Virus record (IMG/VR): IMGVR_UViG_3300046462_000479
Source of the DNA: a virus
Lineage: Duplodnaviria; Heunggongvirae; Uroviricota; Caudoviricetes
Direction: 5' to 3' (one strand)
Length of the DNA stretch: 64,000 nt
Below are positions 1-64,000 of this stretch, one piece after another. Position 1 is the first letter of the stretch. Each line of letters opens with the position of its first letter. The notes under the pieces are model-generated. The model saw only the letters and a list, made by a program, of their open reading frames with translations, searched no databases and had not been told where the DNA came from. Both the position numbers and the translations under genes were made by a program.

Positions 1-1
1 C

Positions 2-30
2 TTGACAGGGAATCGAACCAGGAGTAGTGT
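2..30 (+). promoter_or_regulatory. sigma-A/HrdB-like promoter TTGACA-N17-TAGTGT; the ATG at 38 lies ~7 nt after the -10, so the transcript is probably leaderless
   Basis: Hexamers read directly from the sequence; 17-nt spacing. Confidence 0.45.
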
Positions 31-37
31 TCTGGGC

Positions 38-142
38 ATGATCACTTACTTCCTCACCGCGCTGTTCATTGTCGCCGCCGTCCGCTACATCATCCGGTAC
101 GGCATCGGCAACGTCCGCCGCCCGCGGGGCTACCGTGCGTAG
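38..142 (+). CDS. 34-aa hydrophobic membrane peptide (MITYFLTALFIVAAVRYIIRYGIGN...)
   Basis: ATG immediately after the promoter; sequence predicts a transmembrane helix; not in the ORF track because it is under 60 aa. Confidence 0.3.
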   Translation: MITYFLTALFIVAAVRYIIRYGIGNVRRPRGYRA

Positions 143-275
143 CCCCGCGCGCATCATCCGCATCGAGTGGAAAGACGGATGGCAAATCGTCACCTTTGCC
201 GATGGCTACCAGATCGGCGGCCCTGTCACCAGTGTGACAAGTCACACTCGACCCCCTGAAGGGAGGAACCCATGA
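135..275 (+). CDS. hypothetical 46-aa protein (GTG start; same frame as track ORF 69..275)
   Basis: GTG start overlaps the upstream stop; the stop TGA overlaps the next ATG (ATGA coupling). Confidence 0.3.
   Translation: MRSPARIIRIEWKDGWQIVTFADGYQIGGPVTSVTSHTRPPEGRNP
232..247. repeat. 16-bp palindrome family, variant GTGTGACAAGTCACAC
   Basis: One mismatch to GTGTGACATGTCACAC; 24 nt upstream of the ATG at 272. Confidence 0.8.
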
Positions 276-349
276 TCCTCGCAATGTGGATATACGCGGC
301 GCTATGCGTCGCGGCCATAGTCTGGCTATGGTGGCGCTTCGCCCGCTAG
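272..349 (+). CDS. 25-aa membrane peptide (MILAMWIYAALCVAAIVWLWWRFAR)
   Basis: RBS GAAGGGAGGA then ATG; hydrophobic; followed by a terminator. Confidence 0.35.
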   Translation: MILAMWIYAALCVAAIVWLWWRFAR

Positions 350-371
350 ACAATCGAGACTTCGCCCACTA

Positions 372-401
372 AGAGCCCCGCCCACGCGGGGCTCTTTTTT
401 A
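372..401 (+). terminator. rho-independent terminator (10-bp GC stem AGAGCCCCGC/GCGGGGCTCT, loop CCAC, T6)
   Basis: Perfect inverted repeat followed by TTTTTT. Confidence 0.6.
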
Positions 402-411
402 TGCCCAAAAG

Positions 412-1104
412 TCAGACAGTGTGACATGTCACACTCAAAAGCTGATGGCCGAGGAGTTCCGTGTAGGCGGGCGGGATCGCTTCCTTCAACGCCTGCCAAT
501 CAGAGGACCAGTCGATCCCCAAAGCCTCGCGCGCCAGCTGGACTTTCTCCCGCCGGGAAAACTGGCCCTTCCCGACACCGTACTTACGGCGCGCATAAGC
601 CGGATGATGCCCGTAAATCCCGATCGTCTGCTCCCGCCAACACCCGGCACACACCGGCACGAACGGCATCCAGTTCGCCTCAAACAACCGATGCCTACGC
701 AACATATACCGGCCCGCCGGGGCTGAACACCCAGCGTAAGTGACGCCCAACCCGAACATGCTCCCACACAACAACACCGGATCATGGAGTGGAGCACCCT
801 CCACGTTCTCGATCACGAACGGCAAACCCGACGCGGTTAATTTCTCCCGGACCTGCTCGATCAGCCTCGGATGGAAACGATTCGCCCCCGGCAGAATCCT
901 CGTGGACGAGTACGCCTGACATGGAGGCGAAGCGTGCACCGCATCGAACCCGTCCAACGGGAAGGTGAGCGCGTCCGCACATATGAACTCGAACGGATAG
1001 TCCGGCTGCGGCACGATGTCCACGCCCACCACCTCGAAGCCTGCACGCGCATACCCGACGGCCGCGCCACCGAGCCCGCAAAACAGGTCAATTAACTTGA
1101 CCAA
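412..1104 (-). CDS. DNA (cytosine-5)-methyltransferase (Dcm-like), TTG start
   Basis: Motif I FCGLGG, catalytic PPCQ, ENV motif; 230 aa. Confidence 0.85.
   Translation of the reverse strand: MVKLIDLFCGLGGAAVGYARAGFEVVGVDIVPQPDYPFEFICADALTFPLDGFDAVHASPPCQAYSSTRILPGANRFHPRLIEQVREKLTASGLPFVIENVEGAPLHDPVLLCGSMFGLGVTYAGCSAPAGRYMLRRHRLFEANWMPFVPVCAGCWREQTIGIYGHHPAYARRKYGVGKGQFSRREKVQLAREALGIDWSSDWQALKEAIPPAYTELLGHQLLSVTCHTV
419..434. repeat. 16-bp palindrome GTGTGACATGTCACAC
   Basis: Perfect match. Confidence 0.9.
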
Positions 1105-1126
1105 GGGTACCCCCAGGGTGTATACT
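1097..1126 (+). promoter_or_regulatory. promoter TTGACC-N18-TATACT with TG upstream of the -10 and a C-rich spacer; divergent from the methyltransferase gene
   Basis: Consensus hexamers; SD GGAGG 10 nt downstream; one of a family of four. Confidence 0.55.
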
Positions 1127-1174
1127 TTAGTTAATGGAGGAGATGGATTCCTCCCCTAGCGAAAGGAGCGGGAC

Positions 1175-1372
1175 ATGCCGCTCGCAATCGTCCTGAAGTC
1201 CAAGCAGGGCTTCAGCGACTACATCCTCCCCCGCCGGTACGACACCCTCGGGGACGCGCTCGATGCGCGAGCAAAGAAGCGCGAGATGAACGGCGAGTCG
1301 ATGTTCCAGACGCGAGAGATCGCCGAGGTCATCGACACCAAGCGCACCACCAAGATCGTGCGCTTCCTCTAG
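1175..1372 (+). CDS. hypothetical protein (65 aa)
   Basis: ORF track; SD AAAGGAGCGGG upstream. Confidence 0.55.
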   Translation: MPLAIVLKSKQGFSDYILPRRYDTLGDALDARAKKREMNGESMFQTREIAEVIDTKRTTKIVRFL

Positions 1373-1384
1373 CAGACTGAGCCA

Positions 1385-1400
1385 GTGTGACATGTCACAC
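1385..1400. repeat. 16-bp palindrome
   Basis: Perfect match. Confidence 0.9.
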
Positions 1401-1436
1401 TGGCTCGATGTGCTAACGGGAAGGAGGAACAAGCAC

Positions 1437-1553
1437 ATGGCAGCATGGCACGAATACCCCAAGCACCAGCGGCGCAACAACCTGATGTGGACCCTGTTCC
1501 TCATCGGCGAAATCGTCGCCTTCCTCGTCATCCTCTACACCCAATCCCACTAA
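1437..1553 (+). CDS. 38-aa membrane peptide (MAAWHEYPKHQRRNNLMWTLFLIGEIVAFLVILYTQSH)
   Basis: RBS GGAAGGAGGA; transmembrane segment; not in the ORF track. Confidence 0.35.
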   Translation: MAAWHEYPKHQRRNNLMWTLFLIGEIVAFLVILYTQSH

Positions 1554-1567
1554 AGGAGTCCACCCAC

Positions 1568-1807
1568 ATGGACACCAGCTACCCGCTCACCAAGCTCGCG
1601 GGTGGGGCCGCAATCGTCGCCCACAAATGGAACGACCCCTGGGGCACCTGCCCCTGCGGACACCTCGTCTGGGTCGGCGACGACGACACCCACACCTGCG
1701 GCGGATGCGGCACCACGCGCCCCGTCATCCACATCGACGGTGCCCGCACCTACGGGCCGTTCCAAGACTTGACCCACAAGCTCCACGAACGCGCCGTCAC
1801 CGGCTAA
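1568..1807 (+). CDS. hypothetical Cys/His-rich (Zn-binding-like) protein, 79 aa
   Basis: Internal ATG of track ORF 1445..1807, preceded by SD AAGGAG; CPCGH...HTCGGCG. Confidence 0.5.
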   Translation: MDTSYPLTKLAGGAAIVAHKWNDPWGTCPCGHLVWVGDDDTHTCGGCGTTRPVIHIDGARTYGPFQDLTHKLHERAVTG

Positions 1808-1824
1808 CTCCCTTCCCAGAAGGT

Positions 1825-1840
1825 GTGTGACATGTCACAC
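1825..1840. repeat. 16-bp palindrome (20-bp extended GTGTGTGACATGTCACACAC)
   Basis: Perfect match. Confidence 0.9.
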
Positions 1841-1868
1841 ACCCTGGGGGAAAGGAGGTGGCACCCAT

Positions 1869-2123
1869 ATGGCCCGCTTCGCAATCGAAGACCCGCACGA
1901 TCACACGCCGATCGGCACCAGCGGCGACACCGAGTCGCCCTTCCGCGAACTCACGTTCACGGAACTCACCAGCCAGGACAACTTCGGCGACTACTTCCGC
2001 TTCAGCGTCACCGTGCGCCTGAAGCGCGACGAAGCGCTACTGCTCGCACGCAAGCTGGAGTTCTTCATCCAGGAGGCAACACAGCGCGACTGCCGCGTCT
2101 ACCTCGGCGTCAAGAACTTCTAG
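1869..2123 (+). CDS. hypothetical protein (84 aa)
   Basis: ATG after SD GGAAAGGAGGTGG; the track ORF starts inside the palindrome. Confidence 0.55.
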   Translation: MARFAIEDPHDHTPIGTSGDTESPFRELTFTELTSQDNFGDYFRFSVTVRLKRDEALLLARKLEFFIQEATQRDCRVYLGVKNF

Positions 2124-2141
2124 CCTTTCTGACTCCACCCA

Positions 2142-2157
2142 GTGTGACTTGTCACGC
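2142..2157. repeat. palindrome variant GTGTGACTTGTCACGC
   Basis: Two mismatches. Confidence 0.8.
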
Positions 2158-2191
2158 TGGAGTGGGGTGAGAAAGGAGGTGGCCCACCCAC

Positions 2192-2404
2192 ATGAGCTAT
2201 CCAACCACCCACGTAGAGCTGACCACGCTCGACCTGCTCAACCTGAAAAACCTGGTCCGGTACCGCATCACCAGGCTGCAACAGGACAAGCACGACCACC
2301 CGGACCTCGCGCACGTGTTCGAGGAACAGATCCAGGTGCACGAGCAGACGTTCGCACGGCTCGACCGCGCGCACATCGACATGTACCCCGCCCGCGCCGC
2401 CTAG
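2192..2404 (+). CDS. hypothetical protein (70 aa)
   Basis: ORF track; SD GAGAAAGGAGGTGG. Confidence 0.55.
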   Translation: MSYPTTHVELTTLDLLNLKNLVRYRITRLQQDKHDHPDLAHVFEEQIQVHEQTFARLDRAHIDMYPARAA

Positions 2405-2416
2405 CTGACCACACCA

Positions 2417-2432
2417 GCGTGACATGTCACAC
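2417..2432. repeat. palindrome variant GCGTGACATGTCACAC
   Basis: One mismatch. Confidence 0.85.
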
Positions 2433-2512
2433 GCTGGTGGGGTGAGAAAGGAGGTGAAATATCAAGACACAGACCGTGTTGCGATAATCACAACATGCAA
2501 GGAGAAGCAACC

Positions 2513-2788
2513 ATGGCAACGGCCGAGCCCACACTCGCCGACGACCAGATCCTGCTCAACGTGCCACGCACCTCAGCAGACCTGGTCCGCACCACCTGGG
2601 ACTACGAAGTCCGGGTCATCTACCTGCCCGACCTGTCCGCACCCGAATGCGCCTGGGTGTCCATCCTCGACCGCAAAGGCAACATGATCGGCGAACCGAT
2701 CACCCTCACGGTCGAGGACGGAATCGAAGCCTTCAAGAACCCGCGCAAGTTCAGCAACGAGCTGAACGACTTCCTCGCACGGCACTAA
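2513..2788 (+). CDS. hypothetical protein (91 aa)
   Basis: ATG after AAGGAGAAGCAACC; protein-like composition. Confidence 0.55.
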   Translation: MATAEPTLADDQILLNVPRTSADLVRTTWDYEVRVIYLPDLSAPECAWVSILDRKGNMIGEPITLTVEDGIEAFKNPRKFSNELNDFLARH

Positions 2789-2816
2789 CCAACCTCAGTT
2801 GTCAAAGACCAAGGGA

Positions 2817-2832
2817 GCGTGACATGTCACGC
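2817..2832. repeat. palindrome variant GCGTGACATGTCACGC (symmetric)
   Basis: Perfect dyad. Confidence 0.85.
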
Positions 2833-2863
2833 TCCCAAACCTCTACCCACGCAGAGGAGCACC

Positions 2864-3115
2864 ATGGAACGAAACGAACTGCTGCAAGAAATCGAGCGGC
2901 GCTCCACCACCCTCGAACTCGGTGTTCCGATCGCCAACGGCGACGGCACCTTCACCCGGTACAGCCTGCTCGGAGCGGTCGGCCAGAAACTCGCCGCCGC
3001 CGCCGAAAACGCGAAGGAAGAACCGGTCGTCTGTCCCCACTGTGGCGCGGTTAACCGCGCCACCGAGGACCAGGGACTCGTCTACTGCCTGGAGTGCAAC
3101 TACATCGTCGACTAG
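2864..3115 (+). CDS. Zn-ribbon protein (CPHCG...CLECN), 83 aa
   Basis: Two CxxC pairs. Confidence 0.55.
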   Translation: MERNELLQEIERRSTTLELGVPIANGDGTFTRYSLLGAVGQKLAAAAENAKEEPVVCPHCGAVNRATEDQGLVYCLECNYIVD

Positions 3116-3285
3116 CCCGCCCACACGTGCTTTACTATAGGACACGCAAGGGGTGACGCCGTAGCTGAAAATCGCTGCAAACAGGAGCAAATCATACCAC
3201 CCCCAGCCCCAAAAAACCAGTGCCTCTGGCCCCCGTTCCGCCTGAACGGGGGCGAAGCGCATGTCTGCGCCGAGAAGAAACCCCA

Positions 3286-3301
3286 GTGTGACATGTCACA
3301 C
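3286..3301. repeat. 16-bp palindrome
   Basis: Perfect match. Confidence 0.9.
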
Positions 3302-3318
3302 TCCCAAAAGAAGGAGAA

Positions 3319-3675
3319 ATGAGGACCATCTACGCCTACAGCAGCGAGAGAGAAGTCGAGCTGGGCCGCGACCCACACGCCGTCCGCATCATGATCAAAG
3401 ACAGCGACTACAACGCGTTCTCACGCCAACGCGTAGCCGAGAACCAGTACCTCGGCCGCTACCAGATCGGCGAATACATGACCGTCTACGACTACCGGCA
3501 CAAGCGCACCTACAAGCTCGCCAACGCACCCTGCGGACTCGGCTGCCGCTGCGCAGCCGTAGCCATCCAAGTCTGCAGCGAATGCGAACGCGAAGACGGA
3601 ATCATGACCGGAGAAGGATTCTGTGTCACCTGCTACTCCATCCTCAACGGCGAAACCGGAGAAGATCAGCAATGA
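3319..3675 (+). CDS. Cys-rich hypothetical protein (118 aa)
   Basis: ORF track; SD AGAAGGAGAAATG. Confidence 0.55.
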   Translation: MRTIYAYSSEREVELGRDPHAVRIMIKDSDYNAFSRQRVAENQYLGRYQIGEYMTVYDYRHKRTYKLANAPCGLGCRCAAVAIQVCSECEREDGIMTGEGFCVTCYSILNGETGEDQQ

Positions 3676-4007
3676 GCGACCTCACAACTCGCCTCATCGA
3701 ACTCGTCGACGGCGTCCACCTCGCCAGCGAATACGACGACGTAATCGCCAAAGAGCCTGGAACCGCGGCCCTGTTCATCCCTGGCAAAGCCGAAGGAGCA
3801 ATCCCGAACGGCACACGAATCGTCAAGTGCAACACCCAAACAAGCGACTCGTTCTTCGACGGAGACGCGGGAACCGTAAAGGCCAGCCATCTATCCGATG
3901 GGCTGCCAGGAATCCCGCCGTCACCATTCTTCTACTTCGTCGAGTTCGACAAGAAGCCAGGACTGCCTGTCGCGATCTTTGGTAACCGGATCACCACGGG
4001 CATCTGA
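3672..4007 (+). CDS. hypothetical protein (111 aa)
   Basis: ATGA overlap with the upstream stop; the upstream part of track ORF 3261..4007 has an Arg-rich artefactual composition. Confidence 0.5.
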   Translation: MSDLTTRLIELVDGVHLASEYDDVIAKEPGTAALFIPGKAEGAIPNGTRIVKCNTQTSDSFFDGDAGTVKASHLSDGLPGIPPSPFFYFVEFDKKPGLPVAIFGNRITTGI

Positions 4008-4008
4008 A

Positions 4009-4209
4009 ATGAAAGCTGAGCTGCTCACCAAACAAGGCGGCCACGTCGCCTCAATCGAAATGCCGTTCTTCATGACCCCACCCCAAGTGGTGGTATGGGG
4101 TGAACGCATCTTCGTCCACGACGACAGGCCGTTCGTCGAGTCAGAACACGGACACACCTACTACGAAGCATTCGCATGGGCCTACGCAGAACCGATCGGC
4201 GCAACATGA
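4009..4209 (+). CDS. hypothetical protein (66 aa)
   Basis: Internal ATG of the track ORF. Confidence 0.5.
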   Translation: MKAELLTKQGGHVASIEMPFFMTPPQVVVWGERIFVHDDRPFVESEHGHTYYEAFAWAYAEPIGAT

Positions 4210-4301
4210 GCCGCGAAATGAAAGGCATCGTCGCGATCGTCGCCTACGGCATCGTTTTGTGCACCGTGATGCTGTTAAACCACTACGGATATGGAGTGTG
4301 A
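4206..4301 (+). CDS. 31-aa membrane peptide (MSREMKGIVAIVAYGIVLCTVMLLNHYGYGV)
   Basis: ATGA overlap; hydrophobic. Confidence 0.3.
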   Translation: MSREMKGIVAIVAYGIVLCTVMLLNHYGYGV

Positions 4302-4551
4302 CATGTCACACACAGCAGTCGAAACAGTCGGAGAAAGGATCAGACGTCTCCGAACAGAACTCGGCATGAGCCAACGCGACCTCGCAGAACCCGAATACAC
4401 GTTCGCGTACATCAGCCATCTGGAAGCAGGCAACCGGACGGCCAGCCTCACCGCCCTCGTCAAATTCGCGGAAAAGCTCAACACCAGCGCCCTCTATCTC
4501 CTCACTGGCGACGAGCATCGCGACTGCCCATTCTGCGGACGGCACGAGTGA
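4291..4551 (+). CDS. XRE-family helix-turn-helix DNA-binding protein (Cro/CI-like); an alternative start is the ATG at 4303, at the palindrome centre
   Basis: RIRRLRTELGMSQRDLAE...ISHLEAGNR HTH signature. Confidence 0.8.
   Translation: MECDMSHTAVETVGERIRRLRTELGMSQRDLAEPEYTFAYISHLEAGNRTASLTALVKFAEKLNTSALYLLTGDEHRDCPFCGRHE
4296..4311. repeat. 16-bp palindrome; its central ATG is a candidate start codon
   Basis: Perfect match; GGAG 7 nt upstream. Confidence 0.9.
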
Positions 4552-4709
4552 TGCTAGTCGCAATCAGCAGCCTGCAAGCGCTCGTCCGCAACATGCACAA
4601 CCTCGAACGGCAAGGCATGAACGTCCCCGCCAGCATGTACGGGCGGGCACACACCCTCCTCAACGCGCTCAACCACCACATCGAAAGAGAAAGGAAATCC
4701 CATGAGTAA
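4551..4709 (+). CDS. hypothetical 52-aa protein
   Basis: TGATG overlap with the upstream stop; not in the track. Confidence 0.3.
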   Translation: MLVAISSLQALVRNMHNLERQGMNVPASMYGRAHTLLNALNHHIERERKSHE

Positions 4710-4846
4710 AAGAATGCTTGAACTCACGATCCATTACGCGACCGCGTACCGCTGGAACCATGCGTGACCCAGCACGCATCCCCTTGACCCGTGGTACTGG
4801 GAAGAGGACGAGTGGCTGCGACGCATCGACCTATTCAGGAGGGAAC

Positions 4847-5224
4847 ATGGAACTCAAAGTGGGCGACAAGATCACCCGGTACATGAGCGACGAACAGATA
4901 CCCATCCCAGCAGAAGTGTTTGCTGTCGACGACGACTACGTCTACCTCAGCAACGGGGTAATGACCCGCAAAGATCAATGCTGGAAGTTCGACAAAACCT
5001 GCGGGTATGAAGTCGACGAAGAGCTGGGGCTAGGACGGATGGAGGACGGCACCGTTCTGACCAGCAGCTACATCCCCGTCAAGGAATACGGGCCGCCAGA
5101 ACTACTCACTCGCGACCAGCTGATCGCGCTGAAACTCGCCGCCGTCGCCAAACGCGATGGCGTGTCGAAAGAAACGGCGCTCAGCCTCATTTTGGGCTTC
5201 ACAGATAGGCCGGAAGGAGTGTGA
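4847..5224 (+). CDS. hypothetical protein (125 aa)
   Basis: Internal ATG after AGGAGGGAAC; the upstream part of the track ORF is not protein-like. Confidence 0.5.
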   Translation: MELKVGDKITRYMSDEQIPIPAEVFAVDDDYVYLSNGVMTRKDQCWKFDKTCGYEVDEELGLGRMEDGTVLTSSYIPVKEYGPPELLTRDQLIALKLAAVAKRDGVSKETALSLILGFTDRPEGV

Positions 5225-5234
5225 CATGTCACGC
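5219..5234. repeat. palindrome variant GTGTGACATGTCACGC; its central ATG is the start of the next gene
   Basis: One mismatch. Confidence 0.85.
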
Positions 5235-5633
5235 CTAGCGCTTCCCTGCATCGCCTGCGGCCGCGAACTACACAACGTCGACGACATGGCTGGCAATCAG
5301 CCGTACAACGGCACCGCGTTCACGACGCATGGCCACTACGGGTCCACGATCTACGACCCGATGGACGGCCACTACCTCGAAATCAACGTATGTGACGCCT
5401 GCCTCGCACTCCATCCGGAACGGGCACTCGAAGGCCGCGACCGCAGACCCGTCATGGAAGACGGGGTCATCGTCCGATTCGAGGACGTGGAATGGCAGGA
5501 GATGCCGTGGATGCCAGATCCCGAGTCGATCGACTATGCGCTCAAGGTCACGCGCAAGGAGAGCGGCATCGACGACCTCAATCCTCTTCGCCAGATTCCA
5601 GTTCCGGAGTCTGATCCCCCAGCTGCAGCCTGA
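5226..5633 (+). CDS. Cys-rich (CIACG...CDAC) hypothetical protein, 135 aa
   Basis: ATG inside the palindrome; SD GGAAGGAG. Confidence 0.55.
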   Translation: MSRLALPCIACGRELHNVDDMAGNQPYNGTAFTTHGHYGSTIYDPMDGHYLEINVCDACLALHPERALEGRDRRPVMEDGVIVRFEDVEWQEMPWMPDPESIDYALKVTRKESGIDDLNPLRQIPVPESDPPAAA

Positions 5634-6045
5634 ACTTCACCGCGTCCGCGTTCTGGCCCGCGAACTCGATCCGGGTCGGGATGTGGTATTTCTCGGGATG
5701 GCGGCGTTCAAGCAGCCATTCCAGATGTTTGGTGTCGAACTCCTGGACCACGCCGACCAGCTGGCCGCGCTGAAAGATCGGCCGCTCGTTCGGTTCTAGC
5801 GCACGCCGGACGTTCTCGTATTCGAGAGCGTCGTCGATCATTTTTTGCGCGGCGTCGTACAAGGCCGAGAATCGTGGCGACGCTTTCCGTCGTGACTCGA
5901 CCGCGTTCGGGTGTACGCCAGCAGCCCTGGCTGCTTTGCCGATGATCGCGTACTCGTTCACGAGGGCCTCCAGGAAATCTTTCTCCCATGCTTCCGGAGG
6001 CCCTTCGTCCTCGAACAGATTTACTTCGTCTTCGGAGTGTGACAT
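5578..6045 (-). CDS. HTH protein resembling the terminase small subunit N-terminal HTH
   Basis: AIIGKAARAAGVHPNAVESRRK...ALYDAA motif; start ATG at the palindrome centre. Confidence 0.5.
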   Translation of the reverse strand: MSHSEDEVNLFEDEGPPEAWEKDFLEALVNEYAIIGKAARAAGVHPNAVESRRKASPRFSALYDAAQKMIDDALEYENVRRALEPNERPIFQRGQLVGVVQEFDTKHLEWLLERRHPEKYHIPTRIEFAGQNADAVKFRLQLGDQTPELESGEED

Positions 6046-6052
6046 GTCACAC
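6037..6052. repeat. 16-bp palindrome (supplies the ATG of the minus-strand gene)
   Basis: Perfect match. Confidence 0.9.
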
Positions 6053-6937
6053 TACTTCGGTGCGGTATCCGTTGCCGTCCCGGTAGAGGGCGTGCCGTTG
6101 TGTGCAGCGGCCGCAAACGATGTAGCCGAGCGGCCTTTCTGGTCCGTCAACGGGTACGACCTGGACCGGATATTCGCGGCCGAGCGTGTCGATCCTGGTT
6201 TCCGTGGAAGGCCTTTCCACGTCTCGTTCGATCTGGGCTCGGACAGCCTCGACTGTTTCGGGCGCAGGCTGGGCTGTTTCTTCTTGGCGCATCCTGTTCC
6301 GGATGGAGCCGACGGTCGGGTGCGACACTCCGCAAACCTCTGCGATGCGACGGTCCGAGCGCGACCAGTCGCGTTGTAGCTCTTTGCGTACGAGCGACTG
6401 TTTCTGCTCTTTGGTCAGTTGGCGTCGGTTCGCGTTCAGCGCGATCGACAGTTCGTATTCGCCTGCCTGGTCGAGGTCGGACACGAACACGACCGGGATC
6501 TCGGTCAAGCCCAACAGTTTGCTGGCCATCAGCCGGTGACGGCCGTCGATCAGCATGTGGCGGCCGATCACGATCGGCACCCTGACGCCTTCGTCCTCGA
6601 TGCTGTTGATCAGCGCCCGCTGTTCTTCTGCGCTTAGGTCAGGCAGCGGCCCCGATTGCAGCTCGATCTCGCTCCTCAGTTCCGCCAGGAGCGACGAGGC
6701 CGAGGATGGCGAGAGCCCTAGCTCGCTGGCGAGGGTAGTCAGGTTGTAGCCATCGCTCATCTCGTCCGCTAAGAGCAGTTTGATCGCCTGCGCCCTCGGG
6801 GACAACGCCTCCAAGTCCACCGTCCGGTAGTTCGTCGAAAACGTAGTCGGGGGTTCGGGAGCCGTTTCTTCCGAGAACTCGTCTGGGGCCGACGTCGACG
6901 GCTCGTTGGCTACATATCCATCGTCCGTACTGCTCAA
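6047..6937 (-). CDS. ParB-like nuclease-domain protein with C-terminal HTH (TTG start)
   Basis: PIVIGRHMLIDGRHRLMASKLLG ParB/Srx core; HTH VSHPTVGSIRNR. Confidence 0.7.
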   Translation of the reverse strand: MSSTDDGYVANEPSTSAPDEFSEETAPEPPTTFSTNYRTVDLEALSPRAQAIKLLLADEMSDGYNLTTLASELGLSPSSASSLLAELRSEIELQSGPLPDLSAEEQRALINSIEDEGVRVPIVIGRHMLIDGRHRLMASKLLGLTEIPVVFVSDLDQAGEYELSIALNANRRQLTKEQKQSLVRKELQRDWSRSDRRIAEVCGVSHPTVGSIRNRMRQEETAQPAPETVEAVRAQIERDVERPSTETRIDTLGREYPVQVVPVDGPERPLGYIVCGRCTQRHALYRDGNGYRTEVV

Positions 6938-7184
6938 AAGTGGCCATCCTTTCCGGGTTGTAGCGGGCCTCGCATCGGTGCAGGATGATGATTAATTCTT
7001 GGAGCGAGTCGTCGTAGAAGCTGGGGCGTAGGAACATGCCCCAGCCGTCGAAGGCGTCGTCGAGGTACTTGCGGCAGAACACTTCTGCGTCCTCGACTGG
7101 TCCTGGATGCCAGCGGGTCGGCCTGCGGTTGAGGTCGTAGGCTGACGCACCGATTTTCAGGGGCTCGGGTAGGAGACGTTTCAC
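6938..7184 (-). CDS. hypothetical protein (~80 aa; 3' end uncertain, its frame runs on into the ParB gene)
   Basis: N-terminal 80 aa of track ORF 6639..7184 are protein-like; the rest overlaps the ParB gene out of frame. Confidence 0.35.
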
Positions 7185-7222
7185 GCTCGTCCGCGAGTGT
7201 AGTACAGGCGACCGGACAGACC

Positions 7223-7252
7223 TTGATCTACCCCACCCCAGTCATGTATACT
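7223..7252 (+). promoter_or_regulatory. promoter TTGATC-N18-TATACT (TG-extended, C-rich spacer)
   Basis: Same family as 1097, 20082 and 21533. Confidence 0.5.
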
Positions 7253-7329
7253 AATGTAATGGAGGGGAGGTACGGGCTGTCGGTCAGCGGCCCGGAGAGC
7301 GGCTGCAACCCGCAACTCCCCTCCTCACA

Positions 7330-7345
7330 GTGTGACTTGTCACAC
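7330..7345. repeat. palindrome variant GTGTGACTTGTCACAC (centre TT); lies in the 5' leader, ~+75 from the promoter
   Basis: 33-bp block identical to 11411-11444. Confidence 0.85.
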
Positions 7346-7364
7346 TCCTAGCGGAAGGAACCTG

Positions 7365-7571
7365 ATGCTTGCACCAGCAGAAGCGATCGGCGTCGAGCAG
7401 ATCATCCCCTCGACCGGACCGCACGAGCAGATCCTGGTCGGCCACGAGCAGGTGGTGGCACTGCACTTCTTCGAGGCGATCGACTATGACCCGGAGTACG
7501 GTCCGGGCGCGAAGGTGTACCGGCCGGTAGGGCTGGCGGACGCAGCCACGATCAGAGGATGGTTGGCGTGA
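7365..7571 (+). CDS. hypothetical protein (68 aa)
   Basis: ATG after GGAAGGAACC. Confidence 0.5.
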   Translation: MLAPAEAIGVEQIIPSTGPHEQILVGHEQVVALHFFEAIDYDPEYGPGAKVYRPVGLADAATIRGWLA

Positions 7572-7846
7572 TGGGAGAGTTCAAGGAGCTACGTAACGAG
7601 ATTTCTGACAACCCGGCCGGGTTCGATCAGATGAAGGCGCAAGCGCTCGAACTGCTGCGCGACACGGGCGCCTACCTGTTGATGGCGAAGCAGGACAACG
7701 GGTTGCATTGTTTGGCTGCGGTCGAGCCGGGCGTGAACTCGGACGAGTTCATGCTCGGGATAATGCAGGGGATGACAGAAATCCTTGAACGAATGGAGGA
7801 TCTGAGCGAGGAAGCAAGGAGGCTTGACGATGGCCAAGAAGCCTGA
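7571..7846 (+). CDS. hypothetical protein (91 aa)
   Basis: ORF track (GTG/ATG). Confidence 0.5.
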   Translation: MGEFKELRNEISDNPAGFDQMKAQALELLRDTGAYLLMAKQDNGLHCLAAVEPGVNSDEFMLGIMQGMTEILERMEDLSEEARRLDDGQEA

Positions 7847-8036
7847 GCCGGTGCAGGGTTTCATGTTCGAGACTGTCGGGGAAGCTGACGGCCGTAACGA
7901 GACGGTCTGCAAGATCATTGAGCGGGCCACTACCGACAACTCGTTCGAGAACGGATGCGCGTTTCTTGTCGAGTTCGGGGACGGCCACCAGATGGAGGCT
8001 TTCGCGTCTGAGCTGCGACCCTGGTATCCGCTCTAA
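7830..8036 (+). CDS. hypothetical protein (68 aa)
   Basis: ORF track. Confidence 0.45.
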   Translation: MAKKPEPVQGFMFETVGEADGRNETVCKIIERATTDNSFENGCAFLVEFGDGHQMEAFASELRPWYPL

Positions 8037-8038
8037 CA

Positions 8039-8054
8039 GTGTGACATGTCACGC
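8039..8054. repeat. palindrome variant ...CACGC; its central ATG is the start of the next gene
   Basis: One mismatch. Confidence 0.85.
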
Positions 8055-8870
8055 CAATGGGGCATAAGAGAACCGGGCGACCATAAGGTCGTCTGCAAGG
8101 GTTGCGGCACCTTGTTTTACACGCGTGACGGCAAGAAGGCGTATCACTCTCCCGAATGTTCGCAAAACGACCAGAATCGGAAAAAGTCTGCGTCCAATAA
8201 AGGCAAGGCGTTCGAGTTGCGTCGCATGTCTCGCCAGTCGCGGATGCGTGGTTCGACGAGCTTGTTTGATTGGGACCTTGATCCTGACGTGACACGAGCA
8301 GATGATCCGTATGCGCGAGTGTACGATCAGCTGGTGGGGGCTGGGGATGGGACCGCGGACGTTTTGCGGCTTCTTTCCAGGGGGATCGTCTGGGGCAAGC
8401 ACGCCGAGTGTGACATGCCGGAACGGTTCGAAGACCGTCTGATGATCCGGCTGCGGTCGATGGTCGCGAAGCATTGCGGTGTTTCTGAGGTCGATTATCT
8501 GGGGAGGTCCAAGATGGAGCCAAGGCTGCCTGGCATTCAGGTGATCAAGGTCGAGGACGGGTTCGCGGAATCGGTCACTCCGCCCGTCTGCGATTTCTGC
8601 GGGGACATAGGACCCGAGTGGGAGTACGGGTGCGAAGATTTCTACATCGAGGAGATACCGTCCCCGTTCGGGGGGCGGTGTTGGGCGTCCACGGGAGAGT
8701 TCCTGGCCTGCAATGAGTGCTCGGGTCTGATCGACCGGAAGTCAAAGGCGAGCCTGCTGGTTCGGGCCGCTTTCGTTCTGCATTCCGACGAGAAGATGTT
8801 GGAGCAGTCCTCGCGGATCATGCAGGGATTCTTCGACCATATGACCGGAGAAAAGAGGCCGTTTGGCTGA
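8046..8870 (+). CDS. Zn-finger/Cys-rich hypothetical protein (274 aa)
   Basis: CKGCG...HSPEC; C-terminal CDFCGD...CNECS. Confidence 0.6.
   Translation: MSRQWGIREPGDHKVVCKGCGTLFYTRDGKKAYHSPECSQNDQNRKKSASNKGKAFELRRMSRQSRMRGSTSLFDWDLDPDVTRADDPYARVYDQLVGAGDGTADVLRLLSRGIVWGKHAECDMPERFEDRLMIRLRSMVAKHCGVSEVDYLGRSKMEPRLPGIQVIKVEDGFAESVTPPVCDFCGDIGPEWEYGCEDFYIEEIPSPFGGRCWASTGEFLACNECSGLIDRKSKASLLVRAAFVLHSDEKMLEQSSRIMQGFFDHMTGEKRPFG
8408..8417. repeat. isolated half-site GTGTGACATG inside a CDS
   Basis: Half of the palindrome only. Confidence 0.3.
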
Positions 8871-9039
8871 GCGTCAGTCACCATCTCGTGGATTAACGAA
8901 CCATCACTCAATTCGTCTCACAAAAGGCGACGAGGCATTCGTCGAGCTGATTAGGGCAGAGTTGGGTGCGGGGAAAGGAGAGGCTATCAGGACAGCCATC
9001 CGCGTGTACGCGGGCATCCTGATGCAAAAGAAAAAGTAG
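8863..9039 (+). CDS. putative ribbon-helix-helix (CopG/Arc-like) protein, ~58 aa, TTG start (unannotated)
   Basis: IRLTKGDEAFVELIRAELGAGKGEAIRTAIRVYAGIL. Confidence 0.35.
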   Translation: MAERQSPSRGLTNHHSIRLTKGDEAFVELIRAELGAGKGEAIRTAIRVYAGILMQKKK

Positions 9040-9040
9040 A

Positions 9041-9056
9041 GTGTGACATGTCACAC
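9041..9056. repeat. 16-bp palindrome
   Basis: Perfect match; the Ku GTG start is 14 nt downstream. Confidence 0.9.
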
Positions 9057-9912
9057 AGGGAGGTTCGCTGTGAAGACGATAATCAACGCGACGGTGCAGT
9101 TCGGGATGGCTGCCATCCCGGTGGCCGTTGCGTCAGCTCTGAACACGACGAACGATCCGTCGTTCAAGCTGTTGCATGAGCCGTGCCATCAGCCGGTGTC
9201 GAGGTCTGGTGGGGGCGGCTCGAACGGTGGCGGCTACTACTGCCATCACTGTGACACGTCTGCGGACGTGACGGTGCACGGTTTCGAGTACGCAAAGGGC
9301 GAGTTCGTCTGGTTCACGGACGCGGAGATGGCGAACGTGAAGCCGGACCGGGAGCCGGTGATCGTGCTGAAGAAGTTCGTGAAGGCGACGTCGATCAAGC
9401 CGGTGATGGTCGACAAGCACTACTTCTTGAAGCCGTCCGAGATGGCAGCGCTGGCTGACCCCTACGGGCAGCTGTACTCGGCGCTGGCGAAGCTGAAGGT
9501 GGCTGGTGTGGGCACGCAGACGCTGTGGGGGAAGGAGCATCCCTGTGCGATCGTGGCCAACCAGGACTACGCCTCAGGTGGGGTGCTGATGATGCTGACG
9601 CTGATGCTGGCAGAGGATCTGGTTGATCCAGACTTTGCTGCTCCGGTGCCGTCGGCGGCCCTGCGTGCGTCTGCGCAGACGGCGGTGGCCGGTCTGATCG
9701 ACGAGTTGAGGCCGGAAGATGACTTGGTGTCGGAGTCGCGTGACCGGACGAAGGACGCGATCACGGCCAAGGTCGAGGGCCGCGAGATCGCTGTCGTGAG
9801 GCCGCAGGAGACGCTGGAACCGGTGATGGATATCGGGCAGGCGTTGCAGCAGGAGATCGCGGCCCGCAAGAAGGCGTCGAAGCCGAAGCCGAAAGCGAGG
9901 GCGAAGGCATGA
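9043..9912 (+). CDS. ku: Ku-like DNA end-binding protein (the likely real start is the GTG at ~9070)
   Basis: FGMAAIPVAV...SFKLLHEPC...YFLKPSE...MLTLMLAEDLVDPDF align with the bacterial Ku core. Confidence 0.85.
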   Translation: MTCHTGRFAVKTIINATVQFGMAAIPVAVASALNTTNDPSFKLLHEPCHQPVSRSGGGGSNGGGYYCHHCDTSADVTVHGFEYAKGEFVWFTDAEMANVKPDREPVIVLKKFVKATSIKPVMVDKHYFLKPSEMAALADPYGQLYSALAKLKVAGVGTQTLWGKEHPCAIVANQDYASGGVLMMLTLMLAEDLVDPDFAAPVPSAALRASAQTAVAGLIDELRPEDDLVSESRDRTKDAITAKVEGREIAVVRPQETLEPVMDIGQALQQEIAARKKASKPKPKARAKA

Positions 9913-10262
9913 GTATCTCTTCGGGCGACATTGGTCGCCTGTCCGTCGAGCTGCAGGCCCGCTTCCCGGAAGAGGACAACGCGTCCCGTCTGGACGGCTG
10001 GCTGGCGTCAGCTGATATCGACGAGGAGGCGTTCGAGACGCTGATCCAGTCGGCAATCACCGGGTTTTTGCAGCTGTTGCAGGAACGCATCCAGAAAGGG
10101 GGTGACGAGAGGATCGAAGCAGAGGACGCCGACGGTCGCCGGATCGAGATGTTCGGGCTGGACGTCGGCAGCCTGGTCGGCAGCATCGCTTGCAACATGT
10201 TCATTCTCGGTTTCGAAACAGCGACCGAGTACGGCAAGCGTGACATGTCACACGTCGAGTAA
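9909..10262 (+). CDS. hypothetical protein (117 aa)
   Basis: ATGA overlap with ku. Confidence 0.5.
   Translation: MSISSGDIGRLSVELQARFPEEDNASRLDGWLASADIDEEAFETLIQSAITGFLQLLQERIQKGGDERIEAEDADGRRIEMFGLDVGSLVGSIACNMFILGFETATEYGKRDMSHVE
10238..10253. repeat. palindrome variant GCGTGACATGTCACAC
   Basis: One mismatch. Confidence 0.85.
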
Positions 10263-10271
10263 AGGAGAACA

Positions 10272-10607
10272 ATGGACGGTTTGATCCGTCAGGGCGACAT
10301 CATGCTCGTCCCGGTCACAGACAAGTACACGATCGGCATGGTGCGCAAGTCGGTCAAGCAGCGGAAGCGGACCGGGGAAGGTCTGATCGTTGCCGAGGGT
10401 GAGGCGACCGGACATCATCATCGGGTGCGCACCAAGGGTGTGCGGCTGGTCGAGGTCGGCGGCACCTTGTATCTGCAGGGGCCGGAGTCGAAGCTGGAGC
10501 ATGAGGAGCATGAGACGCTGACGGTCCCGAAGGGGACGCACCGGATCGTGCAGCAGCGCGAGCACGCTCCTTCTGTGCCGACCCGGCAGACGTACGTCAG
10601 GGACTAG
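10272..10607 (+). CDS. hypothetical protein (111 aa)
   Basis: SD AAAGGAGAACAATG. Confidence 0.55.
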   Translation: MDGLIRQGDIMLVPVTDKYTIGMVRKSVKQRKRTGEGLIVAEGEATGHHHRVRTKGVRLVEVGGTLYLQGPESKLEHEEHETLTVPKGTHRIVQQREHAPSVPTRQTYVRD

Positions 10608-10609
10608 CA

Positions 10610-11410
10610 GTGACGGGAAGAAGCGGGGCGGGGAAGCCTAGCTCTTCTCCGCCTCTTCCCGACAAGACGCTCGGCCGCATGATCAAGCGGCTGCGCTCGC
10701 AGTACAAGTGGCGTAACTACTGGCGTAACCCGAATGTCCGCACGTTCACGGACAGGGAGATCATGCAGGCGTTGGGGCTGGACCGGAAACGGTTCAACGC
10801 CTGTGTGCGTGCGGCGCCAGCCCATTCGGGGCGTCCATGGAACAAGGAGTCGTGTCTGGCCGCGTTCGAGAAGTTCGTGGACAAGGAGAAGCGGTGGCCA
10901 CACAAGAAGGACTTCCGGAACTGGCGGCAGACGGGGCTTCCGTACCCAGAAACGACCGACAACTGGTGCAGGGACTGGGGCAACAACGTCCGCGGATCGG
11001 TGTGGGTTGTTGACGAGTACTGCCGGAAGTATCCGCACCGGGTGACGACGATGATGGCTATGTCGATCCCGAACCTGACGACCCGCCGCAACGTGCTGCA
11101 ACGGTTGGGCGCGAAGAAGCTGTTGAAAGAAGGAGGTGGCAAAGTTGTGCAGCAGGACGATTTCGGGAAACTGTGGCGGATCGACGCGACCGACGGCGTC
11201 GACAACCGCATCCAGTTCGTCGAGGTCGTCAACAAGAGCCCACGCATAAACGAGGACACAGGCAGGGTGGTGGTCGACCGGAAAGGCAACCTGGTGTTCG
11301 ACCACTATTTCCTGCGTGTTCCTCCGGACATCCGTTCCGCGAAGGATGCCGTGGCTTGGACGGTAAGCGTTCCGGCCGAACGGTTCGTGGGTTTCGCGGC
11401 CGAATCATAA
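10610..11410 (+). CDS. hypothetical Trp-rich protein (266 aa)
   Basis: ORF track. Confidence 0.55.
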   Translation: MTGRSGAGKPSSSPPLPDKTLGRMIKRLRSQYKWRNYWRNPNVRTFTDREIMQALGLDRKRFNACVRAAPAHSGRPWNKESCLAAFEKFVDKEKRWPHKKDFRNWRQTGLPYPETTDNWCRDWGNNVRGSVWVVDEYCRKYPHRVTTMMAMSIPNLTTRRNVLQRLGAKKLLKEGGGKVVQQDDFGKLWRIDATDGVDNRIQFVEVVNKSPRINEDTGRVVVDRKGNLVFDHYFLRVPPDIRSAKDAVAWTVSVPAERFVGFAAES

Positions 11411-11413
11411 CCA

Positions 11414-11429
11414 GTGTGACTTGTCACAC
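11414..11429. repeat. palindrome variant (centre TT), with the same 33-bp block as at 7327
   Basis: Identical flank CCTAGCGGAAGGAA. Confidence 0.85.
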
Positions 11430-11450
11430 TCCTAGCGGAAGGAAACAACT

Positions 11451-11846
11451 GTGAGTGACGACACAAAGCAGACGCTGACGTTCAAGACGACGGACGTCGT
11501 CAAGTCGTTGGAGACGGAGCTGCAGACCCGCGCGGACAAGCGGGCGGCAGCCAAGGAGAAGCAGGACGCCGAGAACAAGAAGAAGTTCGACCAGCTGGTC
11601 GGCCTGATGGGCGACGTGCCGGAGTTCCTCGTCTGGATAGTGAAGGAGGTCAACACCTGCTGGGGTCACGGCAACGTCGGCTCGGAGCAGTTCGACGAGC
11701 ATATCCGCAACACCTACAAGGCGCAGACGGACGGGTCCACGTCCGGCCCGGACACGGATCTGAAGCGGCTGATCCGCGTCTACCAGCTGACGACAGACGA
11801 GACGGTGGTGCTGGCACCGCAGGACGAACCGTACTACTACCTCTAG
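11451..11846 (+). CDS. hypothetical protein (131 aa), GTG start
   Basis: ORF track. Confidence 0.55.
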   Translation: MSDDTKQTLTFKTTDVVKSLETELQTRADKRAAAKEKQDAENKKKFDQLVGLMGDVPEFLVWIVKEVNTCWGHGNVGSEQFDEHIRNTYKAQTDGSTSGPDTDLKRLIRVYQLTTDETVVLAPQDEPYYYL

Positions 11847-11861
11847 ACCGAAGGAGCAGGA

Positions 11862-13400
11862 GTGGCCAAAGCTAACAGCCTGGTCGCTGAGCGTTGGGCT
11901 CACGGCCTGGTCAGTAAGGGCGTGGCCGCGCACCTGTGGGGGGGCACCGTTGTCATCGACGACAGCGGTGTCCTCCACTATCACCGTAAAGGCGGTGATC
12001 GCAGGTATGCGTGGGGGCCTGTCGTGTTGGGCCGGTATCTACCTAAGTCCCGGACGGTGCTGCTGAACGGGGACGGGTTCACGGACCGGCACGCGACCGA
12101 CTGGCAGACGAATCTACGAAACGAGGTGCGCAGACAAGTTCACGCCAATCCGGACAGCAAGTATGTCCGCAATGTGGCCATCGTGCCGTTCGCTGCTTTG
12201 GAGGCGGCCGGGGTCACGGTCGACACGTTCCGTCCCATCCATGTTGTCCAGGACGAAAACGAGCAGGTGTTCCGCCGTCTTCCGCACGTCACCAAGTCGG
12301 AACTGGAGCCGATCGGCGTCCACCAGGAGAAAGACGCTAGGTGGTTGTGGCAGGGGTCGGTGGAAGGACGGCAGTACCAGTACACCGAGTTCGGCGTGTA
12401 CGGATACGTAAACACGAGGACGGGCGAGAAAACAAATGACCGTGACGTCTATGGCGGCTGGCCTCGTTCTGAGTTGAAGTGGCAGGTCGTCGCCCACAGG
12501 GAAACGAATCAGTCGTGGACGGCACGCCAGGCGGTCGGAGGGTGGGCGTGGGTGCGTTCGCTTCCCACCCAGGAGGCGTTTGCCGCGTTAGTACAGGAGC
12601 GTGTCACTGCCAATATCTCCTCGTTGCGGACGGGAAGGCCTTTGAATGTTGGTCCTCTCCCGGAAGAGCCGGGCATGTACATGATCGAGGATATCCACCA
12701 CCTCGGCGCCTGCCTGTTTTCGGCTGAGAGCGTGGATGGCGGCCGCCACAAGTTCTTGTCGGCGTTCGACGAGGCCGAGCCGCAGCAGATGTATTTCCTC
12801 GCTCAGCTTCCGGACGGGTCGGGTGCGAAAACGTATGGGGAGGCGCTGTTGGCGTTGGCTCCTCCGATCGTGCATCAGGCAAGGCTGGAGGGAAGGAACG
12901 TGTTCCGGCAGGGCGACGTGTTCGCCATCGAAACGACTATGAGCGACGGGGAGGTGTATGCGCTAGCGAAAACACGGGTCCGGCGGAACGTCGTCATGTA
13001 TGCCGACACCGTCCACCAGATGGTCGCGGTGATAAACGGGACCGGGACAGAGCCGACGGTACGAGCTGGCGAACTCAGAGAGAAGGTGGAGTGTCCGTGT
13101 AAGTGCGGGCATAAGCGGTGGATCGGCTGGGGGCCGAAAGCGAAGCGGGCCCTGTCGATCTACCGGACCGGACATACGGCCGACGAGGTGGTGGTGTCCG
13201 CGAAAGGCACCACCTACGTCAGGGGACAGATGTACCACGATCCCGGTTTGGAAGATCCGGGGCGGCGGGAGGAGCATCAGTCTGTCGTTCTCGGCAGCGG
13301 GAAGTGGTGTATCGCTGTCCGTAATACGGTTCCGCGCCAGTCGGCGCGGCGGGCCCGGCAGCAGGCCGAGGCAACTACGAGAGAGGAGACACCGGTATGA
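11862..13400 (+). CDS. large hypothetical early protein (512 aa)
   Basis: Long ORF with good composition; C-terminal CPCKCGH; no motif recognised. Confidence 0.65.
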   Translation: MAKANSLVAERWAHGLVSKGVAAHLWGGTVVIDDSGVLHYHRKGGDRRYAWGPVVLGRYLPKSRTVLLNGDGFTDRHATDWQTNLRNEVRRQVHANPDSKYVRNVAIVPFAALEAAGVTVDTFRPIHVVQDENEQVFRRLPHVTKSELEPIGVHQEKDARWLWQGSVEGRQYQYTEFGVYGYVNTRTGEKTNDRDVYGGWPRSELKWQVVAHRETNQSWTARQAVGGWAWVRSLPTQEAFAALVQERVTANISSLRTGRPLNVGPLPEEPGMYMIEDIHHLGACLFSAESVDGGRHKFLSAFDEAEPQQMYFLAQLPDGSGAKTYGEALLALAPPIVHQARLEGRNVFRQGDVFAIETTMSDGEVYALAKTRVRRNVVMYADTVHQMVAVINGTGTEPTVRAGELREKVECPCKCGHKRWIGWGPKAKRALSIYRTGHTADEVVVSAKGTTYVRGQMYHDPGLEDPGRREEHQSVVLGSGKWCIAVRNTVPRQSARRARQQAEATTREETPV

Positions 13401-13585
13401 ATCCGGAGTTCGAGTGTGAGTGTTGCGGTAAGCCGTTGAACGAGAACGGCCATTGCATCAACATCGATTGCAAGGTCGCGCAGGACCAGGCTGCGCAGGG
13501 TGCGGCCAGGTCGACCAGGAAGGCGACAACGTTGGCTGCGGCGAACAACCCGCGGGCGTTTACGTCGTCGGGACGTGTCGACTAG
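13397..13585 (+). CDS. small Cys-rich protein (62 aa)
   Basis: CECCGK...HCINIDC. Confidence 0.45.
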   Translation: MNPEFECECCGKPLNENGHCINIDCKVAQDQAAQGAARSTRKATTLAAANNPRAFTSSGRVD

Positions 13586-13639
13586 CGTCATGCTGTAAGA
13601 CCGGGGGACCTCCTTGCGGTGGGGTCCCTTGGTGTTGCA

Positions 13640-13655
13640 GTGTGACAAGTGTCAT
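13640..13655. repeat. degenerate palindrome (half-site GTGTGACA + AGTGTCAT), followed by an unusually AT-rich 30 nt
   Basis: Half-site only. Confidence 0.3.
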
Positions 13656-13677
13656 TAAGAAATGATTTCAAATTTTG

Positions 13678-13770
13678 TGAGTACAACCGATTGGCAAAAC
13701 TGGCTGGTGGCCGCTTCGGCTCTGGTGGTTGTGGTCATCGTGGGAGTAGTGATGTGGCGTGGACATTAAG
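13678..13770 (+). CDS. 30-aa membrane peptide (GTG start)
   Basis: VSTTDWQNWLVAASALVVVVIVGVVMWRGH. Confidence 0.3.
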
Positions 13771-14301
13771 GTGATTTCTGGCGGTCAGATCGGCGCGGAC
13801 ATTGCGGGTTTGCGGGCCGCGCATAAGGTTGGTTTGGAGACGGGCGGATGGATGCCGTACGGGTACCGGACGCTGTTGGAGCCGTTGCCTGTCGATCTGG
13901 TGGAGCGGTACGGGTTGTCTCAGACGACAACGACGGACTATCCGACGCGGACGCAGATGAACGTGGTTGGGTCGGATGCGACGATCCGGTTTGCGCATCA
14001 TTGGTATACGGCGGGGGAGCGGCTGACCCAGAACCTGCTGGTGAAGAACATGCGTCCCCGTTGGGATGTTGAGTTGCGGCAGGTTCCGGTGGAGGGGAAG
14101 CTGCGGCAGATGCGGTGGACGGTGTTCGGGTTCCCGGATCTGCAGGTTGAGGAGTTCGCTGCGGTGACGGCGGAGTGGGTGCGGGACACGTTGCCTGCGG
14201 AGGGCGGCGTGTTGAACGTGGCCGGGAACGCCGACCTGTCGATCGAGACTGTAGTGGAGGAGTTCCTAGTGTTGGTGTTCGAGCGGCTAAAGACAGTGTG
14301 A
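13759..14301 (+). CDS. SLOG-family / putative molybdenum-cofactor-carrier-like (YpsA-like) protein
   Basis: VISGGQIGADIAGLRAAHKVGLETGGWMP...DATIRF. Confidence 0.65.
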   Translation: MDIKVISGGQIGADIAGLRAAHKVGLETGGWMPYGYRTLLEPLPVDLVERYGLSQTTTTDYPTRTQMNVVGSDATIRFAHHWYTAGERLTQNLLVKNMRPRWDVELRQVPVEGKLRQMRWTVFGFPDLQVEEFAAVTAEWVRDTLPAEGGVLNVAGNADLSIETVVEEFLVLVFERLKTV

Positions 14302-14311
14302 CATGTCACAC
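14296..14311. repeat. 16-bp palindrome
   Basis: Perfect match. Confidence 0.9.
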
Positions 14312-14323
14312 AGGAGGTGACTG

Positions 14324-14713
14324 GTGTTTGCGTCAATGGGTGCGTGGGACATAGCTCAGACCGCAGAGATCTTTCTTGGTTTGTGCATGATCGGCACCGT
14401 GATCGGGGCGATCATCTGGGTGCTCGTCAGGGAGGATAAGGGTCGTCCGATTTTGCCGTGGGGTGAGCGGATGCGCGTCGAGAAGGCGCACGCTCATACC
14501 GAGGTGTTGAAATCGCAGCTGGAACAGGACGGGCTGGAGGTTAAGCGGATCGGGTTGGACCATCACCGCAATTTGGTGATGAGGGCGTTGGAGCAGGGGG
14601 ACGATGAGATGGTGGCACATCTGACCTTGGGGAAGCCGAAACCGAAGCTGGAGAGGGGCGACGAGGAGGTTGTCGGCCAGGTCGTCAACGACGTGTGGGA
14701 GAACCGGTCGTGA
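14324..14713 (+). CDS. membrane protein (129 aa)
   Basis: N-terminal transmembrane segment; GTG after CAGGAGGTGACTG. Confidence 0.55.
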   Translation: MFASMGAWDIAQTAEIFLGLCMIGTVIGAIIWVLVREDKGRPILPWGERMRVEKAHAHTEVLKSQLEQDGLEVKRIGLDHHRNLVMRALEQGDDEMVAHLTLGKPKPKLERGDEEVVGQVVNDVWENRS

Positions 14714-15093
14714 GGGTCCGCTGGTTCGGCGAGTCGTGGCGTGCCCCGATCTGCGAGCCGGAGTATCAAGTCATCGTTCCGGTCGGGACGAAGTGTTTGG
14801 AGTGCACGAAGCCGATCAAAGCGTCGAGCCAGGGGCTTATCACGTCCTGCAGTCCGAGCATCTGGGGGTCGTGGATGATGCAGGTCGACGACGTTGACGT
14901 GACGGTGTGTTCCTACCATCTGCATTGTTGGTTGAAAGAGGTTGTGGGTGGGGAGATGAGCGCGAAGATTCTGGCTCGGATGGACTACCGGGTCACCGAC
15001 GACGAGATCGTGCCGGTCCAGTCTCCTGGGGCGGAAACAGTGGAACCTGGAAGGGGGTGGGGTCGTGAACGAGACGACGGAGACGATTCCTGA
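14695..15093 (+). CDS. Cys-rich hypothetical protein (132 aa)
   Basis: ORF track. Confidence 0.5.
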   Translation: MGEPVVRVRWFGESWRAPICEPEYQVIVPVGTKCLECTKPIKASSQGLITSCSPSIWGSWMMQVDDVDVTVCSYHLHCWLKEVVGGEMSAKILARMDYRVTDDEIVPVQSPGAETVEPGRGWGRERDDGDDS

Positions 15094-15304
15094 TTCGTAT
15101 CAGGCGTATGTTGAGGCTCGTCGGAAGGCTGCGGCGGAGAACCCGGAGCCTGACCCGTTTGTGACTGTGCGGTTGATGCGCGGCGACGTGAACATGTTGT
15201 TGGATCTGATGGCGGCACATGTGCGTGCGTATGGTCCGAAGACGCAGGAGGCGGGTGTGCGTTGCGCGAACGCGCTGGTTGCGTCTCTTCGTGTTGAGCC
15301 GTGA
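15065..15304 (+). CDS. hypothetical protein (79 aa)
   Basis: ORF track. Confidence 0.45.
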   Translation: MNETTETIPDSYQAYVEARRKAAAENPEPDPFVTVRLMRGDVNMLLDLMAAHVRAYGPKTQEAGVRCANALVASLRVEP

Positions 15305-15489
15305 GGTTTGTGGAGGACGGTGCGGTGATCGTTGTCGCCGTCTGGTGCATGTTCGGGTTCTTTTGGTTCCGTTACAGGAAGAGGAGGCAGCATCCTGACG
15401 CTTTAGAGCACATCCACGAGCTGGAAGAGCAGAACGTGGAGATCGACGAGTTCATCCACAAGATTCAAGACCGGGAGGTTCGGAAATGA
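15301..15489 (+). CDS. small membrane/coiled-coil protein (62 aa), translationally coupled to the SPFH gene
   Basis: Transmembrane segment then an acidic helix. Confidence 0.5.
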   Translation: MRFVEDGAVIVVAVWCMFGFFWFRYRKRRQHPDALEHIHELEEQNVEIDEFIHKIQDREVRK

Positions 15490-16412
15490 CTTGGATAATC
15501 CTGACGATCTTGTTTGCGATCGTCGGCGGCATCTCGTTGCTGGTGTGGTTGTTCGGAGACAAAGCTCCGGAGGGGTCGGATGAGATCAGTCCGAAGGCGT
15601 GGGGTGGGATCGCGACCGTCACCATCGGCGTGATCTGGCTGGTGATGACACTGTTTATGTCGGCGACACAGATCAGCGCCGGTCATGTCGGCGTGAAGTA
15701 TCAGTTCGGGAAGATCGTGGGGACGGTCCCTTCGGGCCTTCATGTTGTGGCACCGTGGATCAACGTGGTGTCGGCAAACACGCAGGTCCAGTCGCATACG
15801 TTCGACAACCTGACGTCGTTCTCGAAGGAGACGCAGGACGTGAACGTGACCGCGACCCTGAACTACAGCGTGAACCCGTCCGACGTGAAGAACTTGTACA
15901 CGACTGTCGGGTCGGACTGGTTCGACAAGCTGGTCGCTACCAGGGTGAACCAGTTCTTCAAGGACGAGACGGTTAAGTTTACTGCCGTAGAAATTGCTCC
16001 ACACCGCGACCAGATCCGCAAGGATGTGCGTTCTGTTCTGCGGTCTGCGTTGGCGCCGTACTCGGTGAACGTGGAGGATCTGCTGATCGACAACATTTCG
16101 TTTAGTCCTGCGTTCACGAACGCGATCCAGGACAAGCAGATCGCGACCCAGCAGGCGTTGGCTGCCCAGAACAGGGTGGCGACGGCGAAGTATAAGGCGC
16201 AGCAGATCATCGAGCAGGCGCAGGGACAGGCGAAGGCGAACCTGTTGAAGCGTCAGACGTTGACGCCGTTGCTAGTGGAGCAGAACGCGATCGACAAGCT
16301 GAACCCGAACGTGAGCGTGATCGTGGTCCCGTCGGGCGCGAACTTCATCCTGCCTGGCCTTGCTGCTGCTGCTGCAGCGTCGACGCCGACGGCTCCGACG
16401 AAGAAGCCGTAG
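15486..16412 (+). CDS. SPFH/band-7 (prohibitin/HflC-like) membrane protein
   Basis: N-terminal transmembrane segment; AGHVGVKYQFGKIVG...GLHVVAPWINVV core; C-terminal coiled coil. Confidence 0.8.
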   Translation: MTWIILTILFAIVGGISLLVWLFGDKAPEGSDEISPKAWGGIATVTIGVIWLVMTLFMSATQISAGHVGVKYQFGKIVGTVPSGLHVVAPWINVVSANTQVQSHTFDNLTSFSKETQDVNVTATLNYSVNPSDVKNLYTTVGSDWFDKLVATRVNQFFKDETVKFTAVEIAPHRDQIRKDVRSVLRSALAPYSVNVEDLLIDNISFSPAFTNAIQDKQIATQQALAAQNRVATAKYKAQQIIEQAQGQAKANLLKRQTLTPLLVEQNAIDKLNPNVSVIVVPSGANFILPGLAAAAAASTPTAPTKKP

Positions 16413-16417
16413 TCAAC

Positions 16418-16570
16418 ATGAGCGGGACAGTAGTTAAGCCGTGTACGTGTGCGTCGACACAGCAAGACAAGCTGTACGGACGCGGGCTGCGTCTTCACAA
16501 CCGAATGGTGAAGGATCGCCAAGAGAAGGGATCCCGCTGCACGGTCTGCGGTAAGGAGAAAACTCCCTAG
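16418..16570 (+). CDS. Zn-ribbon peptide (~50 aa; CTC...CTVCG), unannotated
   Basis: ATG after the stop of the SPFH gene. Confidence 0.4.
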   Translation: MSGTVVKPCTCASTQQDKLYGRGLRLHNRMVKDRQEKGSRCTVCGKEKTP

Positions 16571-16616
16571 TGGGACGTGTTCTTCTACGGGCCCAAGCTA
16601 TTCGAGAGGAGGACGC

Positions 16617-16814
16617 GTGATCAGCCGTCTGGTTGAGCGGGTGTTGAGTAGGTTCAATAACGAGGACCGTGAGCTGATCCTGCGCTGGCGGATCTGGAAG
16701 ATGCACTGGCTCCCGTACCGGACGGCCGAATGGATCAAGAACGATCAAGACGAGATGGTTCTCGGCCCGTGGAAATGGCATCTGCCGGACAAGATCACGA
16801 AGAAGTGGCCGTGA
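16617..16814 (+). CDS. hypothetical Trp-rich protein (65 aa)
   Basis: ORF track. Confidence 0.45.
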   Translation: MISRLVERVLSRFNNEDRELILRWRIWKMHWLPYRTAEWIKNDQDEMVLGPWKWHLPDKITKKWP

Positions 16815-17014
16815 ACGCGTGGCTGTGGAACGTGTGGTTGTACGTGTCCCCGTTCGTGTTTGTCGCGTTCGGTTTGCGAGCGGGCCGCTACTGGTGGCAG
16901 GAGGGTTGGCGGCTTAACCGGCCGATGTGTTTCGTGTACGCGTTCGATGCGATCGCGTTCACTACGATGGGCCTGGTTCTCGTGGTGTTGTTGGCTGCAG
17001 GCCAGTTTCCGTAG
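16811..17014 (+). CDS. membrane protein (67 aa), GTG start
   Basis: Two transmembrane segments. Confidence 0.5.
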   Translation: MNAWLWNVWLYVSPFVFVAFGLRAGRYWWQEGWRLNRPMCFVYAFDAIAFTTMGLVLVVLLAAGQFP

Positions 17015-17354
17015 GACTGAGCGGACGGGACGGTCTTCCGGTTTTCTTTTTTTTTAGAGCAGACGCAACACATGCGGACGAAAGATCGGAAGAGCCGAGC
17101 CCCACCCCCCTACCCCCCTCCCCAAACGGGGAGAAGAGATCGGAGGGTGGGGCCATGCGTCCGATGAGTCGGAGTCGCGTCGCCCAGCCGGTTCCCACGC
17201 GGCTCTAGCACCAAACTGAAGGTCGATCGACCGGCACCCTCTAACGGTCGGCACCGGGATCTGCTCACTACCAGAGGGCGATTAACCTGCTCGCTGTGGT
17301 AGTGTTCTCCCTGCTCTGCGTGACGGCGAGCAATGTACCACACAACTGACTGAG

Positions 17355-17385
17355 GGGCCCCTCGCCGGAGGGGCCCTTTCTTTTG
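17355..17385 (+). terminator. rho-independent terminator (9-bp stem GGGCCCCTC/GAGGGGCCC, loop GCCG, then TTTCTTTT)
   Basis: Perfect hairpin plus U-tract. Confidence 0.6.
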
Positions 17386-17401
17386 GTGTGACATGTCACA
17401 C
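17386..17401. repeat. 16-bp palindrome
   Basis: Perfect match. Confidence 0.9.
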
Positions 17402-17405
17402 TGGC

Positions 17406-17433
17406 TTGACTTCTCTCGGCAGAGGTGTAGGCT
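17406..17433 (+). promoter_or_regulatory. promoter TTGACT-N16-TAGGCT (actinobacterial TANNNT -10)
   Basis: Hexamers. Confidence 0.45.
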
Positions 17434-17483
17434 CCGATTATTAACCGCGCGCAGGCGCGGGATCCTTCCCGAGAGGAGCCGAG

Positions 17484-18116
17484 TTGATCCTGGACGTCGA
17501 GATTAAGGGCGTCACCTTCCGTGACGTCACAAAAAAGGCGGACGGCAAGCAGATCCGCATCTTCGAGGTCGAAGACCAGAACGGCATCAAGTGGACGACC
17601 AGCCGCCAGGACATCGCGAACGAGGCGTTCCGTCGGGTCGGCCAGATGGCACAGATCCAAGGCCGTGAGGAACAGAACGGCGCCTACCTGAACCGCTACC
17701 TGGACATGGTGTCTGAGCCGGGCGTCCTGACTCCGCCTCCGTCGCAGGAGTTCCCCATCCCCGGCGTGGTGCAGAGCGCCCTCGATGCATCGCTCCCGCG
17801 CGCTCCAATGGCTCCTACGCCTCCGCCCGCGCCCATTCCTCCTTCGGCACCAGCGCAGCCGACGATCCAGCCGAGCGGGCCGACAGAACACGACTGGCAG
17901 ATCTGGCGGCAGGTCGCAGCCAAGGTGTCCGCCACCGTGTCAACCACTGCCCCCGAGTTCTGGAGCAACCTCGACGACCTGGTCCGCTACTTCGCCTACG
18001 GCACCAAGCCCTCCTACGTTCCCGGAGACGCTCCCCGCTTCATCCCGGAGGGTGCGATCCAGGAGAGCAACGCCGAGGGACCGCCGCCGTACACGGACGA
18101 TGATATTCCGTTCTAA
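17484..18116 (+). CDS. SSB-like protein: noncanonical N-terminal domain, Pro-rich linker, C-terminal DDDIPF acidic tip (TTG start)
   Basis: Terminal DDDIPF is the SSB C-terminal tail signature. Confidence 0.6.
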   Translation: MILDVEIKGVTFRDVTKKADGKQIRIFEVEDQNGIKWTTSRQDIANEAFRRVGQMAQIQGREEQNGAYLNRYLDMVSEPGVLTPPPSQEFPIPGVVQSALDASLPRAPMAPTPPPAPIPPSAPAQPTIQPSGPTEHDWQIWRQVAAKVSATVSTTAPEFWSNLDDLVRYFAYGTKPSYVPGDAPRFIPEGAIQESNAEGPPPYTDDDIPF

Positions 18117-18461
18117 GTGGAGGGGATGGATCAGCTAAGTCTCTTGCCCGATCCAAGTCGGCCAATTAAGGGACGTCACCATACACATGCTAGGGACACA
18201 GAAGAATCTGCGGCTCAAGCTGCTGCACCGAGAGCCGGGACGGCCCGAGCGCGAGTTTTGGAACATCTTCGGCAAGCGGGTTCGTACGGAGCAACTGACT
18301 TCGAGTTGAACGAGATGTTGCTACCAGGGCGTCGCTCGGTGAGTGCGGGAACCAGACGAGCGGAGTTGATTCGCGACGGATGGCCAATCATCGACTCAAA
18401 GCGGCGTCGAGAAACTGATACCGGTACGGCTGCGATCGTATGGGTGCTCAGTGCGCCTTAG
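18117..18461 (+). CDS. hypothetical protein (114 aa)
   Basis: ORF track. Confidence 0.45.
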   Translation: MEGMDQLSLLPDPSRPIKGRHHTHARDTEESAAQAAAPRAGTARARVLEHLRQAGSYGATDFELNEMLLPGRRSVSAGTRRAELIRDGWPIIDSKRRRETDTGTAAIVWVLSAP

Positions 18462-19290
18462 CGGATGGCATGTTCCGATCGAGCATCTGTCCGCGAGTGC
18501 GATCGGGATGCTGGTCCAGTGTCCTGAGCAGTTCAGGCTCAGAAGGGTGTTGAAGATCCCGGAGTCGATGGGCGTGGACAGGTTCGTCGGCATCGTCGAC
18601 CACGGCACGCACGCGGAGAACTTCAGGCAGAAGATCGCGACCGACCAGGACCTGCAGCAGCAGACGATGTGGGAGATCTTCGACAACACCTGGGACCAGA
18701 CGATCCTGCAAGAAGGCGAGCCGGAGTGGAGCAGTCCGGTCGAGCAGACGAAGACGCTGGGTCAGCTGATGGTGGACACCTACCACGCTCAGGTGTCGCC
18801 GACGGTGCATCCGATCAAGGTGGAGGAACGGTTCGAGCAGACCTTCAAGAACATGCCGATCCCGATCGTCGGCTACCCGGACGTCGAGACTCGGTCGCAG
18901 ATCATCGAACGGAAAACGTCGGCGTCGAAGCTATCGAAGCCGAAGTCGAAGTGGGTGGTGCAGGGCCGGATCTACAGCATGGTGTACGCGAAGCCGGTCG
19001 AGTACCACATCATCACGAAACAGAAGACTCCGCAGGTCGTGACGGCAGAGACAGCACCTGCAATGTGTTTACACCCTGAGCACGCAGACTCGACGTTGCA
19101 GGTGATCGAGCAGGCGTTGTTCAGCCTGAACGACTACTGGACACGCTACGGTCCCGACCATCCCTGGCCGACCACCGGCCTCTACCACGACTGGCTGTGC
19201 AACTACTGCTTTGCCGGTCCCAGCTACGGCGGCTTCTGTGTCGCCTGGAAAGGACAGACGAATGAGCAAGATCGCAAGCACGAAGTGTGA
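18451..19290 (+). CDS. Cas4/RecB-family PD-(D/E)xK exonuclease with a 4-Cys cluster
   Basis: GYPDVE...IERK; N-terminal QCPEQF plus C-terminal CNYCFAGPSYGGFC. Confidence 0.65.
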   Translation: MRLSGWHVPIEHLSASAIGMLVQCPEQFRLRRVLKIPESMGVDRFVGIVDHGTHAENFRQKIATDQDLQQQTMWEIFDNTWDQTILQEGEPEWSSPVEQTKTLGQLMVDTYHAQVSPTVHPIKVEERFEQTFKNMPIPIVGYPDVETRSQIIERKTSASKLSKPKSKWVVQGRIYSMVYAKPVEYHIITKQKTPQVVTAETAPAMCLHPEHADSTLQVIEQALFSLNDYWTRYGPDHPWPTTGLYHDWLCNYCFAGPSYGGFCVAWKGQTNEQDRKHEV

Positions 19291-19462
19291 CAAGTGCGGC
19301 AACCTGATCGAGGACGGCACCGGAGGTGAGCTGGTCTTCACTACCAAGACGAACCGGCAGACAGCCGACCTGCACCAGACCTGTGCTGACGGGCTCGGTG
19401 TCGACTTCAAGACGCAGAAGAAGCGCGGCCGCAAGCCGAAGGAACCAGTGACAGTGGTGTGA
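19262..19462 (+). CDS. Zn-ribbon + AT-hook-like small protein (66 aa)
   Basis: CDKCG...; KKRGRKPKEP. Confidence 0.45.
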   Translation: MSKIASTKCDKCGNLIEDGTGGELVFTTKTNRQTADLHQTCADGLGVDFKTQKKRGRKPKEPVTVV

Positions 19463-20085
19463 CCAAGTTCCCCACTGAAAGCAGGGACGTTCAGGGCCTA
19501 GAAGGGGACGAGTACCCGGACTTCAAAGTCGGGCCCGTCTGTGCCGTGCCTGGCTGCAGGCGGCTGACCGACCACGCACACCACCTGTTCAGTAGGGGAA
19601 TGATGGGCGGCGCTTTCAACTGGGTGCTGGTCCCTGACGGCACCGAGATCGGCAACAAGGCCCCGCTCTGCTACCGCCACCACGAACAGGTCACGAACAA
19701 CGAGATCGGCATCACCTACCAAGGGGGCCGCTTCTTCTGGGAGGGCGAGCCACTGTCATGGCAACCACCCAAGAAGGGCGGCCCCGAGGAGGTGTCAGTA
19801 ACAGAGCAGGAGGAACGCCCGGTCTGTCCCGGCTGTGGCCGCAGGATGCCAAAGCCTCGGATCGACACACCCGTTGAGGAGAAGAAGCGCCGCAAAACGT
19901 GGGCGGTGTCTGTCCCGGCAACAGTGGAAGAGGACGGGGCGGACGTGCTGGACGCCCTGTTGGAGTCCGCCCGCGAGAAGATGGACGCGGCTGGACTCGA
20001 CTGGGGTGAGGGCCAGAAGTACTTCGTGTTGTCTACCGCGCTCGGACTGTTCGTGATGCACGCGGAACAAGTCCTCAGCAATTGA
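19459..20085 (+). CDS. HNH endonuclease
   Basis: CAVPGCRRLTDHAHHL...LCYRHH. Confidence 0.75.
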   Translation: MTKFPTESRDVQGLEGDEYPDFKVGPVCAVPGCRRLTDHAHHLFSRGMMGGAFNWVLVPDGTEIGNKAPLCYRHHEQVTNNEIGITYQGGRFFWEGEPLSWQPPKKGGPEEVSVTEQEERPVCPGCGRRMPKPRIDTPVEEKKRRKTWAVSVPATVEEDGADVLDALLESAREKMDAAGLDWGEGQKYFVLSTALGLFVMHAEQVLSN

Positions 20086-20111
20086 ACACCCCCACTGTAC
20101 TGTGGTATAAT
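20082..20111 (+). promoter_or_regulatory. promoter TTGAAC-N18-TATAAT with extended-10 TGgTATAAT
   Basis: Near-perfect consensus. Confidence 0.6.
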
Positions 20112-20132
20112 AGGTTAACCGAGGGGAGGGGC

Positions 20133-20324
20133 ATGGCATCGCGCATACGTTGTGAACGATGCGGCTTCATTGTTGAGAGAAAGGAGCGGATACGGTCAAA
20201 ACACACGAACGCCTACTACTGCAAAGACCTCCACCGATGCGACAGACGCAGACGAGGCGACGTCGGCCTCGAAGACATCTTCTCGCTGACCGAGCAATTA
20301 AGGAGCGACGTTGGAAAACTCTGA
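20133..20324 (+). CDS. Zn-binding small protein (63 aa)
   Basis: CERCG...YYCKDLHRC. Confidence 0.5.
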   Translation: MASRIRCERCGFIVERKERIRSKHTNAYYCKDLHRCDRRRRGDVGLEDIFSLTEQLRSDVGKL

Positions 20325-20592
20325 AGAAAAGCAACGCAAGGCTATCGCCGAGATCCAGCTCCTGTACGAGAAGATCAGCCGCGTCCAGTACGAACTGACC
20401 TGGTTCCCGTTCAAGGTCGGACAGCTAGGAGCGATCGGTCAGCTAGGCCCGCCAGAGACAGCCCGTGCGATGATCGAGTCGATGAGAGCCGACATTAATG
20501 ACCTCATGGACGCGACCGAGGCCTGCGCTCTGCAAATGGGACAGCTGTTAGCCAACGTCGAACAAGCACTAGACCGACAAGAAGAAGTGTGA
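20311..20592 (+). CDS. hypothetical coiled-coil protein (93 aa)
   Basis: ORF track. Confidence 0.5.
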   Translation: MENSEEKQRKAIAEIQLLYEKISRVQYELTWFPFKVGQLGAIGQLGPPETARAMIESMRADINDLMDATEACALQMGQLLANVEQALDRQEEV

Positions 20593-20602
20593 CATGTCAC
20601 AC
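20587..20602. repeat. 16-bp palindrome; its central ATG is the start of the next gene
   Basis: Perfect match. Confidence 0.9.
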
Positions 20603-20911
20603 TCTCCGCGCATCTATATCAGTGGGCCGATCAAAGACAACATCGACTACGAAGAAGACTTCGAACAAGCCAAGGCCACCCTAATAATGCAGGGATGGCA
20701 TCCAGTTAGTCCTGCTGATCTACGTTCAGATCATTGGAGCTACGGCGACTACATGCGAGCAGATATTTTGCTTTTGCTTACATGCGAGTCGATCTACATG
20801 CTCAGTGGTTGGAAGAATTCCAATGGTGCCCGTCTCGAATACGAGATAGCAAAGATGTGCGAGATGACGATAGTGTATGAAGCACTAACCGATTACGAGG
20901 AGGAAACATGA
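20594..20911 (+). CDS. DUF4406-like / nucleoside 2-deoxyribosyltransferase-like protein
   Basis: YISGPI...CESIYMLSGWKNSNGARLEYEIA. Confidence 0.6.
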   Translation: MSHSPRIYISGPIKDNIDYEEDFEQAKATLIMQGWHPVSPADLRSDHWSYGDYMRADILLLLTCESIYMLSGWKNSNGARLEYEIAKMCEMTIVYEALTDYEEET

Positions 20912-21111
20912 AGCTGTACGAAATTGCTGTGCTGAAGAACGAGAAGACGGACAAGGACGGCGAAGTAGTCGACGCGGCCGACATTGTCGTTCCGATCACG
21001 CCGGTACTGGCACGAGACGACGCACAAGCGCAGCTGCTCGCAGCACGTGCCATCCCGGCAGACGAGATCGACAACCTGGACAGACTCGTTGTCGTGGTGC
21101 GCCCTTTCTGA
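20908..21111 (+). CDS. hypothetical protein (67 aa)
   Basis: ATGA overlap. Confidence 0.5.
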   Translation: MKLYEIAVLKNEKTDKDGEVVDAADIVVPITPVLARDDAQAQLLAARAIPADEIDNLDRLVVVVRPF

Positions 21112-21321
21112 CCCAGGATTGGACAGAAGAGCTAGAGGACGTCCACGAACATCAGGAGCATCTCGATCTAGTCGGTCGCGGTGGCGCTAGGTGGTTCGGC
21201 ACCCATCCCGCCAGCTACACGACGACGGGCGGAAACGTGCTTGCTGCCGGTACGACCGGGAACGTGTTGTGGTCGCAGGTGCCTACGACAGCTACGTATA
21301 CGTCGGCCAGCACGGTTCTGA

Positions 21322-21537
21322 ATGGCTGACGAGATCAAGTACACGAAGCGGAAGACCGTGAGGGTGAGCGGTGCTCTCAGTCGCGAGCTGGGAGAGATCC
21401 AGGTGTACGAGGGGGACGCCAAGTTGCTGGAATGGATCGCCGAATTCCTTGGCTGTAGCAAGGCCGAGGCTGTACGTTCTGCTATCCGCTCAATGGCTGC
21501 CCAGTTGACAATGATTGACAAGCGCTCGCCCCCTTGA
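21322..21537 (+). CDS. ribbon-helix-helix-like small regulator (71 aa)
   Basis: KRKTVRVSGALSREL...SKAEAVRSAIRSMAAQL. Confidence 0.5.
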   Translation: MADEIKYTKRKTVRVSGALSRELGEIQVYEGDAKLLEWIAEFLGCSKAEAVRSAIRSMAAQLTMIDKRSPP

Positions 21538-21562
21538 CCCACCCACGTGTACAATGGTATAC
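21533..21562 (+). promoter_or_regulatory. promoter TTGACC-N18-TATACT (TGg-extended), preceded by two further TTGACA hexamers at ~21504 and ~21514
   Basis: Consensus hexamers. Confidence 0.55.
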
Positions 21563-21573
21563 TATAGTAATGG

Positions 21574-21864
21574 ATGGAGGTTCGTGTGCGGTTACGTTTT
21601 CGCAAGAAACCCGTCCTAGATCGGCGGCCGCCGGTAACGGAACGAGAGCTGCAGATCGCTCGCCTCATCGTAAGCGGGATCAGCCGCCAGGAGATCGCTT
21701 CCCGGCTCGGCATCTCAGTCAGCGCGGTTAGCCAAACCAACCGTGCCATCGACGCAAAGCTAGGTCTCCCGTACCGCCCACACGGTCGGCCCACAAAGGC
21801 TGACCGTTTGGCGTACCTAAACGCCCTAGCACAAGCCGTTAGCCAGTGTGACATGTCACACTGA
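21574..21864 (+). CDS. LuxR/GerE-family HTH transcriptional regulator
   Basis: ELQIARLIVSGISRQEIASRLGISVSAVSQTNRAIDAKLG. Confidence 0.8.
   Translation: MEVRVRLRFRKKPVLDRRPPVTERELQIARLIVSGISRQEIASRLGISVSAVSQTNRAIDAKLGLPYRPHGRPTKADRLAYLNALAQAVSQCDMSH
21846..21861. repeat. 16-bp palindrome
   Basis: Perfect match. Confidence 0.9.
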
Positions 21865-21874
21865 AAGGAGGGAG

Positions 21875-22246
21875 ATGACAGCAAAGAAAACTCCGTTCGA
21901 ACGCATCGAGGTGAAAGCAGCCCGAGGCGACTACACGCTGGTAGAGCCGCTCGATCTGATCATCCTCGAATCGCTGCCGAACGAAGGAACGCTGTTCGTC
22001 GGCCTGTACCCGCTCGGCGAGACAGCCGGGAACATCAGCAAGGCGAAGCTGGAAGGAAAGATCCCGGTCAGCGTCGTCGCCCGCAGGCTAGGAACGCTGC
22101 GGCAGCAGGGGCTGGTCGTGAAGAAGCAGGCGATCGGCCAGGGCGCCAACGAGAAGAACGTGGTGTGGCAGCGCACTCCCGCTGCTGTCGCACTCCTAGC
22201 CTCCAAGGAGGGAAAGAATGGCAGCAGCAACAAGAAGTCTGGTTGA
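21875..22246 (+). CDS. putative winged-helix DNA-binding protein (123 aa)
   Basis: ATG after GAAAGGAGGGAG. Confidence 0.45.
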   Translation: MTAKKTPFERIEVKAARGDYTLVEPLDLIILESLPNEGTLFVGLYPLGETAGNISKAKLEGKIPVSVVARRLGTLRQQGLVVKKQAIGQGANEKNVVWQRTPAAVALLASKEGKNGSSNKKSG

Positions 22247-23105
22247 CGAGTTGCACGCCAACTCGGAAATCAAGGAGGTCCAGCTGAGCCAGTTGCAGTC
22301 GGACTTCTCCTACCAGCGCGACACAAACGAGGCGCTGGTCGACGCGATCGCGAACGACTGGGACACCGTCGCATCGGAACTGATCCTTGTCTCCAACCGC
22401 GGGGTCCGCTCCAAGGACGGAGAGATCAAGGGCGGACTGTTCATCGTCAACGGCCAGCATCGCACCAAGGCCGCGCAGAAGCGGAGCATGACCACCATCT
22501 GGGCTCGCGTCATCGACCTGCGCAAGGTCAAGGACCCGGGAGCGATGGAGGCCGGGTTCCGGCTGAAGACGAACAAGCGGATCAGCGACCGCCCACTGGA
22601 ACGGTTCAAGGCGCAGGTGCGTTCCGGTGACGAGGACTCGCTGGCGATCGTGAAGCTGCTCGCCGGATTCGACACGGAGATCAACGCGTCGCCGAGCAGC
22701 GAGGTCGGCATCAACTGCGTATCCACCGTCGAGGGCCTGTACGCGCTCGACAACGGCTCGCTGCTGAGCGACACGCTGGAAGTGGTCCGAGACACGTGGC
22801 GGCACGTCGGCGGCGACTTCACCAAGGCGTCCCTGTTGAAGGGCGTCTGCTGGTTCATCGAGAAGCACGCCGAGGAGTCCGACCGGACCCGGCTCGTGTC
22901 CAAGCTGCAGGGAGTCGGCATCACCGCCCTGGAATCTCGGGCCCGCACCATCGGCCTGACCATGGGCGGCAGCATGTGGATGAACTACTACCGGGCCATC
23001 GTCGATCTGTACAACGAGCAGCTGCGCGAGAAGAACCGGCTGCAGTGGATGCTGCGCGGCAGCCAGCGCGTCGACCGTGGCGGCGGCCAGCAGCGGGCCG
23101 CCTAG
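22218..23105 (+). CDS. ParB-like / DGQHR-domain (DndB/DpdB-like) protein
   Basis: LILVSNRG...GGLFIVNGQHRTKAAQK. Confidence 0.65.
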   Translation: MAAATRSLVDELHANSEIKEVQLSQLQSDFSYQRDTNEALVDAIANDWDTVASELILVSNRGVRSKDGEIKGGLFIVNGQHRTKAAQKRSMTTIWARVIDLRKVKDPGAMEAGFRLKTNKRISDRPLERFKAQVRSGDEDSLAIVKLLAGFDTEINASPSSEVGINCVSTVEGLYALDNGSLLSDTLEVVRDTWRHVGGDFTKASLLKGVCWFIEKHAEESDRTRLVSKLQGVGITALESRARTIGLTMGGSMWMNYYRAIVDLYNEQLREKNRLQWMLRGSQRVDRGGGQQRAA

Positions 23106-23209
23106 TCCGATACCGAACGTCAACAAAAAAGGAGGTACGCCAGACGGACCCAGTTCCGACCAGCCGACGCGTGAGGTTCCGCGTCGGGGAAGCCTGACCT
23201 GGAGGAGAG

Positions 23210-23620
23210 TTGCGCTTACGTATCTGGACAGCGGCCCTGTCCGCGGCGTTCTTCGCTGGGACACCCGCAGCAGCACAACTGTTACCGGCAGCACCACCAG
23301 CACATCATCACCGGCACCACCAGCAACTCTGGCACGCGCCGAAGTGGTGGCTACCTGAAGCCACCTGCATCCACGACCACGAGGGAGCGTGGACCGACTC
23401 CGGCTACTACGGAGGAGGACTGCAGTTCCTCGTTTCCACGTGGAACCGGGCCGCAGCATGGCACCGCACGAAACACGACGAGATCCCGTTCGTCTCATCG
23501 ACGGCAGAAATAGGACGGCTGCCCCCACGCATCCAGCTGCACGCGGCTATCCGCATCTGGCTGCAAGACCATCGCAGCTGGCATGAGTGGGGGACAGCCG
23601 GTATGTGCGGGCTGGGTTAG
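23210..23620 (+). CDS. secreted Rpf-like (resuscitation-promoting-factor / transglycosylase-like) protein, TTG start
   Basis: Signal peptide; EGAWTDSGYYGGGLQFLVSTWNRAA...WGTAGMCGL. Confidence 0.65.
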   Translation: MRLRIWTAALSAAFFAGTPAAAQLLPAAPPAHHHRHHQQLWHAPKWWLPEATCIHDHEGAWTDSGYYGGGLQFLVSTWNRAAAWHRTKHDEIPFVSSTAEIGRLPPRIQLHAAIRIWLQDHRSWHEWGTAGMCGLG

Positions 23621-23635
23621 CGTGACATGTCACAC
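23620..23635. repeat. palindrome variant GCGTGACATGTCACAC
   Basis: One mismatch. Confidence 0.85.
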
Positions 23636-23652
23636 TCACTGAAGGGAGAGCA

Positions 23653-23883
23653 ATGGAAACCATAATCGTCCCCGAGAGACCGCACCGGCTCACGGATGGG
23701 CTCCATCATCTGGTGCCGGTCCGCCGCAAGCAGAAGACGATCGTGATCGAGGCGGACCCGGTAGAGGAGGCCCTTAGCAAGATGGTCGAAGAGGCCAGAC
23801 AGGGGCACGTGATCGCGGGCTCGTTCCATGCGGGCTCGAATCTCCACTGCACGCTCGGCCTGATCGAGCACGTAACCAGCTAA
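23653..23883 (+). CDS. hypothetical protein (76 aa)
   Basis: SD GAAGGGAGAGCAATG. Confidence 0.5.
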   Translation: METIIVPERPHRLTDGLHHLVPVRRKQKTIVIEADPVEEALSKMVEEARQGHVIAGSFHAGSNLHCTLGLIEHVTS

Positions 23884-23888
23884 GTCTG

Positions 23889-24272
23889 ATGCTGGGCTAC
23901 GTTCAGCCCTTCCTCATCCAACGCCACTCGGACGCCATGCCGCTCTGGCCGTGGATCTGGATGGCCTTCTGCTTAATGCTCGTCGCCGTCGTGTCGGTCG
24001 GCCTACTAGCGGCCATGTTGGAGACGAGGAGCGCCAGGAAGAAGTTGAAGAACAGATTCAATTGGCGGAGTTCGGACAGGTGGACTCCGGTCCAGAAGGA
24101 GCTGGTCGAGCGGCTGTACGCCGCAATGCCTCCGCAGTTCCAATTTGTAGCGTCCGGGGCGCTGGCGGAGAAGGCGGCAGTAATCATGAATTACAACGAC
24201 GCGTACGGGCAGTGTGAGGCCGTTGACTGGTATGAGCGCGCACTTGTGGGAGTGCGAACCAAACAAGACTAG
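23889..24272 (+). CDS. membrane protein (127 aa)
   Basis: Transmembrane segment WPWIWMAFCLMLVAVVSVGLLAAML. Confidence 0.5.
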   Translation: MLGYVQPFLIQRHSDAMPLWPWIWMAFCLMLVAVVSVGLLAAMLETRSARKKLKNRFNWRSSDRWTPVQKELVERLYAAMPPQFQFVASGALAEKAAVIMNYNDAYGQCEAVDWYERALVGVRTKQD

Positions 24273-24287
24273 TGTGACATGTCACGC
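24272..24287. repeat. palindrome variant ...CACGC
   Basis: One mismatch. Confidence 0.85.
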
Positions 24288-24343
24288 TGGTATTCCTAGC
24301 GGTCAGGGCCATTCCTAGCCGCCAACCAACAGAAAGGACGGCG

Positions 24344-25834
24344 ATGGCAGCCGTAGCACAATCGGAACAAAGCAAGATCGAGGAGCGTCTCCGCGAATCG
24401 TTGCGGATGCTCGGCGGCGCAGCGTTCAAGGACGAGGACGTGATCAGCCGCGGCAAGCAGATGATCATCCCGGAACGGATGAGCTACCAGGACGCAGTCG
24501 ACTTCCTGGAGAAGCGGATCGCGGAAGAGGAACAGAAGACCTACTACGAGCGGACGTTCCCGTACCGGCCGATGGACGGCGCCTACTGCACCTGGGTGGC
24601 GTTGAAGGAACACTTCGGCTCGGTGTCGCACCGCTCGCAGACGGTGCAGACGATGTTCGGGCCGAAGAAGGCACCCCCGGCCATGATCGACATTCCCGTC
24701 GGACCGGACCGGATCGAGCAGGTGCCGTGGGGCAACTTCGAGATCCCGTTCCTGCCCGGAGTGGTGCTGGAACTCGGCTCGAAGTTCGACCCGGAGTTCG
24801 GACAGCTGTTCCACATCCAGGGGCAGGGCCCGAAGAAGTACCGCAACGAGGTCGAGGGCATCTTCAAGCTCGTCGCCCGGCAGCTGGCAACCTCGTCGAT
24901 CTACCGCGGCCAGGCGATCACCGGCAAGGAGACGCCCGACTTCCTCGACCTGTCCGGCATCGACCCGAAGAAGGTCACCTACAGCGAGGAGGTTCTCGCG
25001 CAGCTGGGCGCGAACGTGTGGAGCCTGATCCGCTACTCGGACGCGTTCCGTCTGGAAGGGCTGCCGTTGAAGCGGGCCGTCCTTCTCCACGGCCCGTACG
25101 GGACCGGCAAGACGCTGGCAGCGATGCTGACCGCACAGGAGTGCGTCCGCCACGAGTGGACGTTCCTGTACGCACGGCCGGGACGTGACGATCTCAACTT
25201 CGTCATGCAGACCGCCCGCCTGTACCAGCCCGCCTGCGTGTTCTTCGAGGACATGGACGTGGTTGCCGACCCCGGCACCGCGGAAGGCGACGACATCACC
25301 CGGCTGCTCGACCTGTTCGACGGCCTCACCGCCAAGAGCACCGAGATCCAGGTGATCCTGACCACCAACCACGTCGAGAAGATCCACAAGGGCATGACCC
25401 GGCCCGGCCGGTTGGACGCGATCATCGAGATCGGCAGCCTGGATGGGGCCGGAATCGAGAAGCTGATCAAGGCGGTCGTTCCGCACGACCAGCTGTCCGA
25501 CAACATCGACTGGGACAAGGTCGTCGCAGCCATGTCGGACAGCGACGGCGTGCCGGACTTCGTGCCCGCCTTCGTCAAGGAGGCGGCAGACCGGACACGT
25601 CGCTACGCGATCGCCCGCACCGGAGGCGACACCAGCGACCTGGAACTGACCACCGACGACTTCGTGCACGCAGCCACCGGCCTCCGGCCGCACCTGGACC
25701 TGATGCACGGAGCGAAGGACATGGTCGAGCGTGACCCGCTGTCGGTCGTGGTCAAGCGCGACGTCGGCCAGGAGATGGAGGTCAAGCTCCGCGAGCTGAT
25801 CCATCCCAAGTTCCTCGTCGAGGACGAAGCCTAA
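24344..25834 (+). CDS. AAA+ ATPase with a ~250-aa N-terminal domain
   Basis: Walker A GPYGTGKT, Walker B VFFEDMD, TTNHVEK...RPGRLD. Confidence 0.85.
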   Translation: MAAVAQSEQSKIEERLRESLRMLGGAAFKDEDVISRGKQMIIPERMSYQDAVDFLEKRIAEEEQKTYYERTFPYRPMDGAYCTWVALKEHFGSVSHRSQTVQTMFGPKKAPPAMIDIPVGPDRIEQVPWGNFEIPFLPGVVLELGSKFDPEFGQLFHIQGQGPKKYRNEVEGIFKLVARQLATSSIYRGQAITGKETPDFLDLSGIDPKKVTYSEEVLAQLGANVWSLIRYSDAFRLEGLPLKRAVLLHGPYGTGKTLAAMLTAQECVRHEWTFLYARPGRDDLNFVMQTARLYQPACVFFEDMDVVADPGTAEGDDITRLLDLFDGLTAKSTEIQVILTTNHVEKIHKGMTRPGRLDAIIEIGSLDGAGIEKLIKAVVPHDQLSDNIDWDKVVAAMSDSDGVPDFVPAFVKEAADRTRRYAIARTGGDTSDLELTTDDFVHAATGLRPHLDLMHGAKDMVERDPLSVVVKRDVGQEMEVKLRELIHPKFLVEDEA

Positions 25835-25839
25835 AGGAC

Positions 25840-25913
25840 GCAGCAGCCGTGAGCTAGGCGCGGCTGCTGCTCTGGGGGCTGGGTGTGACCGAACCTCCCA
25901 CGCCCAGCCCCCA
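25840..25913 (+). terminator. two tandem 10-bp GC hairpins (GCAGCAGCCG...CGGCTGCTGC; GGGGGCTGGG...CCCAGCCCCC) with no clear U-tract
   Basis: Inverted repeats seen directly. Confidence 0.35.
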
Positions 25914-25924
25914 GCCCGCACACC

Positions 25925-26617
25925 ATGAACTACTACGCGATCAAACTCAGGGTGTTCCCCGCCACGCAAGACATGGTGGAGTGGCTGGCCACTCCACCAG
26001 AACAGCTCCGCTTCCCGGCGGGAGAACGCAGCAAAACCGAGTATGTCCGTCTCATCCACGACCCGGAACGGATGCGAGACGGCTTCAGCATCAAACTCCT
26101 AGTCGAAACCGAGGACGACAACCCGCACGAATGGTCGTGGGATGAGGTGTTTGAAGTAGAAGCGGACAGGGTCGAGTTCATCCGCGCCGAACCGATCAGC
26201 GAACCGGACGGCCTCCTCTACTACGACGAAGACGAGCCAGACCGCGGCGAAGAAGCTCCGGAAGAGGAATGCTGCTACCACTGCGGCGGCTACCACAACG
26301 GCAAGCGCTGGTGGCGCGACGAGGACGGCGACGCCTACTGCTCCTCGCACTGCCTGATGGAAGTCCAAGGCGACGATGCCGTCCAGGTGTCGCCGGACGG
26401 CATCAGCTTCCACCGCAACGATGACCCGTGGCGGAAAGCCGTCGTCGGAGACCTGATCCAGCTGACCGGAGAAGGCATCATCGCCCCAGGCTGGGCCGGA
26501 CAAGTCATCCGGGTCACCAACCGGACAGACCAGAAGGTCAACTACAACGGCAAAAACCAGTGGGTTTACAACCAGGAGAACCGGTTCGCGATCGTCACCC
26601 CTAGCGAGGAGGAATAG
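25925..26617 (+). CDS. acidic hypothetical protein with a C-terminal Cys cluster (230 aa)
   Basis: CCYHCGG...WWRDEDGDAYCSSHC. Confidence 0.55.
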   Translation: MNYYAIKLRVFPATQDMVEWLATPPEQLRFPAGERSKTEYVRLIHDPERMRDGFSIKLLVETEDDNPHEWSWDEVFEVEADRVEFIRAEPISEPDGLLYYDEDEPDRGEEAPEEECCYHCGGYHNGKRWWRDEDGDAYCSSHCLMEVQGDDAVQVSPDGISFHRNDDPWRKAVVGDLIQLTGEGIIAPGWAGQVIRVTNRTDQKVNYNGKNQWVYNQENRFAIVTPSEEE

Positions 26618-27426
26618 TGGCCAAGACAACAATCACCTACCAGCCGCAGTGGTACCAGTCAGACGAGTCCCGTATCACCGCCTGGGCCGTCACCCCCGAA
26701 GAACACCTCTGGATCACGTCCATGCCGCAGATGGAGTCTCAGTCGGAGGCGCTCGACTACTGCAGGTCGTGGGACGTGGAGGGCAGCTACCGGGCCAGCC
26801 GCATCGTCGAATACACAGACGGCCTCCCGACGTCGGTCGTGTGGATGAGCGTCTGGGAGTCACCGCTCACCACCACCACCACGGAGGAGGCGGGAGCAGG
26901 ATCCGGCCTGCCAGGCGAAACGATCAAGCTGCTCGTCTGGATGGACCGCGACCAGCCGCTCGACCACTGGAACTTCCAGAACAAACTGAAAGGGCTGAGA
27001 AGCAACAACAACTGGGACCTCGTCTACGCGCGGCCGATCGACACCAAAGGACGGATGGTCCAGTACAGCGTCCGTCTCAACCTGTGGCCGGTCGGCAAGA
27101 AACCCGTCGACGAGTGGAACTGGTGGACCATCTTCGACAAGGACCCGGAAACTCAGGCCGACGAGGTCGAGGTCGTCCGCTCCAACCCGATCCCGCCGAG
27201 AGAGTTCCCGTCCGGCGTCGACACCGTCGACTGCACCAACTGCGGCAAGACTGTCGAGGCGGCCAAGCAATGGCGAGGCTGGGACGACGAACAAGACATG
27301 ATGGTGCCGTTCTGCAGCTGCCGCTGCATCGACGAGATGCACGACACCGATCGGTACCGGCAAGACCCAGACGGAGACGAACACGAGGACCCCGGCTGCG
27401 TCTGCCTGGTGACATCAGCCGCCTAA
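26617..27426 (+). CDS. hypothetical protein with a C-terminal Cys cluster paralogous to the preceding gene (269 aa)
   Basis: CTNCGK...WRGWDDEQD...CSCRC. Confidence 0.55.
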   Translation: MAKTTITYQPQWYQSDESRITAWAVTPEEHLWITSMPQMESQSEALDYCRSWDVEGSYRASRIVEYTDGLPTSVVWMSVWESPLTTTTTEEAGAGSGLPGETIKLLVWMDRDQPLDHWNFQNKLKGLRSNNNWDLVYARPIDTKGRMVQYSVRLNLWPVGKKPVDEWNWWTIFDKDPETQADEVEVVRSNPIPPREFPSGVDTVDCTNCGKTVEAAKQWRGWDDEQDMMVPFCSCRCIDEMHDTDRYRQDPDGDEHEDPGCVCLVTSAA

Positions 27427-27429
27427 CCA

Positions 27430-27445
27430 GTGTGACATGTCACAC
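27430..27445. repeat. 16-bp palindrome
   Basis: Perfect match. Confidence 0.9.
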
Positions 27446-27562
27446 TGAAAGATGCTGGGGGTGCCAGCAGGGGCGCCGGACGGTCGAAGGTAAACTTCCT
27501 CCGGCGCCCCACCTTCCAAAGGAGGTGTCCATGCCAAGCACAGTCTGAGCCTAAGGAGGCAC

Positions 27563-27826
27563 ATGCGACGCTGGCATGAAGAACAGCCGCTGATGTTTCG
27601 GCGGTGGAAGCAGGAGATGGACAAGCACGAGTACGACTGGCGGTGTCCGCCCACCGACCCGAGCGCGTGTCACTGCACGGCGGGTGTGGGGTCGATGCGG
27701 AAGCGGACGCCGCTCGGTTGCGGCAACCCTCGTTGCGGCATCTGCCACTGGTCGAAGTTCTGGGAGCCGAAACGGCGGGCCAACACGAAGCGGCGGGAGA
27801 TCGAGTTCGAGCTGAAGGTTTCATAG
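27563..27826 (+). CDS. Cys-rich hypothetical protein (87 aa)
   Basis: SD CTAAGGAGGCACATG. Confidence 0.45.
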   Translation: MRRWHEEQPLMFRRWKQEMDKHEYDWRCPPTDPSACHCTAGVGSMRKRTPLGCGNPRCGICHWSKFWEPKRRANTKRREIEFELKVS

Positions 27827-27892
27827 CCTGGGACGTCTGGCTCCCTGAACTCCAGGAGAGACAGGGCCGCAGAGCTGGACGTCCCAGAGAAA

Positions 27893-27930
27893 CAGAAAAG
27901 CCCCGAGCCTGAAGCCGGGGCTTTTCTGTG
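27893..27930. terminator. bidirectional terminator-like hairpin (AAAAGCCCCG...CGGGGCTTTTCTGTG)
   Basis: GC stem flanked by an A-run and a T-run. Confidence 0.45.
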
Positions 27931-27993
27931 AGAGGAGACGGCAGCAGGACGTCTCACCCGTGACCTTACAATGAGGGAGGCGATATTACAACC

Positions 27994-28653
27994 ATGGTCG
28001 ATCTGATCGGCAAGAGACTGAAGCTGCAGCAGCTGATGGTGGCAACGATCGCGGACCGGCAACACTGGTTCTACGACGAGGTGCGGCCGATGCCTGTCCC
28101 GGCCGCTTGGGCGAAGGGCCAGCACGTGAAGGGCGACTGTTCCAAGGGCGTCCAGTATCTGTGCCGGTGGGCGAACGCGCCCGACCCGATGCAGAACAAC
28201 TGGTCCCCTTACGGCAACTCGTCCACGATCTGGCTGGCGCTCCACCACGCGCTCGCCGCCTCCGTCCTACAGGTAGGAGACATCGTCACCTTCGGCAACA
28301 ACGGCAACGACCATGCGGCCATGGTCCTGGAAGCAGGCTCTGACCCGCTGCTGTGGAGCTTCGGACACCAGGGCGCACCCGACAGCTACCGGCTGTCCGC
28401 AGACACGCGCCCACATCAGCTGTGCGTGCTCCCCATCGTCGCTCCTCCCCCGACCATGCAAGACAAGCTGCGTGCCGCGACCGGCTACTACGCCTGGGTT
28501 GCTTGGAGGCTCGGAGAGGGCCCCTGGAAGCCGTGGGGGCCAGCCAACAAGTCGGTACGACCGAACGTGCCGAAGCTGATCCCTATGTCCTGGTGGAGGG
28601 ACTACGTGGCCTTCCTGGCAGCCAGAAAGAAAGGCAACACGGCTAGCATCTGA
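27994..28653 (+). CDS. NlpC/P60-family cysteine peptidase (candidate endolysin)
   Basis: GDCSKGVQYLC ... NDHAAMV Cys/His pair. Confidence 0.55.
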   Translation: MVDLIGKRLKLQQLMVATIADRQHWFYDEVRPMPVPAAWAKGQHVKGDCSKGVQYLCRWANAPDPMQNNWSPYGNSSTIWLALHHALAASVLQVGDIVTFGNNGNDHAAMVLEAGSDPLLWSFGHQGAPDSYRLSADTRPHQLCVLPIVAPPPTMQDKLRAATGYYAWVAWRLGEGPWKPWGPANKSVRPNVPKLIPMSWWRDYVAFLAARKKGNTASI

Positions 28654-29148
28654 TCAGGGGGAAGAAGTCGTCGAAGCCGGGACGGTGATCGTCACTATCT
28701 GCGCTGGCGGCGTGGTCACGCGTGGCCGCTCGTAGTAGAGGATGATCGCCGTGATGAACGACACCGCCAGTGCCACCAGCGAGTAGAGGATGGCGCTGAA
28801 CGCGTTCACGCCCTCACGGTGCCCTATCTGCGAGGCCATGTAATCGTTGATCGGCTTCATCGCCACTGCCGTTTTCGCGTCCAAGGCTTCCAGCCGGTCG
28901 TTAGACACGTAGGTACGGCGGATCTCGTCGATCTTGTTGGCGAGATCGTCGTGCTTATCCAGCGTGACGTAGTTGCCGCGCTCACGCTCGATCTGCTGCC
29001 GGAACTGGTTCATTGACTCCAGCCGGTACTCCAACGCGTCCTCCGCCTTATCCAACGCGTCCTTAGTGTCGTCGAAGCGCTGCTCGACGTACTGTTTAAG
29101 GGCGCGTAGCGTCCACCCCTCCCCATCTATTTCCGGTTCGCGAGCCAC
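28654..29148 (-). CDS. coiled-coil protein with a C-terminal transmembrane anchor (164 aa)
   Basis: C-terminal ILYSLVALAVSFITAIILYY. Confidence 0.55.
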   Translation of the reverse strand: MAREPEIDGEGWTLRALKQYVEQRFDDTKDALDKAEDALEYRLESMNQFRQQIERERGNYVTLDKHDDLANKIDEIRRTYVSNDRLEALDAKTAVAMKPINDYMASQIGHREGVNAFSAILYSLVALAVSFITAIILYYERPRVTTPPAQIVTITVPASTTSSP

Positions 29149-29152
29149 CCCA

Positions 29153-29761
29153 TTACACGCCAGGCGGGGTGGCTTTTAGTATGCCTCCTTGCGCCACTAC
29201 TACCTGATGCTCATGCACAAGCTCATCCTTGAACGACAGCATCGAGCGCGGGTCCGTGAACACAAGCAGCGTGTTGTTCTGCGCCTTTCTGGTCCCCGTG
29301 ACCGGGATCGTGCCTTCGCCTGACGCAGACCAGTTCGTCGACCCTTCGAAGCCGACGACGCCGTCCAGGACGCCGCCCTTGGTGTGGCTGATCTGATGGG
29401 TCTCGCTTTGGCCGATGGCGAAGTGGGCCTGGTATGCGGCAGGGTCCTGAGCCGCGTCAGAAGCAAGGATCGCTTTCTCATGCACGCCGCCCGCCTGGCT
29501 CTTATCCAACGTGATCACCGTCAACACGTTCGCGTTCTCGACGGAGTCCATGATCAACCTGTTCAGCGCGTCGTCGTCGTAGCCGAACATGTTCAAGTAG
29601 ATCGACTGTGTCACCATCCCGAACAGATACATGAGAATCCCATGAACATCATCCCGGCCCACGTAGAACAGCCGGTGGTCATCGGACGCGTCGGGAGGGA
29701 ACGCCTTCTCCAGCGTGTACGGTGCCAGATCGCCCAGAGTGAAGCTCTGTAGGCTAGTCAT
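29153..29761 (-). CDS. PLD-family (single HKD motif, Nuc-like) protein
   Basis: HTKGGVLDGVVGFEGSTN = HxK(x4)D(x6)GSxN. Confidence 0.75.
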   Translation of the reverse strand: MTSLQSFTLGDLAPYTLEKAFPPDASDDHRLFYVGRDDVHGILMYLFGMVTQSIYLNMFGYDDDALNRLIMDSVENANVLTVITLDKSQAGGVHEKAILASDAAQDPAAYQAHFAIGQSETHQISHTKGGVLDGVVGFEGSTNWSASGEGTIPVTGTRKAQNNTLLVFTDPRSMLSFKDELVHEHQVVVAQGGILKATPPGV

Positions 29762-29783
29762 CGTCCCCTCCCTTCCGCGCGTG

Positions 29784-30047
29784 TTACGGGGCCGGAGGAG
29801 TGATGCTTGCCAGCTCCGTTGCCACGGCCGCCGCAGCAGTCTGGACCGACTGGTCCTCAGCGGTCAGGTCCGCGGCGGGCTTCGCCGCAATTGCCGCGTT
29901 CACAGCGTCGATCAGCGTGTTGATAGCCGCGACGAGCGCAGCAAGATCGGTGTCGAACGTAGCCTGGTCAATCGCCATCTTGTCTAGCCTCCCTATGATC
30001 TGGTCGAGTTTGTCTTTGATCTGGTCGAATGGGTCCCATCTGCTCAT
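29784..30047 (-). CDS. Ala-rich hypothetical protein (87 aa)
   Basis: ORF track. Confidence 0.45.
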   Translation of the reverse strand: MSRWDPFDQIKDKLDQIIGRLDKMAIDQATFDTDLAALVAAINTLIDAVNAAIAAKPAADLTAEDQSVQTAAAAVATELASITPPAP

Positions 30048-30244
30048 TTGGTAGGTGGGACCTCACGGTTAAGAATCGGTGCCAGCCAGCCGCCAAAAGC
30101 CGAAATGACGCCGACAAGCGCGGCCGCTTCCGGCAACGTCACATGCACATGCATGAGCGACAGCAGCCAGACGGCGACCCCGGCACCAGTGCTGCCGAGC
30201 GCGCCGCCTACAACCTTGGGATGGAAGTCGGTGAAGCTGTTCAT
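30044..30244 (-). CDS. holin-like small membrane protein (two transmembrane segments, 66 aa)
   Basis: GGALGSTGAGVAVWLLSL...LVGVISAFGGWLAPIL. Confidence 0.45.
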   Translation of the reverse strand: MNSFTDFHPKVVGGALGSTGAGVAVWLLSLMHVHVTLPEAAALVGVISAFGGWLAPILNREVPPTK

Positions 30245-30268
30245 TGTTACCTCCTGTTGACTATCGGC

Positions 30269-30814
30269 TCAGAGGTTGGTGTGTGGGGCGTTGTCGATTA
30301 GCCAGATGTACAAGGACGGCTGGAACTGGACCGAGTTCGCATCATAGGTTGTCAGGTACATCGTCCCGCCTGATGGGACTAGCCCTGCTGTGAGGTAGCC
30401 GATCTCGAAGAACCCGGACTGGTTCGCGTACGGGGTCGCGACGTACTTGTAGTCGGGGCTGCCGATCTGCATGAATCCCGGCACGGTCGAGTTGTCCCAG
30501 TAGAGCGTGTACCGGGACCCCGCCGTCCCCGATGCGTAGAAAGAGGCGAGGGCAGCCCAATAGGTTCCCGGCTTGTGGATGATGATGGTGTGCTGTCCCC
30601 CACCACCAAACGTTGTGACCCCGTATGTGAAGATGTCGGGTGCATTGGTCGCAAATTTCGTGCTGGGGAAATCGTATCTCTGGGTGTGGGCTGCCCCTCC
30701 GGTGTTAGTGGTGTAGCTCGTCCCAGAGATGTACGCCCACGAGGTCGTGGCTACAGGATCCGACCCGAAAGGCAGATGCGTTACTGCGTGAAGTCCGATC
30801 GGCTGCCTGGTCAT
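30269..30814 (-). CDS. minor tail / fibre-like protein (181 aa)
   Basis: Position after the Dit-like gene; Gly/Thr/Tyr-rich. Confidence 0.5.
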   Translation of the reverse strand: MTRQPIGLHAVTHLPFGSDPVATTSWAYISGTSYTTNTGGAAHTQRYDFPSTKFATNAPDIFTYGVTTFGGGGQHTIIIHKPGTYWAALASFYASGTAGSRYTLYWDNSTVPGFMQIGSPDYKYVATPYANQSGFFEIGYLTAGLVPSGGTMYLTTYDANSVQFQPSLYIWLIDNAPHTNL

Positions 30815-32826
30815 GGCGTGAAGTAGGTGACGCCGTCAAACTTCGAGTACCAGGAGCGAGGCGACAGGTCCAGGTTCATCGTCCACTGCGGCACGTTCGC
30901 GTAGCCGACACTGACCTGGTTGTGGATGCCCTCGACGAAGAACTGTGTTGCTTTGAAGCCGCCGCCGCCAGGGTTCGTTTCCGTCACGATCACAATGTCT
31001 CCTATCTCGACTCCGGTCACGAACTTCCACCAGGCCGGACCCAGGCTGTCGTTCGGTGGGATCGTCTGGAAGGTGATCTTCGAGATCATCTCGACCGGGT
31101 TCTTGTAGTTGTCCACGAAATACTGGCCGAAGATCGCTGTCTCGTTCACGCCCGACCCGTTCGAGTCTGATGCGGGCTTGTTCACTCCGTCACCTCCCGG
31201 CTGTGTGGCCGGGAACGGAGAGCCGACAGGGCCGACGATGCTGGACGTGATCAGCAGATCGGGGATGGACAGAACACGAGTCCCGTACTGATTAATCGAC
31301 GTCGGATCGGTCTTCAGGTTTGCTGAAATCAGATTCTGCACGATGTTGTACGGCATACACAAGCAGGCGTTGATCACGTTCTTCAGGTCCAACGTCCACT
31401 CGATGTCGCTGATCGGCGCATACCCGAACGTCTGTGCGGCGTTCCTGTCTCCCACGTTCCAGACGATGATCTGTTTCGATCCCGGCTGCGGATTCGCGTT
31501 CACGTCACGCGTCTCGTAGTTGGCCGGGTTCAGTCGTGACCAGCGTCCACGGAACGCGACCTGTCCCCACCTGTCCATGAATACGTTTGCGACGTTCGGG
31601 AACTCGGCGTCCGCAGCGTCCTGCATGACCGCAAGCGTCGATGTCTGCGGGTTATAGACCGTCTGTTGCATGTCCACGTTGCCGGTGAAGATGTTCCTCC
31701 ACGAGGCGGGCCATCCTGCATCGTTCAGGACCGCATTAATGCGATCGTCGACTTGTTGGGCGACATAGGTGGTGGTACCAGTCGAATCCGGGACAACCTC
31801 GGCACGGGAGAGAAGCTCGAACCCGTCAGTCAGGTTGACGACGGGAAGCATCAGCCGTGCCGCCTGGTCGGCGAACGTCCAGTCCCACGACTCCACAAAC
31901 CCGGTGAACATGTCATGGTAGGAGCCGTCGACGGGGTTCTGGACAGTGATTTTTGCCTGGGCCAGCGGGCCGATGTTTCCGAAGAATGGACCGCTCTTAT
32001 TGGTCGGGTCGAACACGCCGGTCGGGTCTTCTAGTGTGATCGTGGCCGTCCCGGCCTGCGTCTTGTCCAGCTCGTACTGGCGTCCTCGATCGGACGTCCA
32101 GGCCGTCACCACGTTCTGGTTGTTCGGAAACGACGCGTTCGGATACGAGGGATCGTCGAGACGAACCCAGACAGGAGACGTCTCATACGTGCTGCTCGTA
32201 AAAGCGATACGGATACCTTCACCGGCCGACGCACCGCTCGCACCAGAAATGCCGCTAAAACCTATACCAGCAGACCCGTTAGAAAACAGTCTCGCCTTGA
32301 AAGCTAGACTTGTATTTGCGCTCGGGTAAAGGATCGCTGACGTCGTCGGGTTGGAACCGAAACTAAGATCGCTGATCGTCAGCGTCTTGGTTCCTCCGTC
32401 ACCGACAACCGTCGGCAGGGTGCCGGACACGTCGGCGGAGAACTTGTAGGTGATGCCGTTGACGCTCGGGAACTGGACGCTCACCACTCCCGTCCCCCCG
32501 GACCCGCCGTCATAGTTCCAGACGACACCCACATATCCCTGATCTACATTGCCGGAAGTAGTCCCGTACTTAAACACGATGATGGAAATAAAGAGGAGAG
32601 GAGCTGCTGTCCTTTGCACATCCGAGAAGAACGTCTGCCCTGACGTCAGCCCGCCTACCGTAGTGATATGCAACGTCAGGTTCCCGGCACCATCAGACGT
32701 CCCGGAAACAGTTGCAGAGTTCGGGTCGCCCGAAAACAAATTATATGACGTTGTTGCCGCCAGACCAGTACACGTAGCGATGATGTCCGTGGAGCCGTTA
32801 TAGCTCCAAGAAACAGCGGCGGCCAT
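30811..32826 (-). CDS. minor tail protein (distal tail / Dit-like, 671 aa)
   Basis: Immediately downstream of the tape measure gene. Confidence 0.6.
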   Translation of the reverse strand: MAAAVSWSYNGSTDIIATCTGLAATTSYNLFSGDPNSATVSGTSDGAGNLTLHITTVGGLTSGQTFFSDVQRTAAPLLFISIIVFKYGTTSGNVDQGYVGVVWNYDGGSGGTGVVSVQFPSVNGITYKFSADVSGTLPTVVGDGGTKTLTISDLSFGSNPTTSAILYPSANTSLAFKARLFSNGSAGIGFSGISGASGASAGEGIRIAFTSSTYETSPVWVRLDDPSYPNASFPNNQNVVTAWTSDRGRQYELDKTQAGTATITLEDPTGVFDPTNKSGPFFGNIGPLAQAKITVQNPVDGSYHDMFTGFVESWDWTFADQAARLMLPVVNLTDGFELLSRAEVVPDSTGTTTYVAQQVDDRINAVLNDAGWPASWRNIFTGNVDMQQTVYNPQTSTLAVMQDAADAEFPNVANVFMDRWGQVAFRGRWSRLNPANYETRDVNANPQPGSKQIIVWNVGDRNAAQTFGYAPISDIEWTLDLKNVINACLCMPYNIVQNLISANLKTDPTSINQYGTRVLSIPDLLITSSIVGPVGSPFPATQPGGDGVNKPASDSNGSGVNETAIFGQYFVDNYKNPVEMISKITFQTIPPNDSLGPAWWKFVTGVEIGDIVIVTETNPGGGGFKATQFFVEGIHNQVSVGYANVPQWTMNLDLSPRSWYSKFDGVTYFTP

Positions 32827-35800
32827 TAGTTCAGCCCGACACTACGTCCGGCGTTAGGGCCGCGTGTTTGTGTCGCGTTTCGGCGAGAGTTACGGATCAG
32901 TTTCGCGCGCAGCTCTCGGGCCAGCTGGTCGGCGTTCACGCTGCTGCTGTTGATCACGATGTCGCCGTGAACGTGGATGCCGCCGCTGTCATACGACTGA
33001 GGATGACGAACGTTCGGATGCTTGTGTGTCGGCACCGGGTGCGGCAAACCCGTGATCGCCCCGATGTTCGAGTGCGGACCCACCCCGGACGGCAGCGCGA
33101 TCCCGGCAGCAGCACCGCCAGTCGGAACCCGGAAATGGTGGGCCTGCGCCTGAGACAGGTTCGCTTCCAACAGCTTCTTCTGCGCATACGACAGACCAGG
33201 AATACGGTTGACCAGGCTCTCGATCGACACCGGCCGGTAGTTCGTCCCCATCCCCGACTGGCCCTTCAGGGTGTTGTTGATGTTCTGCAGCCACGACGTA
33301 ATCTTGTCCTTCTGCGCCGTCGACAACGTGATGTTTTCCTTGCGGGCGAGCGCCAGCACCTCGTGGATCTTCCGCAGCTCCTTCAACGTCGTCGAGTCGA
33401 ACCGGAACCCGGTACCGGTGATCTGCTTCATCAGCTTCGCCAGCGACTCGTTCGCCAGCTGGGACCTGGTGATGCCGAGCGCGGCAGCGGTCACACCAAT
33501 GTCGTGCTTGCGGCCGCCAAGGAGATGCTCCAAGAAGTCGAGCATGATCTTCCGCTCGCGGCCTGCGATCGTCAGCTGCGCGGCCACCGACTTCCCGCTG
33601 CCGATGCCGAGGATCTTGTCGATCGCCAACGAACCAGGAGACCCGGCGCCACCGTGGATCCGTTTCTGTGTCGCCTCGATCTGCTTCGCCAACGCCAGCT
33701 CTTCCCGCTTCTGCGCGAGCAGCTGCTTCCCGGTATACGTCTGCGCCTTCAGCCAATTAAGCGCCTTCTCCTGCTGCGCCAGCAGCGCCTTGTTCGCAGC
33801 CAGCTGCTGTGCCGCAGTACCCGACCCGCCCGCCAACGCGGCCCGCTGACCGGCATTCGACAACGCCGCCTGCATACCAGCAGGAAGCAGACCCAGCCCG
33901 CCACCGCCGCCGGTCGTGGGGACACTGCCAGCCTTAGGAATGTTCCCGGCACCAGCGTTGTTGTTGAGCGTTTTGTACGTGTTTATCTGATCAATGATCG
34001 ACGCCTTCTGCGACGACGTCAGGCCAGGCATTCTGAGCAGGTTGTTGTAGTAGGCGATCGCTCGTTTGTTGGCCCGCACATCGTCAGCCGTGTTTGGGCT
34101 TCCTTGCGCTCGCGAGACAGCCAACTGAATGCTCCCTGGCAGAGTGAGCATCCCCATCGTGAACCGGTCCACAGCGGGCTGGTCCCCTGTTCCGCGTCCC
34201 GGTCCGCCGGGAGCGCCTCCTCCACCACGCGTCGGATGCGTTGCCGCCCCTGAAAGGGTGGTCGGCGTAACGGCTCCGCTCTGACTGACTGTCACATACC
34301 CGGTGTTCTTGCTCCAGTAGACGCCGTTCCCGACAGACTTAAGACCAAGATCTTTGATCGACTGCTTCGCTGATGCCGACGGTTCCGTGAACGCCATCGC
34401 CGCACCCAAGGCACCGGCACCAATAAGTCCAAGCATCGGACCAAACCTTGTCGCTAGAGCCGTAAGAGCCGGGAACAACGTCCCGGTGATCGTTGCCGCC
34501 AGCCCGGTAGTGGCACCAGCGGCAGTCGTTTCCGCGCCCGCCATCCCGTAGAACAGTCCGGTCGTTGCTGTCGTGGCTCGGCCGACCCCGAGGATGCTTC
34601 CGAGCAGCCCAGCACCAGAGTTGAGGCCCATCATTACCGTCACAGACCGGAGCGCGCTCCGCATCAGGTAGAGCGCAAACACCCAGCCCAACAGCGTCTT
34701 CGCCAACGGAATCCGCAGGATCTGATTGATCATCCACACGAACACTCTCAGGGCGCCAGCAACAACCTGGGAGACGGCCGCCTCGACCTTAATGAACGCC
34801 AGCGCAGTCTGTTCCAGTACAGGCAGCAGGACATTGAGGAGACCGAAAAGCGCCTTGATTTGCGCAAGATGCGCCTCGAACAGGCTGTGGAGTGCGGCCT
34901 GGGTTGTGGTCAGGTTAAGCCATGTTCTGATTTTCCCGATGATGTCGGCCAACATGCCGATGAACTGTGTCCCGAAGCCGACGGCAGGCTTAAACACCGC
35001 GAAGAGGGCGCCGCCGATCTGTTTGAACAGGTTCAGCCACACGTCGAACATGTGGATCAGCGACTCGACGACATGGTGGACCTGCCCCCAGTTCTGTGGA
35101 GAGTTCCACTTCGTGAAGAAATGGTCGAGGCCCTTGATCAGGCCGCCGGTGTGCTGGGCTGCAGCGTCGAGCACTTTCATGAACAACTCGAACGCCTGCG
35201 TCAGCATGTGGATCGACTGCGGCAGCCGCTTCTGGAAGATCTTCTCCAAGTCCGTGAAGATGCCCAGACCACCCTGCGGACCCGCTTGCTGCAGCCAAGA
35301 GAACAACGGCTGCAGGCCCTTCTGGATGATCTTCGTGTTCTCGGCGGCGAACTTCCCGATCGTCGGCAAGAACTTCTCGCCGACCAACATGATCTGCCGG
35401 ATAATGTCCGCACCCGTTTTCGCGGCCGGGGCCGTCAGCTTGTGGAACATGTCTCCGAACGCGACCGACGTCTGCGCCGCAGCCATATACGCTTTCCGTA
35501 CCCGCGGATCGAACTCGGCCATCGCCGCGTTAAGCTGCTTCTGCGCAGTAACAGCCTGCCTGCTGTTCTTCCCGTAGGTCGCGATCGCAACGTCAAGCTT
35601 GTCCATCGCCTGCGCGGTCGTCGTAATGCCATGCAACGCCTGGCCCGTACCAGCAAGATCGGTACCCATCCCCACCGCCGTGGTAGCCAAAGCGCCACCA
35701 GCAAGAAGTCCGCCGCCGAGCAGAGCACCGACACCCGACCCAGCAATGCCGAGCGTGCTAGTCAGCGCCCGCTCCGCACCGAACCCGGCCAGGCCTCCCA

Positions 35801-36740
35801 GCGACCCGAACCGTGCCATGCCAGGGAACAGCCGTCGGCCTCTGCCACCGAAGCCACCGCGTCCGAATCCGAACATCCACGGGACAGGGATACCGCCGCC
35901 GCCACCCCAGCCCATGGCCTGCAAGAAGCCGGGCTGGTTATCTCCGCCGCGGCCGCCGATCAACCCGAGAAGGCCGCCCATGAAGTTGTGCGAAGGATCG
36001 TTCGGGTCGATGCCGCGCGACCTGAGATACCGCACTGCGCCAGCAACATCACCGCCGCCCACCTGGCTCATACGCAGGATCGGGTTCGGAGGCAAAGGAC
36101 CTTTGCCGAACGAGCCTACGTCCCGACGGATCCGTTCCGCATACTGCGCGTCCTGCGCGAAGATCCTGTTCTGTAGCAGCAGGTTGGCCGGGTTATAAGG
36201 AACCATCTCCCGACCGGGAGGCACTCCGCCACCGGCAGGCGCTCCGCCTGCCGTGAAGATCCTGTTCGGACGTGTCACCTGCTGCCATGCCGACCCGTTC
36301 CAGATCAGGTCCTGTGACGTGGGGGGCAGGAACGTGCCCAGCGACGACCGGGCACGCCCGACACCCATCGGCATCCCCGAACCACCGTATTCTCCTCTGG
36401 CCCGCCCAACGAGATCGAGCGCTACTTTCGCCTCGACGGCTGCGTTGCGGATGTCATTGATTTGGTCGACTTCCTGCCTGGACGCAAGCGCGTTCTGCGC
36501 GACAGCCGATTGAGGAACGTACAAGTCGGACATCTTGGAACGGACATCGCTGACCGTGTCCATGGTGGACACGAGGGCGCTGTCGATGATCTTCAGGTTG
36601 CCTTTGACCTGAGCGACAGCCCGCTCGGGAAGCTCCATATCTCTCAGGTCGGTATTCAGCCCAGCCATGGCTCGCCGGGCGTCGTCGATTGCCTTCTCGG
36701 TTGCGGCAAGCTGCGTGTCGGCAGCCTTCATCCCTGCCAT
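32826..36740 (-). CDS. tape measure protein (1304 aa)
   Basis: Size; coiled-coil N-terminus; Gly-rich segments; follows G/GT. Confidence 0.85.
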   Translation of the reverse strand: MAGMKAADTQLAATEKAIDDARRAMAGLNTDLRDMELPERAVAQVKGNLKIIDSALVSTMDTVSDVRSKMSDLYVPQSAVAQNALASRQEVDQINDIRNAAVEAKVALDLVGRARGEYGGSGMPMGVGRARSSLGTFLPPTSQDLIWNGSAWQQVTRPNRIFTAGGAPAGGGVPPGREMVPYNPANLLLQNRIFAQDAQYAERIRRDVGSFGKGPLPPNPILRMSQVGGGDVAGAVRYLRSRGIDPNDPSHNFMGGLLGLIGGRGGDNQPGFLQAMGWGGGGGIPVPWMFGFGRGGFGGRGRRLFPGMARFGSLGGLAGFGAERALTSTLGIAGSGVGALLGGGLLAGGALATTAVGMGTDLAGTGQALHGITTTAQAMDKLDVAIATYGKNSRQAVTAQKQLNAAMAEFDPRVRKAYMAAAQTSVAFGDMFHKLTAPAAKTGADIIRQIMLVGEKFLPTIGKFAAENTKIIQKGLQPLFSWLQQAGPQGGLGIFTDLEKIFQKRLPQSIHMLTQAFELFMKVLDAAAQHTGGLIKGLDHFFTKWNSPQNWGQVHHVVESLIHMFDVWLNLFKQIGGALFAVFKPAVGFGTQFIGMLADIIGKIRTWLNLTTTQAALHSLFEAHLAQIKALFGLLNVLLPVLEQTALAFIKVEAAVSQVVAGALRVFVWMINQILRIPLAKTLLGWVFALYLMRSALRSVTVMMGLNSGAGLLGSILGVGRATTATTGLFYGMAGAETTAAGATTGLAATITGTLFPALTALATRFGPMLGLIGAGALGAAMAFTEPSASAKQSIKDLGLKSVGNGVYWSKNTGYVTVSQSGAVTPTTLSGAATHPTRGGGGAPGGPGRGTGDQPAVDRFTMGMLTLPGSIQLAVSRAQGSPNTADDVRANKRAIAYYNNLLRMPGLTSSQKASIIDQINTYKTLNNNAGAGNIPKAGSVPTTGGGGGLGLLPAGMQAALSNAGQRAALAGGSGTAAQQLAANKALLAQQEKALNWLKAQTYTGKQLLAQKREELALAKQIEATQKRIHGGAGSPGSLAIDKILGIGSGKSVAAQLTIAGRERKIMLDFLEHLLGGRKHDIGVTAAALGITRSQLANESLAKLMKQITGTGFRFDSTTLKELRKIHEVLALARKENITLSTAQKDKITSWLQNINNTLKGQSGMGTNYRPVSIESLVNRIPGLSYAQKKLLEANLSQAQAHHFRVPTGGAAAGIALPSGVGPHSNIGAITGLPHPVPTHKHPNVRHPQSYDSGGIHVHGDIVINSSSVNADQLARELRAKLIRNSRRNATQTRGPNAGRSVGLN

Positions 36741-36781
36741 GAACCCGGCAACCTGTGCTTCCAGCTTCGCGGTGAGGACTG

Positions 36782-37401
36782 CTACCTCGATTTGAGCTTC
36801 GCCTCCCGTTCAGCCTGTTCGTACGCCCATTTCTCGTCGGCGGGACGCAACTCGTTCAGCTCGACCATCCACTCGGCCAGCTCCGACGATCCGATCCGTT
36901 GCAGCATCTCGGCCACTGTGCACCCAATCTTTTCCGCGATCAGGAAGTAGAGGCGCCGTTCTGGGTGCTGTCGAAGTTTCCCTCGGCCGCTCCGGCGTAG
37001 GCTCCGAGGGCGGACAGCTTCTCGATCTCATCGACGACGTCGGCGATCTTCGAGCCGCCGATCTTCATGACGCGGTCCATGTCGCCGGGCCGGAACATCG
37101 GCTTCCGGTCACCAGGAGGAGTGGAAGGGTCGACGACACCGGCCTGGATCAGCTGCCGCTGATACATCTTCGCGTCGATCTTCTTCTGGTCTGCGAGCAG
37201 GCCGACCGACTGCCAGCCGACGATCTCGGCTCGCGCTTCGCCGGTGATCTCGGACAGGACGAGCAGGCCGAGGCCGTCGATCTCGACCTCTTTCTCTTTG
37301 AGGACGCCGACGTTGTTCAGCCAGTCTTCGCGGGACGCGAACTTCTTCGTGGCCGGGGCCGTAACCTCGATCGTCGTCTCAGTTGGATTAGCGGGGCTCA
37401 T
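36782..37401 (-). CDS. tail assembly chaperone GT (-1 programmed frameshift product; slippery GGGAAAC at ~36976-36982)
   Basis: The -1 frame after G encodes ...HPERRLYFLIAEKIGCTVAEMLQRIGSSELAEWMVEL. Confidence 0.6.
36940..37401 (-). CDS. tail assembly chaperone G
   Basis: 153 aa, directly upstream of the tape measure gene. Confidence 0.7.
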   Translation of the reverse strand: MSPANPTETTIEVTAPATKKFASREDWLNNVGVLKEKEVEIDGLGLLVLSEITGEARAEIVGWQSVGLLADQKKIDAKMYQRQLIQAGVVDPSTPPGDRKPMFRPGDMDRVMKIGGSKIADVVDEIEKLSALGAYAGAAEGNFDSTQNGASTS

Positions 37402-37912
37402 AGCTCACTCCTTCATCGTTGAAATTAACTTGGATTTGTGCGGATCCGCAGCGCGCGTCCCCGACTCCTACAAACACTCCTGGCCCGAACTCCAGCCAGG
37501 CCAGCACCTGCTCTGTCGGCTCTACTGTGACGTCGACGACGGCCGACATGCCGATGATCTTCGTGGCTGTCTGTGTTGCTTCACCTCCTCCTAGCGTCGG
37601 TCTGTCCTGGGTGACGGCGTCTATGTCGAGCCTCCACCCTCCCTCGCCGATCAGGCTGACCGGATAGCACGTCCCGCTGGCCCTAACACTGGTGAGGCAG
37701 CGGTTGAACCCGACCCGGCCGGAGCGGTGTATCTCAACCGCCCTGACCGGGTCCTCGACGTCGAAGCTGAGAGTTTCCGGCAGCCAACACTGGAGCCCTT
37801 CCGGTGCCCGCCAATCCCAACCTGTCCCGCAATCCTGTAGCCATACGTCCTCGAACTGGTACGGCTCTCCGACGGCGTACACCTTGCCGCCCTTGCCTGT
37901 GAAGTAGCGCAT
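37388..37912 (-). CDS. second major-tail-like protein (174 aa; paralogous N-terminus MRYFTGKGGKVYAVGEP)
   Basis: Internal ATG of track ORF 37388..38242; the N-terminal motif is shared with the adjacent major tail gene. Confidence 0.55.
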   Translation of the reverse strand: MRYFTGKGGKVYAVGEPYQFEDVWLQDCGTGWDWRAPEGLQCWLPETLSFDVEDPVRAVEIHRSGRVGFNRCLTSVRASGTCYPVSLIGEGGWRLDIDAVTQDRPTLGGGEATQTATKIIGMSAVVDVTVEPTEQVLAWLEFGPGVFVGVGDARCGSAQIQVNFNDEGVSYEPR

Positions 37913-37914
37913 GT

Positions 37915-38325
37915 TTACGGCTGGTGCTGCAGAGATCCCGTCCCGACGAAGGTGAAGTCGATCGTGATCAGACCGTCGACCGGGTCGCTGATCGCGAACT
38001 GGGTGATGTTCGCGGTGCCTTCGTAGAAGCCGCCCAGCTGCGCTGACACCTGCAGCTGCAACACAACCGAGCTGGACGTGAGCAGGGCGGTGGAGAGCAG
38101 GAACTGGCCTGTGGTGTCGTTGATCAGGTTCCAGTATCCGTTGATGGCGCCGTTCCAGCCGCGCAGGCCAGGAACGAAGTGGCGCCACGAGTCGCCGAGC
38201 ACGGAGGCGTCGTAGTTGCCTGCGTCCACGGTCAGCGTCCACTGGTGGACGTCGGTGATCGGGGTCAGCGGCGTGCCTGGAATGTAGACGGTGCCGCCTT
38301 TACCCGCGAGAGCAGTCTCAGCCAT
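37915..38325 (-). CDS. major tail protein (136 aa)
   Basis: MAETALAGKGGTVYIPGTP; position upstream of G. Confidence 0.6.
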   Translation of the reverse strand: MAETALAGKGGTVYIPGTPLTPITDVHQWTLTVDAGNYDASVLGDSWRHFVPGLRGWNGAINGYWNLINDTTGQFLLSTALLTSSSVVLQLQVSAQLGGFYEGTANITQFAISDPVDGLITIDFTFVGTGSLQHQP

Positions 38326-38404
38326 ACCTTTCCTCCCTCAAAGAGTTGCCCTGTCTATCGCCCAAACTTGACCGAAATAGCGGCAGCAGCGTAGTCTTTA
38401 ACCC

Positions 38405-38587
38405 ATGGCACACAAACACATAGAGGACCAACGGTCCTACCATAAGGCCTACTACTGGGCGCACAGAGACAAGCGGCTAGCAGAAGCGGCCGCCTACTAC
38501 TGCGAACACAAGAACGACCCTGCCTTCAAAGATCGAAGAAGGCTGTACGCGCAGCGCTACCGGCTACGGAAGAAGTTCGGCCGCTAA
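38405..38587 (+). CDS. dubious basic 60-aa ORF, antisense to the leader of the major tail gene
   Basis: Weak RBS; lies inside the 266-nt leader. Confidence 0.2.
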   Translation: MAHKHIEDQRSYHKAYYWAHRDKRLAEAAAYYCEHKNDPAFKDRRRLYAQRYRLRKKFGR

Positions 38588-38590
38588 CCA

Positions 38591-38606
38591 GTGTGACATG
38601 TCACAC
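38591..38606. repeat. 16-bp palindrome 266 nt upstream of the major tail protein start
   Basis: Perfect match. Confidence 0.9.
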
Positions 38607-38791
38607 TACTGACCTCTGACCCAGGGGGAGGATGGACCGTAGCCGACGAGCAGGGTGGCAAGCACCCAGGCGGACAGCCCGAACGCGATCAGGTCAAGTT
38701 CTGGTTGGCCGAACACGGTCTGGTTGAACCCTGCGAGCAGGAACAGAAAGAACGCGAGAGCACGCAAAACTAGGCTGACCATAACTTCTCC

Positions 38792-39235
38792 CTACCGTTG
38801 GTCGTTTTCCCACATGATGAAGTAGTTCTGGGACCATTCGTGCCGTTGCTTGTCGTCTCTGCCCAGGTAGATGGGCGACTGTTGGGCGCGGATCAGATGG
38901 AAGATCGCTCCACCGGGGTTGAGGGTGGTCTCCACGACGCCTTGCAGCGCCTTGAAGATCCCCTCAACCATGGTGTTTCCAGCCAGGTAGCCCTGCATCC
39001 CGGAGCGGGCGCGCACTTGGATGACAGGCTGGTCGAGCTTTGATTCTGGTCCCCCTCCTCCGGTCAGCACCATGATCGGCGGTAGCCCTCCCCGTTCAAT
39101 GATGGCTGCCGCGAAGTCGGGGGAGTCTGGAAGCAGAGACGAGAACAGGTTGATCGTCCCTGCCTGGTTGAAGTTCAGGCTCAGCCCTTGCCCTTGCAGG
39201 TAGGTGCAGATTTCGTCGCCGAGCGACAGACTCAT
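38792..39235 (-). CDS. tail terminator-like neck protein (147 aa)
   Basis: Internal ATG; 4-nt overlap with the upstream gene. Confidence 0.5.
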   Translation of the reverse strand: MSLSLGDEICTYLQGQGLSLNFNQAGTINLFSSLLPDSPDFAAAIIERGGLPPIMVLTGGGGPESKLDQPVIQVRARSGMQGYLAGNTMVEGIFKALQGVVETTLNPGGAIFHLIRAQQSPIYLGRDDKQRHEWSQNYFIMWENDQR

Positions 39236-39804
39236 TCGGGGCTGGCCGTGTCGAAGATGAGCGGCACACCAGAAACGATGTCCATGAACGGGATGAAGCC
39301 CTTGCCGCTGCCGAGCAGCATCGCTTTGATCTTGTTGGCCATCACCGGCTGCAGCCGCCACGCGTGTTCCAGCACCGGGTCTTCGAGGAACTTCGCTTTG
39401 GTGGGCGGCTCGTGTTCGTGTTCCATGATTTCGTGGACTGGGACGACGTAGCCGGAGGCGGGCAGTTTCCGTACCGGGTTGATCTCGTCGCCGAACCCGT
39501 AGCCCATGACGATCTCGACTTCGCCTTCGACTGTTTCTGACATGACGAACCGGGCAGACCGTTTGGCTGTGCCGGTGTCGACGGGTATCTCCATCAGGGA
39601 CTGGTCCATGATGTCTTGGGCTACGGCTGCGAGCCCGTCGATCATGCCGATCTCCATGCGCATCCCGGCGTTCTCGAACGGACCGAACTTCTGTTCTGTT
39701 CGGCCGAAGCGGACGCCGCCGGACGGCCTCCGCACCATCGGCTGCCCTGCGTTTACGTAGCGGACAACAGGGTCAGCCATCAGGTGGCCACCACGATCAG
39801 CCAC
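39232..39804 (-). CDS. HK97 gp10-like head-tail joining protein
   Basis: PVDTGTAKRSARF motif. Confidence 0.55.
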   Translation of the reverse strand: MADRGGHLMADPVVRYVNAGQPMVRRPSGGVRFGRTEQKFGPFENAGMRMEIGMIDGLAAVAQDIMDQSLMEIPVDTGTAKRSARFVMSETVEGEVEIVMGYGFGDEINPVRKLPASGYVVPVHEIMEHEHEPPTKAKFLEDPVLEHAWRLQPVMANKIKAMLLGSGKGFIPFMDIVSGVPLIFDTASPE

Positions 39805-40163
39805 GGGTTGGCGTTATCGAACGGCGGTCCGATCAGCGTGTTGATGCTGGTCGGTTGTTCCGAGAACCCTTCGTCGCCGACGGCGTTGATCATCGTCAGC
39901 CGGTCCCACAAAGTGAACTGTTCGGCTTTGCAGTCGTCGCCGGAGAAGAACAGGTCGAAGTCAGGGTCGCCGGTTGTTTCGTCGGCCTTACGGATCGCCT
40001 CGACGCCGCCCTGCATCATGCCGTGCGCTTCCCGGTAGCAGCGGAGTATCTGGGCGGGAGCGTAGATCGGTTCGCCGTGGCCGTCGAACCCCTGCCATGA
40101 CTCCCACTTGACGCGGGCGGTCATCATCGCGGAAATCTCAGGAGGGCAGGAAGGGATCGGCAT
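39780..40163 (-). CDS. head closure-like protein (127 aa)
   Basis: Position and size. Confidence 0.45.
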   Translation of the reverse strand: MPIPSCPPEISAMMTARVKWESWQGFDGHGEPIYAPAQILRCYREAHGMMQGGVEAIRKADETTGDPDFDLFFSGDDCKAEQFTLWDRLTMINAVGDEGFSEQPTSINTLIGPPFDNANPWLIVVAT

Positions 40164-40648
40164 CAGAACACCTCTTCGTCAAGGACGAGGCTTTCCCCCT
40201 CGACGGTGTCGGGAAGCGTGTCGGTGGTGTAGCCGCCCACCCACGGGTTCTCCATCATGTTCTTCGTGAACATCGGCGCGATCAGGCCGGAGTCCTGGCC
40301 GATCGTCATCTTGTCGGCCGCGGTCATGCCGCCGATGTAGGGGACGACAGTGCCCATCGCCTTGCTGCGCAGCATCCTGGCCATGGTGAACCAGCCTTGC
40401 GCCATCTTGGTGTACTGCACCTGCATCGACCTGCCCAGCCGGACGTCGGCTTTGCGCAGGACGCGGCGGCCGATCATTTCGGCGCAGCGGGCGCATCCAG
40501 CCCAGAAGTTCCGTTCCTGGGTGAGCGCGTAGGCGATCTCTTCGTCTTGGAGCTGCTGGTCTCTAGGGTCGGTGTCTTGCAGTTCGGCCCGGACCTGGTA
40601 GACCTCGTTGGTGGCCAGCTCGCTGGGGTTGTAGCTCCACGGCATCAT
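40163..40648 (-). CDS. head-tail connector (gp6-like) protein
   Basis: N-terminal SELATNEVYQVRAELQDTDPRDQQLQDEEIAYALTQ. Confidence 0.5.
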   Translation of the reverse strand: MMPWSYNPSELATNEVYQVRAELQDTDPRDQQLQDEEIAYALTQERNFWAGCARCAEMIGRRVLRKADVRLGRSMQVQYTKMAQGWFTMARMLRSKAMGTVVPYIGGMTAADKMTIGQDSGLIAPMFTKNMMENPWVGGYTTDTLPDTVEGESLVLDEEVF

Positions 40649-40956
40649 GTCACCTCTAGGACACCGGATAGCAGCACCGGGATTTCCGGGCTGTCTGTGA
40701 CTTTCACGTACACATCATAGAATCCGGCTGGGAGGACGACGGCTCCGCCGGGGCCGACCAGGCAGCGGGCGTAGTAGATGCCGTTCAGGGTGCTCCACGA
40801 TCCCGCGTAGAACGCGGTCGGTTCGGCTGCGGGGTCGGGGAACGCGAACGTGACTGTGTCTCCGGTCGGGTCGCCTCCGGTTGCTTCCGAGATGGGAACC
40901 CTCACGTATTGCAGCGAGGCGCTGTTGATCTGTAGGTCGGCGAGGCTGGCTGTCAT
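40645..40956 (-). CDS. hypothetical Ig-like protein (103 aa)
   Basis: Internal ATG; 4-nt overlap with the upstream gene. Confidence 0.5.
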   Translation of the reverse strand: MTASLADLQINSASLQYVRVPISEATGGDPTGDTVTFAFPDPAAEPTAFYAGSWSTLNGIYYARCLVGPGGAVVLPAGFYDVYVKVTDSPEIPVLLSGVLEVT

Positions 40957-43900
40957 AGCGGCTTTCCTGCGCTCCAATCTTGGTCTGTGTCGTCTGTCTG
41001 AATATCGACGCTCATTCTTCCGGTAGCCCATCCTGATTCTGGCGGGCAGACGGTGTAGTCGGCACCGACGCAGGTCAGTCTTCCGGTCGCCCAGCCGGAC
41101 TCCGGCAGGCCCGCCTTGAAGTACAGGTTCTGGGCTCTGACCGCGGTCGGCGGAACGATCCGGTACTTGGGCTGGCGTCGGTTGCGTCTGAGCGCGTCCT
41201 TGACCGCGACCAGCACGACGGTGAGGACAAGGATCGCGATCCTGCGTGCCGCCAACGTGGTCGGCGGGAAGATGCGGGTGTGCGGCCCGCGCCGTACCGC
41301 TTCCCGTTGGATGCGGCCGTTAAGGACAACCCTGATCGTCGACTGGCTGCGGTCGGGAAGTCGGTATGCGCCCTGGACGATCTTGCGGACGACAGTCGGC
41401 CGCGGCCTGATGCGGACCAGCCTGACCAGCGGACCGAAGAACACCTGCAGGACGGTCGGCTCTCCGAGAACCTTACTGGTCGGCCTAGGCCGTATACGGG
41501 CCAGCGTGACCCGGATCGTCTGCTCGGCCTGCTCGACGGACGGCACCCTGACCTTGGTCGGAATCCGGAGGAATCGGCTGGTCGGACGCGGCCTGGTGGC
41601 GACGGTATGGACGGACGGTCCAGCGAAGACCCGCAATGTCTGCGGCTCGCCGAGCGTCTTGCTGGTCGGCTTGGGCCTGGCGTGGGTGAGCGTGACCGCG
41701 ACAACGGTCTCGACCGGAGGAGTGGAGACGACGGTCGGCTCTCCGAGAACGTGGATGGTGGGTCTCGGCCTGGTGCGGACGAGACTGATGGCAAGCGTGC
41801 GCAGCTTCTGTTCGACCGACGGGACACGAACAACCTGCGGCTCTCCGAGTGTCTTGACGGTCGGACGCGGCCGAGTGTGGGTGAGCCACACAAACGGCCC
41901 GTAGAACGCCGCCTTAGCGACAACAGCCGGTTCAGCCAGGAACGAGCGCGGAGCCCGTCTCTGAGCTTCCAGGCGCGTCCTGAACGCCCTGGTGACGCTG
42001 ATGCTGCTCGTCTGCGGGTAGAAGATGAGCGGACCGAGCGTGCGCCTCGTCGGCCTCGGCCTGATCCTGGCCAGAGCGACCTGGATCGTCTGCATCCGCT
42101 GGGTCGGCAGCGGGATGACAACCGTCGGCGGCCGCAGGACAGAATGGGCTGGCCTGGTGACCCGCCTGACGGTGGCAACCTTGACCGGCGCCTGTGGCGG
42201 TGCGGCAACAATCGTGGGCGGCTGCAGCCTGCGGACGGTCGGCCTGGGCCTAGTCCGAACCAGGTCGACTCTGATCGTCTGTTCCTGCTGCTCGACAGAC
42301 GGAACACGGACAACCTGTGGCGGGCGCAGGAATGAATGGGCGGGCCGCCGCTTGTCTTCCAGCGGTATCCGTACCGCGACCTCGGTTTCTACCGGGCCGA
42401 AGAACTCCTGCAGTGTCGTCGGAGGCGGCAGGAACGCACGAGTCTTGCGTGGCCTTGTGTGAACGAGCGTGACAACGATCTCGCTGGTCTGCGAGTAGAA
42501 GACGGCAGCGAGACGGCGAACAGTCGGCCGCGGCCGGATCCGTGTCAGCGCGACAAGGATCCTGCTCGTCTGCGAGTAGACGGTGTAGCCGAGCTTGGTC
42601 CCGACTGTCGGCCTCGGCCTGATACGGGCCAGGTGGACGGCAGGGCCGTAGTAGATTTGGCCGACGGGGATGACGACTGCCGGTGGCGACAGTTTGGAAT
42701 GCGGCAGGCGACGGCGGTCCTCGACCGGGATACGTACAGCAACCTCTGCTTCGACCGGACCAGCAAAAACCTGTAGGGCCTGTGGCTGCCCGAGCGTTTT
42801 CGTGGTAGGCCGCGGCCGAGCCCGGACCAGATCGACCCTGATCGTCTGCTCCGCCTGCTCAACCGACGGGACACGAACAACCTGCGGCGGAGCGAGGAAG
42901 TAGCGGGTCTCACGCGGCCTGGTACGGACAGCCGCGACCACGACCTCGCTGGTTTGCGGGTAGACGGTGTAGCCGAGCCGGGTGCCGAGCGTATGCCGTG
43001 GCCGCGTGTGGACAAGATCGACGCGGATGGTGTCTTCGGCCAGCTCGATCGAGTACGGGGTGAGCGTCGCCGGAGGAGCAAGCAGCCAGACGGTGTGGCG
43101 CGGCCGGATACGGGCCAGCTCGGAGACGATCTCCAGCCGCCGGTCGGGAGCCCGCAGGTACGGCTCGACAACGGTGGTCTGGAAGAAACGCCGGGTGGGC
43201 CTCGGCCTGGTATGGACGAGCGGTGCGAGCGGCCCGTTGTAGACAGCACGGTTAATGACCTGCGGCTGGCCGAGATCCTTTGTGGTCGGCCGTGGCCGCG
43301 TGCGGACGAGCGTGACGCTGATCGTCTGCTCTCGGTGCTCAACACTGGGGACACGAACGGCCTGTGGTTCACCGAGAACATGGACGGTTGGCCGCGGCCG
43401 CGTGTGGGCCAGCCATGTTCTCGGACCCTGGAAGATCTGAAGTACGGTCGGCGGGCTAAGGAACGTTCTGGTCTTGCGCGGCCTAGCATGGGCCAGCCCG
43501 ACCAAGATCTCGCTGGTCTGCGCGTAGAAGAACGGCGGCCCGAGGTTCGACATCGGCGGCCGACGGTGCCTCCGGTTGAACCGGTCGATGGAGAGCAGGT
43601 TGACGGACGGCCCTTGGAACGTCTGCAGGACGGTCGGAGGACTGAGGAGCGAAGATGGGAAGTGGCGTCGCCCGAATCCGCGGAGCCGGTTGTCCTGGAG
43701 GTTGACGCTGATCAGCGGAGCAACGAACCCGGTTGCGGCGGGAACAAACCCGAACAGCGTGGCCGTCGTCCGGCGCGGCCGGGTGCGCGTCAGCTTCGTC
43801 TTGACGACGAGCTGGCCGGGCGTCGTGACGACCGCGAGCGGCCGGAGGTACAGGGCCGTCGTGAACGTCTTGGTGGTCGGCCTCGGCCGCGTCTTTACAA

Positions 43901-45494
43901 GGTCGACGCGAATCGGTGACGCGACGAACACGGCCGTCGTGATGACGGCGGGCGGAGCGAGCCGAGAGAACGTCCGGCGCGGCCGCGTCCTGGCGACGGC
44001 GACGGCGACATTCTCGGCGATCGGCGACGAGACGACCGTCGGCCCGTATAGGACGCTCATCGCGAGCCGCGCCGACGTGTTCCGGGACGCGCCGACAGCC
44101 CCCGTCGTCAGCCACGTCTGGACGGTTTCGATCCGCTGCGACGGCGGCGCGTTGAATACCTGCGGTGGCGCGATGCCCGCTACGGTGCGGCGACGGACCC
44201 GCGTGACACGCGACGAGGAGACGGCGACGGTAGTGACACTGACCGGCTCGGGGAGCGGCGGCGGCTGCGCGAGCGTCCCAACGGGGAACAGGAGCGACTT
44301 CGGGGCGCGCCGCTGCGCCTGCGCCCGGAGCATCACTGCGACGTCGAACGCGACCCCTTGGTTGATGGTCTGCTGTTGCTGCGAGATGGGAGCTGCCAGG
44401 ATCAGAGGTGGCTTCGGCCCGAGGAACGGCGACCGGTAAACAACCGATGTCTGCGGGATGGATCCTCCGCTGAAGTTGTCGAGGTTTGCGCCAGTCGCGA
44501 AAACGCTCGTCCGGATGTACGGGTAGTAGACGTCGGGCAGGAACGTGGAGTCACTGACTGAGATAGCGAGGAGCCAGTCGGTCGGGGTGGCGCCGTTCTT
44601 CTTCACCCAGACGGTGAGGCGTGTCCCTTCGCGCCTGAGACGGTACGAGTTACCCGCTGCGACCCCGGCGGCAGTAGACCCGGTACCTAGAGTGCTCCCG
44701 GATCCTTTGACGACCTTTATGAGCGTGATGGCTCCTCCGGACTGGGCGAATTGAACGTCGTAGCCGTTCTGGTCGCTGGCGTTCGGTCCAGCCGGTTGCG
44801 CGTTGAGTCCGAGGTTGAAAAAAGAGGCGACGGGCGCCGTGACGGAGTCGACGGCGACCTCGCAATACGGGCCGAATGGTTCTGCCCGGACAGCGATGGT
44901 CGAGCCAGATGTCGAACAGGCCACGTTCGACGTGATCGTGATAGAGCCAGCGAATCCGAATACCGGAGTCACCCAGTCCGGCCCGAGCGCCGCCCTGTTG
45001 AAGTCGTCGATCAGCCCGGATATCGCCGTCGGGACGTCCGTGTACGCCTGAACGTCGACCCATCCCGGGAGCGGGAACCGGCGCTTCTCCGAGATACGCC
45101 GCGACTGACTAGCGAGCGCGACCGTGATCGTCTGCTGCCGTTGGGTCGGAAGCGGCGTTACGAGTTGCGGAGGCTTCGGACCGAGGAGCGGACTGCGAAG
45201 CTGAACGATCTGCGTTCCGCCATCCGACAGCGACGTAGCTCTAGTGAGGCCGCCGTCCCAGCCCTGTAACGGGAACCGGCGTGTCCGGCCGTGGCCACGG
45301 TCGAGACGGTCGACGGCGAGGTTGACGTCTAGCGTCGTAACGACCGGCGGATTCGACGCGTTGGTGACCTCGGCGGGAGTGTGCGGGCCGATGTTGCTGC
45401 CGGAACCGGCGCCGTAGGAAGTGCCGTCTCCCTGGTCGGCGAGTGCAGGTGTTACGAACGCCTGCTGCTGTATGCCGCGGCCTATGCGCGGCAT
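40953..45494 (-). CDS. giant repeat protein (1513 aa): ~330-aa lectin-like N-terminal domain plus ~22 tandem 30-45-aa repeats ending in (T/I)RPR(P/K)T
   Basis: Uninterrupted 4.5-kb ORF; repeated VRVPSVEQxEQTIRVxLVRTRPRPT units. Confidence 0.7.
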   Translation of the reverse strand: MPRIGRGIQQQAFVTPALADQGDGTSYGAGSGSNIGPHTPAEVTNASNPPVVTTLDVNLAVDRLDRGHGRTRRFPLQGWDGGLTRATSLSDGGTQIVQLRSPLLGPKPPQLVTPLPTQRQQTITVALASQSRRISEKRRFPLPGWVDVQAYTDVPTAISGLIDDFNRAALGPDWVTPVFGFAGSITITSNVACSTSGSTIAVRAEPFGPYCEVAVDSVTAPVASFFNLGLNAQPAGPNASDQNGYDVQFAQSGGAITLIKVVKGSGSTLGTGSTAAGVAAGNSYRLRREGTRLTVWVKKNGATPTDWLLAISVSDSTFLPDVYYPYIRTSVFATGANLDNFSGGSIPQTSVVYRSPFLGPKPPLILAAPISQQQQTINQGVAFDVAVMLRAQAQRRAPKSLLFPVGTLAQPPPLPEPVSVTTVAVSSSRVTRVRRRTVAGIAPPQVFNAPPSQRIETVQTWLTTGAVGASRNTSARLAMSVLYGPTVVSSPIAENVAVAVARTRPRRTFSRLAPPAVITTAVFVASPIRVDLVKTRPRPTTKTFTTALYLRPLAVVTTPGQLVVKTKLTRTRPRRTTATLFGFVPAATGFVAPLISVNLQDNRLRGFGRRHFPSSLLSPPTVLQTFQGPSVNLLSIDRFNRRHRRPPMSNLGPPFFYAQTSEILVGLAHARPRKTRTFLSPPTVLQIFQGPRTWLAHTRPRPTVHVLGEPQAVRVPSVEHREQTISVTLVRTRPRPTTKDLGQPQVINRAVYNGPLAPLVHTRPRPTRRFFQTTVVEPYLRAPDRRLEIVSELARIRPRHTVWLLAPPATLTPYSIELAEDTIRVDLVHTRPRHTLGTRLGYTVYPQTSEVVVAAVRTRPRETRYFLAPPQVVRVPSVEQAEQTIRVDLVRARPRPTTKTLGQPQALQVFAGPVEAEVAVRIPVEDRRRLPHSKLSPPAVVIPVGQIYYGPAVHLARIRPRPTVGTKLGYTVYSQTSRILVALTRIRPRPTVRRLAAVFYSQTSEIVVTLVHTRPRKTRAFLPPPTTLQEFFGPVETEVAVRIPLEDKRRPAHSFLRPPQVVRVPSVEQQEQTIRVDLVRTRPRPTVRRLQPPTIVAAPPQAPVKVATVRRVTRPAHSVLRPPTVVIPLPTQRMQTIQVALARIRPRPTRRTLGPLIFYPQTSSISVTRAFRTRLEAQRRAPRSFLAEPAVVAKAAFYGPFVWLTHTRPRPTVKTLGEPQVVRVPSVEQKLRTLAISLVRTRPRPTIHVLGEPTVVSTPPVETVVAVTLTHARPKPTSKTLGEPQTLRVFAGPSVHTVATRPRPTSRFLRIPTKVRVPSVEQAEQTIRVTLARIRPRPTSKVLGEPTVLQVFFGPLVRLVRIRPRPTVVRKIVQGAYRLPDRSQSTIRVVLNGRIQREAVRRGPHTRIFPPTTLAARRIAILVLTVVLVAVKDALRRNRRQPKYRIVPPTAVRAQNLYFKAGLPESGWATGRLTCVGADYTVCPPESGWATGRMSVDIQTDDTDQDWSAGKPL
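41290..44060 (-). repeat. in-frame tandem DNA repeats (~100-130-bp units) inside the giant gene
   Basis: Recurrent GGCCTCGGCCTG...GATCGTCTGC nucleotide blocks. Confidence 0.6.
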
Positions 45495-45796
45495 CGCGAC
45501 CTACCTAGAGGCGGTTCCCCTGGTCGAGCGGGTCCGGCGCGGACAGCGCGACGGACGCGGCGGACGGTGACGCGGCGGCGGACGCGGGGCCTCCGCGCGA
45601 GCCGTCCAGCGATCAGGCGAACGGTCGTGAGGATCGGCCGGAACCACCTGACCGTGATTCGTTGGAGCGTCCGCGGCTGCCGGACGAGTGCGACTCTGAG
45701 CGTCCGCATTTCTATCGGTGGGAGTGCCATCGGCGCGATGACGGCGGGTGGGGGAAGGGCGCAGTTGGCTCGCACGGCTAGAGGATACTCCGCGGC

Positions 45797-46366
45797 CTAA
45801 AGCATTCCGTAGAGGGTGGCGACGCTTCCAGCAACGAAGTTCGCTCCGCCCGCGGCGACGAGTTGGAGGTCGTTGATGGCGGCGGTGTTCCGCCAGAGGC
45901 CGGTGAGGAGGCCGATGAAGCAGTCGGCCAGCGTCGATGAGAGGTAGCAGGTGTTCCCGAACACGTTCTTGAAGTTGCCGACGGTCGCGTAGCCGGGGAC
46001 GACAAGCTCGCCTGTCCCGAACCGGTTCGCGGGGGACGCGCCACCGCCTTCGAGGACAGCCCACGCGGCCGTCTGCGCTACGCCGCCCGCACCGGACACC
46101 GCGCTCGTCCCTCCGGCGATCATCTCTTCGCGGTCGTAGTTCGCGCCCGAGTCGCCGTTGAAACGGATCAGCGTCTCGGACGCATTCGTGCTACCCCCGT
46201 CGTCGCGGAGGTAGGTGACGCAGCGGAGCGCCCGGAACGTCTGCGGGATGTTCGCGAACTCGATAGTCGGGGTGGCGACACTGATGACGCGCGAGTCGAT
46301 CTCGGTGAGCCCGGACAGGACAGTTGCGCCTGCCGCCGACCCAGGAGTGATGAACACGCTTGACAT
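45797..46366 (-). CDS. hypothetical structural protein (189 aa)
   Basis: ORF track. Confidence 0.5.
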   Translation of the reverse strand: MSSVFITPGSAAGATVLSGLTEIDSRVISVATPTIEFANIPQTFRALRCVTYLRDDGGSTNASETLIRFNGDSGANYDREEMIAGGTSAVSGAGGVAQTAAWAVLEGGGASPANRFGTGELVVPGYATVGNFKNVFGNTCYLSSTLADCFIGLLTGLWRNTAAINDLQLVAAGGANFVAGSVATLYGML

Positions 46367-46391
46367 GCGGGGAGAGTATCGCTGCTTACGG

Positions 46392-47273
46392 CTAGTGGCC
46401 GGGAGGGAGTAGGACCTGCATCGAACTCCACGGCATGTTGTTCGACAAGACCAGGCCGTTCGCGTTGCCGGGGTCGAGGGTGATGCCGAGCGACGACCAG
46501 TCGGCGTCGTTGACGGCTCCGCCAGCCCGGTCTGACCCGTGGATGGTCATGTTGCTGCCGCCGTCGCGGCAGAGCATCCCGTAGTTCTGGAGGGCACGGC
46601 AGACCATCTTCTCAAACAAGTTCAGGGTGAGCGTGTCAGGGTTGACGTTCGGGTTGAGGCGCATCCATGCGCCGAACGTGAGGCCGGTCCCTGCTCCTCC
46701 GAATGATGTGTTGGCCGGGTACGGGCATGGGGCCGGGCCGACGTTCGCCATGTTGAATACGAGGGCGTGGTTGATCTGGCCGGAGGCGACGTCGACGGCG
46801 CTGATGATGGCGCGGCCGAGCGGGAACCGGGCGGCGTTCGCGTTCCCGGGTTGCGGCTCCTGGTCGGCTCCGAGCGGGAACGAGACGCCGAACGCGCAGC
46901 CGGTGATCCGTTGCGTCCCGGAATCGTAGGTGACGCCGCTCATGTCGTGTTCGCGGCTGTGGATCGGGTCCTTGACGGTGAGGTGATGGTCGGTGGAGAC
47001 GCCGGGCTGGGTGCCGAGCGGGATGTAGAGGGTCGCGTCGAGGAACGCGCTTCCGGGGACGGCGTAGCCGGGCGAGTCGGATTGGGTGACGGCGGTCGCG
47101 ACGTCGGCCGCGAACGTAGCCTGGTTAGCGCCGACGCCTGCGGTGGCGACCCACGTGGAGACGAGCGACACGGTGTTGGGGTCGAGGGTGGCTCCTCGGG
47201 CGGACCAGGCCCATGGTCCGAACTGCGGCCCGGGCTGGAGCGCTGGCGGCGTGGGGAAGTGCGGTTGCCGCAT
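46392..47273 (-). CDS. structural-module protein, paralog of 48990..50024 (293 aa)
   Basis: Shared GPWAW...YIPLGTQPG..DHHLTV.DP.HSR...NANAARFPL blocks. Confidence 0.55.
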   Translation of the reverse strand: MRQPHFPTPPALQPGPQFGPWAWSARGATLDPNTVSLVSTWVATAGVGANQATFAADVATAVTQSDSPGYAVPGSAFLDATLYIPLGTQPGVSTDHHLTVKDPIHSREHDMSGVTYDSGTQRITGCAFGVSFPLGADQEPQPGNANAARFPLGRAIISAVDVASGQINHALVFNMANVGPAPCPYPANTSFGGAGTGLTFGAWMRLNPNVNPDTLTLNLFEKMVCRALQNYGMLCRDGGSNMTIHGSDRAGGAVNDADWSSLGITLDPGNANGLVLSNNMPWSSMQVLLPPGH

Positions 47274-48631
47274 CAGGTGAACGTCGGGACGAGGATGTCG
47301 TGGCGGGGAACCCAGAGCCGCCCCTTGCGCGCCCACTTGTCGCCCAGACAGTAGACGGAGGCCCGGTTCACGGCCTGGCCGATCACCTGGAGCGAGAACG
47401 GATCACTCCGATCTTGCGCCTCTTGCCCTTGGAACACGCCGGGGGCGTAGTCGACGTAGATCCCGATCGCGCAGCACATCGCGATACGCGTCGACGAAGT
47501 GACTTGGGTGATCCGGCAGACGGGCGCAGTCCCCTTCACCACTGATGGGAACTGCTGCCTCGCGCCGAACGAACACTTCCAGCCTGCGCCGTAGGTGCCT
47601 GCCGTGAAACCACTCCAAAATGCTCCCGACGTTCCGGTCGCGTTCAATGAAACGTTGGCGACGGTCGGGTTAGACACGATCCCGAACGTGCCCGCCTTCG
47701 CGCTCGTTGTGACGGGGGCTCCAGTGATAACGAACTCCCAGAGCGCCACGATGCCGTCCAGTGCTGCAATACCCGCGGCAGCGTAGGTAGTCATTGTTGC
47801 GTTGTAGTTGACGTTCGCGTTCGAGGTCGCATTACGGATCTGATGGAGACCGTTGCCGCCGGTCGTGTCCGCGATACCAGCAGGCGGCGCGTTATCGACC
47901 GCGTTGAACAATCCGGTCGCTCCTGCGTTGTCGCGCGTCCAGCCTGTCCCGACCGCACTGTCCGCGGTCGGGACGAGCAGCACAACTTTTCCTGGACCAC
48001 ACCAGCCTGTGTTAGCTGTCCCGGTCGAGTCGTTCAGGGCGATGTCGTCGATGTTGATGGTTTTGCTCGCGCCCGGGGCCTCCCACCAGCCCCACTGAAT
48101 GTTCGACGTTCTGGCTACGCTTCCGCTCCAGGTCGCCACGGTGATGCCGTCCAGGAGAAGCGTGGCGGACGTCCAGTTGCTGGTTGCCGTTGCTACGGCT
48201 TGTATCTCGACGCGGTGCCAGGTGCCGTCGTTCATAACTGCCGACGGTGAACCTTGCGCTGCCCCGCTGACGACCAGTTCTAAAGCGCCGTCGGTGCGGA
48301 GACGGGCTGCCGGATTGTTTCCCGCATTCGTCCCGAATCCGAACACCCTGGCCGCAGAGGACGGGGTCGCCGAGGTGAGCAGGTAGGCGCGGATAGAGTA
48401 GGTGACCCCATCGACGCCGAGGGTGTAGCCAGCCTGGCTGGGAAGGTTGTACCCGGTAGGGTTGTTGCCGACACCCGAGTCGGATTTGTATGAGGCGGCA
48501 CCGCTGCGGAACACCACAGTGTCTCGCGTCGCGCCGATTCCACTGTTTCCGTCAGGGCTGGCGTCGGCGAGTGGGCCTCCAGCGGGTACCGCGCCGTCAA
48601 CTTCGGCTCCTGCGTGCCAGAGTCGCGCCAA
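47273..48631 (-). CDS. lectin/ConA-like structural protein (452 aa)
   Basis: ORF track; beta-rich composition. Confidence 0.55.
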   Translation of the reverse strand: MARLWHAGAEVDGAVPAGGPLADASPDGNSGIGATRDTVVFRSGAASYKSDSGVGNNPTGYNLPSQAGYTLGVDGVTYSIRAYLLTSATPSSAARVFGFGTNAGNNPAARLRTDGALELVVSGAAQGSPSAVMNDGTWHRVEIQAVATATSNWTSATLLLDGITVATWSGSVARTSNIQWGWWEAPGASKTINIDDIALNDSTGTANTGWCGPGKVVLLVPTADSAVGTGWTRDNAGATGLFNAVDNAPPAGIADTTGGNGLHQIRNATSNANVNYNATMTTYAAAGIAALDGIVALWEFVITGAPVTTSAKAGTFGIVSNPTVANVSLNATGTSGAFWSGFTAGTYGAGWKCSFGARQQFPSVVKGTAPVCRITQVTSSTRIAMCCAIGIYVDYAPGVFQGQEAQDRSDPFSLQVIGQAVNRASVYCLGDKWARKGRLWVPRHDILVPTFT

Positions 48632-48635
48632 GGGT

Positions 48636-48980
48636 CTAGGTCGCCTGTTCTGTGGTTTCGATGATCAGTGGACCTTCGTAGCCTTGCGCCTGGTAGTCGT
48701 ACTTGTAGACCTCGACCGTGTAGGTGCCCGCTACGGGCGCGGACGCGGTGATCGTCCCGCACGTGTGAACACCCGCAACTGTCCATCTCTGCTCGGTCAG
48801 GTCGGGCGCAACAACGACAACGTCAAGGTAACGGCCTCCAAAGTTGCAGAGGGTGATGTCGAACGTTCCCCCGGCCACGGTCGGGTTGGGGCTAGTGGTG
48901 ACGGTCGCGTTCGTCGCGTCCGCGGACGCGACGACCACCGCGGCAACTAAAGCCGCGCAGATGAGCAGAAGCTTCTTCAC
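48636..48980 (-). CDS. small secreted Ig-like protein (signal peptide; 114 aa)
   Basis: MKKLLLICAALVAAVVVASA signal peptide. Confidence 0.55.
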   Translation of the reverse strand: MKKLLLICAALVAAVVVASADATNATVTTSPNPTVAGGTFDITLCNFGGRYLDVVVVAPDLTEQRWTVAGVHTCGTITASAPVAGTYTVEVYKYDYQAQGYEGPLIIETTEQAT

Positions 48981-48989
48981 GGTTCCTCC

Positions 48990-50024
48990 TTACGGGGACG
49001 GTGGCGTGAGGACCTGCATCCTCGACCAGGGGATCGGCCCGAGCTGACGCGCGTACGGGTAGGCGGGACTGTAGGCCGGGTTTGTGATCGGCAGCGTGAC
49101 GCCGACCGCTCCCCAGGAGGTCGCCTGGCCGCCCTGGTTGACGGCGTCGAGCGCGTAGATGGCGACGTTTGAGCCGAGGTCGCGGAGGAACATTCCGTAC
49201 TGCTGGAGCGCGTAACACATCAGCTTCTCGAGGGTCGGCAGGATGAGCGCGTCGACGTTGACGGTCGGGTCGAGGCGGAGCCAGGTTCCGAGGCCGAGGC
49301 CGGTGCCGCCGGGCGCCTGCCCGTTTGCTGGATACCGGGTCGGGCTTCCGACGTTCGCCATCGAGAACACGAGCGGATGCAGGATCGCGCCGCCCGCGAT
49401 GTCGGCGGGCGTGATCAGCCCCTCGATGAGCGGGAACCGGGCCGCGTTCGAGTTGCCGGGCGCGGGCTCCTGTACGGCTCCGGGAGCGAACGACGTGCCG
49501 CCCTGGCACGACCAGACCGATCCGTTGAAGCTGGCCTCCCAGAGGTCGGACTGGCGGCTGTGGACAGGGTCCTGGACGGTGAGGTGGTGGTCGCTGTTGT
49601 GGCCCGGCTGGGTGCCGACGGGGATGTAGACGGACGCGTCGAACGGGCCGCCGCCCGAGATGGCGTAGGCGGGCGAGCCGCCATCGGTGTCGGCGCGGGC
49701 GACGGACGCCTCGAAGTAGTAGCCGCCGCCGTTGGTGGCGAGCCATGTTGAGATCATCGCCGCCGAGTTCGGGTCTATGGCTGCCTGGGTCGCGTCCCAC
49801 GCCCACGGGCCGCTAGACGGCGGGGGCGGGACAGGCGCAGGTGCTGTCGGTGCAACCAGTTGACCGGCTTCGGCGCGTGCGGCGGCGATCAGCGTGAGCG
49901 CGTTCGCCCAATTCGTTCCCGGAGGAGGCGTCGTCCATTTCCGGTTGATGTAGCCGACCGTCGTCTGCTTCAAGGCTGCAACAGCCTGGTCGAGTTTTGC
50001 TTGAACGTCCTGCGGGGATGCCAT
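48990..50024 (-). CDS. structural-module protein, paralog of 46392..47273 (344 aa)
   Basis: See the paralog. Confidence 0.55.
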   Translation of the reverse strand: MASPQDVQAKLDQAVAALKQTTVGYINRKWTTPPPGTNWANALTLIAAARAEAGQLVAPTAPAPVPPPPSSGPWAWDATQAAIDPNSAAMISTWLATNGGGYYFEASVARADTDGGSPAYAISGGGPFDASVYIPVGTQPGHNSDHHLTVQDPVHSRQSDLWEASFNGSVWSCQGGTSFAPGAVQEPAPGNSNAARFPLIEGLITPADIAGGAILHPLVFSMANVGSPTRYPANGQAPGGTGLGLGTWLRLDPTVNVDALILPTLEKLMCYALQQYGMFLRDLGSNVAIYALDAVNQGGQATSWGAVGVTLPITNPAYSPAYPYARQLGPIPWSRMQVLTPPSP

Positions 50025-50767
50025 TACTCCTCATCTTCAGGTATCTCTGCTGTTTCTATCGCCACCTGGAAGCCGTCGGCGATCGTGAGCCCAGTCATCC
50101 ACCGGTCCTCCTTCTCCGACCAGGACGGCCACACTGTCGTGCCGACAAGATGGCCTAGCCGTGCTGCCGTGTCGACATGGATCTTGAAGCCAGCTTCGGT
50201 GGCGCGGATGCAGAAGTTGACGTCCTCGCTGATTCTTCGTCCTTGGCTGTCGCGTCCGAGTTCGAACCAGGGAGGGTCGATGGTCTCGATTACTGATCTG
50301 CGGATCAGCATCCCGGACGAGCCCGAGAACTGGACCTCGACCAGCTCGTCGGGACCGTACAGGCTGAGGTCCATGAAGTTGTCGTCGACGGTCGGGACGG
50401 GAAGGAACGGCTGCTGGCGGCGGAGGCAGAGCGGGGCAGCAATGTCGACATTGCGGGTGAGGAGCTGCACGAGTATGTCGGGCCGGAACGAGTGGTCATC
50501 GTCGATGAACCAGATCCATTCGCCGTGGATCTCCGCACATGCCTGATTGCGCAGCTCGGAGATGTCGGAACCGATCTTCGGCTTGACAACCGACCCGGCG
50601 GGGATCTGGAGTCCCATCAGGTTTAGCCAGAAGAGGGTGTAGCGGGCCGCCTCGTTGGCGAGCATGACGACGGTTCCAGGCTGGTTCTCCGGCTGGTTCA
50701 TCAGCACAGCCATCTCTTCCAATTGGTCGATCCTCATCAGCGTCCTTTCATGCGTGCATGTCGGCAA
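50024..50767 (-). CDS. putative GT-A-fold glycosyltransferase (DxD: WIWFIDDDH)
   Basis: DxD motif and EDVNFCI; paralogous to 50748..51440. Confidence 0.55.
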   Translation of the reverse strand: MPTCTHERTLMRIDQLEEMAVLMNQPENQPGTVVMLANEAARYTLFWLNLMGLQIPAGSVVKPKIGSDISELRNQACAEIHGEWIWFIDDDHSFRPDILVQLLTRNVDIAAPLCLRRQQPFLPVPTVDDNFMDLSLYGPDELVEVQFSGSSGMLIRRSVIETIDPPWFELGRDSQGRRISEDVNFCIRATEAGFKIHVDTAARLGHLVGTTVWPSWSEKEDRWMTGLTIADGFQVAIETAEIPEDEE

Positions 50768-51440
50768 AAACCCAGCCTGACTTGGGAGGAATCGTGAGCT
50801 GGTAGCCGCCCATCATCGAGAACCCGTAGGTCCAGCCGTCAGGCTCACGGACAGGCCAGACGCAGGACGTGCAGGAATGTCCGAGATACGCGTCCAGGTC
50901 ACACCAGATCCGGAGCCCGGCTTCGCGCGCCTTGATGCAGAAGTTCACGTCCTCTCCTACCCGGTTAGTGATGCCGGTCCCCGTCTCGAACCATGGTTCC
51001 GGAATGTCGTCCAGAACGCTCAGACGGATCAGCAGACCGGCGGCACCGGAAGCGGCCAGCTCGACCAGGCCTCCGTCCGGGTAGTCGTCCAGGTTCAGGC
51101 GGGCCGTCTCGCCGTCTCCTATGTCGATCCAGTTGACGGGACGGTAGGGCGGGTTCCGCATCAGACAGAGCGGGATAACGATGTCGAGGTCGTGGGCGAG
51201 CAGCTTCCGCAGCAGATCAGGAGACCAGACATGGTCGTCTCCCATCAGCCACACCCATTCCTTGCCTCTGTCCAGCGCCTCCTGCAGGAGCGCGTTCTGG
51301 CCGTCAGCGAGGTCCCAGCCGTACCTGAACTTCGTCTCCCACCCGTCCGGCATGTCCGTCTCCGCAAGCGACCCGGCAAAGGTGCTGAAGCGTGCGGACT
51401 CTTGCGCGATCACTCCGATCAGGCCGCCTGCAGGATGCAC
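50748..51440 (-). CDS. putative GT-A-fold glycosyltransferase (WVWLMGDDH)
   Basis: Paralog of the preceding gene. Confidence 0.55.
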   Translation of the reverse strand: MHPAGGLIGVIAQESARFSTFAGSLAETDMPDGWETKFRYGWDLADGQNALLQEALDRGKEWVWLMGDDHVWSPDLLRKLLAHDLDIVIPLCLMRNPPYRPVNWIDIGDGETARLNLDDYPDGGLVELAASGAAGLLIRLSVLDDIPEPWFETGTGITNRVGEDVNFCIKAREAGLRIWCDLDAYLGHSCTSCVWPVREPDGWTYGFSMMGGYQLTIPPKSGWVFADMHA

Positions 51441-51916
51441 GTCAGCCCCCCTTCGCTCAGGTCTCCGTGGACTCGTTCCATCCGCTCGGGGATATCGCTG
51501 TCAAAGAACTCGTAGCCGTAGTCGTGGATGACGGCGAGGCTGCCAACGTCGAGATACGGAGCAAACGTCGCAATCTCCCTAGGCTTATCGGGACCGTCGC
51601 AATGAAGAATTACGGGCGACAGATCAAAATCTCTAACGACATAGGGGATATTCTTCCAAATATCCATCTGGTTAAAGTATCCAGCAAGCCAATCTATCTC
51701 CGGGTCGGCAATGTCGTAGGTCTGAAAGATCATGTTTCTATGCCACGCCTGATCGGAAAGATAGAGAGCGAAGCCGCCGATTCCAGTCCCGAGTTCGATG
51801 ATCTGTTCGACCTCGGGGTGGAGGTTGAGGAGTTTCTCCCAGACGAGGTAGTCGTGCCACCACTGGTGCGCCTCAACGCCGCAGTAGCTGGTGGTCATCT
51901 CCTGGACGGAGATCAC
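51419..51916 (-). CDS. class I SAM-dependent methyltransferase-like (TylF/CmcI-like) protein
   Basis: IIELGTGIGGFALYL motif I; VILHCDG. Confidence 0.5.
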   Translation of the reverse strand: MISVQEMTTSYCGVEAHQWWHDYLVWEKLLNLHPEVEQIIELGTGIGGFALYLSDQAWHRNMIFQTYDIADPEIDWLAGYFNQMDIWKNIPYVVRDFDLSPVILHCDGPDKPREIATFAPYLDVGSLAVIHDYGYEFFDSDIPERMERVHGDLSEGGLTCILQAA

Positions 51917-52152
51917 TTGATCTGTTGCAGCAAGAGCGGGTACGGACCCCTGGCTTTAAGCCTGCCGTCGATCACATACTCGACCTCGTCTAGCGTGCCC
52001 CCGACACCGTTCGCTGTTGGGGGGTCCCACCAGTCCAGCAGCTTGCCTTCCGGGAGAGTGGCCGCAGCCACAATGGGGCTTCCTCCCAGGCAGCGGATCA
52101 CATGCTCGTGGGAGACCTTCTTCGGTTTGCTTGTGCGTTGCCTTGCCATCAT
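51913..52152 (-). CDS. hypothetical protein (79 aa)
   Basis: Internal ATG; ATGA overlap. Confidence 0.4.
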   Translation of the reverse strand: MMARQRTSKPKKVSHEHVIRCLGGSPIVAAATLPEGKLLDWWDPPTANGVGGTLDEVEYVIDGRLKARGPYPLLLQQIK

Positions 52153-52481
52153 TTCTCCTTCGGGATAGGCGGTCCGCTGTAGTCCCACCACAGCCGTTCG
52201 CCTTGGTGGCTGACTTCGAACATCCAGTCGATCCCGTGCTGGTTGGCACGCCGGACGATGTCTGCCAGACAAGAGCCGTCCCGCTGTCGGCCCGGACAGT
52301 CCACAGGACAATCGCAACCAATCTGCATGGTCCTGATACAAGGAGACGGCATCGCCTTGGACTCAACAGGAATCTCGTATCCGTCTTCGTCGACTGGCAG
52401 CTCCACGTCCCGGACGATCTGGCGGCGGCCGGTAAGACCGGCACCCATGATTTCTGGTATCTCGCTCATGGACGGCAGCAT
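52149..52481 (-). CDS. Cys-rich hypothetical protein (110 aa)
   Basis: ORF track. Confidence 0.45.
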   Translation of the reverse strand: MLPSMSEIPEIMGAGLTGRRQIVRDVELPVDEDGYEIPVESKAMPSPCIRTMQIGCDCPVDCPGRQRDGSCLADIVRRANQHGIDWMFEVSHQGERLWWDYSGPPIPKEK

Positions 52482-52549
52482 ACGCCTCCTTAACGACAGA
52501 GGGCCCCCGAAGGGGCCCTCTGAGGTAGCCAGTTCAACCGAGATCTATC

Positions 52550-53074
52550 TTAGACCTCGACCGTGATACCGACGTAGCAGTTGACCGCAGCGCCCGCCGT
52601 GGTGCGATGGCGGAGGAACCCGGCCTGCACGATCTCCGGCTCGCGCCCGAGCGGATACTGGATGTAGATACCAGACGTGGGCGGAACGAAGTGCGTTGAC
52701 AGGTTGCGGACCGTGCCTGTCGGCGTAACCTCCGTCGCCCCGGTACCGAACCCGGAAGCGTTCGAGGCCAGCGAGAACATCGAGCCCGTCGACTGAGACG
52801 ACGCGTTCGGGTCGTTCGCCGGTGCGATGTCCGCGGACGCGTATGTCGTCAGCGTCGTCTGCGGCGCCGTGGTGTTGGCGATCAGCTCAACCGTGATCGG
52901 CGTCGCTGCCGCGGAGCCGTTGAACTCCGTCCACCATTCCACGACACGGTAGGTCCAGCCTGCCGTGGTGAGCAACTGCATCATCGTCTTGATCGCCGTG
53001 CCTGTCGTGATCGACACCGCTGCTGCCGCACCCGGCACCGCTCCGTTCATGATCGTGTAAGTCTTCGCAGCCAT
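52550..53074 (-). CDS. hypothetical virion protein (174 aa)
   Basis: ORF track. Confidence 0.5.
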   Translation of the reverse strand: MAAKTYTIMNGAVPGAAAAVSITTGTAIKTMMQLLTTAGWTYRVVEWWTEFNGSAAATPITVELIANTTAPQTTLTTYASADIAPANDPNASSQSTGSMFSLASNASGFGTGATEVTPTGTVRNLSTHFVPPTSGIYIQYPLGREPEIVQAGFLRHRTTAGAAVNCYVGITVEV

Positions 53075-53090
53075 TTCTCACTCCCTTCGC

Positions 53091-53309
53091 TTACTGCCGG
53101 GGCTGGTTCAGCAGAACCACGCCTTTTTCTTCTGAGTGGTACATGCGGTGATGTTGTTTCATCAGTAAACCCATCTGTCTGCGCGGGCCCATCGCGTGGT
53201 AGCCGCACAGTTCACAGTCGACAACCATGTCTCCGTCAGCGTCGAACGGGCTCCTATACGTCTCCTTGTTGAAGCTGGGAAGACGGGGAGCAACCACAAT
53301 CTGGCTCAT
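53091..53309 (-). CDS. C2H2-like Zn-finger small protein (72 aa)
   Basis: CELCGYH...HHRMYH. Confidence 0.4.
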   Translation of the reverse strand: MSQIVVAPRLPSFNKETYRSPFDADGDMVVDCELCGYHAMGPRRQMGLLMKQHHRMYHSEEKGVVLLNQPRQ

Positions 53310-53611
53310 CAGGATCCCGACGCCAGGAAGGAAACGTTTGATCCGGTCGATGCCACGATCCCGTAGATCGCCTCGTCCAGATGGAGCAGGATCTGCAAGG
53401 TCGTGGACGCAGCCATCGGATACCCGTTGGCCGTTGTCACGCCTTGCGGGCCGAGGAACACGGTCGCTCCTGAGCTGTTGGACAAGAAGATGCTCCTGTT
53501 CGGGTTCTGATACCCGCCCTGCGACTGGCCATAGGTCGGGTTCGGGGCTGGGACGATCTGTTTCCCTCCCACCGTGGTATCGACCGCAACCGTTCCGGAC
53601 GTGAGTGCCAC
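53309..53611 (-). CDS. hypothetical protein (100 aa)
   Basis: ORF track. Confidence 0.45.
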   Translation of the reverse strand: MALTSGTVAVDTTVGGKQIVPAPNPTYGQSQGGYQNPNRSIFLSNSSGATVFLGPQGVTTANGYPMAASTTLQILLHLDEAIYGIVASTGSNVSFLASGS

Positions 53612-53899
53612 TTATGCGCCACCCATTGCCGTCCACACCGCGTTACCGGCAGTACCGGCAGTCGTGCAACGGTAGAAATAGGTGGTCTCACCAGCAGCAT
53701 CCGTTTTGATGTACAGGTCGTTTACGTTGCCGCCGATCGTCGGCAGCCCCGCACCGGCGCTGAGCGTGCAGCCGTTCAGCCGGATCGGCGAAGAGAACGC
53801 GTTCGTGGTGCCGGTGTTCGCGTCCGTGTAGAAATCCATTCCCATCGCCTGGTTTGGGTACTGATCGCCAGGCGGTCCCTCGTCAGCGACATTGCTCAT
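53612..53899 (-). CDS. hypothetical protein (95 aa)
   Basis: SD GGAGGGTGACATG. Confidence 0.5.
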   Translation of the reverse strand: MSNVADEGPPGDQYPNQAMGMDFYTDANTGTTNAFSSPIRLNGCTLSAGAGLPTIGGNVNDLYIKTDAAGETTYFYRCTTAGTAGNAVWTAMGGA

Positions 53900-53900
53900 G

Positions 53901-54371
53901 TCACCCTCCTAACGCGGCCTCTGCCGCCGTTGCCGCGTCTTCGCCGCGTACCCGCGACCCGTCACTCAGCGTGTACCAGCCACCCCCTGTGTGTTCCGGG
54001 AAGGAGTGTGACATGTCACCCTGGTCTTCCTCTTCTTCGGCTTCTGGTTCGTCCTCGCTTACGGGCTGGACGGCATCCCGTTCCACTCCCTCGTAGTTCA
54101 GGTAGGAGTGGGTCGGGTCAGACAGGCCGTGCCCTGTTGGGGCAGCCGGATCAGGCAGCTGCCCCACGCTGGGCCAGTCTTCGCCGTCGTCTGGGACGTT
54201 GATGGCCATCATGGCGGCCTTCCCGAGTTCCACCAGATTGTCGGCCGCGCGTCCCCACTCGCCCGCAGGGATGACATCCCCAGGCTCGTAATCCACGATT
54301 AGACCAGAACCGATCGGATGTTCGGCCTTGATGGGCTTAACCGCGACGTAGGAGAAGACGATGTGAGGCAT
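53901..54371 (-). CDS. acidic hypothetical head-module protein (156 aa), containing an internal palindrome
   Basis: ORF track. Confidence 0.5.
   Translation of the reverse strand: MPHIVFSYVAVKPIKAEHPIGSGLIVDYEPGDVIPAGEWGRAADNLVELGKAAMMAINVPDDGEDWPSVGQLPDPAAPTGHGLSDPTHSYLNYEGVERDAVQPVSEDEPEAEEEEDQGDMSHSFPEHTGGGWYTLSDGSRVRGEDAATAAEAALGG
54006..54021. repeat. palindrome variant GTGTGACATGTCACCC inside a CDS; its central ATG is in frame
   Basis: Two mismatches. Confidence 0.8.
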
Positions 54372-55364
54372 TTACGCAGACACCGCCGTGTGGAAGTAGG
54401 CGCCGAGATCGGCGCCGACGATCTTGACAGCGAAGGCAAGCTCGCCCTCGATGCGGATCGTGCCGATGCCAAGCCACGGCATCGGGATCTGACTGATCCT
54501 GCTTCCGAACGCGCCCGCACCCAGAAGGCCTACCCAGGTGAAGATGTATCCGGCCGACGGAACCATGATCCCCGGCTGCGGCTCCGCGTAGAGCAGCAGC
54601 GCGTCCAGGGTCGGAGCGATGAACGCGAAGCTGTCAGCGCCACCCTGGTTGCCGTTGTTGATGATCGCGGCAGCAACGAGCACCTGGAAGTTGTCCACGC
54701 CAGGCGGAGCGATCAGCGACGCGAGCAGATCGGTCGTAACCACACCACGCTGGGTGTACTTGATGCGCTGCACGATCTCGTCGTGGTTCTTCAAGACCTC
54801 CCACACGCGCGGCCCCAACACGAACTTGTTCGGGAACTTGCCTGTGTTCTGCTTGATCGACCACACCTGCGCCTCGATGTCTTCCAGCGGCGTCGAGTTG
54901 GCCAGGTTCCACTGCGGCGACGGAACAATGTCCGCCCCGGTCGTGGAACCAGTCCACGTGGACACCGCCAGAATCGTTGCCTGAACCAGAACCTCTCTGG
55001 CCAGCAGCATCCGGTGCGTAATCCACAGCGTCGCGTCACGGTCGGCGTTCAGCGGCACATCGGAGTTGGCCCGGATCTGCGGGTCGACGTCCTTGTGGAA
55101 CGCGTAGAGCGGAGCGTAATACGACGGAGTGTTGTCCAGGTTGTATCCGCCACCGACCGACTCGGTCGACGGGGCACGGACCTGTGCTTCGTTCCGGAAC
55201 CAGTCGCCCTTCGTGTACACGAAGTACCTGTCGGACTGCTTCTGTACCGGCACGACAGGGAACACCTTGTCGGCGATGTAGTCCGAAGAGTCCTGCATGT
55301 ACGCCTGGCTGATGTTCGTCAGCGGGCGGTTAACGTGTACTTGGGCAAGATATGGCTCAGCCAT
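54372..55364 (-). CDS. major capsid protein (330 aa)
   Basis: Position after the scaffold; size; capsid-like composition. Confidence 0.6.
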   Translation of the reverse strand: MAEPYLAQVHVNRPLTNISQAYMQDSSDYIADKVFPVVPVQKQSDRYFVYTKGDWFRNEAQVRAPSTESVGGGYNLDNTPSYYAPLYAFHKDVDPQIRANSDVPLNADRDATLWITHRMLLAREVLVQATILAVSTWTGSTTGADIVPSPQWNLANSTPLEDIEAQVWSIKQNTGKFPNKFVLGPRVWEVLKNHDEIVQRIKYTQRGVVTTDLLASLIAPPGVDNFQVLVAAAIINNGNQGGADSFAFIAPTLDALLLYAEPQPGIMVPSAGYIFTWVGLLGAGAFGSRISQIPMPWLGIGTIRIEGELAFAVKIVGADLGAYFHTAVSA

Positions 55365-55385
55365 TTGCTGGTCTCACCCCTTCCC

Positions 55386-55820
55386 TTAGTCGCCCGCCGC
55401 AACCAGCCCGGAAGGCTGGAACAGCATCGAAGAAATGATTCCCGTGGACCCGGCTTCCATTGCCACGCCGAGGACCTGGGTTCCAGACACGGTGTACGGG
55501 GTACCCGTGAACACCGTTGCGCCTGTGTACTTGACTGCGCGGCCGGACGAGTCGGAGGAGAGCAGATCTCCTGCGTTGAACGATCCGCCGCACAGCACCT
55601 TGCTTGGCCCGCCAGTCCTGACCTGGCAGCCGATCGGGATCGCCGTCGTGCCGACCGGAGCGTCCTGCAGGACACCGAGTGCCCTCTGCCCGGTCGCGCA
55701 AGTGGCGATCATCCCGGTCGATGCCAGCTGGATGAACTTGAACTGGTTTGACGCCATCGTCGTGTTACACGTGAAGGTGAAATCCCAGCCTACGTTGGTG
55801 CCGAAAGCAGGTCCAGCCAC
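55386..55820 (-). CDS. putative head decoration protein (144 aa)
   Basis: Lies between the scaffold and the capsid gene. Confidence 0.4.
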   Translation of the reverse strand: MAGPAFGTNVGWDFTFTCNTTMASNQFKFIQLASTGMIATCATGQRALGVLQDAPVGTTAIPIGCQVRTGGPSKVLCGGSFNAGDLLSSDSSGRAVKYTGATVFTGTPYTVSGTQVLGVAMEAGSTGIISSMLFQPSGLVAAGD

Positions 55821-57008
55821 TTATGCCACCCCCCCGTTGCCAGCACCGTAGTGGTACTCCTCGGCCTGGTAACGCTCGTACAGGCGGGCACCCTCGGCGG
55901 TCTTAAGGACCCGGTCGAGCGCCTGCTCCTGCGACAGCTCGCCTGACTTCTCGACCAGGTCGGATGCCATCTTCTCGATCTGCGCCCACGGGCCTTCCTT
56001 GGTCTCGCCGTCGTTCAGTGACGCGCGTCCCATCTCCGTGAACAAGCCGCCCTTGGCGACTCTTTCCTCGGCACCGCTGAGAAGCGCTTCCAGCTTCTCG
56101 AACGTCTCCGGATCGAACTTCTCTGACGCCTCTTTCAGGATCGGAGCGAGGTCGTCGGTCGGAGCGACATGCGAGTAGGAGGCGGCCTTCTGGATCATGT
56201 CGCGGTGACGGAGATCGTCCTGCGACTTGGCCAGCTCCTCCCTCGTCTCTGCCAGCTCACTCTCTGTCTTGTCCGCCTTCGAGATGATCTCCTCGAAGAA
56301 CGGTCGGCTCTCAACAGGGACGCCAGAGAGGTCCCACGTCCCGTCTTCCTTGCGAACCGGCACCTGGACTTCCACTGTGCCCCCTTCGTTGGTTTCTACT
56401 TCGTTTGCCACATCGCCGCTATCGGAATCTGTCTCAGCTTTGCTGAACGGCTTCGCCTTGCGGCCGCCGAACGGCAGCTTCTTTTTCTTCTTGCCCTTAC
56501 TGTCGTCAGCGTCGTCGTCTGGCTCCGCGTCGTTCCCGTCGGAATCTTGGGCGACTTTCGGGGCGGACGCCGTTCCTTCCAGATCGGTGCCGGAACCGGA
56601 ACCGTCCTTGTCGGCCCCGGACGCGGACCCGTACGAGTCGTCCTCGTCGGCGTCTTCGTCGCCGAACAGCTCGGTGGGAGACTTCACCGACGTCGAGTTC
56701 AGCTTCGGGTTGTTACGGCCGTACAGTTCGGTGCCGAGCTTCTCTACCAGCTCGGGAGAAAACTCCCCCTCCACGCCTTTGAGTAGGCGTACGGCAGCGA
56801 CAACGGCCCGCTCGACGGTCTCGTCCATGATCCCGTCCTTGCGGATCTCATCAAGCAGGGCGCCTTCTCGCTCCCAGGGGACTTCGAGAATGTCGTCAAG
56901 CTCGCTGTCCAACTGGTCATCCCCTTTCAGCAGCAGAAAGCGCCGCTTATTCGCGGCGCGGCGGACGACAGAAACCTCGTCCCCATCTACTCCTCCGAGA
57001 AACCTCAC
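55821..57008 (-). CDS. scaffolding-like protein (acidic, coiled coil, 395 aa)
   Basis: Asp/Glu-rich low-complexity segments; position. Confidence 0.5.
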   Translation of the reverse strand: MRFLGGVDGDEVSVVRRAANKRRFLLLKGDDQLDSELDDILEVPWEREGALLDEIRKDGIMDETVERAVVAAVRLLKGVEGEFSPELVEKLGTELYGRNNPKLNSTSVKSPTELFGDEDADEDDSYGSASGADKDGSGSGTDLEGTASAPKVAQDSDGNDAEPDDDADDSKGKKKKKLPFGGRKAKPFSKAETDSDSGDVANEVETNEGGTVEVQVPVRKEDGTWDLSGVPVESRPFFEEIISKADKTESELAETREELAKSQDDLRHRDMIQKAASYSHVAPTDDLAPILKEASEKFDPETFEKLEALLSGAEERVAKGGLFTEMGRASLNDGETKEGPWAQIEKMASDLVEKSGELSQEQALDRVLKTAEGARLYERYQAEEYHYGAGNGGVA

Positions 57009-57026
57009 GTGCAGCGGTATCGGAAG

Positions 57027-59231
57027 CTACCGGCCGACCATCCAATCCTGCGGCTCCTGCCGCATATATCCGGTTTCGGATTGGGGGATCTGCATGTCGC
57101 GGCGGATGCCGGTGCCGCCGATGGACAGGCCCGTGTATTTGCCGTCCAGGACGTCCTGCCACACGGCCGGGTCTTCGCAGTGCAACACCATCACCCAGGT
57201 GCCCTTCTTCACCATCTCTGTGCCGTCGTAGGTGAAATCGGTGGGGGCAATGAACGACTCGACCGGGACTAGGCTTGGCTTGTTCGTTTTGAAGAATCCG
57301 GGGCGTGCGTGCTGCAGCTTCGACACCGACGCTTTCCCCTTGGCCACGTTCTTCATGTACTTGTGGGCGGCCGACTCGACCTCCTGCGGGATCATCCAGT
57401 CGTCCTGGCTGTCCAGGGCGTTTGGTTCCAGTACGACGCCGTAGATCAGCTGCCGGTGCTTGTCCGCCTTCTGTACCTGGTATTTCAGGCGCCGGTTGGC
57501 GTACATGATCGAGATGTTCTTCAGGGGGACATTGACGTGAACGTCTGAGATGGTGGGGCCGGAAACGGCTGCCATCGCGCCAGCCTCGCCCTGCCCTTCC
57601 AGTCCGGCGGCAGCGTCGCCTACGTCGTTGGAGGGGGGAGCGTCTCCGGCCGGACCTTCGGCGAAGTCTTTGCCGAGCATATCTCCGCCGATGATGTCCA
57701 GCACCTCGTTCCACGAATGGGGCGGCATTTCGGTGTAGTGGCTGACCACGTTCGGGTTGGTCCACTGCACGTTCCGGTTGGCGTCCTGCATGAAGTCGTT
57801 GGCCTGCACTTTCAGGCATTCTCCTTTGCGGGCCCGATGCTTGGTCGGGTTGGTGCGGCCGATGTAGTGGCCGTCGCGGGTGATCATCCGGTAGCTGTAG
57901 CCGCCGTCGGGTGTGCGGCTCATCCCGTGCACACGCAGGTTCAGTGTGGCCGGACGTGCCTGCGCTTTCTTCACCTCGAACGCCTTCTTCGCTTTCAGCT
58001 TGCCGCCTTTGAAGTCGATCTCTAGGATGGTGCCGGGACCGATCTCGTCGGCCTGGATCGCTCTGGTGTCGACTTTGCTGCGGTAGCCGTGGCCACCCAG
58101 CCAGCCTTCGGCCAGCTCGATGTTGCGGCTGTGGGTGATCAGCGCGACCGTGTGGCCTTGGTCGACCATCTTCAACAGCTTCTCCAACGCTGGGATGAAC
58201 CGCTTCTGGTAGGCGTTGAAGGATTCGCCGCCGTCGACGGGCTTGTCGGGATGGTCGTCCATGAACGGCTTCAGTTTCGGGATCACGTCCGCGGACGAGT
58301 GGCCTGCGAACGAGCCGAGGTTCCAGGGCCGGTAGGCGTTGTCTGACTTGACCGGGGCCCCGCAGATACGGCTGGCGATCTTCGAGGTCTGCTCGGCCCG
58401 TGTCAGCGTCGAGCTGTAGATCGTCTCCACTCCCGCGTTCTTCAAGAACTTGCCGAGGTTGCGGGCCTGTACGCGGCCTTGCGCGTCCAGCGGGATGTCG
58501 CGCCAGCCTTGCACGATGTCGTGCGGCGCTCCCGGCTTGTTGTAGCGGGTCTTCGCGTGCGAGACCAGGAACAGTTTCCCTGGCGTCGTTTTCATGGTCG
58601 GCTCGATCGCTTCCCCGAACTCGCGCAGCTTGTCACGCAGCCGGGCGGGAGGGTCTTCGGAGTGGCGTTCCTCCTGCACGTACAACGGGTCATGCTTGTC
58701 GATCCGTCCTTCCCAGCGGTCACAGACGTAGCCTTGGTCGACCTGGACGTTGTCGAACATTTCGCAGCGTCCGGCCGTGAAGAAGTCGCAGTTGCCGCAA
58801 TCTTCGTCTGCGTCGTCTGAGGGACGGTAGTGCGCCCAGCCGGGGATGCCGCTCTTCTTCACGGACTCGGCCAGCTCCTGCTTCTCCCATTCCTTTACGT
58901 CGCGGAGCGTCATCACGCCGCCGTTCGCTTCCACTTTCTCCCGGATGTTGGCGTGTTCCGGCTCAGCCAGACCGTCCAGCCAGTAGGACAGCTCCTGGTC
59001 GACAGGGTCGTGGCCGTACTTGTCGTTGCATTCGGACCGCAGGTCGGGATGGGCGGCCCAGAAGCGGCGTAGCTCCTGTTTGGCGTCCTCTTCGATGGCG
59101 CTGACGTTGGCGCAGTCTTTGTCGACGGTGTGGGGAAGCTTGCCTTTGTTGTCGAAATGATGGCGCTTCACCCAGTCGTGTCCAAAGCGGGCGTTCAGGT
59201 ACTCGCGCTGTTGTTGGCTACGGGCAGGCAT
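57027..59231 (-). CDS. prohead protease (HK97/S78-like C-terminal domain) fused to a degenerate histidine-phosphatase (PGAM/SixA-like) domain and a Cys-rich N-terminus (734 aa)
   Basis: C-terminus DSQDDWMIPQEV...LQHA...GLSIGG (His and Ser); middle QGWRDIPLDAQGRVQARNLGKFL...TIYSSTLTRAEQT...ALITHS. Confidence 0.7.
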   Translation of the reverse strand: MPARSQQQREYLNARFGHDWVKRHHFDNKGKLPHTVDKDCANVSAIEEDAKQELRRFWAAHPDLRSECNDKYGHDPVDQELSYWLDGLAEPEHANIREKVEANGGVMTLRDVKEWEKQELAESVKKSGIPGWAHYRPSDDADEDCGNCDFFTAGRCEMFDNVQVDQGYVCDRWEGRIDKHDPLYVQEERHSEDPPARLRDKLREFGEAIEPTMKTTPGKLFLVSHAKTRYNKPGAPHDIVQGWRDIPLDAQGRVQARNLGKFLKNAGVETIYSSTLTRAEQTSKIASRICGAPVKSDNAYRPWNLGSFAGHSSADVIPKLKPFMDDHPDKPVDGGESFNAYQKRFIPALEKLLKMVDQGHTVALITHSRNIELAEGWLGGHGYRSKVDTRAIQADEIGPGTILEIDFKGGKLKAKKAFEVKKAQARPATLNLRVHGMSRTPDGGYSYRMITRDGHYIGRTNPTKHRARKGECLKVQANDFMQDANRNVQWTNPNVVSHYTEMPPHSWNEVLDIIGGDMLGKDFAEGPAGDAPPSNDVGDAAAGLEGQGEAGAMAAVSGPTISDVHVNVPLKNISIMYANRRLKYQVQKADKHRQLIYGVVLEPNALDSQDDWMIPQEVESAAHKYMKNVAKGKASVSKLQHARPGFFKTNKPSLVPVESFIAPTDFTYDGTEMVKKGTWVMVLHCEDPAVWQDVLDGKYTGLSIGGTGIRRDMQIPQSETGYMRQEPQDWMVGR

Positions 59232-59239
59232 CAGAAGGA

Positions 59240-59255
59240 GTGTGACATGTCACAC
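59240..59255. repeat. 16-bp palindrome 9 nt upstream of the protease-fusion start
   Basis: Perfect match. Confidence 0.9.
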
Positions 59256-60697
59256 TAGGATTGTTCGCTTTTCGCTCCGGAAGGCTGCGCGTCCGAGCCG
59301 GGAGGACCGGCCCCGCTCAGCTGCCGCTGGTCGAAGTCGTATTTCTCTGGGTCGTTGATGGCTGGTGCGCCCATCTGTTCGTTGATCCACGGAAGCGTCG
59401 TTTCCCAGTCGATCGGGGCGCCGGTGCGGCCGATCCGGTTGATGAAGTTGCCCAGCGTGTCCAGGTCGATCGTTTCCACCGAGCTATGACACAGCTTCGG
59501 CATCTCGTCGGTGCGGCCGTTCAGCTTCCACAGGATAGGGATGCACTGCGTGTTAAAGACGCTGCTGATGATGTCAAGGTAGGCGCCCAAAGAGGCTGCA
59601 AACAGGTCCTTTTTCGTGACCGACAGCGCGTACGAGCCGACCTTGTCTTGGCCCATCATCACCAGGTCGGCCAACACCGAGGTGGCCATACGGTTCTCGT
59701 AGCGGCCGATGATCTGGCTGGTGTCGAACTGCCGTGATCCGGCTGACGCCATCAGCTGCAGCTCCCACCCGAACGGCAGCACCACGCCTTCCTGTTCGTC
59801 GCGGCGGATCGACGACACCACCGTTTTCGCCATCTGCAACATGTTGGCCATGCTGGTGTCGGACGCATCCCAAATGTCGGTGCCTTCCGGCGGGATCAGC
59901 ACAGGCAGACCGGCCAGGTCGCGCTCGATCCCGATCGCCTCGATCTGCTGGATGTTCTTAATGAACCACCAGGAGCGGTAGGCGTTGCGGAGGATGCTGC
60001 GGCCTTCCGGGTTGTCCTTGAAGATGGTGGTGCGGAAATGGAGCGCCTTGTTGCGCGGAATGAAGCGGAGCAGATAGTCGGGCGGCGGGTTCTGGATCAT
60101 GCCGTCGATCTCTCCGAAGTCGTTGAACACCCATTTCCACAGGCTGTCCTGGGAACGCAACGGGATCTTGGCCAGCCCGATCTGCCCGTCGTTGTACAGG
60201 CTGGACATGGTCGGACTCTGGTCCCAGCCTTTCCGGACCTTGAACACCATCTCGTGGTAGCTGTAGCCGTACTGGAGGAAGCTGATGATCTCGCTGATCG
60301 AGTCGGCCCAGCTGAACGCCATGTCTTCGCGGACCTCGTCGAACCATTTGGCTCCGGGACTGTCTTTCGGTTCGCTCCACCAGGTGACGCGACGCATGAG
60401 CATGGTGATGGCGTAGAGGACGGCCCCGATGATCGGGTCCTGGTCGCCCATCTCCCGGTATACCTCTGCGGCTCGGCGGCCCTGCTGCAGCTGGGTCAGC
60501 CATTCCTCGAAGACGAAGCCGCCCCAGTGTCTGAGACCGGATCGGCCGAACTCTTCTGTCAGGTCGCTACCGCCGTAGCCGAGGTTGTATTTCGTTTGTG
60601 GGCTGGCGGCTTTGCCCAGCATTGTGCGCGGGCCGAAGTCGCCGACGATGCGGCGGCCCTCGTTGGGGTGGTGTCCGTTGGTTCCGGCGAGAATCAC
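59255..60697 (-). CDS. portal protein (480 aa)
   Basis: Size and position upstream of the protease. Confidence 0.6.
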   Translation of the reverse strand: MILAGTNGHHPNEGRRIVGDFGPRTMLGKAASPQTKYNLGYGGSDLTEEFGRSGLRHWGGFVFEEWLTQLQQGRRAAEVYREMGDQDPIIGAVLYAITMLMRRVTWWSEPKDSPGAKWFDEVREDMAFSWADSISEIISFLQYGYSYHEMVFKVRKGWDQSPTMSSLYNDGQIGLAKIPLRSQDSLWKWVFNDFGEIDGMIQNPPPDYLLRFIPRNKALHFRTTIFKDNPEGRSILRNAYRSWWFIKNIQQIEAIGIERDLAGLPVLIPPEGTDIWDASDTSMANMLQMAKTVVSSIRRDEQEGVVLPFGWELQLMASAGSRQFDTSQIIGRYENRMATSVLADLVMMGQDKVGSYALSVTKKDLFAASLGAYLDIISSVFNTQCIPILWKLNGRTDEMPKLCHSSVETIDLDTLGNFINRIGRTGAPIDWETTLPWINEQMGAPAINDPEKYDFDQRQLSGAGPPGSDAQPSGAKSEQS

Positions 60698-61023
60698 GCG
60701 CTGTGAGTATCGCCCTCCGGGCGGATGCTGGTGATCACGCGGACCAGTCCCCCGTGTTTATCGACCAGATACATGCGTTTCAGGTCGGCCGTCCAGACGA
60801 ATCTCATCGTCCGGTCGCGTTCGTTGCCGTTGCGGCGGCCGCGAACACGGTTGCGGCTGGATACCGCCCAGGACGGCTGCCGGGTCGAGTAGCGGCCCGA
60901 GTCGAGCGCCTCGTTTACTTCCTGGGCAACAAGCAGACGCAGGTAGCTGCCGGACGCCATCTCTTCCGGGAACCGCTCCCGAAACTGGTCGACGGCATGG
61001 TGGGTTACCTCAACCGGCCTCAT
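60694..61023 (-). CDS. hypothetical protein (109 aa)
   Basis: ORF track. Confidence 0.45.
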   Translation of the reverse strand: MRPVEVTHHAVDQFRERFPEEMASGSYLRLLVAQEVNEALDSGRYSTRQPSWAVSSRNRVRGRRNGNERDRTMRFVWTADLKRMYLVDKHGGLVRVITSIRPEGDTHSA

Positions 61024-62014
61024 CGAGCACGCTTTTCGCCCTCGACTGTGCCGTGCGGGCCTCCCGCACGAACGCTTCCAGCTCTTCCGGGTCTGACGTT
61101 TCTAGCGCCTGTTTGGCCCGCTCGCTCACTGTCCGCAGTTCTGCTTTCGTCATCGTTTCCAGTGGCGGCATGATCGTGAAGCACTCAATGAGCGCCTGGT
61201 TGGTCTGGGCGATGATGTCCAGGTATTCGCCCGCACGGTCGCCGACCTCGACCAGACCGTCGAATCCGTCCACGACACCGGCGAGAACGTCGAGCAGGTC
61301 GCGCAGTTCTTCTTGCGGGTCGGGCGGAACAGGCAGACATGAGGTCAGAAACGATTCCGTCTGCATGAACTTGTGAATGTCGTCGGCGTACAGTGTTTCG
61401 CTTTGGCCTTTGTCGATCACCCAGACGGACGCTTTGGTGAAGTGGTGGTCGAAGTCGTACCGGTAGAGGTCGCCGTATTGGCGGGCGACACGGATCATCT
61501 CTCTGACGCTGTAGGTGTGGTGGATGAACTCGCCTACCTGTTCGATTGTCTGGCCTTCCCAGGAGGGACGGATGAACCAGCTGACCACAACGAATTCGCG
61601 TGCCGCCCGACACAGGTTGTGGAGCGCCCTTTCTCCGTCTTCGACGTGTTCGAGCAGATGGCGGACGTAGACGATGTCGGCTGTCTCTAGTTCGTCCATG
61701 TCGAACAGGTCGACGACGTCGAAGGTCAGGTCCGGGTACTGCTCTTTGCAGTAGTTGACGAACCGAGGCGTGAAGTCGTAGCCGGTGTAGCCGATCCTGA
61801 CCGCTTCTCCCGGTTCGAAGCCTTTGATTTCGATGCCGGTGCCGCATCCAACTTCGAGGAAGCTGGACGGGCGGGCGCGGCTGACGATCAGCCGGAGGAT
61901 GCGCCTGTCGGGCGCGTCGGGTCCCTGTCCTATCCCCCAGCGGCCAAGTTCTGTTTCATCGGGCTGGCTGAGGAACGTTTCTGCGTCGAGTTTCGACCAG
62001 GGCGTGTTAGGCAT
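61010..62014 (-). CDS. class I SAM-dependent methyltransferase
   Basis: FLEVGCGTGIE motif I; DIVYVRHLLEHV. Confidence 0.7.
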   Translation of the reverse strand: MPNTPWSKLDAETFLSQPDETELGRWGIGQGPDAPDRRILRLIVSRARPSSFLEVGCGTGIEIKGFEPGEAVRIGYTGYDFTPRFVNYCKEQYPDLTFDVVDLFDMDELETADIVYVRHLLEHVEDGERALHNLCRAAREFVVVSWFIRPSWEGQTIEQVGEFIHHTYSVREMIRVARQYGDLYRYDFDHHFTKASVWVIDKGQSETLYADDIHKFMQTESFLTSCLPVPPDPQEELRDLLDVLAGVVDGFDGLVEVGDRAGEYLDIIAQTNQALIECFTIMPPLETMTKAELRTVSERAKQALETSDPEELEAFVREARTAQSRAKSVLDEAG

Positions 62015-62783
62015 GGTGTCTCCGCATCTCTGCTACCAGCTGGCCGCGGTTGGATTCGGCACGGGCGAGCATCCCTTCCGGGTTAGTGGAGTAGTGGAAC
62101 AGGACCTCGTTGACGGCGGCGAAGCGGGTGCCGCGCCGCATCAGGTCGATCCACAGGTCCCAGTCTTCGTAGCCGCCGTGGACGCCAGGCCAGCCTGCCA
62201 TGGCGGGATGGTATCCGCCGCAGTCTCTGAGGATCTGGGTGCGGAACAGGCTGCAGTAGAAGTAGCGGTTGTAGCCCCAGAGGACCTCTTCGTCGACTTC
62301 GTTGTAGGGGCGGTCGTAGCCGGGCATGTAGGTGCCGTTGCGGGTGGGCCCATGTTCTTGTAGGCCGGTGAGGACAACGTCGGCGTCTTGCAACAGGGGC
62401 AGCGTCTTCTCGATGTAGGTCTCTTCGAGCCAGTCGTCTGCGTCTAGGGGCAGGAAGGCGAGGCTGCGGGTGTTCATCAGGCCGGTGTTGCGGGCCGAGG
62501 GGAGGCCGCGGTTGTTGGTGCGGACGATCTTGACGGGCGTGATCGTGCTGAGACAGTTGACCGGTTCGAGGCTGCCGTCGTCGACGAGGATCACTTCGAC
62601 CGGCATCACGGTCTGTCTGAGCGCCGAGTCTAGGGCCCGTTGCAGCTGGCCGAGTTCGACGTTGTAGCAGGGGATGCAGACTGTCACCCCTTCTTCTAGC
62701 CGATGCAGTTTGTCCAGCGCCTGGTCGCGTTCCACGATCGTCTGGTACTGGTCGGTGCTCATAAACGCCTGGGTGATGCTCAT
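62007..62783 (-). CDS. family-2 glycosyltransferase (258 aa from the internal ATG)
   Basis: VCIPCYNVELGQLQRALDSALRQT...VILVDDGS. Confidence 0.7.
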   Translation of the reverse strand: MSITQAFMSTDQYQTIVERDQALDKLHRLEEGVTVCIPCYNVELGQLQRALDSALRQTVMPVEVILVDDGSLEPVNCLSTITPVKIVRTNNRGLPSARNTGLMNTRSLAFLPLDADDWLEETYIEKTLPLLQDADVVLTGLQEHGPTRNGTYMPGYDRPYNEVDEEVLWGYNRYFYCSLFRTQILRDCGGYHPAMAGWPGVHGGYEDWDLWIDLMRRGTRFAAVNEVLFHYSTNPEGMLARAESNRGQLVAEMRRHHA

Positions 62784-63742
62784 GTCCAACCCAGAGAGGA
62801 GAAGTTGTTGTTGTAGATCATTTCCTTCCAGTCCGGCTCGTGTACCCAGTAGTGGGTGGCGTTGAGCGGGATTGCTTTGTGCAGCCATTGCACAGATTCC
62901 ATGTGTTTGTCCTCTCCGCCGAGGCCCATCTGGTAGCCCCAGCTGACGATGAACGAGTTGATGCACAGGTCGTTGTTTTCGTTGGTGGGTGCCGCCAGCA
63001 GGGTCTGGAACGCTTGTTCTCTGTCGTCTTGGAAGTTGATCCAGAAGTCAGCCATCCATGTTCTTCCCCAGCTGCCGATGCCGGGCTGTCTGACGATGTA
63101 GATGCTGTTTTCCTCGGTCGGGTTAAAGATGTTGGAGTACCAGTCCAGGTGCATGGCGTCGAATGGGGGGCCGCAGCGTATGGTGTTCATCTGCAGCCTG
63201 CGATGTTCTGGTCCGGCCGGGAAGACATGGAAGGTGGTGTCGATCGGCCAGTGGCCGTAGGGGATCGTTCCCAGCCATTCCATCGTGTTTTTGTACAGGA
63301 GCCGGGTTTGGGTGGCGAGCACCATGCTGCGTAGCGGGTAGCCGTAGGGGATCTTGTCGTTGACGCGGGTGTGGGGCCCGACAGCACAACCGGTTTTCTT
63401 GGCTACGGCCATGTAGGCGGCAAAGGCGCGGCTGCTGGCGCCTTCGAAGCAGATGTCGGCGTCTGTGACCGCATACCAGTTGTGCGAGTCTCGGTATTGG
63501 TCTTTGAGAGCGATGTTGTAGTTGTCGGTGAGGGCGGGCATGGAGTCGACTTTTCCCAGCTGGTACACCTTTTTCACTTCTGGGAGCTGTTCGACTTTGT
63601 CGAGTAGACGCAGACAGTCGGGATGGTCGGTTCCGTTGTCGACGATGACCAGCTGGTAGAGCATCTTCATGTGCCGGAACGAGTTGATTGTCCGGGCGAG
63701 CGTGTCCAGCCGGTTGTAGGTGCCGAGGAAGACGGTCAGCAT
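62780..63742 (-). CDS. family-2 glycosyltransferase (320 aa)
   Basis: VFLGTYNRLDTLARTINS...LVIVDNGT. Confidence 0.7.
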   Translation of the reverse strand: MLTVFLGTYNRLDTLARTINSFRHMKMLYQLVIVDNGTDHPDCLRLLDKVEQLPEVKKVYQLGKVDSMPALTDNYNIALKDQYRDSHNWYAVTDADICFEGASSRAFAAYMAVAKKTGCAVGPHTRVNDKIPYGYPLRSMVLATQTRLLYKNTMEWLGTIPYGHWPIDTTFHVFPAGPEHRRLQMNTIRCGPPFDAMHLDWYSNIFNPTEENSIYIVRQPGIGSWGRTWMADFWINFQDDREQAFQTLLAAPTNENNDLCINSFIVSWGYQMGLGGEDKHMESVQWLHKAIPLNATHYWVHEPDWKEMIYNNNFSSLGWT

Positions 63743-63960
63743 TAGAGCGTGTCTAGCATCCTCGATAGCAGCATGTCGCGGCCGTCCTGGTCTGGAACGT
63801 CTTTCCAGTGGCTGGCGTTGGTGAAGTGGATCCAGTCGCCCAGCTTTTCGATCCCCCAGGATTGGAGGCCGTGTTCGTCGGGTTCGCGGACGGGCATGTA
63901 GCCGTGCTCGACCGTCCAGAGCAGCTGCCAGTCTTCTTCGCTGAACAGCGGCCAGTTCAT
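63742..63960 (-). CDS. hypothetical protein (72 aa or longer; the frame stays open to the window edge)
   Basis: ORF track. Confidence 0.4.
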   Translation of the reverse strand: MNWPLFSEEDWQLLWTVEHGYMPVREPDEHGLQSWGIEKLGDWIHFTNASHWKDVPDQDGRDMLLSRMLDTL

Positions 63961-64000
63961 GCTGCCGCAGTCTCCGTCGTCGCGTTTGTGTTCGCCGCGG

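Follow-up and report, generated by a model that had tools for sequence, protein, structure and literature searches.

Why should the protease that matures a phage head carry a histidine phosphatase on the same polypeptide? The question is raised by an open reading frame (ORF) encoding 734 aa in the 64,000-nt stretch of phage DNA analysed here (hereafter, the window). We examine the reality of the fusion, the identity and state of its domains, and the possible fate of the domains that precede the protease.

The fused ORF and its place among the head genes

The ORF has exactly the coordinates and length originally predicted, and a homologue with 85% identity (P0001) has the same N-terminus. On one side the ORF is flanked by a Mu-like portal gene and on the other by the genes for scaffold and capsid, which is the normal slot of a head protease. 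The gene order portal, protease ORF, scaffold, 140-aa ORF and major capsid protein (MCP) is kept in two related loci (L001 and L003). No MuF gene adjoining the Mu-like portal was found in the window, nor any tRNA gene in its 64,000 nt. The features of this region are as follows.

59255..60697, minus strand: portal protein (Mu-like), directly upstream of the ORF (Portal_Mu in Pfam, E = 2.2e-26; phrog_113, E = 4.5e-72)
59241..59254, no strand: 14-nt perfect palindrome TGTGACATGTCACA, after the stop codon of the portal gene and before the ATG of the ORF
57027..59231, minus strand: polyvalent head-maturation protease ORF, 734 aa, with its stop codon at 57027-57029
55821..57008, minus strand: probable scaffolding protein, an acidic ORF of 395 aa with a conserved N-terminus
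56922-56987, minus strand: scaffold N-terminus DGDEVSVVRRAANKRRFLLLKG, where the XkdF N-terminal motif occurs for a second time
54372..55364, minus strand: MCP, 330 aa (phrog_1005, E = 3.5e-70)
55299-55355, minus strand: N-terminal arm (N-arm) of the MCP, aa 4-22, the template of the linker mimic described below

The palindrome lies 9 nt upstream of the ATG, where it had been noted, and abuts the portal stop codon. Because 26 copies are spread across the window (0.2 expected by chance), it is a genome-wide repeat, and a role as a regulator particular to the protease gene was rejected.

Protease and scaffold ORFs share a frame, and the scaffold ORF begins 18 nt past the TAG stop of the protease ORF, as would be seen if the fusion were an artefact, namely an assembly chimera, a mis-called ORF or a product of readthrough into the scaffold gene downstream. 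However, the scaffold gene of L001 is in a different frame with several stops intervening, and a double TAA (TAA TAA) stands between the two genes in L003; readthrough or a split gene was rejected on these grounds. The fusion is also not an assembly artefact, because the same family of architectures is shared by 48 metagenomic homologues and, of the 80 IMG/VR loci retained, by approximately 20 close ones. With the same architecture on dozens of independent contigs, and with the L001 and L003 junctions, an artefact is effectively refuted, and we give it almost no weight. The frame common to the two ORFs is coincidental.

The protease domain and the capsid N-arm copy

The protein is divided into the following segments, all of which are encoded on the minus strand.

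59121..59231, minus strand: aa 1-37, N-terminal motif MPARSQQQREYLNARFGHDW with short helices (AF2 and family conservation)
58851..59114, minus strand: aa 40-127, helical module (pLDDT ~94, AF2)
58698..58850, minus strand: aa 128-178, module with four cysteines (C145, C148, C156 and C170) resembling high-potential iron-sulfur proteins (HiPIP-like)
58578..58697, minus strand: aa 179-218, linker with a helix at 196-209 and an AIEP motif at 206-209 (family alignment and AF2)
57972..58577, minus strand: aa 219-420, histidine phosphatase domain (His_Phos_1, 'RPW' subfamily; Pfam, PDB and fold)
57684..57962, minus strand: aa 424-516, OB fold of the ATP-dependent DNA ligase / capping-enzyme type (relatives and structure)
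57468..57557, minus strand: aa 559-588, copy of the MCP N-arm PTISDVHVNVPLKNISIMY followed by ANRRLKYQVQK, within the linker at 520-590
57096..57464, minus strand: aa 590-712, XkdF-type (assemblin-fold) serine protease with the candidate dyad His641/Ser703
57030..57095, minus strand: aa 713-734, C-terminal tail, modelled with low confidence

The C-terminal domain, of 125 residues, has the assemblin / prohead-protease fold. A prohead protease had been predicted here, and the motifs quoted for it are present (LDSQDD at 606-611, KLQHA at 638-642 and GLSIGG at 701-706), but the family is the XkdF type and not that of HK97 gp4. Peptidase_S78_2/XkdF (PF14550, Pfam) matches aa 585-708 with an E-value of 6.4e-25 and a score of 88 bits (cutoff 24), and the PHROG head maturation protease phrog_3017 matches with an E-value of 1e-25. 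The His and Ser proposed for catalysis could both be located. His641 (LQH) and Ser703 (SIGG) are invariant in alignments of 12 and 41 sequences and align with the QHD and GYSxAG motifs of canonical XkdF proteins, which makes them a candidate catalytic dyad.

The canonical XkdF fusions (Bacillus phage BMBtp14 gp58, Lactococcus phage 28201 gp33 and PBSX XkdF) have the same protease family at 33-37% identity. The window protein resembles them in its position after the portal and in a basic 'ISxVxxAANKKxFxLxK' motif before the protease. However, the canonical proteins hold ~50 aa before the protease and a coiled-coil scaffold of 200-250 aa behind it in one chain, whereas the protease of the window protein comes after ~590 aa of passengers and has just 22 aa behind it, and a separate gene with its own copy of the motif encodes the scaffold. 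That copy, DGDEVSVVRRAANKRRFLLLKG, is strongly conserved in most close loci having the scaffold gene. The C-terminal tail is mostly ~30-45 aa long in the close family, compared with 1-11 aa in distant relatives. The window protein is apparently the sole maturation protease of this phage, and it stands in the canonical gene position.

The linker at 520-590 (~70 residues) is predicted to be disordered (pLDDT ~35). It contains a stretch in which 11 of 19 residues are identical to aa 4-22 of the MCP, whereas shuffled sequences reached a maximum of 9 and a mean of 7.3. The pairing of the linker copy with the MCP arm was observed in most close loci holding both genes. A similar resemblance was looked for in canonical XkdF phages and was absent, so the mimic is specific to the group of the window phage. 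The adjoining ANRRLKYQVQK is similar to the motif found at the N-terminus of canonical XkdF proteases. Contacts between scaffold and N-arm are known in 80alpha, P22 and phi29 (PMC12749128). The copy could also be merely a cleavage site or a recombination relic.

The histidine phosphatase domain and its altered active site

His_Phos_1 (PF00300, Pfam) covers aa 220-374 with an E-value of 6.7e-28 (98 bits against a cutoff of 21.7). The best sequence match of the domain in the PDB is PhoE (1h2e, E = 3.6e-12). The AF2 model of the domain has a pLDDT of >90, and Foldseek gave TM scores of 0.75-0.81 to CobC (6e4b), PspA (4ij6) and TTHB049 (2pa0). The histidine phosphatase assignment of the original prediction is thus upheld by both the profile searches and the fold match. 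No characterised equivalog was found among the NCBIfam models, whose matches are far under their cutoffs (the best is TIGR03162, with 65.5 against 162.9 bits), and identity as CobC, GpmB, PspA, SixA or MutT1 was rejected on the same scores.

The residues of the phosphatase site are S224-H225-A226, R278, R301-P302-W303, E336, H367 and R369. The change from RHG to SHA had been noticed from the sequence and is correct, with loss of the RHG arginine. This arginine is normally a phosphate ligand. Because it is replaced by Ser, the catalytic competence of the domain is uncertain. At its position, the clade of fusion proteins has Ser in 29, Ala in 3 and Arg in 1 of 34 sequences, whereas Arg is kept in 136 of the 143 nearest outgroup representatives. 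The adjacent His225, at the position of the nucleophile, is present in all 33 family sequences covering the site. R278 (34/34) and H367 (33/33) are likewise constant in the clade and correspond to R59 and H151 of PhoE by alignment. P302 takes the canonical Glu position (E83 in PhoE), and Pro is found there in 134 of the 143 nearest representatives. E336 of the GESF motif is Glu in 143 of 143 representatives of the subfamily and may serve as the proton donor in place of the canonical Glu. The domain belongs to a distinct 'R-P-W / G-E-S / H-x-R' subfamily associated with mobile elements, in which the Arg-to-Ser change in RHG is the sole site change peculiar to the fusion clade. The same subfamily is fused to MuF in P0060 and occurs in P0082, a 2366-aa protein with 2H, TopoIB and SNF2 domains.

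The term 'degenerate' in the original prediction is therefore apt for the lost arginine but not for the rest of the site, since the Pro at the Glu position is a subfamily-wide trait and the remaining site residues are invariant. Its strict reading, an ordinary prohead protease dragging along a decaying, functionless phosphatase relic, would account for the missing arginine and for the Pro. We regard it as very improbable, given that the alternative Glu is invariant, the domain model is confidently predicted, and at least 97% conservation is seen in 27 of 200 columns of the domain, every remaining active-site residue included. Because His225, Arg278, Glu336, His367, Arg301 and Arg369 are invariant in a clade with 57% mean identity, the site appears to be under selection rather than decaying.

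Selection could also act on binding. A catalytically crippled domain might bind a phosphorylated ligand (an immune signalling nucleotide, for example) and keep it sequestered without turnover, or might hold a phosphoprotein or a nucleic-acid end instead of hydrolysing it. The near-fixation of the Arg-to-Ser change, together with Gly-to-Ala, in a clade whose outgroup mostly retains Arg agrees with such a binder, and a precedent exists in the acid-phosphatase-like proteins of flea saliva, superfamily members without catalytic residues that are now ligand binders (PMC10728186). However, a pure binder would not need the nucleophile His225 or the five other invariant residues. Furthermore, Lys227 and Arg229 beside the nucleophile (each 30/34 in the clade and far more conserved than in the outgroup) could make up for the lost arginine. 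We consider a pure binder rather unlikely.

An architectural parallel for the phosphatase part is mycobacterial MutT1 (PMC12407098, PMC11784022), which combines NUDIX with an RHG histidine phosphatase, and many close relatives of the window protein have the MutT1 order, with NUDIX directly before His_Phos. The window protein itself differs from MutT1 in lacking NUDIX (NF052459, 32 bits against a cutoff of 475), in the RPW, GES and HxR signature, and in the S-H-A motif. The C-terminal domain of MutT1 dephosphorylates sensor histidine kinases (PMC12407098, PMC11784022), which suggests one possible substrate class for the phosphatase domain.

Passenger modules, their relatives and their possible fate

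Before the protease, the passengers follow the order N-terminal motif, helical module, HiPIP-like module, His_Phos and OB fold. Thirteen members of the family share the conserved N-terminal motif MPARSQQQREYLNARFGHDW, with helices at 6-16 and 18-23 in the AF2 model, and aa 1-37 gave no Pfam match. The helical module (aa 40-127) gave no match in profile searches of the PDB and Pfam. It is present in nine sequences and is mobile within the family, as its position varies in L027, L028, L030, P0050, P0052 and P0108.

The N-terminal ~200 aa had been described as Cys-rich. Conserved cysteines are indeed present at C145, C148, C156 and C170, but the motif comprises four of six cysteines and is confined to ~30 residues. 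Searched with the family profile, the PDB returned PioC (6xyv, E = 1.5e-7) and the HiPIPs 1hlq (8.4e-6) and 1hpi (2e-3) with the four Cys aligned. The resemblance is closest to the small PioC, in which C-x2-C-x7-9-C-x13-C and the flanking aromatic residues align residue for residue. Half of the family members (13/26) match Pfam HIPIP (PF01355), with a best E-value of 4.8e-6; the window domain itself scores 17.6 bits (E = 0.0047), under the cutoff of 22. In the family alignment, conservation is complete at C21, C24 and C46 and reaches at least 90% at C32. We therefore designate the module a predicted [4Fe-4S] site. HiPIPs are free periplasmic electron carriers exported by the Tat pathway. The module, in contrast, is internal to the 734-aa protein, and no signal peptide is present there; it is a predicted-cluster domain of a virion-assembly protein made in the cytoplasm. 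The searched literature held no report of a HiPIP-like Fe-S module in virion-assembly proteins or of its recurrent pairing with a phosphatase. A HiPIP-domain search of a word-indexed database gave 15 small proteins only, which says little about distribution.

In the linker between this module and the phosphatase, an A-[LI]-E-P motif is conserved across the family with flanks of low pLDDT, and AIEP at 206-209 is a candidate processing site. The same linker contains T4/phiKZ-like [LIA]-x-E candidates at L-R-E 199-201 and A-I-E 206-208, a motif too short to call.

Profile searches of the PDB and Pfam gave no match for the beta domain at aa 424-516. Because the fold search with the full-length model gave His_Phos matches only, a second model covering aa 421-734 was made, and the OB identity was reached only through this structure and the relatives. 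In relatives including L088, L037 and L055, the adenylation (NTase) domain PF01068 is located upstream of OB; the window protein has no PF01068 match, and His_Phos occupies that position instead. The OB domain is thus a DNA-ligase remnant whose adenylation domain is absent. Neither it nor the N-arm copy had been noticed in the original prediction. The family probably arose from polyproteins that joined a ligase to the protease and whose adenylation domain later disappeared or gave way to NUDIX and/or His_Phos modules.

Related loci were collected with the protease alignment block as the search query. The close relatives include minimal forms composed of OB and protease (L012-L016) or of HiPIP, OB and protease (P0039), and further close relatives add NUDIX, His_Phos or the helical module. 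In relatives with 35-45% identity, the protease is nearly always at the extreme C-terminus of proteins of 200-1660 aa, which carry Dam methyltransferase, SAM methyltransferase, ATP-dependent ligase, UDG and MBL domains. No cultured phage was found with the fusion; the protease part alone matches, with <40% identity. A search of genome contigs gave only distant matches, in MAGs from phyla unrelated to one another, plus a single fragment of 52% in a MAG of Bdellovibrionota.

Such architectures recall the polyvalent proteins of Iyer et al. 2017, in which assemblin-like peptidases are 'always at the C termini of polyvalent proteins' and for which it was predicted that they are loaded into the head, processed by the peptidase and delivered together with the DNA (PMC5512222). 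The original proposal that domains fused to a prohead protease are packaged thereby has a published computational precedent. The window protein shares with them at least two unrelated effector-type domains on one polypeptide, a virion-gene context and a C-terminal processing peptidase of the prohead type; the distant relatives with methyltransferase, ligase or UDG before XkdF fit the class directly. That paper has no histidine phosphatase, HiPIP or XkdF and mentions NUDIX in passing (PMC5512222). Unlike the class, the window protein is the apparent sole maturation protease in its canonical position, has a separate scaffold gene and bears a copy of the N-arm of the capsid protein. The type of architecture is known; what is new is this particular cargo and the copy of a capsid-protein arm beside the protease.

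Other cargo systems compared are the internal proteins and Alt of T4 and the ejection proteins of phiKZ/SPN3US. T4 uses capsid-targeting sequences (CTS), processing by gp21 and ejection of Alt and internal proteins (PMC9026906). Its cargo and protease are separate gene products, whereas those of the window form one polypeptide with a putative targeting element that resembles the MCP N-arm and not a CTS. Fusions of MuF (SPP1 gp7 / Mu gp30) are similar in that a head-internal morphogenesis protein carries variable effector domains, but the carrier in the window is the protease.

On balance, we slightly favour a polyvalent head-maturation protease whose passengers are loaded into the procapsid, cut free and delivered to the next host. 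The protease end would be co-assembled inside the shell and would thereby carry the passengers into the procapsid, with the copied N-arm and the motif also present at the scaffold N-terminus serving as docking signals, cleavage signals or both. The protease would then digest the scaffold and cut its own linkers. The passengers would stay with the DNA because their folded forms are too large for the capsid pores, possibly kept on nucleic acid by the OB domain, and would be released with it into the next host, where the phosphatase would immediately attack a phosphorylated substrate of the host or one related to defence. The packaging, the ejection and any activity of the phosphatase domain, catalytic or phospho-binding, are inferred here. 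One difficulty is that the Fe-S domain and the 200-residue alpha/beta domain would have to unfold in the portal/tail channel and that the cluster would be lost during passage.

The Fe-S part of this difficulty is among the points favouring passengers that act only in the producing cell or the assembling head. They might form an internal core or bind DNA (through OB and the phosphate-binding His_Phos pocket), provide a redox or assembly checkpoint (the HiPIP-like cluster), or be late cytoplasmic enzymes that simply happen to be joined to the protease and, once cut off, stay outside or are degraded. An Fe-S domain would not withstand ejection intact, the OB domain is of a DNA-binding ligase type, and minimal members have no enzyme at all, so the OB and HiPIP modules look like assembly machinery rather than effectors. 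However, the enzymatic modules are freely swapped among close relatives, which is typical of conflict/effector cargo and unusual for assembly parts, and members of this His_Phos subfamily occur both fused to MuF and within giant polyvalent proteins. There is also no obvious reason for tethering a cytoplasmic enzyme to a protease sequestered in the procapsid. We see a purely local role as a minor but serious possibility, and return to delivery as the preferred reading.

A more elaborate form of delivery, which we offer only tentatively and consider doubtful as a whole, treats the protease as a cargo loader in a group of uncultured phages. The N-arm copy would dock the polyprotein where the capsid N-arms normally bind, on the scaffold or the shell interior, and would draw the HiPIP module and the Arg-less phosphatase into the head. 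Freed by self-cleavage, both would travel with the DNA as a ready-made counter-defence device. A phosphorylated molecule of host immunity or signalling would be either hydrolysed or sequestered by the S-H-A phosphatase, and the oxygen-tolerant HiPIP-type module, recurrently adjacent, would act as its redox switch.

If delivery is correct, prohead proteases would, beyond their processing role, offer a general and evolvable means of bringing enzymes into capsids, with protease-borne cargo spanning phosphatase, NUDIX, ligase, UDG and methyltransferase domains. The copy of the MCP N-arm would be a natural capsid-targeting signal, usable for cargo loading in engineered capsids. The phosphatase would represent a branch of histidine phosphatases specific to mobile elements, with a rearranged active site and with nucleic-acid ends, nucleotide signals and phosphohistidine proteins as candidate substrates, and a HiPIP-like Fe-S module, recurrently paired with it, would work in virion-assembly proteins.

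Gene order and family of the fusion protein

The 734-aa fusion protein is encoded on the minus strand at 57027..59231, exactly the location and length of the original prediction, and its ORF lies in the head-morphogenesis block of the window.

Head-morphogenesis block of the window (coordinates, strand where assigned, feature)
59255..60697, minus, Mu-like portal (PF06074, phrog_113)
57027..59231, minus, fusion ORF (Pfam His_Phos_1 and Peptidase_S78_2)
55821..57008, minus, 395-aa acidic ORF, probable scaffold
55386..55820, 144-aa ORF (phrog_673, weak cement-like match)
54372..55364, minus, major capsid protein (MCP; phrog_1005)

Searching 5.8 billion proteins turned up 48 relatives of the fusion protein, all metagenomic; the nearest matches it along its whole length at 85% identity. 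No such fusion was found in cultured phages, where only the protease portion has matches (<40% identity). The contigs of the relatives keep the same order, namely glycosyltransferase and methyltransferase genes, portal, fusion gene, an ORF of ~390-440 aa, an ORF of ~140 aa and a capsid protein of ~329 aa. The fusion is real and a member of a family. The scaffold ORF begins 18 nt beyond the TAG stop of the fusion ORF and in the same frame. This common frame is coincidental; a connection is ruled out by the related loci L001, in which the ORF downstream of the protease gene is in a different frame, and L003, in which two TAA codons separate the two.

Two family-2 glycosyltransferases and a SAM methyltransferase are encoded directly upstream of the portal gene (61010-63742, minus strand). 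An equivalent block, including GT6-like genes and extra methyltransferases, is present in L001 (1678-8379) and L003 (3687-7944); a glycosylation and methylation cassette inside a head module is unusual. The window also contains two very large minus-strand ORFs, one of 1304 aa (32826-36740) and one of 1513 aa (40953-45494). Neither has a PHROG match, and the latter is in a stretch of 66% GC (40-50 kb) against a background of ~61%.

A 14-nt perfect palindrome, TGTGACATGTCACA, is located at 59241-59254. It had been noted as lying 9 nt upstream of the fusion ATG, which is correct. With two or fewer mismatches, 26 sites occur between 233 and 59254 of the window (for example, 420-433, 1386-1399, 9042-9055, 20588-20601, 38592-38605 and 59241-59254), compared with 0.2 expected by chance, so the palindrome recurs genome-wide and is not particular to the fusion gene. 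The sites are mainly intergenic and clustered in the first 27 kb. Their half-sites (TGTGA/TCACA) resemble those of CRP, but the spacer is 4 nt; the palindrome probably serves the whole phage as an operator, promoter or terminator. The 9 nt between it and the ATG (59232-59240, CTCCTTCTG) lack a Shine-Dalgarno-like purine run, and translation of the fusion ORF may start via coupling to the portal gene or by a non-SD mechanism.

Domain architecture and modularity

Pfam assigns His_Phos_1 to aa 220-374 (E=6.7e-28) and Peptidase_S78_2, the XkdF type of prohead protease, to aa 585-708 (E=6.4e-25). These assignments agree with the histidine-phosphatase fold and the C-terminal prohead protease originally proposed, and all of the motifs quoted for them are found in the protein. 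The AlphaFold2 model built from the family alignment (mean pLDDT 76.5) has confident domains at aa 40-127 (helical), 130-175, 219-420 and 428-515, followed by a disordered segment (aa 520-590) and the protease at moderate confidence (aa 590-715). In this model, aa 219-420 adopt a histidine-phosphatase fold, with TM scores of 0.75-0.81 to CobC, PspA and TTHB049. Pfam gave no match for aa 1-37, and profile searches of PDB and Pfam with aa 40-127 gave no identification.

The Cys-rich N-terminal part of the original prediction does contain the cysteines, and its identity was refined by profile comparison to a putative HiPIP-like module at aa 128-178. A 26-sequence family profile matches PioC (6xyv) with E=1.5e-7 and classical HiPIPs with E values of 8e-6 to 0.1, and C145, C148, C156 and C170 align with all four HiPIP cluster cysteines. 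Of the 26 members, 13 match Pfam HIPIP (best E=4.8e-6); the score for the window copy is 17.6 bits, slightly below the cutoff of 22. In protease-less proteins (P0048 of loci L093 and L094, P0054, P0070, P0098 and P0119), a HiPIP-like module follows, after 10-25 residues, a His_Phos domain of the RPW subfamily (described below), which suggests that the two are functionally paired. The module is not limited to protease fusions, because an unrelated phage has a stand-alone 62-aa HiPIP-like ORF (P0198; L095, 7001-7189) in its head module, flanked by an SPP1-type portal gene and a Phage_min_cap2 gene. Neither phage HiPIP-like domains nor virion histidine phosphatases turned up in our literature searches.

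No sequence match was found for aa 424-516. An HMM of this region matches relatives just after the adenylation domain of an ATP-dependent ligase (L088, iE 3.6e-6), and T4 DNA ligase is the top Foldseek match for a second model covering aa 421-734. As modeled, the region is an OB domain of the ligase type that lacks the accompanying adenylation domain, and His_Phos sits where the adenylation domain would be, ahead of the OB domain.

Close relatives combine these modules differently, and among relatives with 35-45% protease identity, which range from 200 to 1660 aa, the protease is almost always at the extreme C-terminus.

Architectures of relatives of the fusion protein
OB, protease: L012-L016
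HiPIP, OB, protease: P0039
NUDIX, OB, protease: L018, L022
HiPIP, NUDIX, His_Phos, OB, protease: L001, L017, L023
Helical module, OB, protease: L030
1000-1660-aa polyprotein, XkdF-type protease at the C-terminal end: L055, 3351-8339; L037, 4122-8339; L006, 4620-8339; L088, 4119-8354; L071, 5226-8363

Eight large relatives that were scanned jointly hold Dam methyltransferase, SAM methyltransferase, ATP-dependent DNA ligase, UDG and metallo-beta-lactamase domains. In the 1000-1660-aa polyproteins, Dam-type and SAM methyltransferase, ATP-dependent DNA ligase, UDG-superfamily and sometimes metallo-beta-lactamase domains precede the protease. The domain content of these distant relatives suggests that DNA repair and modification enzymes may be loaded into capsids.

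The NUDIX-His_Phos order of some relatives echoes that of mycobacterial MutT1, with a sequence match far below the family cutoff; the RHG domain of MutT1 dephosphorylates sensor histidine kinases (PMC12407098). RPW His_Phos domains are also fused to MuF (P0060), embedded in the 2366-aa P0082 with 2H-phosphoesterase, topoisomerase IB and SNF2 domains, and found as a stand-alone member on a mobile-element-like contig.

The phosphatase active site

Comparison with the reference phosphatase PhoE bears out the predicted replacement of RHG by SHA (S224-H225-A226), with the loss of one Arg. The proton donor Glu83 of PhoE aligns with Pro302, and Arg59 and His151 are retained as R278 and H367. A HMMER full scan of 1.84 billion representatives gave 8032 His_Phos relatives, and residues were counted in the nearest 143 outside the family. 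The canonical Glu position is occupied by Pro, within 'R-P-W', in 134/143 of this outgroup. The absence of the canonical Glu therefore marks a distinct subfamily and does not reflect decay. The Glu of 'G-E-S' is present in 143/143, and both the Arg after the second His ('H-x-R') and the Arg of RHG in 136/143.

In the protease-fusion clade, the RHG Arg position is Ser in 29, Ala in three and Arg in one of 34 sequences; as judged from these alignments, the Arg-to-Ser change alone sets this clade apart. His225, Arg278, Arg301, Glu336, His367 and Arg369 are invariant there at a mean pairwise identity of 57%, and Lys227 and Arg229, close neighbours of the nucleophile, are almost fixed. The term 'degenerate' thus fits the lost Arg but not the site as a whole. 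No match to a characterised phosphatase equivalog was found. Histidine-phosphatase-fold proteins that became ligand binders after losing catalytic residues are known (PMC10728186), and the domain might likewise sequester a ligand instead of acting as an enzyme, which we consider less likely. In our reading, selection acts on the site, which would handle its substrate differently or serve in binding, and the domain is not dead.

Shared motifs and a proposed route into the procapsid

In canonical XkdF proteases (gp58 of Bacillus phage BMBtp14 and gp33 of Lactococcus phage 28201), the protease lies between a ISYVDKAANKKQFFLTK motif on its N-terminal side and a coiled-coil scaffold at the C-terminus. 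The fusion protein keeps a version of this motif, NISIMYANRRLKYQVQK (aa 572-588; 57468-57518), and the separate scaffold starts with another, DGDEVSVVRRAANKRRFLLLKG (aa 8-29; 56922-56987). Most close loci holding the scaffold gene conserve this second version. An ancestral single protease-scaffold gene seems to have split, leaving the motif on both products.

A second short segment of the fusion protein, PTISDVHVNVPLKNISIMY (aa 559-577), is identical at 11 of 19 positions to the N-arm of the MCP, PYLAQVHVNRPLTNISQAY (aa 4-22); shuffled controls reached 9 at most and 7.3 on average. The pairing occurs in most close loci holding both genes (in L012, GPPLSSVHVNRPLKDISVGYMG in the protease and EPTLSAVHVNRPLTNISQAYMQ in the MCP) and is absent in canonical XkdF phages. 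Because the copy sits within a linker predicted to be disordered in both models, and scaffolds of 80alpha, P22 and phi29 contact the capsid N-arm (PMC12749128), we infer that it may act as a signal for docking, cleavage or both, and that it would carry the protease polyprotein into the procapsid.

The observation underlying the original prediction was confirmed, and its interpretation held in part, with substantial refinement. We lean towards the view that the fusion is a polyvalent head-maturation protease, which would bring the passengers at its N-terminal end inside the procapsid, to be released there through self-cleavage of the polyprotein. Encapsidation of the HK97 protease was reportedly studied by Duda, Oh and Hendrix in 2013. 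The general architecture was already known from computation, since polyvalent proteins, with assemblin-like peptidases at their C-termini, were defined by Iyer et al. 2017 (PMC5512222), where histidine phosphatases, HiPIP and XkdF are not mentioned. New here are the HiPIP-like module and the copy of the capsid N-arm, together with an orphan OB domain of the ligase type and an Arg-less phosphatase from a subfamily specific to mobile elements. Phage T4 provides an experimental analogy, as its Alt and internal proteins have capsid-targeting sequences, are processed by gp21 and are ejected (PMC9026906). Delivery of the passengers to the next host and phosphatase action there, both predicted, are plausible.

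Follow-up and report, generated by a model that had tools for sequence, protein, structure and literature searches.

The DNA analysed here (hereafter the window) is a stretch of 64,000 nucleotides from a lytic siphovirus of ~77 kb known only from metagenomes. At positions 61010-63742 the earlier note had placed two family-2 glycosyltransferase genes and one SAM-dependent methyltransferase gene; these genes, named GT-B, GT-A, and MT1, exist there on the minus strand, and their profile matches and sequence motifs agree (Table 1). GC3 varied between 0.75 and 0.80 in the three genes and dN/dS against the closest relative between 0.14 and 0.18, as compared with 0.13 for the portal gene. This GC3, together with the portal-like dN/dS, indicated that they are not chance open reading frames, and all three are under purifying selection.

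GT-A is the canonical member of the pair and matched PF00535 far above the cut-off (E=5.6e-22, 78.9 bits vs. 23.3), with the motifs YN...VDDGS and LDADD, the latter at residues 112-116. Translation almost certainly begins with the ATG at 62783, which forms an ATGA overlap with the stop codon of GT-B, and not at the naive ORF start at 62966; the same 258-aa protein was predicted by gene callers on identical contigs. The closest PDB sequence matches were chondroitin synthase K4CP (1e-14) and GalT1. There were 688 homologs, and among the best 120 of them many were located on contigs of 60-80 kb. GT-B is more divergent (25.7 bits against PF00535, over the 23.3 cut-off of Pfam) and ends in a helical domain (about residues 225-320) that is specific to the clade. 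Its DxD motif is D94-A-D96, with D96 invariant across 57 sequences. By both fold and sequence its nearest viral relatives are giant-virus proteins, and its catalytic domain has cellular homologs in many bacterial genomes; a tblastn search against phages gave no match. Both proteins display a single Rossmann-like nucleotide-sugar domain, the GT-A fold of family 2, and on their sequences they are predicted family-2 glycosyltransferases with intact DxD motifs. Their fold matches were generic, comprising enzymes whose substrates range from polysaccharides and teichoic acid (TarP) to lipid carriers and peptides (SunS), and TarP appeared among the matches of both.

MT1 matched Methyltransf_11 with 42 bits (cut-off 21.2; E=1.5e-10) and is a predicted class I SAM-dependent methyltransferase. 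Its core (about residues 30-235) is followed by a long helical C-terminal hairpin, and the glycines G56, G58, and G60 of the SAM-binding GxGxG signature, within the motif LEVGCGTG, are invariant in 18 homologs. The AF2 model (pLDDT 82.6) presented a Rossmann-type methyltransferase core with the seven-strand fold, whose Foldseek neighbours ChlM, NodS, TylM1, and DesVI (E about 1e-7 to 1e-8) are small-molecule or sugar methyltransferases; MT1 has no DNA-methylase features. Neither observation is diagnostic of the substrate class (sugar hydroxyl, protein, or nucleic acid). In the NCBIfam search no match to any of the enzymes reached the cut-off, including at equivalog level.

Table 1. Position of the genes and sequence features considered in this work (window coordinates).
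Feature	Coordinates	Strand	Description
C5-cytosine DNA methylase	412-1104		DNA methylase gene
Tail tube protein	37915-38325	-	phrog_1407 5e-13, Phage_tail_2 1.4e-4; candidate acceptor
GT-D	50024-50767	-	GT2-like glycosyltransferase
GT-C	50748-51440	-	GT2-like glycosyltransferase, paralog of GT-D
MT2	51419-51916	-	Small putative class I methyltransferase; opens the second module
Major capsid protein	54372-55364	-	phrog_1005 3.5e-70; candidate acceptor
p144	55386-55820	-	Head decoration/head fibre protein; candidate acceptor
Palindrome	59240-59255	.	16 bp, GTGTGACATGTCACAC; just after the portal gene
Portal gene	59255-60697	-	Portal_Mu 2.2e-26, phrog_113 4.5e-72; downstream boundary of the island
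p109	60694-61023	-	Conserved small protein between MT1 and portal, 109 aa
MT1	61010-62014	-	Class I SAM-dependent methyltransferase (predicted), 334 aa
GT-A	62007-62783	-	Canonical family-2 glycosyltransferase (predicted), 258 aa
GT-B	62780-63742	-	Divergent family-2 (GT-A fold) glycosyltransferase (predicted), 320 aa
p235 (C-terminal 85 codons)	63742-64000	-	235-aa putative GT-A-like glycosyltransferase, cut by the window end

Extent and conservation of the island

The three enzymes were described in the earlier note as lying directly upstream of the portal gene. A conserved small gene, p109, intervenes, sharing 14 nt with MT1 and 4 nt with the portal gene; it occupies the same position in seven relatives (dN/dS 0.14), and searches of Pfam, PHROG, and NCBIfam gave no match for its product. 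At the other end, an apparent 72-aa ORF (63742-63960) corresponded to the C-terminal end of p235, whose gene is cut by the window edge; the module therefore extends off the window. A contig 100% identical to window positions 51010-64000 (L031) continues past position 64000 and contains the full p235 gene at 7566-8273. The part of p235 within the window is 82% identical to the C-terminus encoded at 2129-2836 of a related contig (L003). The motifs LIDNS and FLDHD, and a suggestive hhalign probability of 64% with the N-terminal half of GT-B including its DxD motif, point to p235 as a probable GT-A-like glycosyltransferase.

On L031 the gene order is TerL, p175, p211, p70, p73, p267, p54, p82, p295, MT24, GT6, p235, GT-B, GT-A, MT1, p109, and portal. 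The enzymes covered by the earlier note are thus the final three of an island that spans roughly 9 kb and comprises 15 genes, which encode at least three firm and two probable glycosyltransferases, two methyltransferases, and eight proteins without assignable function. The presumed location between terminase and portal was seen on this contig and on eight others. Co-transcription with the portal gene, as the earlier note held, is likewise supported: 14 consecutive genes overlap by 1-25 nt, the overlaps running from p211 through the portal gene, and no terminator-like site occurs on the same strand. The glycosyltransferase and methyltransferase genes are therefore embedded in the virion structural operon downstream of the terminase, an arrangement known from mycobacteriophage Corndog.

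Across the island, dN/dS varied from 0.11 to 0.46. The GT6 product is 25-30% identical to the GT6 glycosyltransferases of cyanomyoviruses (e.g., P-SSM2), whose genes are found in large myoviruses and not beside the portal gene, in contrast with the portal-side position here; neither GT-A nor GT6 exceeded 32% identity to any sequenced phage. MT24 weakly matched a rhamnosyl O-methyltransferase, and p211 gave a GT-A-like hhalign signal of 86%, which is suggestive. No such signal was obtained by hhalign for p175, p267, and p295, and PDB profile searches with p235 and p295 gave no match. None of the island enzymes had a membrane-spanning segment (maximum 19-residue hydropathy <1.4 in all), p73 contains a hydrophobic helix, and profile searches detected no flippase, polymerase, or priming transferase.

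All relatives whose sequence reached far enough upstream carried the island at this location; they are metagenomic contigs with 57-86% portal identity, and the gene content of the island differed between them. The genome closes as a circular map of ~77 kb; no integrase or lysogeny module was present in the window or in the rest of it, and no tRNAs were found. It also encodes ParB-like proteins, Ku, and an AAA ATPase, and contains a dispersed intergenic palindrome; a second copy of the 16-bp palindrome GTGTGACATGTCACAC is located off-window, upstream of the terminase gene. A megablast search of the 59-64 kb region against 50,697 phage records gave no match. The nearest cultured relatives are the Arthrobacter phages Kovu and Ottawa. 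Their similarity to the portal and capsid genes, along with an Rpf-like domain (E=0.04), provides sub-threshold hints of an actinobacterial host.

Second module and candidate acceptors

A second glycosyltransferase/methyltransferase module at 50-52 kb, to which the earlier note had pointed as a parallel, proved real, its members being supported to variable extents. GT-D scored over the Pfam cut-offs (Glyco_tranf_2_3, 33 bits vs. 27; PF00535, 24.6 bits vs. 23.3) and displayed the motifs FIDDDH and EDVNFC. GT-C gave weak matches to Anp1 and Glyco_tranf_2_3 and fell below the PF00535 cut-off; it is a paralog of GT-D (38% identity, 2e-46; hhalign 100%). MT2, which overlaps GT-C by 22 nt, displayed an ELGTGIGG motif and gave only a weak Methyltransf_23 match, under the cut-off (E=0.004).

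Three structural proteins are candidate acceptors of a glycan. The p144 gene lies between the scaffold and capsid genes, and its product resembles the "head fiber protein" of Kovu (32% identity), weakly matches Phage_cement_2 (E=0.065), and contains 21.5% Ser+Thr, a proportion that is not diagnostic. The other two are the major capsid protein, which is 98% identical in L003, and the tail tube protein. No Ser/Thr-rich tail was found at the C-termini of these two, which neither proves nor excludes modification.

Discussion

The closest precedent for the arrangement is Corndog, a cluster O mycobacteriophage with an O-methyltransferase and three glycosyltransferases (gp35-gp38) in its head operon (PMC4351075). 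In mycobacteriophages, phage-encoded enzymes add glycans to capsid and tail tube subunits (Freeman 2023, as presented in PMC11600133, PMC12363180, and PMC12619734), reportedly at the C-termini. Corndog (gp35-38, considered together with Che8 gp108-110) resembles the phage studied here in having a methyltransferase and several glycosyltransferase genes in the structural operon beside the portal and in the absence of an integrase; the Corndog genome also shares Ku, an AAA ATPase, ParB-like proteins, a C5 DNA methylase, and a dispersed intergenic palindrome (PMC4351075). In Corndog, however, four genes follow the portal and none encodes a GT6 enzyme, whereas here about 15 genes precede it, GT6 among them, and a second module is present. 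None of the six enzymes encoded in the window gave a significant BLASTP match to Corndog gp35-38 or Che8 gp107-110. A hit of p109 to Che8 gp107 (24 bits; E=0.002, with 16 sequences in the database) was not meaningful. Kinship with cluster O was discarded as well: terminase, portal, and capsid genes showed no similarity to those of Corndog, so that the traits common to both phages (Ku, AAA ATPase, palindromes, head-operon transferases) are analogous rather than inherited. Virion glycosylation is proven in the Corndog/Che8 system, whereas here it is a prediction from the genes.

Another system with the same order of activities is A064R of PBCV-1, an enzyme with two rhamnosyltransferase domains and a 2-O-methyltransferase domain that acts on the capsid glycan (PMC7826918). 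As in our phage, the order is GT, GT, MT, and the activities are soluble, virus-encoded, and unaccompanied by lipid-carrier machinery (PMC7826918). A064R is nevertheless one fused protein, in contrast with the three separate genes, bacterial host, and candidate acceptors of the present case, and no homology has been demonstrated.

We consider glycosylation of virion proteins the best reading of the island, with about even confidence, because of the precedent of Corndog and Che8, the late-operon coupling, the solubility of the enzymes, and the lack of genes for DNA hypermodification, lipid carriers, or lysogeny. The placement of the genes inside the head operon, from which the earlier note had argued for a virion-protein target, is by itself a weak argument, since in Kovu and Ottawa, its closest relatives in culture, the matching terminase-portal and portal-capsid gaps are occupied by unrelated DNA/RNA enzymes (SSB, RNA ligase, nucleases). 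The dissimilarity of the enzymes to those of Corndog and Che8, their generic fold matches, the candidate acceptors, none of which has a diagnostic feature, and the eight island genes without assignable function would also speak against a virion target. On balance, the most likely role of the island is to cover the particle with a methylated glycan chain. The three genes would then encode the final enzymes of a glycan-building island, expressed late and situated between the large terminase and the portal, in which soluble GT6, p235, GT-B, GT-A, and probably p211 would use host nucleotide-sugars in the cytoplasm. An oligosaccharide may thus be assembled stepwise, with a structural protein of the phage (p144, the major capsid protein, or the tail tube protein) as its direct acceptor, with MT24 and MT1 O-methylating sugars of the chain, and MT2, GT-C, and GT-D either extending the same glycan or making a second one. 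We infer the acceptor, the sugars, and the order of action, as well as any benefit, which might consist in shielding or stabilising the particle.

A more ambitious version of this proposal seems to us possible but doubtful. The genes could constitute a self-contained, lipid-carrier-free system of protein glycosylation with at least 7-9 transferases, including some whose folds are not yet known as those of glycosyltransferases (p295, p267, and p175), that would equip the head (decoration protein or capsid), and possibly the tail, with a complex, methylated heteroglycan varying between strains like an O-antigen. Such a system would be the most elaborate known in any bacteriophage, would have evolved independently of that of mycobacteriophages while converging on the capsid glycosylation of giant viruses, and would belong to a widespread, soil-type clade.

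Classic conversion of the host surface is a prophage trait. The island might nonetheless modify a host glycoconjugate during infection (a cell-wall polysaccharide, a teichoic-acid-like polymer, a glycolipid, or a lipid-linked precursor), which could block superinfection by destroying the receptor or help with lysis and release. The best relatives of GT-A by sequence and fold (K4CP, heparosan synthase, TarP, and DPMS) have polysaccharides, teichoic acid, or lipid carriers as their targets; its database annotation is "glycosyltransferase involved in cell wall biosynthesis", EpsD, TuaG, and PgaC are weak neighbours of it in NCBIfam, and both the bacterial homologs of the GT-B catalytic domain and the helix of p73 would fit an envelope target. 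TarP of Staphylococcus prophages, a neighbour in fold and sequence, and GtrABC share the GT2/GT-A fold with the enzymes described here. Such systems, however, are characterised by a temperate phage with an integrase, a membrane-bound transferase, and a flippase, whereas this phage has no integrase or lysogeny module, no GtrA-type flippase, polymerase, or priming transferase was found, and its enzymes lack membrane segments. Moreover, the island is coupled with terminase and portal late in infection and is core to the clade, not accessory, so that we regard a host target as rather unlikely.

C5 methylase and ParB-like genes, both encoded in this genome, often accompany DNA-glycosylation pathways. 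The enzymes might accordingly glycosylate the phage DNA and methylate its sugars against restriction, in the style of the pathways that combine a C5-methyltransferase, a TET-type dioxygenase, and glycosyltransferases. Known DNA glycosyltransferases include GT-A-fold enzymes, arranged in series as here, whose best PDB match is TarP, also found among the matches of GT-B and GT-A, and some lie near terminase genes (bioRxiv 10.1101/2023.12.21.572611). Those clusters carry a hydroxymethylating or oxidising enzyme, whereas the search of the closed ~77-kb genome for TET/5mYOX or thymidylate-synthase-like hydroxymethylases was negative, within the limits of Pfam sensitivity, and the 314-aa neighbour of the C5 methylase turned out to be an Ala/Lys-rich helical protein and not a dioxygenase. 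Intact pathways are usually clustered (bioRxiv 10.1101/2023.12.21.572611), but here the C5 methylase lies 6.8 kb upstream of the terminase on the circular map, about 9 kb from the first island glycosyltransferase and separated from the island by an opposite-strand gene block. MT1, besides, has no DNA-methylase features. All these checks being negative, the idea of a DNA target was set aside as very improbable. Least probable of the readings weighed is that the island makes a free or peptide-linked, glycosylated and methylated product unrelated to the virion, like a SunS-type glycocin or the mycofactocin of MftF/MftM, or that it is cargo parked in a permissive gap. Matches to such pathways were all sub-threshold, and genes for a precursor peptide, a radical-SAM enzyme, or a transporter were not seen; clade-wide conservation and tight translational coupling speak against dispensable cargo.

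To our knowledge, virion glycosylation encoded by phages is a recent finding, confined so far to a few mycobacteriophages, in which it alters antibody recognition. Compared with that system, the island appears, from its sequences, to be an unrelated and much larger set of enzymes that is fixed in a clade, and the homologs of its transferases in metagenomes number in the dozens to hundreds. If the target were DNA or the host envelope instead of the virion, such genes would be hard-wired into a packaging/portal operon in an unusual manner. If the particle is glycosylated, glycan coats would be an ecologically common trait of phages and not a mycobacteriophage curiosity, with a bearing on how stable particles are, how they adsorb and are recognised by hosts and predators, and how phages can be engineered, and the island would be a source of new soluble glycosyltransferases, sugar methyltransferases, and several candidate new transferase families.

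Results

The window covers a phage genome (GC ~61%) with early genes on the plus strand (1-28.6 kb) and a long structural operon on the minus strand (28.65-64 kb). The three minus-strand genes reported previously at 61010-63742, two family-2 glycosyltransferases (GT-B and GT-A) and the methyltransferase MT1, were all present, together with the motifs named in the earlier note (YN...VDDGS, VIVDNGT, and LEVGCGTG). GT-A was a textbook GT2 enzyme (E=5.6e-22), whose true start, an ATG at 62783 overlapping the GT-B stop codon, gave 258 aa, the length also called on identical contigs. The predicted structure of MT1, whose exact sequence also occurred on other public contigs, displayed a core like those of small-molecule and sugar methyltransferases (NodS, TylM1, DesVI) and a long helical hairpin at its end. 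As compared to the closest relative (contig L003; 80-86% nucleotide identity), the three genes had dN/dS values of 0.17, 0.14, and 0.18 vs. 0.13 for the portal and 0.06 for the capsid; these values mark the three genes as functional.

Contig L031 was 100% identical to window positions 51010-64000 and extended 8 kb beyond, with the terminase at the far end of the island (the ~9-kb, 15-gene stretch from p175 to p109), as had been presumed for a terminase lying off-window. This terminase was 50-85% identical to the gene of a relative, which matched phrog_2 at 8e-36. The module was not directly upstream of the portal as proposed, since p109 intervenes, and the naive 72-aa ORF at 63742-63960 was the tail of p235, cut at the window edge. 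Fourteen genes from p211 to the portal overlapped one another by 1-25 nt and no same-strand terminator-like site was found among them; both observations support the suggested co-transcription with the portal, and the stretch forms one translationally coupled late unit of ~9.5 kb. The three reported enzymes are real but represent only the last three enzymes of this unit. The parallel module at 50-52 kb (MT2, GT-C, and GT-D) was also found, its genes likewise overlapping; counted with the island, roughly 10 transferase genes would be given over to such chemistry by the phage.

Location of features in the window and in contig L031 (for L031 genes, order from terminase to portal; p, gene named by aa length)
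Feature	Location	Strand	Remarks
Large terminase	L031, 1		490 aa; weak Terminase_3 match
p175	L031, 2
p211	L031, 3		GT2-like; hhalign 86% vs. GT-A family
p70	L031, 4
p73	L031, 5		one hydrophobic helix
p267	L031, 6
p54	L031, 7
p82	L031, 8
p295	L031, 9
MT24	L031, 10		methyltransferase above Pfam cut-off; weak rhamnosyl O-methyltransferase match
GT6	L031, 11		E=2.6e-21
p235	L031, 12		LIDNS and FLDHD motifs; hhalign 64% vs. GT-B
GT-B	L031, 13; window 62780-63742	-
GT-A	L031, 14; window 62007-62783	-
MT1	L031, 15; window 61010-62014	-	class I SAM methyltransferase, 334 aa
p109	L031, 16; window 60694-61023		conserved; no assigned function
Portal	L031, 17; window 59255-60697
Prohead protease	window 57027-59231	-	734-aa fusion
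Repeat protein	window 40953-45494	-	1513 aa; very basic, arginine-rich
Paralogous proteins	window 48990-50024, 46392-47336		common motif DHHLTV.DP.HSR
C5 cytosine DNA methylase	window 412-1104	-	small
Ku homolog	window 9043-9912	+	E=1.2e-22
YpsA SLOG-domain protein	window 13759-14301	+	circularly permuted; E=1.1e-18; among early genes
SPFH/Band-7 membrane protein	window 15486-16412	+	E=1.4e-29; among early genes
ParB-like DUF6551 protein	window 22218-23105	+
Secreted protein	window 23210-23620	+	136 aa; Rpf-like transglycosylase motif (PF06737, E=0.04, sub-threshold)
AAA ATPase	window 24344-25834	+
Palindrome GTGTGACATGTCACAC	window 232-27445 (about 25 sites), 38591-38606, 54006-54021, 59240-59255
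Palindrome GTGTGACATGTCACAC	L031 115-130, 837-852, 4328-4343
Haem peroxidase	L004 1099-2928		609 aa; animal-haem-peroxidase family (PF03098); directly upstream of L004 terminase

Relatives were gathered via GT-B and, independently, via the portal protein. The island lay between terminase and portal in every contig with enough upstream sequence. In the nine distinct contigs with both flanking genes this gap measured 7.2-14 kb, and p175, p211, p267, p295, GT6, p235, and GT-A were kept throughout; GT-B was absent from two contigs, the MT1 type was restricted to close relatives, and one relative carried an HNH gene and encoded a GT92 enzyme and two further methyltransferases in addition. Constant position and flanks around a mosaic interior resemble surface-glycan loci. 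GT-A had 688 homologs, and the location of many among the top 120 listed on 60-80 kb contigs suggests an abundant clade. No part of the island occurred in sequenced phage isolates. Closest among these were the Arthrobacter phages Kovu and Ottawa, with identities of 41-43% for the portal and 38-43% for the capsid; p144, a head decoration or fibre candidate, was 32% identical to the Kovu "head fiber protein". The nearest viral relatives of the GT-B catalytic domain were giant viruses of eukaryotes (22-31% identity, Foldseek E=9e-10; MAG contigs L020-L030 and BFVD E3T524 from Cafeteria roenbergensis virus), and further relatives appeared in scattered bacterial and archaeal genomes.

The N-terminus of the prohead protease was Cys-rich; residues 220-374 formed a histidine phosphatase domain (His_Phos_1) and residues 585-708 an S78/XkdF protease domain. 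The N-terminal passenger enzyme varied among relatives, being a 2',5'-RNA-ligase-like 2H phosphoesterase in L001 and missing in L004; this variation suggests swappable enzyme cargo directed to the capsid, perhaps for injection to counter host defence. The 1513-aa protein, with ~45-aa repeats (judged by eye) containing RTRPRPT and no Pfam or PHROG match, sits with the paralogous pair in a high-GC block within 40-50 kb (0.65-0.67 vs. 0.60-0.62 elsewhere), flanked by head-completion genes on one side and tail genes on the other, and adjoining the second module.

The perfect 16-bp palindrome GTGTGACATGTCACAC occurred ~28 times (~1 expected by chance), and its 11-mer core gave 54 strand matches (1.1 expected). 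Copies were nearly all intergenic or at early-region gene starts, where they generated spurious MTCHT N-termini in naive ORFs, and they lay on both sides of the terminase-to-portal unit. The palindrome recalls the 17-bp palindromic repeat known from cluster O mycobacteriophages and probably serves as an operator or other regulatory site. Ku, AAA ATPase, ParB-like protein, and C5 methylase form the same unusual set as in phage Corndog, whose structural genes are, however, unrelated to those of the window. No DNA polymerase was detected in the ~77-kb genome. The Rpf-like motif and the Arthrobacter-phage-like portal and capsid genes hint at a possible actinobacterial host.

Discussion

No sequence feature names the acceptor of these enzymes, and we give virion proteins about an even chance of being the target. 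The earlier note had argued for them from the position in the head operon, a weak argument since the same gaps in Kovu and Ottawa accept cargo unrelated to the virion (SSB and hypothetical genes between terminase and portal, and from portal to capsid an RNA ligase plus nucleases). Predicted expression with terminase and portal, the core status of the island in the clade, and the findings given below against a lipid-linked glycan, lysogenic conversion, and DNA hypermodification count in favor of virion proteins; against them, no homology to proven virion-glycosylating enzymes and no obvious acceptor feature in capsid and tail tube proteins were found, and fold neighbours cover every acceptor class. 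A host envelope glycoconjugate is an unlikely acceptor: the enzymes are soluble and no flippase, polymerase, or priming transferase was found, which disfavours a lipid-linked, exported glycan, and lysogenic conversion is disfavoured by the lack of an integrase in the genome, which closes at ~77.4 kb when overlapping public contigs are joined. Phage DNA seems highly improbable, given that no thymidylate-synthase-like or TET-like enzyme of the kind expected for sugar hypermodification was found in this closed genome; the neighbour of the C5 methylase, considered as a dioxygenase, proved to be an Ala/Lys-rich helical protein. Another product, or mere cargo, we consider about as improbable, with the remaining probability left unassigned.

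Virion proteins as target have direct precedent, since Corndog carries an O-methyltransferase and three glycosyltransferases within its head operon (PMC4351075), capsid and tail tube subunits of mycobacteriophages are described as carrying glycans (Freeman 2023, as cited in PMC11600133, PMC12363180, and PMC12619734), and PBCV-1 A064R presents a GT-GT-MT layout with the capsid glycan as substrate (PMC7826918). The island looks functionally like the cluster O arrangement and giant-virus capsid glycosylation, but falls outside both enzyme families. It is best classed with the glycan-modifying cassettes of phage head operons, a kind already known, from which it is set apart by its size, by the presence of GT6 along with several proteins of no assignable function, by a second module, and by its fixation in an uncultured clade. 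The system is unusually elaborate.
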